A stretch of DNA of 52,265 nucleotides from Proteromonas lacertae (lineage: Eukaryota): contig NGBS01000041.1 of NCBI GenBank assembly GCA_002245135.1, forward strand, positions 1 to 52,265, given 5' to 3'. Below are positions 1 to 52,265 of this stretch, piece by piece. The notes under the pieces were generated by a model. The model worked only from the letters and a program-made list of their open reading frames with translations, had not been told where the DNA came from and did no database searches. Position 1 is the first letter of the stretch. Every line of letters starts with the position of its first letter. The translations under genes were made by a program, and so were the position numbers.

Positions 1-394
<394 letters not shown>

Positions 395-456
395 AACCCA
401 TACAAAACTAAAAAAATAATAATTAAATCTATTAATTTTAATAACCTAAATCTTCT

Positions 457-2126
457 CTAATATTTCTCATATATCAGAATATGTGATTCAGAACATCCAA
501 TCAGATTAGGATCAGCTGTACTTACATGTAGATCCTGTATCTCAAACCATTGTCTTGAAGCTTGATGATTAATATGAACATGATAAGTTCCCTCATTAAT
601 TGCATCAAAATCTTTTCTTCTCTTTACTTTTGTATCTCCAGCTATAGTTTCATGAGTTATGTTTGAAACTAAGTTGAATCTTGGACAATTTCTTTGCTAC
701 TTCATCTAATTGAATTGATTCAGGTAATTTAAATAAATCATTTTCACTCAAATCGAGATTAATTATTGGAAATTCTACAATGGTAGGATTTTTATCCATT
801 GTCCAAGAATTACGTTGAAATCTTTTAATTTGAAATATCAGATAACTATATATAATAATAATAATGACAATATATATACTTTGGTAATGTCAATATCTTA
901 TATTTCTTCTGAGATTGTTCTATCGAATTAATTGTAACAGTTTCACCATCATATTTCTTCAATACTGTCATTATATTTACCTTTGGTATTACATTACTCC
1001 CAGCTCTATCTTTAAACAAAGGAATAGGAGGAACATCCAACGTTAATAACATAAATGGAACAGTTAAAGTTTGTGTCTTGGATAATTCGTTTAATATATC
1101 ATCATATGTTTGATTTAATTTTCTCTTCATCTTATTGGATGCAGTTGTTGTTGTTGTTGTAACTTCTATTTTTCCTTGAAATATTTTGTGAATTATTGAT
1201 GTTTTGTTGCTGCTTTTATTTGTATTGTTATTGTTTGGTTCGATTAATCCTTCATGAAGTGTGTTTAATAACCATGTTAAGAATAAAGTAGAATCTTCTC
1301 TTTTACCTAAATTGAAGCGTTTTTTACTTACTATTGAACATTCTGTACAAAACTCATGAGGACCAACACAATTTTTGAAATTGTTTTTGTTCCAAATTCT
1401 TCGAATTAAACTGCCAAATGTATGAACTATACTACTCTATAAATAGATAATAGAATTTATATATATATAATACTTTACTATATGAATAATTATTTTTATC
1501 TAAAAAGAAGTTTCTCAATGGTTTTACTTGAGATAATGCATGAACTACACTGGTCATGTAGTCACTACATCCTAAGTCATTCATTCCAATATATCCTGGT
1601 AAATAAGCACTACCAAACTGATCGTGTGATAACTCAGTGTTGTTATCTATATTTTTGATTTCATCTTTGGTGAATTTTGGATCTAGTGCTTCTATTATGT
1701 CTTTTAGTGTGTTGTCGATTATTTCATAATTATCTGGTAGACAGTAAAATCTATTAATCGTAATTAAATAAAGAAATACTTTGTACTTTCGAAATTGAGA
1801 AAAATATGATGACCTTCTTGGACAGAGTGAGTATATGCATGAGTATTAATACCTCTTCCCTAATGACAATCAAGAAGAATAGTAATACTTGAAAATAAAC
1901 GCCACAAACCAAACATGCATAGACATTGTGTTTTGATAATGATATAGAACATTCCTAAGATTATATTGAAACTGTTTATACTCTCGGTAGATCAAAATCA
2001 AGAACATGTCTGTTAATTGTGTCCAAATAAGGACATTCTTTCCCACTAACAACAGCTATTCACATGATAAATATTTTAAATACCTATTTTATTTGATTTG
2101 ATTGGTGAATCTCTTTCTACTTCCAT
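457..2126 (-). CDS. USP39: U4/U6.U5 tri-snRNP protein USP39/Sad1 (ZnF-UBP plus inactive USP domain), about 6 short introns
   Basis: Manual splicing gives CPYLDTINRHVLDFD..CSISLSKHNVYACLVCGVYFQGRGINTHAYTHSVQEGHHIFLN..FYCLPDNYEI, FMLLTLDVPPIPLFKD, KNPTIVEFP, WFEIQDLHV and SESHILIYEKY*. One apparent 1-nt slip near 690. Confidence 0.93.
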
Positions 2127-2179
2127 TTTTTAAAAACCAAAAAGATCAAACCTCAGCTTGATTTGAAAATTGCATTTCA

Positions 2180-5100
2180 ATGACTTCTAGTCTAAAGAAG
2201 CAATTAGCAGCACTACAGTCAGTGCCATATTCATCAAAGAAGAGGGCTTCGATTCTTTATGATGAAAAAGAAGCTGTAGATATTGGTTTGGACCAATTAT
2301 ACAGAAATGCAAAACTAGCATTCTATGATCTGTGTGGATTGGAGCATCAGTTATCAGCATATGAATCAGTATTGTTTGATGAACCAAATGGATATCGTGC
2401 AAGAGGACAATACACAAATGATGAGAGTAAGAAGTTAAACGAGAACATTGAAACATTCCTATTCTATATGTCTCCTTATGCATTATTGCCACAAGCAAAA
2501 GCTGTATTAGAGTATTTCATCAGAAGATATGCTGTTAATGATTATGATGTAGATACTCTCATGAAAATCTACTTACCTTACCACGAAACGGATTTATTCC
2601 CAAAGATATTACAAATATCACAAATAGGCAACAACTCAATTTGGTCATTTTTATATGGAATAAAGAAAAGCAAATCAAACCTTCCTCGAACTGTTTTATC
2701 CAAGCAATGTTTGAAAGATCCAGCCTTTTTCCAATTTGTGTGTGAAATCCCTCAAAAAAATGATCGAAAAGAATGTAGTTTATAAACACATCCTTTCATT
2801 CTATGTTGCTGTGATTGGCGAAGCAATTTCAATTCCTCTTAAAAGTGATTCAGAAACATTTCTAAACACATTTTTACCATATTTAGTGAATGGATTAAAA
2901 TGTAAACAATGCAGTGAATATCAAGTATCATGTTATATTTTATTAGTTCAATTATTCTATTCATTTTCATTAACCAAATCAACATTAAAAACACTTATGA
3001 AGTTGATCATTAAATATATGAATGATGATTGTTTAATGATGGTATTACAGTGTTTAATTATAATGTATGATACTCAACATATAGTGAAAATCTCAAATAA
3101 AATAATTAAGAAATTAATGAAGAATCCACATATCAATGAAGTGTTGAAACAAATACATGATAAATATTATCCAAATTTAAAGAATCATTTACCATTGAAT
3201 AACCAAGAAAATGAAGAAGAAGATGATGATGATGAAGAAGAAAATAATAAAAAGAAAGAAGGAGAAGAAGATGAGAAAAACAAGAGAAAAGTAACAGGTG
3301 AACATTTTATATCTACATTATTATATGAAGTTGGAATAATTAAATCAGTTCAATCCAAAATGATATTCACTGTGATAAATAATGATAATAAAATACTATC
3401 CGTTATAGATAATCTATTTATTGATTTAGAATCTTATAAGAAAGCTGATCAAGAGAATTTATGCATTATCAAATCCAATTTATATTCAGAATTGATTAAA
3501 CAACCTAATTATGATTTCAACACCAATATTACTATCTTAATTCCACTTATTAATTTCATATTTACTTTAATATATCAAAGAGGAAATCACAAAACTGTCA
3601 AAGACATTGTATTGAAATTCTTATCTAATTTTAATATCTCATTATTTGAAGGTTGTAATAATGATAGTAGTAGTATCTATGATGATTTATTTAAGGTTAT
3701 TTCTATTAATATAATAAAGAATCCTCAGTTATATAGAGATATATTAGAATGTTGTAATTTACCTTCCTCTAATTGGATTGTTTTAATTTTATCATACTTT
3801 ATACTTCAAAATAAGAAAAATAATATTTCTGTCACTAGAAATGATAATGAATATGATTTTTATTTTGTTATTTATCAATTATTATGTAATGAAATTAATA
3901 ATATTGAAGTAATTGAAGGAGAAAGTAAAGAAATGGGAAAAGATGAAGATATTATGAAGAATATGATTAGATGTAATGATAATAGGCAGAAATTAGGAAT
4001 ATGTTTTATTATATTTAAAGAATTGATTGATTCTATACAATCACATATTGATTATGAAGGTGAAATGACAATATCAATAATCATATCCTATTTATTATCT
4101 ATTGAGAATAATACAATATATCAATTATATGAGAGTGAGATATATAATTTATTTGTAACAGTGTTGAATGATAGGAAGTATGATATTTTAAACACAATAC
4201 TTGTCAATCCATCAAGCCAAGCCTCACCTCAAGCTCAAATTCATTCTTTTCAAATGTATTACAAATTATTGAAATTGACTGATAAAAATACAATAGCAAT
4301 ATTACCATTAGCATTTGTATCATTATATCATAGTTCAAAACCGATTAGAAAATATTCGATTGAGATATTTAATGAATTATTACAATCTTCATCATCATCA
4401 CTATCAACAACAGCAGCAGTAGAAGCAACTCCATCAAGAAAGAAATCAACCAAAAAGTCAACTCAAAAGAAACAATATTCCAATTCAATACACCATTTTA
4501 TTGATATAATCATCAACAATAAAGAAGAAATAATAAATGCCAATAAAGGCATTAATATGGTATGTAAAAAGATATTTGGTGGTGGTGGTAAAGAGACACA
4601 GTTGTTGTTATCAGCCAATGAAATTGAAGAGGTTTTTGAAACACTATTTACTTCAATTATGAATGATAATTACTTAAGAATCTCATACTTATATTCTATA
4701 TTAGAAGATTGTGTATTTCCAAAGTCAGTATCATTATATTCAATTGAACTACTTAAGAGAATCATTGAAGATTGCAAAACTAATAAAATCAATCAGCAAG
4801 AAATTTCTGAAGAAATTTCTACCTGTTTCAAACATATCTCAAACCATTTATTCCAAATCAAGCCTGTAACGGATGAATTATTCGAACTGTATATTTCAAT
4901 AATAAAAGGAATAGAAGTGAATAATAATGTTTCTATAATTATACCAATTCTATTGGATAATTTTACCAATGAATTTTATTTATCACTTTCTATAGAACAA
5001 AGAATTGAGATATTTAATTCATTATTCTGTCTATTGAAGCATAATGATATTGTCTCCTCACAATTAGTATATTCAACCATTGGAAGATTCAAAATGGATT

Positions 5101-8072
5101 TATCCTATATAGAATCATGTTTTGAAAAGTTGGAAATCCTCGATGAAAATAACCTCTATGAATGGTTAAATAATGTTACTGTATACAATGAGATATTACG
5201 AAATAACGATGAAATGAAGAACTACACTCCATTACTCTCTCATTTATTCACTTATTTAGAGATACTACTTCCAATAATCTTAAAACAAGAGAATAATAGC
5301 AATGATGCTTCTATGGAATATACTTTACAAGCTATATTGGAGAATATATTGAATTATTCAGTTTATATCTTAGATATTAGTGAAAAGACAACAACTTCTA
5401 CTTCACAAACACCCTCCAAACGTAGAAAATCAATGAAAGACTCCAGTATATTCAATATTGAAATATTATTACAATATCTTCAAGAAAAGATCAATCCTCA
5501 ATCACGTAATACAACTCTATTAATCATTGGTACACTAGTAAGAGGAAAATATGATAAAATATTGAAAGATATCTATCCAACACTTGATAAAATGATAAAA
5601 TTGAATTTGTGTAATGATGTAGAAATCAATTATCATATTATCTTACAATTATTAAGAATGATAATGTCTACAATACAATCAAAGAATATGATTATTGAAT
5701 ATTTACAGCTATTTATTAATAATTATAACATTTACCCTGAAAATAGAAGATTATCATTCTTCAAATCAGTTGTGTCTATATTTACAGTGAGTAATCTATA
5801 TTGGACTCAATTGTTGTTTTATATTAATATTTATAATAATAACAATATCAATGATAATGATAAGAATGAGATTATATCATTTTTACACCAATTATCATCC
5901 AATTTTCCACCATTATATCAAGTATCTAATCTTTCACATTTATTATCAATATCTTATCAAATATTATTGAATTATTATCCAAATCTTAAAGATAATAATA
6001 ATAATAATAATAACGGTAATGATATAATAGAAAATGAAATACCAAATACTATTAAAACTCAATATTTAGATAAGATCAATATTGTCAATTTCATTACTGA
6101 TTTATTACACTTTGTTTCAGGTCATATGACTTCAGATATCTTCTTACAACAAATCATTGGAAATAATGAAATAGAAACTAAACAATTAGAAAAGGGATAT
6201 TTACAGATATGTGAAATTATATTCATATTAATAAGATGTATTGCTAATCAATGTAGTTTACCAATAACTGAACAACAAAAACAAAAAAGAAACGACTCTT
6301 TTTTACCAATTTTGAATTCCTGTTATGATATTATTGATACAATCAATGAATTACTTTCTATTCCTTCATTCATTGTAGTTATTTCAGAATTATTGAACAA
6401 CAGTCACAGTATAGTGAGAAAGAAAGCATTATTGTTTTTCAATAAAAAAATAGAATCTGAAGAAAATACAATGTCTCCACAAGAGCAGAAGCTATTCTTA
6501 GAAATGTTACCTGAACTATCAAAAGTAATACAAAACCAAAATGAAGAAATAATCAACAAACAAACTGCTATATTATCAATACATATTTTAGCTGAACATT
6601 TTGCTGATAAATATAATAATGAGTTTGTATCTTCCTTAGAAACAATAATTCAAGTTATTCAGAGTGAAATTAAGTCTAATAATAACAATAGACAATTAAT
6701 AGGAAGTTGTTATATTTGTCTAACTAGTTTATGCAAGTCATTAAAGACGAAAATATTGAAATATTTATCTCAGTTCTTCCCACACTTATTACAATTAATA
6801 AAACACTTTATAAACGAAGGAAATAATACCAATAATAAGCTATCTGATTCTTCATTATTATTACTTCAAAGTCTATTATCTTCTTTATCTTCAATAATTC
6901 AAAATATTCCATCATTTTTATCTCCTTATATTAAAGAAATATTAATGTCTATTTTAACACCTTATTTCATTAGAAATGATGATTTAATTAGTTATGTTCA
7001 GATTATATTGAAATTGATTGGTCAAAATATAGAGATTAGAGTTTTATATCCAATCTTAGATGAAATAAGTGAGAAAATATTGAAGTTGAAAGATTCAAAA
7101 TGTATTATCAATTTGTTGTATTTATTACAGAAGTTGTTTGAAAAACTATCCAAAGAAGATGTATTTTATTATCATAAATCATTATTTGATTATTTAATCA
7201 GATTTATGAACTATAGAACAATCAATAAACAACAACAACAACAACAACAACAAGATAATGAAGAAGAAAAGGATGATAAAATATATGAAACTGAAAAGTC
7301 TATTATTTCAACCATGATTGCATTTATATTAAAACTATCTGAAAGTCAATTAAGACCACTGTTTTTACATCTTTGTGAATGGTTTAAGAGTAACAATAAT
7401 AATGAAGGAGAAGTGATAGTTGAAATAAGAAGTGAAAGAGGAATAATATTCTACAACATGTTGGATGAAATAACACACAAGTTAAGATCAATATTTGTAC
7501 CATATTATGGTTATGTATTTGATGATATAATCAACGAATTAGAGTTTATATACAACAAATCTAAACATGAGAGATTAGATAGTGATACTTATATGTTATT
7601 AAAACAAATAATTAAATGTATTTGTAGTTGTGCTTTATATGATGATGAGAATAAATTCATTGACAAAGACAAATTTGAAGTTTTAAGAAGTTCGTTAATT
7701 AACACTATTGAAATAACAAATCTACCAAATAATGAGAATTATAATGATTATATTGATAATTATATAATTCCATGTGTATGTCAAGTTATTTTAGATGTTA
7801 ATGATGATATACAATGGAAACCTTTCCACCATGAATTACTTTTATTAACTCGATCTTCTGATGAAACGATTAAAGTGTCATCAGTGAAAGTTATAAGAGA
7901 ATGCTTTACTAGAGTGGGTGAACAGTATTTGATATTATTATCTGAGACAATGCCTTACTTATCTGAATTATTGGAGGATAATAATGAAGATGTTGAAAAT
8001 GAGAGTTTGAAATTGAAGCAGTGTATTGAAGATTTGTCTGGTGAATCGATTGATAGTTATTTGGTACAATAA
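2180..8072 (+). CDS. UTP10: U3 snoRNP/SSU processome HEAT-repeat protein UTP10/HEATR1 (ORFs 2180..2785 and 2736..8072 joined across a frameshift in the A7 run 2754-2760)
   Basis: N-terminal MTSSLKKQLAAL..RASILYD..LEYFIRRY..LPYHET; C-terminal BP28CT-like LKLSESQLRPLFLHL, LRSIFVPYY, and ETMPYLSELLED. Removing one A restores CCT CAA AAA ATG ATC. Confidence 0.93.
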
Positions 8073-8278
8073 ATACTTATTAAACCTTATATTGATTGAT
8101 TGTGTTGATTTGAACATCTCAAAAGAATTAGAAGATTCTATATGTCACATATATCCATAATAATACAGTAGAGTTAGACTTACTCAATATACACGTAAAA
8201 GAAGACTAATTTAAAAAAATAACTGATTTTGAACTTTGGGGATTTTTTTCACTAATTCAATTTATTCAATTCAACCTC

Positions 8279-9397
8279 ATGCATTTTTGTGTAAGTTGGC
8301 AAGTTCTTATTGTTATTCTATTTTATGGATCTCTATTTTTTATTTATCACATTAGCGTAGAAAAAGAAGAGGTTCGCAGCGGATTAGTAAATAGTAGCAA
8401 TTCAATCTATTATATATCTCAAAAATATTTCGATAAATATGATGCTGAGAGTAAAAATCGATGGAAGGATACGTCTGTTTGTCTGTTTGTTTCTTTATAT
8501 CACAAATCTCAAGGATACATATCAGCTGTTATGAATAACTATGATATATTTTGGCCATCCAATATTGGGAAGAAAGTAATACTATTGGACAAAGAGTCCG
8601 AGTATATGGAGTCATATATAACAAATAAGTGGGAAATTCATTATGAAGAATATAATGTAAATGGTGTTGTGAGAAGACAATACTCATCTTATATTGCTCA
8701 TAGATATTGTTCCCCTAACAAATTCATTGCTTTTATGGATTCTGATAGTATTTTTTCAATGAAAGTGGCAAAGTATATGTTATTTGATGAGAATAATAAA
8801 CCATACTTTCTGTATACGAAACAGATTAGATACAGAGAATGGAATCCATCAAAGTTGCTGAAGTTAATGTTAACTGAATGGGGAGATGGTATGATTACTT
8901 TTCCTGTGATAGTTTACACTGAACATATTGCTAGTTTATACAATTATCTTATCAAAATACATAATAATACACTAGAAAATATCATTGCTAAATATTATTC
9001 CAGTCAATTCTGTGTATTTTTAGAATATGTAAAACATTTTTATAAAAATGAATATAATTTCGCAGTGTATGAGGATAAGCCAATTCTAAGATGTGGTTTT
9101 CATGTTCCATATGCATATAATATCACCAAATTACAGATTCGAGATAAGGTGAAGTTATTCGATTTTAATGTTGTGATAAACACAATAACATATGATGGTT
9201 TATGTAGTATTTTTGTTGAGAAATATCCTCACAAATGTTCCAAGTACAATAGAGCTGTGTTTTATTATAGGTTCTATATAATAGATGACTTTAAACACTC
9301 ATTACCAGATTCATCTAAAAACGATATTTTGTTGTATAATCAATATAAAGACAGTATAATTACTACAGTTGATATGAAAACTGGAGGTAGATTGTAA
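8279..9397 (+). CDS. Putative type II membrane glycosyltransferase (GT-A fold-like), intronless
   Basis: N-terminal hydrophobic anchor (WQVLIVILFYGSLFFIY), a stem region, and a hydrophobic strand followed by DxD (FIAFMDSDSIF). Confidence 0.55.
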   Translation: MHFCVSWQVLIVILFYGSLFFIYHISVEKEEVRSGLVNSSNSIYYISQKYFDKYDAESKNRWKDTSVCLFVSLYHKSQGYISAVMNNYDIFWPSNIGKKVILLDKESEYMESYITNKWEIHYEEYNVNGVVRRQYSSYIAHRYCSPNKFIAFMDSDSIFSMKVAKYMLFDENNKPYFLYTKQIRYREWNPSKLLKLMLTEWGDGMITFPVIVYTEHIASLYNYLIKIHNNTLENIIAKYYSSQFCVFLEYVKHFYKNEYNFAVYEDKPILRCGFHVPYAYNITKLQIRDKVKLFDFNVVINTITYDGLCSIFVEKYPHKCSKYNRAVFYYRFYIIDDFKHSLPDSSKNDILLYNQYKDSIITTVDMKTGGRL

Positions 9398-9629
9398 ACA
9401 TAATATCGTGTCAATGTGATAATTCAAATATAATTCATCTGATTCCATCTAGTGAATATTTTGGTAATAATTTGGAATAATAAATATTGTCGTTATTTTT
9501 GTTTTGTTAGTGGTATAAATGATGTTTAAATCATCTTTTTAATATTCTGGTGCCTATAACTTGAACGAAAAATATTATATAGAGATTTATATATACAAAA
9601 AATGAAATTATCTTTTCAAACACCCAAAG

Positions 9630-11172
9630 ATGTTTTCTATCAATTCTTTCATAGACAATGCATTATTTTCACAATTTTCACAAAACATTGTTGTATTTTG
9701 ACAATTTTCTATTGAATAGATAAATGAAAGAAAAGAAAAGAGTGCTTGTGAAGTAGATTTGGTAGTAAAACATGAAAATGATATAGAAATGGTAAAAGTG
9801 TTAAACATTACTGGAATAAAAGAAAAAGTAATATTAAAATTCTTTGAAAATAGCTCAATGTTGAATGAGAGTTATTTATCCTTTATCTGTCCATGTAGAA
9901 TATTTCAGATAGATAATTACATTGATTATGCCATAATATCAAGAGGATATTATGATAATGATTTAGAAGGTGTTATTCAGAGTAAATCCATTTCTTATAG
10001 TCATATTTCTTCAATAACCATTTCATTGTGTGATGCATTGATGACATTAAGTGAATGTGAAGTAGTAGTGAGTAATTTGAAGAGTAGTAACATAATATGT
10101 GAAGAAGATTGTGATATAAAGTTATGTGATTTATATTTAGATACATTAAGAAAAAGAGAAGAAATGAGAATATATAATATATGCTTCAAAAGCCCAGAAG
10201 AGTTGAATGGATATGAAGTGAATGAGAAAAGTGTGATTTGGTCAATTGGTTGTATATTATATGAAATGATAAACAAGAAATTACCATTTAATGAAGATAA
10301 TAATATGTTTAAGACAATGAATAATATATTGAGATGTACATATAAAAAAGATATAATAAAAGATAAGGTAATGAAAGTGATGGTTGAAGGAATGTTGATA
10401 GTGAAGAATGAAGATAGAATGAGTTTAAAAGAGTTGAGAAAAGAAATGATAAAAATGAGTGTTGTACAAAGAGATGAAAATAACAATATGATAATATTGA
10501 AAGAAAGAAAAGAAATGCTATTCAATAATGATTATGGAACTGATATATTCACATTTAATATAAAAATTAACTACTATTTTCATACTGATAGAATAAAAAG
10601 TATAATATAATTATTATTATTTAAATAGAAATTCGAGATGATATAATAGAATTGTACAACAATAAACCAAATGAAAATATATTAGCAGTATTGTTGATAA
10701 TGAAATTTGGAACATTTGATAGATATTTTTCAGACAGATATGGTAGATATATAACCGATAAATTGATGTATCAATATAATCACAAGTGTGAAGAAGATAG
10801 AGAATGTTATTTAGATAAGAAGTTATTCAATTTTTATACTGATTGGTATGATAAAGAAAGAATTACTCTTGATTCAGCGTGTATATGTATGTGTGAAGAA
10901 GGAATTAATTTTGTATTCAAATTGTTGGGAATTATGAATGTTACAAAACTTTCATTTCGTATAATTCTTATCATTTTTAATTTGTTTTTAGATAGTTATT
11001 ACAATGCAATTGTTATTCCACTGCAATATCAGTCATTATTTGGAAGATATATTTCTCAATTATCGAATCTACAGGAGTTGTATTTATCAAAATGTGGTGC
11101 TACATATGATTTAATTGAAGAGTTGATGAAGTCAATTGAGTTGATGAAATTGAATCTTTTAGATCTTGGATG

Positions 11173-11230
<58 letters not shown>

Positions 11231-13080
11231 GTAATAATGAAATAGCTAATCCAATTGGTCCAAAAGGATTCAAACTGTTAGTTCCTCATTTACAGTTGTT
11301 AATCTGTAAAGACAATGTATTGAATCTTAAAAGAATGGATTTGAATGATGAATCAATGATATTATTATCAGAGGAATTATACAAATATCCGAATCTTAAG
11401 AAAATATGTATTAGAAAAAACCAAAATATTCATTCAAAAGGATTAAAATCATTATTCTCTAAATTTCCTATTTCAAAGGTGGAATTTGATTTTAATGGAA
11501 GTAAAGAATTGCTAATTGATAAAGATATTCCAGAATTAGTCAAATATATAAAGGATAGATATAAGAGGTTATATTTGAGTGATTTAGAAATGGGTGACAA
11601 GTTATTCAAGTCATTCATTTCTCTAAGATCATATGAATTTAAAGATATAAAATGGATTGATTTACAAAGTATAATATAATTAATTTCATATTGTTTAGAT
11701 AATAAACTAACCTTTAAAAGTATGGAATTATTAGCTAATAATATTTCTTCATTTTCAAGTCTTAAGACATTTTGGCTATATGGAAATGAGATAGGAGATT
11801 TAGGAATGAACATATTTTCTCCACATTTACATTTATTATCTGATGTGGATGATATTATTAATTGTAAAAGTATAATAATAATAATTATTATTATTTAATA
11901 TTGAATAGAAATGGGATTTTCTTCAACCGGATTTACATATTTACTGAAAGGAACAAAAACTACATTTGGTAAAATTAAAAAACTTAATGTTTCATACAAT
12001 AATATTGATTCGAAAGGGATAGAACATCTAAATTCTTTTTTAAAGAAAAAAAACAATATTGAAAGGATAATCATTCATAGTATATATATACTTATTTCGA
12101 TAATTGTTTTTTTAATAGATAATCCTATTGGTAATGTAGGACTTAAGTTATTGTTGGACAATTCTAAAATAGTAGTTATCGATGAAAAAATGAATTTGAG
12201 TAATATTTCAATAGATGATGAAGGTGTAAAATTATTAACAAATAAAATGAAATCACTTAAGCAATGTTACAGAATAGTGTTAAATGGGAATGATGTTAGT
12301 TTTAATGGATTAAAATCAATATGTGAAAAATCGTTAGAAAAAGAAAAATATCCGTTTATAGAAATGAAATCATTATCCTGGACAAAAGAGGAATTGGAAT
12401 ATTATGTGGATTATTGTATAAAAAAGGAATATGGAGGAGATTATGATTTTTCTAGTATAAATATTGTTTTATAATGAGATAGATCTAAACCTCAACGATT
12501 CGCATATAGCATTAATGAAACAGATTGATTATTGTGAAATTGATTTATCCAATAATAAGATTACTTCCAAAGGATTAAAAGAGTTATTAGAAAAAATAAA
12601 AGAAGATACTGTAGAATATATTTCAATATATAATAATAATGAAATTGGAGATGAAGGAGTAGAAAAAATATCTGAATATTTAGATAAGTTTATGAAGGTA
12701 GAAATGAATGATGATAATAGACAATCTAAATCATTAAATCTCTCCAGTATTTACTTTTTTTCTATTAAATTCGAATAGATATTGGAATGAGTGAAAAGGG
12801 ATTTAGAATGTTAATAAAAAAGAGAAGCATGTTTTATCCATTAAGAGAGATGTATTTAGAAGGAAATGAGTTTAATGAGAATATGTTGAAATTAATGAAA
12901 GATAACAAAGAAATTTTCAGTAATTTGGATATAATGTCAATAACATTGAAAGAGAATATTGATATGTCAGTATTAAAAGAGTTCTTACAATCATTTCGTG
13001 TAGTTGACATTATTAAATTGACTGGAATTTCTGAAGAACAAAAGAAAGATTTATCAACACAATTCTATAATATAGAGTAA
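9630..13080 (+). CDS. Multi-exon kinase-like (predicted pseudokinase) plus ribonuclease-inhibitor-type LRR protein
   Basis: The ATG at 9630 is in frame with ORF 9759 across a 27-nt intron (9693-9719). Kinase C-lobe motifs: NLKSSNI, KLCD, SPEE, IWSIGCILYEM. Following ORF pieces carry LxxLxLxxNxIxxxG repeats (NPIGPKG, NEIGDLG, NNIDSKG, NEIGDEG) and are linked by GTAT..TAG introns. Confidence 0.8.
11176..11226. repeat. (TA)n microsatellite inside an intron of the kinase-LRR gene
   Basis: About 25 TA units between a GTAT donor (~11172) and a ..AAATAG acceptor (~11245). Similar tracts at ~21350-21380, 23409-23428, 26593-26613, 44001-44028 and 44260-44273. Confidence 0.95.
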
Positions 13081-13155
13081 ATGATTATTTTTATTATATT
13101 TTATTTTTAAACAAAAATTATAGGATAATATAATAAATTCATTTATATAAAAAAA

Positions 13156-16100
13156 CTAACCCATCCTTGATGTTGAAGTATGTCTTCCAGACATTTGAGA
13201 TGATGATCTCATCATCGAATTACTAACACCAACTTCATAAAACAAATCAGGCATAGATATAGTGCATATACCAATATTTCCACAAACAAATACATCAGGT
13301 TTTACAGAAAACCTTCCTCTCGTAGCTCCTTTCCTTGCTAAACTTCTTGATCTCTTTGAATTGGCTGCTGATGATAGGCTTGAAGATCCACCAAATGTTG
13401 TACTTGCTTGAACTACATTCACCCATAAGTATGTTAACTTTGATGCAAATTGTAAAATTAAAGTTGCAAATGATCCTAATTCTACACCTAAACCTCTTAA
13501 CATTAATAATGTATCAGGTTGTTTCTCCATTAATACATTCAATGGAATTTCCAATATACCTAAAATAATCATCAACACAATTGTGGATGCTAAACTGATT
13601 GATTCATTAAACTCTGATGATGCTTTTCTTGTATCCCAAGCTAATTTAGCTCCCCATAAAAATAGTAATACAACTCCAACAATTTCAATATAAGTGAATA
13701 TATCATTGGCTGTGCATTCTCTAATGTAATAATCATCTAAATAATTGGAATAATCAACACTAAAAGTTTCAGTATATTCTGCTCTATCAACTAACCACCA
13801 AATCATCAAATATAATGCTTGAACTAATTCGATAATTGCTATAATTTTAACTAACATCATATTAGAAATTTTTACTCTTTGCAGATCTTTATTGTTGAAT
13901 AATTTATGAATTCTCCATGCTTTACAGAACAATATACTGAATAAGAAATCAACTGATAAAGCTAACCACCACACTCTCATTGCACAAACTACATCATTCG
14001 GATATAATGTAAATATCATACCACTAACACTTAGTAAAATCACACCTAAAAGTGTATAATACAAAAACAATGGTGAAGCACTTCTTATAACTTTAGCACT
14101 TTTATAAATATAGATTATTGCACCAACAGAAACTGCACAAATCATTACAACAATCATAAATACAATTACAGTCCATTGTAAAGCAGAGTTAAACTCATAT
14201 AGAACGATATTCTTACCTAAATTACAATCTTCATCACTCATATATGTCAATTTTGCATCAAATGAAGCAGCTCTTCCTTGATTTGGAAATACTTGAATAC
14301 GATTTGTTCCTGACATTCTAAATATGTAAATCTGTCTCTTTGCATGATTGTTATATTGCATTGTCATTGTACCACCTGGACCATCATAACTCACATATTT
14401 CATACTTAATCTTACATATCTATAATCAGGCCATTCATCATTAGAATCACCATTACTTTTAGCATATTCTACTGCAGCTTTCCATAAGTATATTGAACTG
14501 TAACTTGTTTCTAATATTTCACCTAATGTAATTGCATTCTGATATATCTGTTGAACTGATGTTGAAAATGCTCCAGCAGTTGTACTTTTTATCACAGCAT
14601 TATAACTTGAAACAATATATGAACCAGATAAAGATTCAATGTTTGATGAAGATACATCATGAGCATCATAATTCAACAAGAATAATGTTATTGAATCTCT
14701 ATTTATGGTAGTAGCAGAGAAGTATTCTGTTAAGAATTTCTCTTGTTCACCTCCAGCAAATAAATCAATTATTATAAATCTTTCAGCTTTAGAAAACATT
14801 TCTTCTAATACATTAATAATTGTTGATAATTCAACTGGATTATATGGTGAAAATAATTGTGATCCTAAGAAATTAAAACCTTTCTCTTTAGCTACCCTTT
14901 CTACTACTTCAGACATTATTACTGTTGAATTTTCACTATTGCCTATTACCATTAAATCTAATAATCCCATCGAATGTATATAATCTAATGTTGGTTCTGT
15001 CTTTTGATTGATTGTTAATCCTGTTGTAACAATATATGTACTACATACAAAACCATCATCTCTTCCTAAATAATCAAACAATACATTACTATTAATGGCT
15101 TCTAAATATCTTTCTGCTTCAGTTCTACATTTAGGTGACATACAACCAAATATCATTTTCAAATTCTCAGTGTCAGATATGATTGTTCTTAATTGGGAAT
15201 ATACTTTGGAAGACATTACAAAATAATGATCTGGAATTAATAATTTACCTAAAATACCATTTCCATCATTAATTTCATCAATTGCTATATTCTGAATCAA
15301 TAAATTATACTTCTCACTTTGAGTACCAATATCACTTTCATGAATAAATGCAACATGAATTGGATTATTGTTATGCATTGGACCAATTTTATTATTTGTA
15401 TTATCACCAGTATTACCATTATCCTGCAATTGTCTCCTTGTATTACTAAGTTCATTATTCCAATCACAAGTATATCCTCTCAAATCTCCTTCCCATTGAT
15501 TATACAGAATTGGCTCAATGTATGAAGTAGGCATCCAATTAATACTGATTACTCTATTGTTGATTTTACCACTATAAACTATTCTTTTCATGAAATTATT
15601 CTCTTTTAATTCAACTGATGTTGAGGGTGTATCTACATAATAATCATATAACAGTGCAAAAGTGGATATATCAAAACTATTAGCATCTGTTATGAGTGTT
15701 TTCCAATATTGCATTAAAGAATAGGCTGATTCATATTCTGATCTTATATATTTATTACTGCCAATATTAATGTGAATTTCTTCATTAAATATGGAAGATA
15801 AATATGGAACTGAAAAACTATTAGTTTCAGAATTACCAACTGATTCAAAATATGATCCAATTACTTCATTTCCATTCAAACATTCTGTATCTACTTCATA
15901 TAATATATTCTCATCAAACATCGTTGCTAAAACAACCCAATTTGGAGGAAGCATTCCAAATGAACATAAATCTTTATATAATGATATATATTTCTCTTTT
16001 GAATCTAATGTAGCTATTATATAACCACCACTATTAGCTATTGATAATCTTTGGATTTGTTGAGCATTTGAACTATCGTCATATAGAATATTACCCATCA

Positions 16101-19100
16101 ACAACAAATTCAAATTACCCATTCGAGATGATATAAATTCATTTACTGTTGTTGTTAAATTACTTGATGAATAGATAAGAACCATTGATGTTGCTTCTTC
16201 CATCGCTTTTCTAATTGCACTTTCAGCTATTTGAGATGGTAATAATTGAGCAGATATAACATGGGATGGACAAGTTATACTATAAGTATAACCACAGAAA
16301 AAGAAATATTCAGATCTTCCATTCATATAATTGGCTATATAATCATAATGATCAGGATTAACACCTCCAAATATATATTTTATTCCATCTGTATCAAATG
16401 CTTTCTTTAATTGAATAGCATAATTGTTTGGATCTGAAGCAATATCATACACTTTATAATTCAAATAATATCCTAATACTTTATCTTGATTATTCATATA
16501 GATAATAGCTGATAAAATTGCATCAAAAACTGAACTTTCACTTTCTCTTAATACTCCAGTAAATGATAAAATAATACCAATCACATATGTATTAACAACA
16601 ATACCATTTCCAATTGTAATATCATCAAAATTACATATTTTATAATCACCACCATTTAAATCATTACCAAATGCATCTGGAGTATGCATATATTGAGTAT
16701 AATGTAATAATTGATTCTCACCATTTTCATCTATATATGAATCTGAAATTGTTCTTGTTAAATAATTATTAACACCAAATTTCACTTCACCTTCTGGACT
16801 AGTAAACAATAAAGTATCCATTTTCTTTCTAACTATTTGTGGATCAAATGTCTTTGAATCTTCTACAGAATTTGCCCAAATTAAAACACTGGAATATAAA
16901 GCAGATGTAATATCAGTAACAGTGGTTGTTGCTTTATTTATTCTTGCATTCATCTTATCTGCAAATGCATCATTCTCTTCAAAATCATCACTTGATCTAT
17001 ATGCTTCAAACACTTCATAATTTCTATATTCTGATAGATAAATTGTACTGGTTGGTTCTATTACTATTAATCTGACTCTTGGCTCAGTTAAATTATAATA
17101 TGTCAAATTCTTTTCTATAAAATCAAAACCATCAAAGAAACCTCTGTAGATAATTGCAACATTTGTAACATTCTTATCATACCATTCTTTAATCTTATTT
17201 GCCACATTTTCATCAACACTACTAAAGTAAGTATTTGGCACTTTTGTTTCATCTAATAGTGTTTTGATATATTCACCACTATCTTCAAAATAACTATCAC
17301 CAGCTACAATTAATATTTCATTATATAATCTATTTCGAACTGCATTTATCAATGGTTTATCCAAAGATATATGATGACATGCAATCATAACATTTTCATT
17401 ACAATAACCTAGATTTTGTTGGAAGAAATGGAATAACATAACATTATTTTCCTTCAATAAATTTTGAACAGAATTTCTACATAGTTCATTTCCTACGAAG
17501 AATATAGCTGGTGGTTTATAATTATTCACATAATTTGTTAATAAACTAACACATTCATCTAGATTTGATTGTGTATCAGTAATTTCTGCTTTAATATAAT
17601 AACCATTAACACCACCTTTATTATTGTTTAAATCATTCACAGCTAATTTAAAAGCATCAACAGAACCTAATGCAGCTTCAGATAATACCCCAGTGATTGA
17701 AGCAGTTAAAGATAGTCTAACAGCATTAACTTTATTCCTTTCTTGTTCAACACCTGGAGACCAATTACACTTTATTCCATAATTATCAACAATATTCCAA
17801 TTCCAAGCCATTGGAGCTTGAAGATTATAATTTGATGATGCTATGGTTATATCAGTGCCATCAGCGTTATATCTTGCTATAAACATGGGTAAATAAGGAT
17901 AATGGGTTTCACTTTGTTGTATTTTACCAGTTCCATCTGTAATTTCAGTAGTCATTAATTGTGTTCGAATAACTGGAATATTTAACTCACCTACATCTTC
18001 TGCAGCTTGTGCAAAGAATTTTACAGCACCATAAGCAGCATTAGTACCTGAAGTTGGTTTTGTAATATCTGTATAATCAGAGGATGCACTTTTAAAATCA
18101 GTATTAGCTGTTGAAGTAATATCATAAAAGTAACTACTCAATATATAAACATTAGCTCTTAAATTTGCATCAAATATTTCATAATGTTCAATTTCAGATA
18201 ATACATCAACGATTGGATAGTGTGTTGGATCAATTCCTAAATTATTATAAGTTCTTAAAAATGTCTGTAAATCCTGTTGATCATCAATAGCAATCACAAT
18301 AACTCCACCTGTAGGTAAATCATTTTTTGTAATGGAGACTAATAAATCTGTGCTTACAGCAACAGCATCATTAACTTCAATATTATTCTTTACAACAAAT
18401 AAACCACTTGCTTCATATTCAATCATTTCTGCTAATAAACGTGAATCATCAGCTTGAGTTCTAACTAATACCAAATTCTTATCAACTGATAGTGTAATTA
18501 AATATTCCAATACCTGTGCAACATATTGATTTGGAGCTGGACCAATGTAGTAAGTATATTTATCACATTGTTCACCAACAGATTTTCTTGGATAGAAATA
18601 AATAGCATCATATGGTTTAGCATATGGTTCTAATATATCTCTACAATCAGTATCATAACATCCAATAACGACAGATACTAAAGGATCAGAGAATAAATCT
18701 TCAGCTAATCCATCAATTAATGAAGCATCAGATGCATAATCCTTAATGACTGCTACAGGGATTAATCCAACTATTCCTCCTTGATCTAAGATCTGTTCTA
18801 ACGCCATTACAGCACCATAAATCACAGGTCTATGAACTTCAGCTAATGAACCAGTAGTGGAGAAAAATAAACCAATTTTGACAACTGTCGATGGAATTAA
18901 TTGGAAGTTTTCAGCATCACATTTCTTCATATTAATAGCTTCACGATAAATTGAAAAGAATGGATAATTCTTTACATTTGTACTTGATTGATATACTGTA
19001 GCTGCATTAACATTACCATCATCACTCTCAACTCCTTGCTGAATTAAGATTGGATTAGAAATATGATTATTTGTAGCAAATATAATTTTACCAATTGGAG

Positions 19101-21346
19101 TAACAGTTGTGGTTGTATAGAAATATTTTCTTAATAAAGTAACATTGTTTTCACTCTTTGCTAATTTCATTAAATTTTCAGCAACTAATCCCATAGAATA
19201 ACCTCTTGCTATTTCACCAGTAAAAATATCCAAATAAGTAAACTTCCTTTTTATTTCTTCAATAGATGAATCGATGATTCTTTTAACCTCAGTATCTTTA
19301 GCTAAAAAATCAAAAGTAAACATCGCATAATGACCTTTCATAGCAGTTCCAAGATCTGAAAACTGTTTATAATTCAAATTTTTACTAAGTGTTGGATAAT
19401 CTTCACTAGACATTCCTGCATCTTTCATTTGATTCAGTAACAATTTAGCAGATTCACCTTCTAATACAGAGAAAATCAAAGCTCCATCTGGTGCAGCTAT
19501 TTTAATAATATCAACAATAGATGACATATCATCATTTTCAGGTGGAACAGTGAATGTATAATCAAAAGAAACAGAATATTGACTTAATTCGTTTGAAATA
19601 ATTTGTGAGAATTTAGTGGCATAATCAGATGTAGTATACACTAATATTAATTGACCTTTAGAATGACTGATCAACCAAGGGTATAAGATATAGAATGTAT
19701 AAGATGGAAAACCAAAATATAGACTATTATATTGACATTCATCACCTTCATAATCTCTTAAATAGAATAACAATGCATTTACTTCCATTGCAACTTTACT
19801 CAAAGCTTTTCTGATTGGAGTAGTTGAAGCAACAAAGAATAAATTAATATCTAAATCCTTATTCACTTCTCTCATCTTTTTAGCTGCATATTGTGGATCA
19901 TTACCATCAGTCATCACATGCATTAATATCTTCTTACCTAAAATACCATCATGATTTTGGTTTATTTCAGTAAAAACAGTAAACATTGAAGCTAAAAACT
20001 GTATTCCTTCCTCTAATTGATAAACCATCTTTGGTAAGAAAATACCAATAAAAAAGGATGGTTTTATTAAGCCTTCCCCTTCATTATCTTTCCAATTACA
20101 ATACTTATATTCATCAAGATTTAATTTCAAATGATAAGTATCTGTTGACCAAGCTTGAGTCACAGGAGTTAAGTATTTCAAACTTCCATCTTCTAATATT
20201 TCACCAATTGATAAACTATCAATCATATGATTTCCACTATCTATACTAAATGTCCCTAAAGTTGTTTCTATTGTTGTTTTATATATTTGATTCTTAATTT
20301 CCTCAATTTGTGTTGTAGAAGCATCATTCAATACTTGAAGTATAAAAGTAGTTGAAACAACATTCAAAACATCATACAAATTAGGATAATAATCGCTTCC
20401 ACCAACATAATGAGCATTTTCTAAAAATTTAGTCGTCAATTCAGATTTATCATCAATAAAAGGAGTACCAACTCTTACTCCAACTCCATAACCTTTAGTA
20501 TATTGTATATGCGTATCATCAAATAAATACACTTCATATTCATCCATACAGGCTCTTCCTTCTAAATTATTGATTTTACACACCTTTTCATCGAATTTCT
20601 GTAAGAAATAATTAACTGCTTCATGTTGAAGTAAGACTATGATATTCTTTGACAAATCCAATCTATTTCTAATCTCTATAATTTTATCATTTATATCTTT
20701 CTCATAATTATCTTCATTTATTGGTGCTTTATATACAATTGAAGAACCTAAACCATCAAATATCGATTCTAACAATGTAACACGAGATTTATAATATTCA
20801 TTATCATTATATATCAATAATGGTGTAGCTATTTTATAATATAACAAACGCATTGAAAGTGGGAAGATTTCTTGATAAGGTGATAATGAAGTATACATTC
20901 TATATAATAATAATAAAAATAAAATAGATTAATTTATACATATTCTTAATACATTCACCTCCTGGATTAATTCCTGTATAAAACAATATAGAATCAATTG
21001 AGTTTAATGAACTTGCCATATCGGATTTAACTTTCGCATTACATCCACCAATTAATAATTCAAACCCTCTAACTTTCAGATTTACTACTAAACCAGCAGC
21101 TTTATCTGAATTAGCAGGACAATCATATAATTCATATCTTATTAAAGTTCTTTTTATACCTCCTTCACTATTATACTTTTCAATTTCTCCTACACTTTGT
21201 TGATAATCAAAAAAAGATCGGAACTTTGTAATATCATTCAAATTCAATATAAATGCAATACCTATGTAAGGAGTTTCTTGTTTAATTTTTGGGGGAGTAA
21301 GTGAATAATCTGAAGTTAAGAATTGATCATTATGCAACTATATAAA

Positions 21347-21385
<39 letters not shown>

Positions 21386-24300
21386 CTTCACTATAATATG
21401 GCATTGCTGTAATAGGCACATCTAAATGAGCAACAATTGGTTGGTCATATTGTTCATATAACAACAAATACGGATATACATTAATATAATTCGAAGAAGC
21501 AATAGATAAAGTACCAACAGGACAGTCAACAGTGTTTTGATAAAAGAATGATTTAATTACAGAAGGTGATCTATCAGGAGATGCAGTCAAAGCAGCTTTC
21601 ATGAATAAAAATGAATTATACAATGCCATACTAGCATCATCTAGCAATTCTAATGGATCTCCTTTATATGTCTTAACTGTATTAACTAAAGCAGAATTCA
21701 ATAGATTAGTAATCAATGGAGAATATGAACCATAGAAATACTTATCATAAAACACTGAAATATCTTCAGCGTTCAAATAAACTCGAATTGTTAAGTCCAT
21801 TATTACTACAGGATGTAATTCTTTAGTAAAACCTAATCGTTTATATTCAGTCAAAAAATCTTCAGTTTCTAAGTCAATGAATAGAATAAAGAAAGAATAT
21901 TTGGTTTTATCTACAGTAACATTTAAGAATTCAGTATAATTGTTATATTCATGAACATCAATTGATTTTATTGGTTTTTTTGATATAAATTTTGTAAATG
22001 CTTGAAAATATTTAAACATATTGTTCGTTATTCTATTCAATAATAAATATATGATATATTTATACACTGTAGAACTATCATATAAAACATAATAATCCAA
22101 AGTTCTGCCAATAAAATAATTAAATGGAATAGTAAAGAGTTGATTACTTACTGCATTCATTATGATGATATTTGGATAATCAATTTCACCACCACTGATG
22201 AAGATGGAGAATAACAGTTTCTCATATTTCACTAACAAATCACTTATTGCCATTCTTTCATCTTCATCAACTGTTCCTGCTAAGAATAAAACATCTTCAT
22301 CTTCCAACATTGGGATTATTTGTACAGCTAAATCAGATGCATTATTTGCGATCCAGGAAATTGTATATGGATCAAATGTCCTACCATTAATTCCTCCTTC
22401 TAAATTGATTAATTCTAAAATCAATTGGAATGTATCAACAGTTACTAAATCAATTTTTAAATTCAAATTGAAAACTAAACCAACTTTGAAAGTTGGCATT
22501 TCACTTTCTACCATCTCATTTCCTACAAAATTACATATTTTATAAGTTTCTTTGTATGGTAATGACTCAGCTACAAATGTTGGTTTATATACAATATCAT
22601 ATGCTTTTCCTTCACCATCAAGCTATAGAAATAAATAAAAAATATAATATAATATAATATATACTCTAAATATTTGTATTTCACCTCTTGCTAAACCATT
22701 TGAATATATTTCATATCTTCCATACGCTTTATTTTCTAATGCTGTGTGATACATATATTCTCTATATAGCGAAGGAGCAGTAGAAGATGATGATAATATC
22801 GAATCACTCAATAATTGCATTATATTATATACATATGCCATTGTTGAAACAATAGATACATTATATCCAGCTAATTCAGTTAAACTATTTCTATATTCTA
22901 ATATATCATCAGTTGTAGGTTCCATTTCATTACTGCTGTGATCCATAAACATAACATCTTCACAGTATTGAACACCAGTATCATGTACAGTCAATTGATC
23001 TAAATTGAAGTTAACAACATCATATCCATTTGATTTAGTCACATTTTTCCTATACATTGCTTTCATTAAAGATGGTAAATAATCAGATTCTGCTGTGATT
23101 ATTATAATTGTTTTATTTCTATCATCATATTTTATTAGTAATTCAGAGGCTGTTCTATTTGCTTCAATCTCTGTATCATTGTTTATATTATCTTCGACAA
23201 TTATACTTCCATCTATTTTCTGTTCAATGAAATAATTTTTGATTAAAGTTCTTGTATTACCACCAAATCTATTGTAATAAATAAATAAAATGTAAAATAT
23301 TATACTGTTGTTTACTACCTATTAAAGCAATTGAATCATAACTGTTTCTACGAATATATCTGAATAATTCTTTAATATATAAAGTATTTACAAAATTTCC
23401 CTATTAAATATATATATATATATATATACGAATATAATATCAGATTTACAAGTTCCAGCTTCAGTTGGGCCAACATAGAATATTTCAGTGTCATATACAC
23501 GTAAACCATCATAAAAGAAAACTCGATCTTCTTCACTTGTAAATAGAAATATTGTTTTAGCTTCATTCTTATCAAATAATACTTTTATTTCTTCTAATAA
23601 TACTTCTCTTCCTCTTTGAATATTCATTAAAACGGGGAATAAAGTTTTCCCTAATAATGGCTTTTTCTCATTAAAATCATCTAATAAAAGAGCAGCGAAT
23701 TCAGTAATCACTTTTGATATGTATAGTTTCATATCTTGAATGAATATAATAGGTAAATAATCTATCACAGTTTCTCCATCTTCTATATTGATTGTAAAAT
23801 CACATGACTTTTCAACCATTTGTCCTTTCATTCCTAATGGTTCTAACGTCAAATCAGCAGCTATTTTATATGAATATGTCAATGTTTTACTTCCACTTTC
23901 TTTTCCTATATAAACAGTAGAAGTCATGAAATGATTAGCTAAAATTGCTAAATCTCCACCTGGTTTTTGAAAAAGAGTACCATATAAATACGTTAATAAT
24001 GTAGTGATTTTATTACTTGGAATATTCTCAGATACATAAGCTAACATATCAATTAAAGCAACACCAACTGCAGCTTGAGATTTGGATGGACTAGGACTAC
24101 TTGTTGTTATATAATCAGTGTAAAATGTCTTAAATTCTTTGGTTTTATTATCATCTAAATCATCATTATAAGATGTCAAGAATAAACTTCCTTTATTATC
24201 TGCAGCTATATAATTTGCATCAGCAACTAGTTCTTCATATGTTATTCCTCCTTCAAATAACAACAATGGACTTTTTTCACTATCGATTGGCTTTGCTTTT

Positions 24301-24971
24301 CTTTTAGCTACAAGTGCATTGTAATCTGTTGCCTTTGTTAGTAGTACTAATGTCACAACATTGTCTTCTGTAGCAGTGATGTTAGTTATATAACTATCCC
24401 AATCATCTGAAGTGAATGTGTCTTTGTCATGTAAATCAAATACAATTTCTGCACTATATAAATCTGCTAAATATTTTATTCTTTCATAATAGAACGGAGA
24501 ATATTTTGTTGATGCATTATCAAGTATAACTGCTAATTTACTTGCATAGTTCGATGTTACTACAAAAAAGCTTTGCTCAACAGAAGGTACTACAGAAATT
24601 CCATTTAATACATTCTTCTTACAGCTACCTTCTGCAAATTGATCACTACACCACGTAAGGACGTTATTGGCAGTTAAAAGTTTTACTAAATCATCATTCA
24701 AAAATGTATCACATCTACCATACGCTAAAACAAGCTCAGTATCTGCTATAGCATCCAAAAAAGTCTGATCGGTTAAATCTGAGCATACCAACTCTTTGAA
24801 ATCTATATCATTATTCAAATCTTGGTTTACTATATCTATATATTTCAGAAGTATTTTCAAATCTTCATCACCAGCAGTCTTAGTTAAGTAGCCAAATTTG
24901 AGAGAGTTTACACGCACGGATAAGAAAAAAACTATAATACATACTATACGAAAGTGCAAAAGATGATTCAT
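13156..24971 (-). CDS. Giant class C (7tm_3) GPCR-like receptor with signal peptide and nine tandem UrtA/AmiC-like type I periplasmic-binding (Venus flytrap) domains; ~3,861 aa, 6 introns
   Basis: Removing introns 23401-23429, 23269-23305, 22623-22664, 22033-22065, 21338-21386 and 20900-20939 (all GT..AG, 230 nt total) joins five listed ORFs into one 11,586-nt frame. The 7TM region ~13420-14190 has class C motifs (VIRSASPLF, FCKAWRIHKLF, TRKASSEFNES). Confidence 0.88.
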
Positions 24972-25235
24972 TTTAATTGATAATAATTCGTTTTAATTTG
25001 GCCGTTACACAATCATTTTTGATTTGATTTATCTTAATATGTATGCTATATATATTTAATATCTCAGTACAATATAATACGCATGTTATAGATAGTTAAG
25101 GAACTTTTACTCAACAGAATCAAATAAACTACATCTCAACTATGTCAGTAGTAATAAGGAGAAAAAAACATCTAACAAACATGCAATATTACTCATAAAT
25201 AAATATAATTATTCATAATCTTATCTAAACAGGTA

Positions 25236-25629
25236 TTATCCATGTTGATATATTAAGAAACCAATATTTGATATAAAAAATTGAAGAATTCTATAATAAT
25301 AATAACAATAATAAGTTTAAATACTTTGAAACTTCGTTTGTGACTGATGTACCATATGATTCTCCCACAATTACATGCCATGTTCCAGTATAAGTCTTAT
25401 CGAAATATTCTTTCAAAAACTTAGCTAATTGCCAATAATGTTGATACTCTCCTTTAATTAATGTAGCTACAGCGGTTGAAGCTTGGGCTACCGCATCATC
25501 TCTCATAGCATCTGTCACTTCAGAGTAAATTACACTGACTGCTCCTACTTTGATTTGTTTCTTCTTAGTTGGACTTCCAGCTGCAGATGCAGTTGCTGGT
25601 GGTGGGGCTGTAGGTGCTGCTGTGGACAT
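25236..25629 (-). CDS. Dynein light chain, LC8/DLC type 1 family
   Basis: LAKFLKEYFDKTYTGTWHVIVGESYGTSVTNE. An intron at ~25291-25324 is followed by exon ILQFFISNIGFLIYQHG*. Confidence 0.88.
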
Positions 25630-25711
25630 TATTATATATTATTATATGAAATAAGCAATAAAAAACAATTAATTTATATTTAAAACGACTATGGCTTGAA
25701 TAAGTTTGACA

Positions 25712-28043
25712 ATGTGTTTTTTGACTAAAACTAGCTTTATCTTTGTCTTTTTGTTGTATTTTAATTTAATATGTGGACTACAGTACTTAATTGTAGTAAC
25801 TCATGATAATGATACAATTTGTTACGATGATAAAGAAGAATGTGAATGGAGTATTATAAGTGAAGCTGCTGATAGTCCTGCCGATAGAATACCATTGAAT
25901 GTATATATTTATATATAATACATAGTTTTCCTTTCCACTGTATCAAGAAACGTTCAATCGACTATTTATAAGCCCTAATGGATATATTCAATTCTATCCT
26001 AGAGTATACTCATATACTAATGATATTATATAACATAGTTACAAAATGAAGGAAAGATTAGTTATAGAGAAGCTGGTATCGATAAAGGATCTTATGATAT
26101 GTCAATTGCAGGAATATTAACTGATTTAGATCCAATTTTATACGACTACAGTAATGTTTATTATTATTCTGATGATGAAAGATTTGAAGTTTTGTTTGAT
26201 AAGGTTTCTATTTTTAAAACTGAACCTGATAGTATAAATGTAAATTACACTTTCTCAATCTCATTATATCCAAATGGAGTTGTGCAAATAACATATCATG
26301 ATATACCAAAATATGAAGATGCTGTGGAATTATTGCCTGTTAATTTAAATATCGACTCATCTTATTATTTTTATTATTCTGGAATAATTGGTTTAAATTA
26401 TAATGATAATTATACAAAATCATATCAAAGAGATTATACTACCCATGAATATGGAATTAAGTATCATAAACAAATTGATTTAATTCCACAAAATTCATTT
26501 CATTCGAATAATACAATTTTATTATGTCCAATGCCAGAAAAGTTATGTATTACTCCATATTTTATTGATGTATTTGGTATATTTATTAATATTATATATA
26601 TATATATATATATAGAAGGTGGAGAAGTTCATATGACTGGAGATATAATGTCATGTGAAAATGATTTGGTATTTCGATGTGTATTAAATGTGTTTATGAT
26701 GCAAACAATGTTTGTTGAAGCAAAGTATTTTTTATCATTCTTTTATTATCTTAAATAGATATACAAATAATGAAATAATATGTAAAATTCCACCATTTAG
26801 TGAGTTTAAACTTGATATTACCAAATATAGTTATAACAATAAAACAATAGATGATGAAGAGAAGAAAAAGAGAATAAACGAACCAAATCCAATTTATATA
26901 TTACTAGAATATTTAGCAACGTATGAATCAATTGATCAATCAGAATACTTTTATTATACACTTAATAGTCCATTAAAGGCTGTATTTATTGATTTTGATG
27001 ATAAAGAAGAGAATTATACATCCACTGCATGTGATGATACAGATGTAAATGTATGTGATAGTTGTGGAGAATGTGGTGGAAAGAATGAATGTATGATTTG
27101 TGATAATAAAACACTGTATTATACTAAATGTGAAGATAATTGCACTAGCTCTGAAGAATTTTATGATGGTGAGTGTGTTAAATATGATGAGATGTTTGAT
27201 TGTCTTGGTGAATATGATGGATCTGGAGTTGTATCAAAAAATAGTGCAGGAAATGGAATAGTATGTTGTCTTAAAGAAATAGATTGTGCTAATGTATGTA
27301 AAGGAGTTGCTGAAATTGATGATTGTGGAAATTGTGTGGGAGGTACAACAGGTAAAACAACAGAAGATTTTTTAGATTGTGATGCAGTATGTAATGGTCC
27401 AAATAAACCACCATGTTTTTCAAATATCGTGTATAATGACAGTGATATTGTGATTCAACATGAAATAACAGATGAACCTTTTAATGATACAATTATACTT
27501 TATTCTGCATTTGTTAATGGCACTGCTGCTGTTAGGTTTACAAGGGCATTTGTATATCCACAAATGCCTTATTATCCCAAAATTGAGGTATATGTAATAA
27601 ATAATGGGTCAGAACATTTAATTAGCCAATTTTATGATAATAAAGCACCATATTTACTCTCAAATAGTACAATTTACCTCAAAATTAAGGCACTTACTCA
27701 AAAGCTCAATACATATTCACCAAAATCAGTGAATAAACACAAAATAACCCTTAATTATAGACCAATCTTCAGTAATGACGAATATACCATGACATTTGAT
27801 TTGTATATAACATACAATCATTGTGAACGAAGAAAGGGTTATGAGCAATGCTATTTACCTGGATGTTTCTTTTGTATAGGGAATGGTGGATTTAATGTTG
27901 CAACAGAAACAAAGATGATCAATGGAGTATGTGTTGATGGGAATGTCTCAGTATGCCATGGAATGATAAACAAATCCGATGATGGATTTATGTTTGTTTT
28001 TTGTAATTTGTGGTTATTTGTGATAGTTATATTTATTTTATAA
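25712..28043 (+). CDS. Secreted/cell-surface protein: PLXDC/NIDO-like domain, Cys-rich DCxGxC repeats, PSI-like segment, hydrophobic C-terminal tail
   Basis: Signal peptide. Spliced sequence IPLNFSFPLYQETFNRLFISPNGYIQF..IAGILTDLDP..FSISLYPNGVVQITYHDIP, then DCANVCKG..DDCGNCVGG..DCDAVCNG. A hydrophobic stretch runs to the stop. Introns include 25901-25925 and 26004-26038. Confidence 0.7.
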
Positions 28044-28166
28044 TAATATTTTGTTTTACTTATCTTTTGTGTTAGAATGTGATGGTTTATGAAAGAATTT
28101 TGAGTTTTGAATGAAAAATTAGAGAAAGCTAAATGAAAGATATTTTTGATTAAATTATCACTCTCA

Positions 28167-31100
28167 ATGTCTACATTAGTCAATTGTTCTTTTAAAGATA
28201 AAAAGTACAAAATAAAGCTAGAAAAGAATGGAGTTACATCAAAGAATGCTATTATAGCTATTTCTGTATTGATGTCATTTATTAAGTATTAGAAAAAAAT
28301 AGAATTACCACCAGCGCGTTTATCTATTAAATTGGATGGGTCAGAAGATATTCTAAAGTTTGATAATGCATCTCTAGTCATTTCACCCAAAAGTGTTTTC
28401 AAAGTAGAAGAAAAAACACCTGAAGTAATAGAATGCAAAATGAAGATAATTGATGGTGATAATATACAAGAAATTGAAAGTGATACAGATTTAACAGTTG
28501 AAGACTTGAAATCAAGTGTTGATCTACATGAATTATGCAAAATATCTTGTTATGGAATAATTTTAGAGGATGATGCTAATTTGAAAGACTATATTTGTTC
28601 ATCTGAAGTAGATTTAGTTGTTATGTATTCTTCATCATTAGGCCAAAGCCTAACTGCACCGTCAATACCTATTCTTCAACAAGTAACTGAACAACAACCA
28701 CAACTTCCATTACCTAATCTTTCACCATCTCCTTATTTATCACCAGTAGCAATATCTCAAACACAACCGTTACAACAACAACCAATAACATATAATCCTC
28801 TTGCACAACAACAATATGTATTACAAACACAACCATTACAACAAGCTAATATACCAATACAACAGAATAATCCGTCAAAGCCAGTACAAGCTGAACAAAT
28901 AAAACAACAATCATTGGAAGAACCATTATTAAAACAATCAACAACAACAAATTCCGGGAATATATTAAATCCAGAAGAATCATTCGAAGAAATGGATCAA
29001 AGTGGAAAAGATCATTTTGATTTCATCACTTCACATAATAACTATAACAAAATAGTAATAAATCCAAAAGAAAAAGAAGAAGAAGAAGAAGAAAATAATG
29101 AGTGTTTTAAGAATGAAAATGGATTAATTATCTATCCATATCAATCAACTTCATTTATAATTCAATATGTTGATGATGATAATATCAAATCTGTTTGTTT
29201 AAAGAGAATCTCAATTCGTCAAGATAAAAACATATCTCCTTCTTTACCATCTTCATTAATCCATGGATTAGAGTCACTAGTGAATGATTCAAAATTATTA
29301 TTTTGTGATGAAGATGAACATGATGGTAGTGCATTCTTTCTTCCATTTATACCAACTACAAAAAGTAAAAAACACGTTTATAACAAAGTTCCAAAACATA
29401 TTTATTTCTTTAAAATATCTAATGTTAAAGATCATAAAATCTCAATTAATTATAAAACTAGTGTAGAATGTAAAACTGATATTCTTATTGTCCACTCTGA
29501 TAAACCAGAATTCACATGTTATGATGAATATGATAAAATATGTTATATCTGTAAACCATATAAGAAAGTAACATCTGTTAAAAATAATCCAATTGCTGCA
29601 ATGACTAAAAATGCTATGACTAGATTAGGTTTTATTGTTGAAGCAATTGTTTCTAACTTCCCTTTATTAATAGAAGGAAAGACATCCAGTGCAAAGACAT
29701 TTTCTGTCGAACAAGTTTGTAGAAATGGTCAGTTACCTATTATTAGATATAACTTTAGTCCATCTTCAACAATTGATGAATTAATCGGAAATATAATTAT
29801 TGAAACTGTCAATAATCAACCAAAAATACATTTCAAACTTGGTCCATTTTCACAAGCTTTTATTGAAGGTAAAATACTACTATTAGATGAATTATCATTA
29901 GCAAATCCTGAGGTTATACAAAGTATGATGAGTATTTTAGATTCTCATGAATTATATATTGATGAAATTGGTAATGGTTACTGTAAATACGAAATTAATC
30001 CAAACTTTAGGATTATTGCAACTCAGAATCCAGCTGGTTCTGTTTATAAAAGAACAAAATTAGATGATAACATGCTATCTCATTTTAGATTTATAGATTC
30101 TGATGCTTTTCCAGAAATTACTGATGAAGAATTAAAAGAGATTTTACATAATTTCAAATCAATTAGTCAATTCAATCTTCCTCTCCTAATTGAAGCTCAT
30201 CAAAAAGCAGTAAGAGAAAATCCTGATCATATTTACACTTTAAGAGATTGTTTAAGAGTAAAAACCATGTCTGAACATTGTGATTTTAAAGATTCAATTC
30301 CATTAGTATATAGTAATGAATTAGTGAAAAGTAAAGATAAAAAAGAAATAGAATATCAATCAAATTATCAATTGAATCCAACTACATTTAATGATCTTTG
30401 TTATAATATAAATAACATTTTGAAAAGTGGAAATCATATTATTATCTCTGCAGATGATGAATTTACTGTAAGAAAGTATTTATATGCATATTTAAACTGC
30501 TATAATAAAGAAAGTCTAAATAATGTTATTCACTGTACAAGTAATACAACAATTGAGAATTTGGTAGGTGTTTATCAGATTAGTAAATCGAAAGATAAAT
30601 GTGAACCAATATGGGTTGATTCTGCATTAATGAACAGCATTATAAATGGAAATATTTGTGTTTTACAACATTTAGATAATATGAAATCAAACATTATTGA
30701 AAGATTGAATAGTTTGTTAGAAATAAATCCAAGTGAGAAAGATGGTGTAATTCATAAGATTAGATTTGATGAAAGAGTTGAATGTCCAGAATTGATAATT
30801 CATCCAAATTTTAGAATTATTTGTACAGTGTCAAATCATCATTTATACCAAAAATTCTCACCAGCTTTGTTAAATCGTTTTATTCAGATTGAATTACCAT
30901 TTGATATGTCTAATAGTTATAGTAGATTAAATGATGATATATATTTTGAAATGATTAAATCATTTTGTGATAGTTATTATCACGATGAACCAGAAAAAGA
31001 AAAAATAGAGCAAGAAATAATGAATCATTTTCTAAATGATGAAACTCCATTAACTTGTTATGAAACAGTTAATATTAGAAAGAATTTAATGAAAGAAATA

Positions 31101-34100
31101 TTTATGAATATTATTTTAAACAGATGTATTGTTGTAAATGGACATAGAGATTGTGGCAAATCTTCTTTAATAGAAATGATATTATCAAATGGTTATACTG
31201 AATTAAAACACAAATACTTATATATATCTCAAGACACTGAATTTGATCAATTATTAGGTTTCTATACAAAAGATGGAACTTTTAATTATTCAATTTTAGC
31301 AAAAGCTATGCAAGATGGTATTATATTAGTGATAGAAGATGCTCAATCAATTTCTAATGACTTCTTTGAATTATTTGAATCATTTATTGATCCAATGACG
31401 AATAGATTTGAATATATGAATCATAAAATTGATATTAATCCAAACTTTAGAGTAATATTTTTATTTACTACAATAGGTGAAAGACAGCCTTCTCAATCTA
31501 TTCCATCTTATGTTCCAATTATTTCTATTGAGGATTATACACTTGAAGAAAAAACACAAATTATGAAACCTATTCATCCTGACTTATTAAATACTGAGAT
31601 GTTTTCACTAACTCAGTTTAAGTATATAAAAGAAGCATTATCGAATTATAAAGAAGATTATCATCCATACATTATCTCATTATTTGTTCAGTCAGATGAA
31701 CATTTCAATCAAATTCAAGAGATTTATAAAGAAACATTGAATAAGATGCATTTAACCATTAAACAATTCTTGCAATCACCTATAAATATTATAAAGAAAA
31801 CTGAAAATGGTGAAATTTATACATATTTAACAAAGTCGCATATTGAAGTAAAAATCATATTAAATGATAATGATGAAGAATGTGAAGATATTTGGTATTT
31901 AGAAAGTCTTTATAGATTAGCAATGCTTCATGATATAAACTGTCCAATATTATTTGTTGGTTCAAATCCATTTACATCTCAATTATTTAAGAATGTGTTT
32001 CAGTATAACAAGGATATTGAATTGTCTAGATCTTATGATTCAAGTTATATATTAGGATCTACACTTATCACATCACCTTCAGAGATAATGACTGTTATAG
32101 AACAACTAACACCACCAAATAGTAATTCATTGTCATATACTGATAGATTTAATATATGGAAGAAAAGTGTTGAAGATCCAATAACGAAAGATGAAAATTC
32201 TTATTCATTCTTCAAGCCTGGCTTGTTATTATCATCCATAATTAGAGATGAAGATATTATATTGAATCATTATGATTTATTGAGTGATAGTATTATACCA
32301 AGAATAACTGGTTTGTTACAGATTTATAATGAAATTTGTTCATTAAGAAATTTCGTTTTATATGAAGATTCTGTTGGAGATTTCTTATCATTTGTTGATA
32401 ATATACCAGCCTTTGTAGCAACTGTTGATTTAGAAGATTATTCAAGGATTAGTAATAAACATTTATTCATTCCAATATTCTGTCCAAATCCAACCACTTT
32501 AGAAGTTCAAAAGAGATATCCAAGTTATAAGATTAATGAGAATTTGCCATTACATTATTATGAATTAACAGAAAACTTAAGAAAGAATTTTAAGAATGAA
32601 CAGGATTCTCTCTTCTATATTGATTATATATCTAAAGACATTCAATCAAAGAAAGCGTTATTAAAACAACATAATAAAGTAAGTAAATATTTAAATGAAT
32701 TATTAGCAAATAATGATATTACAGAACTTGAAAATATGATCAACAGATGTTTTAATCATGATTTTAGCAAAGCATTTGGTAAAGTAATTAATTATATAAA
32801 TGATTGTAAAAGTGAAGTTCCAACAATAACTCCAACAGAAAATGATAATGATAAAGTTTTATCTCCAACAATACAAAATACTCCAAAATTATCATCAAAT
32901 AATGAATTTGATTTTTATTTAGTTCCAACTACTGCTCATTTGATGATTACTATAATTTTAGGAATATTGTCAGAGTTACCAGTTATATTAGAAGGTGATC
33001 CAGGTGTTGGAAAGTCAGTTACATCACAATATATATTTGATGCTTTTGATATACCATTTCATCGATTTAATTTCTCACCAAACGTTACAATTCAAGAATT
33101 ATTTGGATCTATTCAAATTGATAATGAAAATCAAACTCAAGGCAGAAAACCTGGTGCTCTAACTCAATTATTGTTGGATAATAATAATAATGATTCAAAT
33201 TCAACAATTGGTTTTTTGTTTGATGAATTGAATTTAGCTCCTCCAGAAGTATTGGATGTGCTGTTTGCATTTATGAAATCTATTAAATCTCATTCAGATT
33301 TCTATGCACCAGGATATGGTGATATAAAACTACCAAAACATGTTTATATTATTTGCACTTTAAATCCAGCATCAATGACAGGAAATAGAACTTCATTATC
33401 TAGAAATCTGATTAATTTATGCTTATATCATAATGATATATCTTACAGTTTATACGAATTATTAATTATTGCACAAGAAATATTGAAAATGTACCAAGAG
33501 AATAGTAATAAAGATGAAAAGAAGAAAGCTCAATTTGAAGAAATGTTACATAATTTATTTGAATTATCATTGAAATTAGGTAAACAAACAGGAATATTCT
33601 TTTCACTAAGAGAACCAATCAAAGCAATAGAAATATGGAGAAGTTGTGCTTTATTACATTCTGATATTCGATCAGCATTATGGATTATTTTTGGTAGTAA
33701 ATACAATTCAATAGATAGTAAAGAAATTGAAAAGATATTATCCATTAATAATGAAATGAATATTCAATTTATCACTGAGAATAATAAAATTGTATTAACT
33801 GGACCATGGAATATAGAAATTCCTTCTGATAATTTATCCTTTGAATTTAGTCAGTTTACTTCTTTAGAATTGATGTTAGTGTATAAGATTGCTTTAGCAT
33901 ATGAATCTAAAAGAGCAATTATTCTTTATGGACCATCTCCATCTGGTAAAAGTTTTGTAGTAAGAAAATTAGCTGAATTGTATAAGAAAATGATTATTCC
34001 AATTCCATTGAATAGTGAAAGTAATAGTTCAACATTAATCGGAAGAATGGAATTAGTGGTTGATGAAAAATCTGGTGAATCAAAATTAGAGTTTAAAAAA

Positions 34101-37100
34101 GGTCCTTTACTTACTTCTATTGAAAAAGGATCTTGGATTGTTTTGGAAGATATTAATTTGGCAAGTAGTGATATACTAGAAAGATTAAATTCATTATGTG
34201 AAGAAAAACCAGAAATTACAGTTGTAGAAAGTGGCGAGAATATAACCTATTCATTAGATAATGAAAATGAAGAATATAGAATTAATCCTGATTTTAGAAT
34301 ATTCTTTTTATTTTCAACTGATAATATTTCAACTATTCCTCCTCCTTTATTGAGTAGATGTATTGTATTGTGTGGAGAATCATTATCAAATGTTAAATCG
34401 GTTCAAGAGTTATGTTATTCAGTGAATAAACCAAACGAAGCTAAGTCGTTTGGCGATGATATAAAATGTGATTTTAGAAGTGTTTTAAGATATTTGAAAT
34501 ATAATATTGACACTGCTTTTAAGTATGAATTTCATGCTAAAAAAGTATCAAATAAGAAATTGTTGATTAATCCAGATAATCTTAAAAAGAATAATGTAGA
34601 AAGACTAATAGATATTCTCTCTCAAAGAACTGTTAATAAACGAGTTAATGAATCATTATCAGCAATTATAAAGAAGATATTAAATGAATCGATATTATTT
34701 TTCAAAAGAAAAACAATAGAAAAAATAAGAGAGAATATGTCCAAAATTATTGGTTCTGTTATGTATTATCCAATTGAAAAGTTAATCACAACAGTGGATG
34801 AGAATATAGATCAGAATAGAAGTGTCTTAGATCCATCACTTGATAGTTATTCTGATTTTCAAAGATGGTTATTATTCCCCACATTTGATTTGAATAGTAA
34901 AGAAAAATGTAAAACTATGCATGAAAGCCCATTGTTGAAAAGTGATTGTTTTGAAAATCTTGAAGATTATTTTGAGTTTAAAAGTGTTTCTGATGAATTT
35001 ATATTGTATTACATAATTGGACAAATTGATATTTTCTTACAGAAAGAAACATGGAAGAAATATAATACACTTTTTCAGAATATAATTGACAGAATAAATG
35101 AATTAGCTGAAATGAAAGCACCAATTGATATTATTATTAATACATGTTATGAATTAGTGACTAAAAGTGAAAATATCATTAATCAATATGAAAATTGTGA
35201 AGTTATAAATGACATTATCATTAAAGAAGTTGAAGAATTCAAGACACAATTTCAAAATGAAATAAAGAATTATCATTTAGATCGATTTGATTCGTTGTTA
35301 GAGTTTAAAAAACAATATGATGTATTTTATCAGAATATTTGTCATAAAAGAGATATGCAAAGAATTAAAGATAGAAAAACAAGAGAAAGAGTATCAAATT
35401 TACATGTTGCTATGAAGAACTTATCAAAATTCAACAGCGTTTTTATTGAGGATTTTCAGAATTGTTATGATAAAGAAGGTATTTCAGGTGAATTGTTAGT
35501 TACATTACAGAAAACAAAGATGATTAATAACCCTGTTGCTAATTATCAATCAATAACTGATGAATCAACCCAATTATATTTCATGATGAGTTATATTTTG
35601 TCACTGTTGAAAGATAATGATAATGCAATAGTAATGTCAACTTTAATTCAATATTTTTCACTATTCATCAAGATTGGGTTTGATAAAGAGAATGTTCTGA
35701 AGAATTTAAATGTTATGGAAGGGTTAAAAGATTCAATTATTATTTATATCAATTCTGTTATGAATAAATTATCAAAAGAATTCACAGTGGATGATGAATT
35801 GTTGAATTACATAAAAGATACTTCAATAACAGTTCATCGTTTTGTTGATAAGAAAGAGTTATTAGATGCTTTAGATAAACTATCAGATGCAACATGGATA
35901 AAGATTGGTAGTGATAAAACAACAAAAGTGTTTCTATTATCACAAGGTCAATATGATTTAGTTTATAAAGATAGTTTGTGTAGATGTGATACTGAGAAAT
36001 ATAATAGATTAAATTATGATGCAATTACACCAAAGATAATAAAAGCAGCTGATAATAGAGATGAATCATTTCACTGGAAAATAGAATATATATTGTCATT
36101 AAAATCAGATAATTATACATCTGATAATACAGAAGGTTCTATTATAACTTCTGATGATCTGAAATATGAATATCTAATAAGAACATCAAATAAAGAGGAT
36201 TTAAGATATGATGAAATAGATGAGATAATATATAATTCAAATCTTTGCTTTAATGATAAGTTAATTTTGCTTTGTCCAAGATTTCGTTCAGATTTAACTG
36301 ATGTAATTCATGAAGTTTTAGATCAACCGGAGTTGAAAGAATATATTGATGAAGGTTTTAAATCTGTTAATAGCATAGATGAATTAGTTGAAAGTATTGA
36401 TGAATGGTTTTTGAAAGATTATGAAAATGAAAGAAAGGAAAAGGAAGAAGAATTGAAAACAAAAAATGAAATTGTTGAGAAGAGTGTCACTAGAATGAAT
36501 AAATGTAATAAAGAGAAAGAAAAGTTGGTCCATGAAATGAAAGAAATGGTTAAAAAGGATATTGAAGAGAAACAAAAACCATATAAATCTGAATTTAAAG
36601 ATCCAAAAGAATTAGAAGATACTGTAAAACAAATTTATACTATTCTATATCATCAGTCAGTTAATAAATTCCTAGAATTAAGTAATTATGGTTATAGATA
36701 TAGTTATAAACCAATAATAGATGATGAAGATTTGAAAGATAAAAGAAAAACTCCTGGTGATATAAAAATTGCATTTATATGTTATAATAAATCAGTTGGT
36801 GGATTTGAATGTAATTTAAAAGTGAATAACAAAGAAACAGATATAAAACTAATCTCAAAACCAATTTATTTCAACACATTTATGGAGATGTATAAAGGTG
36901 AAAAAGTATTTCCAATTGTTTTACCCTTTTCAACATATGATATTGTTGTTGATATACCTCAAGAAGCATTAGATAAAGGAGTGAAGTATATATATAAATA
37001 TTATACTCAAAGTTACAAAAGAAGAGATGATAAAGCAAATGACTTAATTCTTTACATGAAATATATCTCTTATCAATACGCTGTTAGTTTTGATTTAGAT

Positions 37101-40100
37101 AAATATAAATCATATTTTAATATGATGCAGCCCGAATTGCATAATCATAAGATATTTTTTCATAAAGTAGAAACTGATAATAAGACTGTTCCATTATTCT
37201 ATTGGTTTAAAATGAATATAAAAGAACAGGTAAATGTTAATAAAGGTTATTTAAAGATTGATAAAGAATTACCTCTAAGTCCAACATCTCATATATTTGG
37301 TGAAGGATATCCAATATATATAAGTATCGAACCAAATGTTACTGTTAAAGGAACTCCAAAAGAATTTACTAAGGAGATATTTGATGCTTATCAAAAATAC
37401 TCGAAACTTACTCAGAATGATTATTTTGTGGAAGGTAAAAAAGTCATTAACAGTAAAGATAGATTATGCCAAGATAAAGTTGACAAAATTAATTCATTAA
37501 TAAAAAAACTAGATGAAATAACAAAAGAAGTGGAAAAATCTAGAAAAGTAGTGAAAGAACTAAAAGATAAAATAGAAAAGATTAAAAAACCAATATCATT
37601 TAATGATAAGATATTCCCAACAATCAATAATGAAGATAATACTGATAAGCTTGATAATGAAGATAGTAAAATAATACAATTATCAAATATAATATTAATA
37701 ACATCTGTAAAAGGATATGGTATATTACTTCCTAAAGGTAATAGATTCACTTTACCTCCTCTAATTATTAGTCGTAATGAATCAAAATTATTTATAACTA
37801 TTTTAAATCCGAATGAATTAGAGATTTCTGTAAATTCAAATGACTGTAGAGTGTCAATAACTGCAAATAAATTGTATATAACAATAGAATCTCCAAAACC
37901 ATCTCACGTTGTTTATGCAATAGAAATAAAGACTGAAGTTGATAGTAAAACATTTGAAATTGAATTTGATATTTTAGAATATGATAATGTATTTACTACA
38001 AATACTCCTTGTGTAATATCAAAAGATAAAAAGTCATTAGAATATAAATATGATTATAGTCAACAGAATAAAAATGAATTTGAAGTGGTTTGGTTTGATG
38101 ATGAAGGTAAACATAACAAAAAGAAGCCTTTAAATACAAAAGATTTTATATTTATAGAAAAAACTGATAAATTAAGTATTCATAAAGGATCTACTTCAGT
38201 TAATTCTAATAATAAACAGTTTGTAACAGATGGAAAAGAATGGAATATTTATGATGTTAAAAGTATTTCACCTAATAACATATTATCAGAAATACCAGAA
38301 ACGTGATAAATGTAGATAGAAAATATTCTCAAATAAATTCTCATAGATTATCAGATTATATTCAAGCATTCAATGGATTATTTTTAGTGAGTCTTTCATC
38401 AAAGCAGAATAAGAATAAAGTAGATTCAATAAGAAATATATTATATGAAATAAAAGGAGATAAGAAATATTTCAAATGTATTGCAAAATTGGTAGAGAAT
38501 AATTTGAATTATTTCAATCCAAAATCTCAACACTCAATTCTCCAATGGAATGAATTACATAATTTATTTAATCAACAAATGAAGTTACAAGAAGAAAGAA
38601 AACCAATAGAAAATGATATAAGTAAAAGAAAACAAATAGATGCTGATGTAACTCCAAATACAAGAGTTAATATGATGATGAATAATGGTAATATGTTATA
38701 CCAAAACCAAAAGAAAGGTGTAAAGATTTGTGCATCAGGAAAAGATGAATCAATTGAAGGAATTGTTGGATCTTTCGTAGCAGAAGAATCAATAGATAAT
38801 GAGTTGTTTAATAATGAAGAAAGTGATGAAAATGAAGAAAACAGAAAAGCTGTAGATGAGAAAAAGATAGAAGAAAAAAGAGAAGAATTAAGAAGTGCAA
38901 ATGTAAAAGAAATTTTAACTCATTTCAAGAATATGAGTTTGGATAATTACTTTAATACTATTTTGAAACGAACAAATGATTATGATGCTACAAAAATAAT
39001 GTCAAATAGAGATGAACATAGTTTAAAGGCACCAACATTCAGCAAAGAGATAAACTATAAACAAATGAAAGTTATCTATGATTTGTTATTAGATTTTGCA
39101 TATGAAATATCAACAATAATAAGAAGAATTATATCAGATAATAATAAAAACAATGAATATGTGAAATTATTAACTTTGGTTATAGATACATCATTTACTC
39201 ATAAGAAAAGAAAAGCAAGATTAAGATCATTAATATCGTGTTTGCTGTTGATAGTTGCAGAAGAATTAAATATCCCTACAAGAATAGTTGCTTCTATATC
39301 TCATGGTCAATGTATATTATTATCTTTACCTGATGAAGCGATACTAACAAAAATGAGCAAAATATTTGATTTAGAGTCAATAGAAAAAATGCCTTCAACT
39401 CCATTAGATGCATTTGCTTATGTCGATGATATGTATATTAATAAAGAAACAAAAGAAAATACTTACTTCATTGTGAGTGATTGTTTTTCGGAACAACTTT
39501 TAACATCAAATGAAGATGTTATTAATTTCATCCATTACAATTTAAACTCATTGTTTTTGTTTAGAATATATTCAGAATCTTCAGCTAAAACCAATGAAAA
39601 TGATATTGATAATGAGTGTATATCAATAGATAATACAAATACAATGATGAACATATTAGAATCTAATTTTGAAGATCATTTCTATTCAGTAAATGATGTT
39701 AGTGTATTAATTGATCCATTATGTATTCAGACATATGCAACAATGTTTATATCCAATAGTCAAACAGAAGTTTGTGATATTCAATCTTTAGAAATTGATG
39801 AAAAAGGTATAGTTGATACAGAACCATCAGAAAACTCAAACTTTATATTAAATGCACCAATAATCAAGAACGACATATTGACTGTAATATTAGATTCATC
39901 TCAAACAAGTACTGCTTCTGTTAAATTACCAAATATCGATGATAAAGAATTGGATCATTTCAATAGAAATAATAATGGAAATTCAAAAATGATAAAATAT
40001 ATAAATGAAACATTCAAAGGAAATGTATTATTCTATCCGTTGAATTCAACTTTACTTATACCAAACAAACCAACTTCATGGGTTCCAAGTGTATCTGGAA

Positions 40101-42586
40101 CAGCCATTCATTTCCAAAATTATATAAAATTCTTAATAACTCATTCAGGAGATGGTAAAATATTTAAAAAGAAAACTGGTAATAAAGTAAGAGCTTATAG
40201 TGTTTCTCTAGTTTTAGATATTTCAGATGTTACAATTAGCCCAATTAATATTTCACATACATTAGTTACATTCTTTACTATGTTAAGAGGTATATGCGAA
40301 GTAAATGTTCCAGCAATTGATATTTGGATTTCAAGTGATAGAGTAATTAGAATTGGTAGTGGATTAACAAGTTCTGATGCATGGAGTTCTACAGTGGCTT
40401 GTTCGATTAATAAAGTGATTGAAATTGTGAAGGAGAATTACAGAAATAAAGGAAAGAATGATTATATTACAAATAATAATAAAACACTATACAAAACAAT
40501 GAAATATGCCATTTCTACTTGTATTTCAAGACCATTTACTGCATTAATGTTTGTTTTTACAAATGGTATTACCTCTGATTCTATTAAAAGTCAAATAAAG
40601 AATTTAATAAAAACAGTGTCAGGAGAATGTCAAATTATTGGAGTTGGTTGTGGTTATTCTTTATTTGGAGTTGAATCATTATTTCCTCGTTTTATTTGGT
40701 CTTCAAATCCAGAGAATATTTATAAAGCAGTTGCATCTATAAATGTTCCAAATGCATTACCATTATCAAGTTGTAAATCTGAAATAACATTTAAAAGTAC
40801 TGAATTGAGTAAGACATTGTATGAATATTTAATTGAAACAATAGATATATGTGATAGTGAAATGGTAAAATCAATCACTAATATTTATTCATCCTACGAA
40901 TTCCGTGCATTATTTGTTAATGCATTACAGACCAGAGATGAAAATATTAATATGTTAACAGCTGATTGTACAAGTTCAGAATATGATTTAGGTATTGATG
41001 GTGGATTTAAAGGTTTTAATGTTTTATTTGTGATATTATATCTATGTAGAGAAAAGAAAGATAAAAATGGCAAAATAATAGATGATGGAATTAGACAACA
41101 CATATTAGAAAGTGGTATTGATGGTATTAATAGTCCAGTAAAGAAATTAGAGAAAAAAGGATTTACTGTTGAAATAGTATATGATTATTATAGTGCAATA
41201 TTTGAATTAGCGAAAGGTATTTATAGAACAGTGATAATTACATGTAGTGATGGAAGTGGTGAATTTCCTGAAGCTGCAGGTAAAGATGAAAAAGTAAATA
41301 TTGGATATTTAACCTCATTCATAGACTGTTTAATTGAATTTCATAATAATGGAGGTGGTATATTTTGGATGTTGGAAAATTGGCCTTATACTTATGAAGC
41401 TGATATGTTTTTCCAAAAGTTTTATAGAATAGAACAATTGAGTGAAGATGTGCTGATATTAGGTGGTGAAAATATGGAAAGAGATGATGATGCTAATAAT
41501 GGAAGATTCAGAACAGTAGGTGAAAATATGTTTGAATATAATATCGATAATTTGAGAATTGATACTGGATTGAAGTATATCTATGAAGGTAAAACATTAG
41601 GTTGTATAAATGAAAATGAATTACTTAAGAATGGTTTTATAGTATTTGGTAGAGAACATGAAGGTCATGCTGCAATTATGTTGAAAGAAAGAAAAGAAAA
41701 TGAAGGTAAAATAATAATCGATACTGCTTCAACCAAATTGTTTTTAGAGTTTACTGGTGAAGGAACAAGTCGATGGATATCTAATGCTGTGATTTGGTTA
41801 TTAAATGTCGATACTTATTTTTCATGTAAATATTTTGATGGTGGTGAAATACCTAAAACTTTATCAATGAATGTGAATTTAGATGATGTAAAAATTGATG
41901 ATAAAGTAGAAAAGAGAGTTACAACTAAACCTGTAAATGTCTGTTTTAGTGTAGTGATGGATTGTACTGGTTCTATGGGATCATATATTGAAAGTACAAA
42001 GAAAACTATTGTAGAAATATTTAAAAGTATAGAAGCAATTAAAATAGAAAATAACCTAGATGAAAGATCCCAAATTATTGGACAATTTGTAGGATATGAA
42101 GATTTTAGTGATGGTAAAGACCATTTTCATAAGTCTGGAGTTACTGATAATTTTAAAGAAATAGAATCATTTTTAGGAGGTATAAGAGCAGGAGGTGGTG
42201 GAGATGAATGTGAAGATGTCTTAGGTGGTTTTGAACAAGCAGTGAATGAATTATGGAAATATAAAGATTATAAACATATGATATTAATATGTGGAGATGC
42301 TGCTAATCATGGAGATGGAGGAGGAGATAGTTATTCTAAAGAAAACCCAGAAACAAAAAGATTATGGGAAGATGAATGGAAATTTGTAGTACATAAGATG
42401 CTTCCTTATGTACCAGATATTTATTTTATGGCAATAAGTAATAATTCAATATTAAGAACAAAAGATCATTTAATGAAATATTATGATAAAATAAAGACAG
42501 AAAAAGCTGCAAATGCTTCAGTATTTGCTGATAAATTGAAATTGATTATTCAAAAACAATATAAAGAATATGTAGGTGTTTCATAG
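28167..42586 (+). CDS. Midasin/Rea1-like giant AAA+ protein (~4,800 aa): tandem Ubl-like domains, Q/P-rich linker, six AAA modules, helical linker, multiple vWA-like domains
   Basis: The ATG at 28167 joins ORF 28332 through a 27-nt intron (28266-28292). Dynein-related AAA motifs: EGKTSSAKT/LLDELSLA, GHRDCGKS, EGDPGVGKS/FDELNLA, GPSPSGKS/LEDINLA, ERLNSL, INPNFRI. ORFs 28332..38306 and 38303..42586 join if one A is added near 38300. Final vWA: VVMDCTGSMG. Confidence 0.8.
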
Positions 42587-42690
42587 AAATTATTATTACA
42601 ATTTTATTCTTATTATATTTTTTGTTTTATTCTTTACAATAGCGAAATAATTCAATATATTAACTCATGTATTAATTAAATCATATCTAA

Positions 42691-43152
42691 TTATAATTCA
42701 CCTGTATCTTCTGGTAATTCAAATATAGGATAGACAAAACTCCACCATAAAAACGATAAACTTAAAGCATACTTATAATCTTTAATTGAATAATTCTTTT
42801 CATCTATTTGGTATACTGATTTTAGAATAACATCAAAATTATATTCATTTCTTTCAATCTTATTAATGTTTTTTCATCAACTGGTAGAGGAGAGTAAATT
42901 CCTTTATATTGTCTAAGCACATTTACTGTTTCATCATATCTCTTTTCAAAAACTAATTTTGCATAATAGCAAAATTCAAGGGGCTTAGGAAACAAAGAAA
43001 CTAGGAAGAGTAACATCATCGTAACTAGATATATTTCCTTTATCTTTAAACACTCTTTCATTCAATTCTTCAATTTCTATTACTTCACATTCAGGAATTT
43101 CTTCATTTTCTTCATATAACAACTCTATAAACATTACATCTTCATTTTCCAT
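42691..43152 (-). CDS. Hypothetical ~150-aa protein interrupted by two apparent frameshifts (assembly error or pseudogene)
   Basis: From ATG 43152 (MENEDVMFIELLYEE..) the coding-like sequence continues through ORF 42822..43061 and ends FLWWSFVYPIFELPEDTGEL*. Confidence 0.4.
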
Positions 43153-43551
43153 CTCTAAATCTAATTAAACTAAATGACATTTCAAATTACTACAAAATAT
43201 TGAACATTTTTGTTCTATCTCTAATAGCTTATTGTCATTACAATTACCTTTCCTCATAGTAATATTCTTATTCGATTTAATTAAATAAAATCTAATTGAT
43301 ATTGTTTAACCTGTAAATCTTGAATTTGATAATTCTATACATCACAATTACAAATACACTGGTCGAATAATATTCATATAAACTTTAAAATACCTTTGAA
43401 TTGCTTTTATTATCAAAAATTAAAAATTAAAATGACAATTATGGTTAACGAAAAGTTTTCTCTTAACCCAAAATTTTGAAAATACATATAAATTCATTCC
43501 ACATTGATATTATAACAATATTAATACAAAAATGTAAGAAATAGAGTATAA

Positions 43552-43990
43552 TTAATAAAATAAATTTACTAAAGCATCTTGGGTCTGTTCTACAGGAATT
43601 GAGTTGTTTATTGTACCTTCAAGGAAATAGAATCTATAAATTATAATGTTATACATACAATGTTGAAAATAGATAATAATCAAAGGAATAATTAAAATAA
43701 TCAACCCAAGACATATGTCTGTTGTGAGTATATAAACCTCTATTATTTATATCATTTATATCAATATATACTCTAAAGATGATTCAACCATTGTTCTTAA
43801 TCGAAATGCTTCACTCGCTCCTAGAAAATTGGTTATTGATCTCATCTATTTATAATATAATATCATTTTAAAATGTATAATATACAATATTAACTGTTCT
43901 CATTACACAAGCAAAATCAGGAGGCATATCTGTTGCCATTTGAAATAACTAAATTGTATTATTAATTATTATAAAAACATTCATATATAA

Positions 43991-44029
<39 letters not shown>

Positions 44030-45491
44030 CTGTGTCTAACATTGTTCCATATTTCGTTCCAAATGTTTTCTTTAGAGTTTTCTTTAGTAAATGAATATCA
44101 TTTTCGGTTAATTTACCACCCAATGTTGTTGTTCCATCTTTGGGTCTCATTGTTATCATAAATGATAACATTTCTTCGAATTTTTCTAATCCCAATTTTG
44201 TCGCAGCTTTGTTGATTTTCTATTTTCATTATTATAAAACATTATTATTATATTTATATTATATATATATATACTTCTTCATCTCGTAATAACAAACCTT
44301 TCCATAATTCACATATTGCTAATCGAGAATTTTCAGTCATCGTTGTGTACATTCCATGATCTATCAATACCATTTGAGGAATATTTTTATCAACCGGATT
44401 TTGACGAACAAAAATATTACCAGCATGAGGATCCATATGAACAAATCCATGAACAAATATCATGTCACTTAAATGTTTCACGATTATTCGAGCTACTTCG
44501 ATTCGATCAAATCCAAATTCTTTTAGTTTTTCTTTGTCATTTACTTTTATTCCATCAATATATTCCATTGTTAATACTCTTCTAGAAGATAATTCAGGAT
44601 ACATTTGAGGAATATAGAAATATTTACTATCATAAATATATAATTATATCATATACTCGCCTTTAAATAGTTCTTTTGTTTTTATTGCATTTTTATATTC
44701 TTTTGAAAAATCTGTCTCGTTTAAAGCAATTTGGAAAAATTCTTGAGATACTCCCATAAAATCAAATCGTGGAAATAATACTTGAATAAATGTCAACACT
44801 AATCTCATCACATTGAAATCCATTGTCATTTCATCTTGTAGTAATGGATATTGTACTTTTATTGCCAACTTTTTACCAGTTACAGATGTAGCTCGATGAA
44901 CTTGAGCTAATGAAGCACTTGCTACTGGACTCTATTTATATATTATTAAATAAATTATTAACATTTTATATATACTTTATCAAATGATCCAAATAATTCT
45001 TCAGGAGATTTGCCTAAATCATTTATTATCATTCTTCTTATATCTTCATAATCAAAACATTGACCATTATCTGTTAATGTTAACATCGTATCAGTCCATG
45101 CACGAGGTATCATACCTCTCAATGTTGAGATATATTGACCCACTTTTATGTATATTCCTCCAAGAATTCTAGTTTATAGATTTATTATAAAAACTAAAAT
45201 TGTAATACTTAAACGCCTCTTTAACTCGCTTCGCTTCTCTCTCATCTACTTCTCGTTGTTTAGCTCGATATTTCTCTATTCCAAGTGCTTTCTTTTCTCG
45301 ATATGATGGATAATTCACTTTATAATCATATGCTACTATCGCTATTGTACTGATAGGTACATAACGTCTTAAAATAGATTTTCTAATCCTCTAAATAAAG
45401 ATTTAGTTAAATACCTTATTTTCGGTGATACTAATACACCTCCTACTGCACATCCTGCAGCAGTTACCAATGCCTTTCTAAAGAAATGCAT
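43552..45491 (-). CDS. ABC1/UbiB atypical kinase (ADCK1/ADCK5-like), many short introns
   Basis: AYDYK, GGIYIKVGQY, ASASLAQVH, AIKVQYP, LTMEYIDG, HGFVHMDPHAGNI and LIDHG motifs spread across exons. The N-terminus MHFFRKALVTAAG resembles a transit peptide. Confidence 0.9.
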
Positions 45492-46117
45492 TAAAATTTA
45501 AGAATAGAAGAAAAATTCTTTCAGAATTTTGTTTCAAAAATATTCACTATAAGAAATTTTCTAAGTTTTTTTTATTTTTTTTTGTGACTTTGAAGTTGTT
45601 TTTCTCAACAACTATAAAGAATTAGACTAAAAAAATTACATCACAGTATGAGTCATAGATTGAACTTTATGCTGACGTAGTTAGATTAAAATTACCTAAT
45701 CAGGTAATTAATCAAAAATTTGATGTATTTCTCGATATTATGGCAACTAATGATTAAATTATGTTACAACATTGCTTATTTTCATAATATTAAACAATAA
45801 CTTTCTTTTCAGAGCTAGTAAAATTAGTTTTAAAAATCATTTCAAAATGGGTGAAAAGAGCCAAAAAATTGAAAATGGGGACCTGGAATTCTTAGAAATT
45901 ATTTTTCTCACGAACTAGATCATAATTGAAAGTAATATAATGAGCCAAGTTTAGCCTAATAAAATACATATGCATGGTGGGACTAGTTTTTGATTTGACG
46001 ATCAATTATTTCGAACGATTTTGCTCTTATTTGCGCAGTATTGTTCTTTTCTCTTATTTCCCCTTATTTTAAAACAGAAATTAGTATTACAATATAAAAA
46101 TTAGAAAATTATTGCAC

Positions 46118-46899
46118 TTACTATAACAATATTATATACTATTTTCATCATTTAAACATACTCATTTCAGCACCTATATATACTATAATATATTATATAC
46201 TATATTTGCTCATCATTTTAAATATGCTCATATTTCATCACCTATATATACTATAACTATATTATATACTATATTTTCATCATTTAAATGCTCATATTCA
46301 TCACCTATATATACTATAACTATATTATAGCTCATATTTCATCACCTATATATACTATAACTATATTATATACTATATTGTTCATCATTTAAATATGCTC
46401 ATATTTCATCACCTATATATACTATAACATATTATATACTATATTTGTTCATCATTTAAACATGCTCAATTATATATACTATAACTATATATATACTATA
46501 TTATCATTTAAACATGCTCATATTTCATCACCTATATATACTATAACTATATTATATACTATATTTGCTCATCATTTAAATATGCTCATATTTCATCACC
46601 TATATATACTATAACTATATTATATACTATATTTGCTCATCATTTAAATATGCTCATATTTCATCACCTATATATACTATAACTATATTATATACTATAT
46701 TTGTTCATCATTTAAACATGCTCATATTTCATCACCTATATATACTATAACTATATTATATACTATATTTGTTCATCATTTAAATATGCTCATATTTCAT
46801 CACCTATATATACTATAACTATATTATATACTATATTGTTCATCATTTAAATATGCTCATATTTCATCACCTATATATACTATAACTATATTATATACT
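46118..46899. repeat. Tandem minisatellite, ~68-bp unit, ~11-12 copies
   Basis: Unit ATATGCTCATATTTCATCACCTATATATACTATAACTATATTATATACTATATTTG(C/T)TCATCATTTAA, e.g. copies offset by 68 nt at 46581 and 46649. Left copies are more degenerate. Confidence 0.95.
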
Positions 46900-47572
46900 T
46901 TAATAGAATTATACCAATCACAGCTCCATTATTGAAATCTCATATTGCTGATATTGATTATAAGTTAAAACCTGGTATGGTAACATTGACATGGACATCA
47001 ATGAATATAGATGCATATAAACATCATGTGATCAAATCCAGAGTTTTTTTCTCCTCGTTAATCTTCTTTTCATATTCTTTCAATGTATAAATTAAATCAG
47101 TGTAATAACTCTTAAACTTCTCTTCTTGTAATAAAACAATCTTGGCACTTTCTGGTATTTCTATTCCCATTCTATCTAAACGATTTGAAAATGAGTTAAC
47201 ATCTCTGTTCATCATTCATTTTGATCTTGTTCACCTCTGGATCATATTTTCTATCCATATGTGACAATTCTAATACATCTACTACATCTTTTAAGGCTTC
47301 TTTCATATCAGCTGTGAATTTATCCATGTCTTGAAGAACTTAAATAAGAGAGTTTCTAAATTTCTCAAGGGTTTTCACTAATCATACCGAATAAAAGTGT
47401 ATTGTCACAACTCTTCGTTTAACGAACATCTTCTCCTGATGTGAGTAACAACTCATTCTCTTCACCATATCCTCTTATCTCACCTTCGCTATACATGACT
47501 TTTTTAAGGAATTTTCTGTATCTCTCATACTAGCACCAAATGCTTCAGTGACATGACTAATCATCCATCATG
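46899..47572. pseudogene. Fragments of the 5' region of an axonemal (outer-arm gamma/DNAH5-8-like) dynein heavy chain gene, internally deleted and partly inverted
   Basis: Minus strand, in order: WMISHVTEAFG, CDNTLLFGMISENP, DMDKFTADMKEALK, RLDRMGIEIPESAKIVLLQEEKFKSYY..LKEYE. Plus strand 46902-47030: NRIIPITAPLLKSHIADIDYKLKPGMVTLTWTSMNIDAY. Recognised from recalled DHC N-terminal sequences. Confidence 0.75.
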
Positions 47573-47809
47573 AAAAATAAAAGTAGAAAGAATCGCATTT
47601 AATGAAAGCCAAGGGGATATAGTTTAATATATACATCATATCTTTATATCTGCAGCCTTTAATTCTTCTTAATATACCTCAGTAAATTTGCAAGCCTGTT
47701 ATCTACATAATCTTATTAGAATTACATCAACTTCTCTATAAACCGTAAATTCATTTCAGATATTTATACCTTCCACTACTTATAGGATTAGGATTAAAAT
47801 TATTTTTAA

Positions 47810-50650
47810 AATGAAACGATTTCATTGGTTATTTTTCTAATACATTAATCATTCGTAAATAGTATTAAATGTATTTTAGTCTTTTATTAGACTGTCTAGA
47901 TATAAAACCAACAACAATTATTAGTAATAAAATTTTATCATTAGATGTAAATAGTTTAGTTATACAAGTAATTAAATATGTGAAGCAAAAAAGAAAAATA
48001 TACCGTTGGTTGTTATACAAGAATCTACAAATATTATTGACATTGTAAATATACTATTCACAGGATGTTTTATTAAATACAAAAAAGAGATCTACTCAAG
48101 CAAAGATGTTATAAGAAAAATTGAGGAGTTATTTGGTGTAGATAATGAAATTTTAATACTTTTTGCAGTTAAATATGGAAATTCTTCAAAATTTGAAGAA
48201 ATGAAACATTTACAGTATGTTAATATTAATAATGTACTAAAAATATACAAGGATGTGTTTAACATTACAGATTATTTACAATTCAAACAAAAAATAATAA
48301 AGAGAAAATCAAGTAGTAAGAATACAGAAAAACGGAAAAAAAGAAAATTGGTAAATAACATTAATGATAATACTGCAAATAATATGAATGAAAATAATGG
48401 AAGTAGTAATCCAGTTGAAGATGAAATGATGAAGGTAGTGAATTGAATGGAAATAGTAACCAGTTGAAGATGAAATGATGAATAGTGAATTGAATGAAAT
48501 AGAAGATGAAATGGATGAATAGTGAATTGAATGGTTGAAATGAAATGGATAGTGAATTGAATGGAATATAGCGGAAGGAAGTGAATTGAATGGAAGATGA
48601 AGTAGTGAACCAGTCATGAAAATGAAGAAGATGAAATGGATGAAGGTAGTGAAAGTTCAATAAATACGATAAATTGAAGAAGATATCGAAGATGATTCAA
48701 TAAATAATGAAGGTGAAGATGAAGGTGAAGAAGATAACGAAGATGATTCAATAAATAACGATAATAGCGAAGATGAATATGGTAGCTATGGTAATGGTGA
48801 AGAAAATGATATTAATCGAGATAGAGATGATTTAATGATATATTTACTGCAGTTTTTTCTCGAGAATGGCATATCAATTCAAAGTTAGTAAATTCTTAAA
48901 AAAGATTAATACTATAAATACAATTAAAAATTTAAAGATCAAAACATCACTCAAATCAATAAAAGAATTTGTAAAAATAAAAATCAAATTTAAAGAAAGA
49001 AAAAAGAAATATTATATTGGTATTGAAGAATCTTTAAAAATATATTATGTAATACTAACATAAAAATTAACAATAATTGTAAAGATAAATATAAGTCGAT
49101 TGAAAGTTCTGAAAATTATATTAAATTAAAGGATAATGATCAAAACACAGATTTTATCCATGTACCAATCCAAATCAGCTACGATGGCATACAATTATCT
49201 CCTTTTTCTTCCTCAAAAAAGTCAATTAATTTACTCAGTTATAAACTACTCAACTTAAAAAATAATATAAAACTTGTTGAAGTAATTGCAGCTGATGAAA
49301 CTGAAGATGGTTTAAATGAAAATAGAACAAATTTAATCAAGAACTAAATAACTTATATTATAATGGATTCAAAATTGGTGATAGAAAATTATAATGTCTA
49401 TCCACTAAGCTATTGCTCAGATAGTGTAGCTACAGTTAAATTTTTTAATCTTCACAATTTTATTAGCGCAAATCACTTTTGTCGTACTTGTGACGCTAAA
49501 TGCACAACTAAATATGTAACTGTTAATAACAAGAAAAGAAAGTAAGACGTGAAGCAATGCGTGGTTACAATCAAAATAATTTCAATAAATACAAGAATAA
49601 ATACGGATATTTCAGTTAAAAAATTAATAAAGATATTTGATGATGGTAAATATAAAGATTTCTATTAAAGACATATAAAAAAAGTGATTTCTTAGATGTT
49701 AAAATATTCAGTATTAGGTTTATAACATACGATACTATGCATAATCTTTTCAATGGATTATCCATTTTTATGATGATATTATAAAGAAAGTTAATCAAAT
49801 AGATGTTGTTAATGAGATCAAATTTGTATATTGCAATAGCTCATCATTTTACAACAATATAGATTTATCTAATATAAATAAGTATAACATTATTCAAAAA
49901 TATATATATTATTAAATATATTTCCATTAATTTTAATGAAATATATAAATTATGTGAAAAGAAATAGAAATATTATTACTGATTATAGTTATTACAATAT
50001 CTGTAAATCACTTTTTAGTATAATTAATGTTATTAACAATTGTTTATATTACCAGTATAGCGACATGTCTACTACAGAAATGGAAAATGAATTAATTAAC
50101 AAATTGATGATATTAGAATTATTTTATTTATTTAAACCCTCCACTCATGACATTGTCCATCTTGTTTTATATTTAAAATGTTTAGGGCCTTTATCCCACA
50201 ATGGAACTACAATCTTCGAAAGATCTTACAAACAGTTAAGAAAAATAACATTATCTAACAAGAAAAAGCTTATTAGTGTAATAAACAGTATGGAATTAAT
50301 AAACAGCTTAAACATATATCTATATAAACAAACTGATAATAAATACAAATATCATATCAAAATAAATAATTCAAAAACAGTAGAGCAGTTATTTCACTCT
50401 TATACTAATATTAAAATATATAGTGTAGTATCATATTTTGATGAGGACGTAATGCGATTCGGAATAATAGAAAAAAGAATAATAATATTTATCAATAAAC
50501 GAAATAATAGTTAATAGAATATCTACAAAATTTATAAAATTTTAAATTTTAATAATAGTATCAATATAAACATAGATATAAACAAAACAATTATATTTAA
50601 TAATTTATACATACAAGATAATGAGTACTATATATTTACATCGATTTGAA
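47810..50650 (+). mobile_element. Degenerate CACTA/EnSpm (CMC superfamily) transposase gene with multiple frameshifts and stops
   Basis: Acidic N-terminal tract (48660-48840), then PIQISYDGI..LLNL (~49160-49260), SANHFCRTC, YDTMHNLFNG (~49728-49760), and KPSTHDIVHL..LGPL....TTIFER, in the order expected for CMC transposases. Element boundaries are uncertain. Confidence 0.75.
48396..48653 (+). repeat. Degenerate 51-bp minisatellite (consensus encodes NGNSNPVEDEMDEGSEL)
   Basis: Repeated AATGGAAATAGTAATCCAGTTGAAGATGAAATGGATGAAGGTAGTGAATTG with many small deletions. Confidence 0.85.
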
Positions 50651-51018
50651 TATGAAAAACTATAATTAATTAATTTATGCATTATTATTGTTGTTGTTGT
50701 TGTTATTAATACTAATTGATTAAAATACATTTTAAATATAATCCATTTTAAAAAAATTATAAAAGTATAATACACAAAGTTAAAATCATTGTATATTCAT
50801 TATTCACATTTAAACATTTTAAATATCATTTATTTCTTCATTTTATCACATTTCATATCTAAAGATATTAATATCTAACAATGGAAATGCTCTACTTCCG
50901 TTAAGACCATGATTATTTTGAGATTCTAATGTGGATATATATATACCCATTTCTAAATGATGATTTCTTCTAAACGCCTCCATTTCGAAATACACAACTC
51001 TGCATAAATTTACGAGAT

Positions 51019-51336
51019 ATTCCATTCAATTCACTACCTCATCCATTTCATCTTCAACTGGATTACTATTCCATTCAATTCACTACCTGGATTACTATTT
51101 CCATTCAATTCACTACCTTCATCCATTTCATCTGGATTACTATTCCATTCATTCACTACCTTCATCCATTTCATCTTCAACTGATTACTATTTCCATTCA
51201 AGGATGATTACTATTCCATTCAATCAGGATTACTATTTCCATTCAATTCACTACCTTCATCCATTTCATCTTCACTGGATTACTATTTCATTCAATTCAC
51301 TACCTTCATCCATTTCATTCAACTGGATTACTATTT
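51019..51336 (-). repeat. Inverted copy of the same 51-bp minisatellite
   Basis: TTCCATTCAATTCACTACCTTCATCCATTTCATCTTCAACTGGATTACTAT is the reverse complement of the 48396-48653 unit. Confidence 0.88.
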
Positions 51337-52265
51337 ATATTCATTTATCTTATCATATTAGGAACATCGTTAGTAGGATATACTAATTTTACTGCATTTG
51401 TGATATTTATTGATGATGCAACATTCTTTGGAATTGAAGTTCCCATTCTATACACACATTATTATAATCAGTTAAACATCTCTTTCTGAAGTAATACTAA
51501 CTACTCTTTATAGTTATTGTCTCATTGTAGCTCAAACTGAACGAATTGTTATATTTGATGCAAACAAAACACATGACTAATTCTGGAGCAACTGACAATA
51601 TTATTTATCACAATTGAAAAAAAAATATACTATATAATATAAATTACATATTTCATAAAATAATTGAAAGCATGACATTTACCATGTAAAGTTGCAAATT
51701 TTGACATTTTTTTCATTTCTTTTTTCTTGATTTTCTATTAATTTTCTCCATTTCAATAATTGCATTGGACTAATTATAATATAACTGTAAATGTACAGAT
51801 GATACATACCTGTAAAATAAGATAATTTGTAGATTTAAAAATTAGCATTGTGAAATGTATTATTTATTATGAACTATAAATCAAAAAAGTATTATACTAC
51901 TTATAATAGTTATTAATTATTCATATATTTATATGTTTCATATACTTAGAGTGAGATGTTTCTATTGTAGATATTTGTGTTAGATATTCCATAGTTGTAT
52001 ATAACTTGGTGTATTAGTTATGCACGTATATTATTGATAAACAGAAACAAAAATTGCATATAATTGGAAATGTTTCTTCATATTGTCAATATTTTTTATA
52101 TTTTATGCATTAATGCAATTTATTATGCCTTAATCTCTATTTTAATATGATTATTAGTTATTTTGAAGTAAATTTAAAAATCACAAAATTAGTTTTTCTT
52201 TTTTTTAAGCCTGTTCAAAAGTAGAATAGTTCTTAATACACTGTGAAAATTTTTCATTCCAATTC

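What the first reader, a model, noticed from the sequence alone, without database searches (positions are those of the whole stretch)
13156..24971. Giant class C GPCR with nine tandem Venus-flytrap ligand-binding domains
Seen: five ORFs splice cleanly through six canonical short introns into one ~3,861-aa protein. It has a signal peptide, nine ~380-420-aa repeats (starts near 24905, 23757, 22491, 21271, 20056, 18885, 17724, 16588, 15361), a 7TM domain with class C motifs and a Ser/Arg-rich tail. Known: characterised class C GPCRs (mGluR, GABA-B, CaSR) carry one flytrap domain per chain. Inference: this is a multiplexed nutrient/metabolite sensor with an array of diverged binding pockets on a single signalling module, an architecture I do not recognise as described.
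Basis: partly seen in the sequence, partly recalled or inferred. Interest (0 to 1): 0.92.

Follow-up and report, generated by a model that had tools for sequence, protein, structure and literature searches.

The report
Receptor with nine urea-binder-derived flytraps
A gene of a microbial eukaryote is predicted to encode a giant cell-surface receptor in which nine tandem copies of a bacterial urea-binding domain sit on one G-protein-receptor membrane module; here the urea contacts are lost, but a relative keeps them, so this undescribed family likely senses urea or related nitrogen compounds.

Summary
The architecture is real. One uninterrupted 2,580-codon frame already joins about 5.7 periplasmic-binding-protein repeats to a class C 7TM. 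Six AT-rich GT-AG introns extend it to 3,861 aa. That splice form scores best of 14 frame-keeping alternatives and is colinear end to end with an unbroken 3,886-aa homolog; no RNA was available. All nine repeats are homologous. The gene belongs to a family: 24 of 151 relatives carry two or more such repeats plus a 7TM, including Capsaspora CAOG_05347 (about three repeats). One nine-repeat relative keeps all eight urea-contact residues in five repeats. In the window protein no repeat keeps more than two. Across its AT-rich relatives only repeat 5 (perhaps 1 and 2) has a conserved pocket, with acids replacing amides. So 'nine working pockets' is unproven; one or two sensing pockets on a stalk of variable repeats fits better. 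G-protein coupling, dimerisation and ligand are untested. Ten literature searches found no description. New variant of a known kind; interest 0.78.

The parts
13156..24971 (-). Gene for a predicted 3,861-aa class C-type 7TM receptor with nine UrtA-type repeats (7 exons)
24908..24971 (-). Predicted signal peptide (residues 1-22)
   Evidence: hydropathy; homologs P0002 and P0037 begin at the same place with hydrophobic ends
23771..24911 (-). Repeat 1 (most diverged type I binding-protein domain)
   Evidence: 84 bits on family profile without window sequence; 42.9 bits leave-position-out; Atlas 0.96 to bacterial Peripla_BP_6 clusters
22508..23765 (-). Repeat 2 (spans introns 1-3); pocket pattern resembles repeat 5
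21289..22499 (-). Repeat 3 (spans introns 4 and 5); lacks both cysteines of the conserved pair
20073..21274 (-). Repeat 4 (spans intron 6)
18903..20064 (-). Repeat 5: the conserved, acid-substituted pocket (Y1660, D1663, E1665, E1761, N1789); likely sensing site
17739..18891 (-). Repeat 6, best sequence match to UrtA/AmiC
   Evidence: PDB 7S6E E 1.5e-18, AmiC 1PEA E 2.4e-17
16605..17730 (-). Repeat 7
15438..16596 (-). Repeat 8
   Evidence: AlphaFold model, Z 44.1, rmsd 3.4 over 381 residues to UrtA 8HIC
14196..15369 (-). Repeat 9 (membrane-proximal), followed directly by the 7TM with no nine-cysteine domain
   Evidence: Z 42.8 to urea-binding protein 8TG1, 41.7 to AmiC; no NCD3G hit
13404..14187 (-). 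Class C 7TM domain (seven predicted helices, residues 3519-3780), GABA-B-like
13156..13403 (-). Ser-rich cytoplasmic tail with a short motif shared with P0002 and P0023, and stop codon
23401..23429 (-). Intron 1 (29 nt), predicted
23269..23305 (-). Intron 2 (37 nt), predicted
22623..22664 (-). Intron 3 (42 nt), predicted
22033..22065 (-). Intron 4 (33 nt, in frame and without a stop), predicted
   Evidence: removal raises homolog scores in all 7 pairs of models
21338..21386 (-). Intron 5 (49 nt), predicted
20900..20939 (-). Intron 6 (40 nt), predicted

Best explanation
The gene is predicted to encode one class C-type GPCR whose ectodomain is nine tandem domains homologous to bacterial UrtA urea-binding proteins, and it likely works as a nitrogen-compound sensor with one or two live pockets (repeat 5, perhaps 2) on a stalk of repeats whose pockets vary. 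Inferred history: a UrtA-like domain joined a GABA-B-like 7TM and multiplied; relatives such as P0024 would still bind urea at five or six sites. In the window's lineage the urea contacts are gone, and repeat 5 has acids where UrtA has the amides that hold urea (Q144 to D, N246 to E, E146 kept), which would suit a cationic ligand such as an amine, amidine/guanidine or ammonium. Inferred mechanism: ligand closes the flytrap, the motion passes along closely packed, disulfide-clasped repeats to the 7TM, which would open its TM3-TM6 lock and activate a G protein.
For: Shown in sequence: Peripla_BP_5 (7 stretches) and 7tm_3 in one unbroken frame; unbroken 3,886-aa homolog P0002, 31% identical over residues 7-3856, with 9 Peripla_BP_5 stretches plus 7tm_3. 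UrtA ancestry: PDB sequence hits are UrtA and AmiC; the only NCBIfam hits are the two urea ABC binder models; top structural matches of repeats 8 and 9 are UrtA, a urea binder and AmiC, Z 41-44, above LivJ-type proteins (38 or less) and mGlu8 (33). Pocket: the eight UrtA residues (PMC10392092, passages read) are complete in 79 of 80 bacterial homologs, 5 of 9 repeats of P0024 and 1 of 3 of P0039, and 0 of 139 repeats of the AT-rich group (at most 4 of 8). Repeat 5 pocket identity 0.51 vs 0.25 overall in 12 relatives, p 0.003 (0.027 after 9 tests); E146 in 12 of 12, D for Q144 in 10 of 12, E/D for N246 in 9 of 12. The membrane-proximal repeat is degenerate even in P0024 and P0039. Cys pair covaries: 85 both, 3 neither, 1 single among 89 scored repeats; 30 of 80 bacterial UrtA have both. 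Model of repeats 8-9 plus 7TM: pLDDT 88.5, pTM 0.81. TM3 and ECL2 cysteines and TM6 Glu invariant in 13 aligned family members, TM3 Lys in 12.
Against: No transcript, ligand or G-protein evidence. The conserved Y-x-x-D-Y-E-G-x-E-C stretch of repeat 5 lies beside the disulfide cysteine and may be kept for structure; W120 is Ser in the window protein and Y190 is not conserved. Groups for repeats 1-3 hold only 3 sequences each and repeat 4 only 5, so those tests are weak. Variable pockets in repeats 6-9 fit paralog-specific ligands as well as decay. The TM7 PK motif reads SK in the window protein. The 7TM tree rejects one clade of array carriers (p-AU 0.0038) unless a single-ANF receptor (P0078) is added after seeing the tree (p-AU 0.187). 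Repeat positions of P0024 do not map onto those of the window, so the shared count of nine may be convergent.
Confidence: 0.55

Rival explanations
1. Multiplexed sensor: most of the nine pockets bind different small solutes and each can drive the one 7TM.
For: Repeats are 21 bits or less alike pairwise yet fixed by position: all nine positions form supported groups in a tree of 27 repeats, and 101 of 113 AT-rich repeats best match the same position. Both modelled repeats keep a full flytrap fold. Each window repeat shows a different pocket set.
Against: Pocket columns of repeats 6-9 are less conserved than the domain average across 16-24 relatives. No precedent was found for signal passing through eight intervening domains.
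Confidence: 0.22
2. The array binds no small ligand any more; it is a long rigid surface stalk for adhesion, for binding a macromolecule or for mechanosensing, on a 7TM that may be constitutively active or a co-receptor (as GABA-B2 is).
For: No window repeat keeps more than 2 of 8 urea residues; 7TM best matches GABA-B2; other class C 7TMs among the hits carry structural repeats such as TIG and LRR.
Against: Pocket conservation in repeat 5 and a similar pattern in repeat 2; intact urea pockets in P0024 and P0039.
Confidence: 0.18
3. The upstream frames (repeats 1 to part of 4) are a separate gene or are spliced differently, so the receptor has fewer than nine repeats.
For: No RNA evidence; 14 frame-keeping splice forms exist; many database relatives are shorter (2-7 repeats).
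Against: P0002 is a single unbroken reading frame colinear across all six junctions; P0037 starts at the same N-terminus and has nine repeats; the shorter relatives mostly begin in mid-repeat, as exon-bounded gene calls would. At least 5.7 repeats plus the 7TM need no splicing.
Confidence: 0.05

Closest known systems
GABA-B receptors (GABBR1/GABBR2), class C GPCR
   Same: Best sequence match of the 7TM (E 1.8e-15) and best Foldseek match of repeat 9 plus 7TM; flytrap joined to the 7TM with no nine-cysteine domain; TM3/ECL2 cysteines, TM3 Lys, TM6 Glu.
   Different: GABA-B has one ANF-type flytrap per chain; this protein has nine UrtA-type domains. Domain arrangement differs (whole-chain rmsd about 26 A). 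Dimerisation and coiled coil not tested.
UrtA urea ABC substrate-binding protein (TIGR03407; PDB 8HIC, 7S6E) and AmiC (1PEA)
   Same: Fold (Z 41-44), GxEC motif and C-terminal Cys-Asp/Asn-Trp tail seen in cyanobacterial-type UrtA.
   Different: Fused ninefold to a eukaryotic 7TM; urea-contact residues not kept; summed score 427.9 below the 492.75 cut-off.
Non-animal class C GPCRs with bacterial-type binding domains (gut fungi SBP type II; Dictyostelium Bmp; chytrid OpuAC; diatom PBP1)
   Same: Same principle of a class C 7TM recruiting a bacterial solute-binding domain (PMC5168858, PMC3251606, PMC3727952, PMC3971589, PMC10445921; keyword passages read).
   Different: The passages read name no UrtA/Peripla_BP_5 domain and no long tandem array; longest N-termini given are 1,600-1,667 aa against about 3,500 here.
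Trypanosome receptor adenylate cyclases (and bacterial BvgS)
   Same: Tandem flytraps on one chain: two in most trypanosome cyclases (PMC6027212, passages read); two in BvgS (recalled).
   Different: Two domains, not nine; one transmembrane helix and an enzyme output rather than a 7TM.
Capsaspora owczarzaki CAOG_05347 (XP_004347032.2)
   Same: Only named member found: Peripla_BP_5/TIGR03407 stretches plus 7tm_3.
   Different: About three insert-rich repeats (5 profile stretches), degenerate pockets; annotated only as hypothetical/GPCR family 3.

Membership tests
Class C (glutamate) GPCR | 7tm_3 domain above the Pfam cut-off | tested here: met
   132 bits vs 33.5, profile 3-251 of 251
Class C (glutamate) GPCR | Seven membrane helices, N-terminus outside | tested here: met
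   Seven long helices in the AlphaFold model at pLDDT mostly 85-95; topology inferred from the signal peptide
Class C (glutamate) GPCR | TM3-ECL2 cysteine pair; TM3 Lys/Arg and TM6 Glu of the ionic lock | tested here: met
   C3586, C3676, K3607, R3610, E3713; motif list from PMC3727952 passages
Class C (glutamate) GPCR | PK motif at the end of TM7 | tested here: inconclusive
   Window reads F-A-S-K; PK is present in 5 of 13 aligned family members
Class C (glutamate) GPCR | Extracellular bilobed type I binding-protein (flytrap) domain | tested here: met
   Nine copies; two modelled with Z over 40 to type I binders
Class C (glutamate) GPCR | Obligate dimer | not tested
Class C (glutamate) GPCR | Couples to a heterotrimeric G protein | not testable with these tools
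   No genome is held for this window
mGluR/CaSR/T1R subfamily | One ANF flytrap followed by the nine-cysteine NCD3G domain | tested here: not met
   No NCD3G hit; one cysteine in the linker
GABA-B subfamily | One ANF-type flytrap per chain | tested here: not met
   Nine repeats; Peripla_BP_5 469 bits vs ANF_receptor 68 bits on the last exon
GABA-B subfamily | GABA-binding residues and C-terminal coiled coil | not tested
   No GBR2_CC hit at E 0.01; no dedicated test
UrtA urea-binding proteins | UrtA/AmiC fold and sequence signature | tested here: met
UrtA urea-binding proteins | W120, S122, Y141, Q144, E146, Y190, N246, S274 (PMC10392092) | tested here: not met
   At most 2 of 8 in any window repeat; 8 of 8 in five repeats of relative P0024
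UrtA urea-binding proteins | TIGR03407 cut-off; stand-alone subunit of an ABC importer | tested here: not met
   427.9 vs 492.75 bits on the last exon; fused to a 7TM, no ABC genes among 22 window frames scanned

The most novel reading that the evidence does not exclude
An unrecognised family of eukaryotic urea/nitrogen-sensing GPCRs built from arrays of up to nine captured bacterial UrtA domains, spread from Capsaspora to at least two unnamed protist lineages: P0024 is a multivalent urea receptor with five or six intact sites, and the window's lineage has expanded the family and retuned the array to cationic nitrogen ligands, passing the signal along a chain of flytraps rather than through the single-flytrap dimer switch of animal class C receptors.
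Probability: 0.35. Interest if true: 0.9.

Novelty: new variant of a known kind. Interest (0 to 1): 0.78.

Why it matters
Characterised class C GPCRs signal by closing one flytrap per chain inside a dimer. A receptor with nine flytraps in series asks how, and from how far, a ligand event can reach a 7TM, and it is directly testable domain by domain because UrtA-type domains express as soluble proteins. The family gives a specific ligand prediction, rare for orphan protist GPCRs: the relative P0024 keeps the full urea pocket in five repeats, making it a candidate eukaryotic urea GPCR, and the window protein shows the same pocket rebuilt with acids. It is also a clear case of a second, independent recruitment of a bacterial type I binding protein to a class C 7TM, and a natural panel of UrtA variants for biosensor work.

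Tried and rejected
No whole genome is held, so G proteins, urease or urea transporters could not be sought. Sequencing runs: no RNA holder listed. Word-index search with repeat 6 alone found 0 of 4,578 candidates at E 0.001. Single-sequence AlphaFold of repeat 6 was unusable (pLDDT 37.5). Metagenome scan with repeat 9 plus 7TM: 0 of 40 pattern matches confirmed; scan with a 7TM alignment gave 9 loci, 0 of 9 with UrtA-type repeats. Lineage of the organism: the neighbouring UTP10 gene gave only 2 unnamed relatives; a recalled Blastocystis polyadenylation motif occurs 8 times against 4.6 expected, 14 of 100 shuffles reaching 8, so no lineage is claimed. A cyanobacterial donor was considered (best pairwise scores) but not accepted: one of two search patterns selects for the cysteine-bearing type, 34 of 64 parts of the collection were scanned, and the 22 bacterial rows form their own side of the tree. 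Position-by-position orthology between the window array and P0024 was not found. Earlier scan findings: nothing returned by words, sequence or place. Rejected: assembly or repeat artefact (repeats share 21 bits or less; independent homologs have the same order); animal-type ANF flytraps; bacterial origin of the window itself (spliceosomal introns, midasin, UTP10, dynein light chain neighbours).
Full report
Observation. The window is AT-rich (GC 0.21-0.32) eukaryotic DNA: its neighbours encode UTP10, midasin, a dynein light chain, a ubiquitin hydrolase and a kinase (22 frames scanned). Five long minus-strand frames fill 13156-24992. The last one alone (2,580 codons, no splicing needed) has 7 Peripla_BP_5 stretches (469 bits) and a full 7tm_3 domain (132 bits). 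Six GT-AG introns of 29-49 nt with GC 0.06-0.12 give a 3,861-aa protein. The strongest outside support is P0002, a database protein of 3,886 aa called as one unbroken frame, which aligns over residues 7-3856 at 31% identity, through all six junctions, and has 9 Peripla_BP_5 stretches plus 7tm_3. Whether P0002 comes from RNA or from an intron-less gene is unknown. No RNA run was listed for the window (see Tried and rejected).

Nine repeats. The repeats barely match one another directly (21 bits or less), but each scores 43-151 bits on a profile built from the other eight positions, against at most 6.8 for 50 shuffles, and a family profile without window sequence finds exactly nine domains of 84-283 bits. 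The weakest, repeat 1, is independently placed with bacterial Peripla_BP_6 clusters by the Atlas (0.96). In a tree of 27 repeats from four proteins every position forms its own supported group, and 101 of 113 repeats of AT-rich relatives best match the same position counted from the C-terminal end, so the array is old and ordered within this lineage.

What the repeats are. They are UrtA/AmiC-type, not the ANF-type flytrap of animal receptors. Repeat 6 matches 7 PDB sequences, led by three cyanobacterial UrtA and AmiC. NCBIfam gives only the two urea-binder models. An AlphaFold model of repeats 8-9 plus the 7TM from a 40-row alignment (pLDDT 88.5, pTM 0.81) matches UrtA 8HIC at Z 44.1 (rmsd 3.4, 381 residues), the urea binder 8TG1 at 42.8 and AmiC at 41.7, above branched-chain amino acid binders (38 or less) and mGlu8 (33) (a re-ranking of Foldseek's top 1,000, not an open search). 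A cysteine pair (GxEC loop and C-terminal tail) covaries: 85 repeats have both, 3 neither, 1 only one, of 89 scored (membrane-proximal repeats and gapped rows left out), and 30 of 80 bacterial UrtA have both; a disulfide is inferred.

The 7TM. Its best sequence and fold matches are GABA-B2/B1. The model has seven helices. The TM3 and ECL2 cysteines and the TM6 Glu are invariant in 13 aligned family members and the TM3 Lys is in 12; the TM7 PK motif is SK here. No nine-cysteine domain is present.

The family. A full HMMER search with repeat 9 plus the 7TM gave 4,384 proteins at E 0.001; the best 150 were read. Of these plus P0002 (151), 45 carry at least one repeat, 31 at least two, 24 at least two plus a 7TM, and 4 have eight or nine profile stretches (P0002, P0024, P0037, P0047). 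Most are unnamed assemblies with AT-rich amino-acid bias like the window's, and many begin in mid-repeat or end in intron-like sequence, so their true repeat counts are lower bounds. A second group lacks that bias: P0024 (3,745 aa, 9 repeats, first one cut short), P0039, three fragments and the one named member, Capsaspora owczarzaki CAOG_05347 (about three repeats). Of 40 further hits scanned, 39 chosen as lacking repeats carry other ectodomains (ANF, LRR, TIG, Kelch, Bmp, Cache) or none recognised. All 55 eukaryotic repeats in a 77-row tree fall on one side against 22 bacterial UrtA (SH-aLRT 99; eight proteins sampled), which allows but does not show one capture. Against a simple history: the 35-row 7TM tree rejects one clade for 13 array carriers (p-AU 0.0038), because a single-ANF receptor, P0078, nests with P0024; adding it afterwards removes the rejection (0.187). 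P0024's repeats do not map by position onto the window's, so the two nine-fold arrays may have expanded separately.

Ligand. The eight residues conserved around urea in UrtA (PMC10392092, keyword passages) are complete in 79 of 80 bacterial homologs, in 5 of 9 repeats of P0024 (6 of 6 alignable in the cut first repeat) and in 1 of 3 of P0039, but in 0 of 139 repeats of the AT-rich group, where the best is 4 of 8; the window's best is 2 of 8. Testing pocket columns against all columns by position (relatives kept only if their best match was the same position, score 30 or more, length 320 or more): repeat 5, 0.51 vs 0.25, p 0.003, n 12; repeats 6-9, 0.13-0.19 vs 0.21-0.25, p 0.80-0.97, n 16-24; repeats 1 and 2, p 0.029 and 0.021, n 3; repeats 3 and 4 not significant. 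Repeat 5 keeps Y141 and E146 and has D for Q144 (10 of 12) and E/D for N246 (9 of 12); Y190 is not kept and W120 is Ser in the window. The membrane-proximal repeat is degenerate even in P0024 and P0039.

How it most likely works (inferred unless stated). Shown: architecture, homology, residue patterns. Predicted: fold of repeats 8-9 and the 7TM. Inferred: the ancestral receptor bound urea at several sites; in this lineage repeat 5 (perhaps 2) binds a cationic nitrogen compound, the membrane-side repeats act mainly as a stalk and transducer, and closure is relayed to the 7TM and a G protein (0.55). Rivals: a true multiplexed sensor (0.22), a ligand-free structural or adhesive stalk (0.18), a shorter gene (0.05). 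Dimerisation and G-protein coupling were not tested.

Comparison with what is known. It works like a class C GPCR and meets the sequence and fold criteria tested, but is not a member of the mGluR/CaSR/T1R or GABA-B subfamilies by ectodomain, and its repeats are not UrtA by pocket or cut-off. Bacterial-type binding domains on class C 7TMs are known in gut fungi, chytrids, Dictyostelium and diatoms (PMC5168858, PMC3251606, PMC3727952, PMC3971589, PMC10445921, PMC8687355; keyword passages only), and two flytraps in series are known from trypanosome adenylate cyclases (PMC6027212, passages) and BvgS (recalled). An Entamoeba flytrap protein lacks a 7TM (PMC12965686, abstract and outline). The 2025 survey of GPCRs in animal relatives does not use the words periplasmic, PBP, Venus flytrap or urea in its main text (PMC12716839); only one of its supplements was held and it lacked the Capsaspora identifiers. 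Ten full-text searches returned no description of a UrtA-type or many-flytrap GPCR; subscription papers and the architecture supplements of PMC3971589 and PMC12716839 were not seen and could list the Capsaspora protein.

Verdict. Real feature, confirmed in architecture, with the interpretation sharpened from 'nine diverged pockets' to 'UrtA-derived array with a urea-binding ancestry and one conserved, acid-substituted pocket'. New variant of a known kind; interest 0.78.

Noticed in passing
P0024 (database protein): 3,745-aa relative with nine UrtA repeats (TIGR03407 2,996 bits) and a 7tm_3; five repeats keep all eight urea-contact residues. A better first test object than the window gene for a eukaryotic urea GPCR.
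   Followed up: partly
P0044 = Capsaspora owczarzaki CAOG_05347: Named, culturable organism with a family member of about three insert-rich UrtA-type repeats plus 7tm_3, annotated only as hypothetical.
   Followed up: partly
window 23771-24911 (repeat 1): Cysteines stand at the W120 and Y141 pocket positions in all three full-length members; they could bridge or seal the pocket.
   Followed up: no
window 10625-13080 (+): Intron-split leucine-rich-repeat gene (weak LRR_6 hit) ends 75 bases from the receptor's stop codon, tail to tail.
   Followed up: no
window 25291-25638 (-): Dynein light chain gene about 250-300 bases upstream of the receptor start, with an AT-rich intron of the same style.
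   Followed up: partly
window 28293-42586 (+) and 2162-8072 (+): Midasin (AAA_5 x5, VWA) and UTP10/HEATR1, both ribosome-biogenesis genes; UTP10 has only 2 unnamed relatives in the word-index search, so the organism has no close named relative there.
   Followed up: partly
window 26039-28043 (+): Cysteine-rich, likely surface protein with a hydrophobic C-terminal end and no Pfam hit at E 0.01.
   Followed up: no
window 8210-9397 (+): 395-codon frame with an N-terminal hydrophobic segment and a D-x-D motif, glycosyltransferase-like by eye; no Pfam hit.
   Followed up: no
P0111, P0152, P0063, P0100, P0068: Unnamed class C 7TMs with 7-11 TIG repeats, Kelch propellers (one with Bmp) or LRR arrays as ectodomains.
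   Followed up: no
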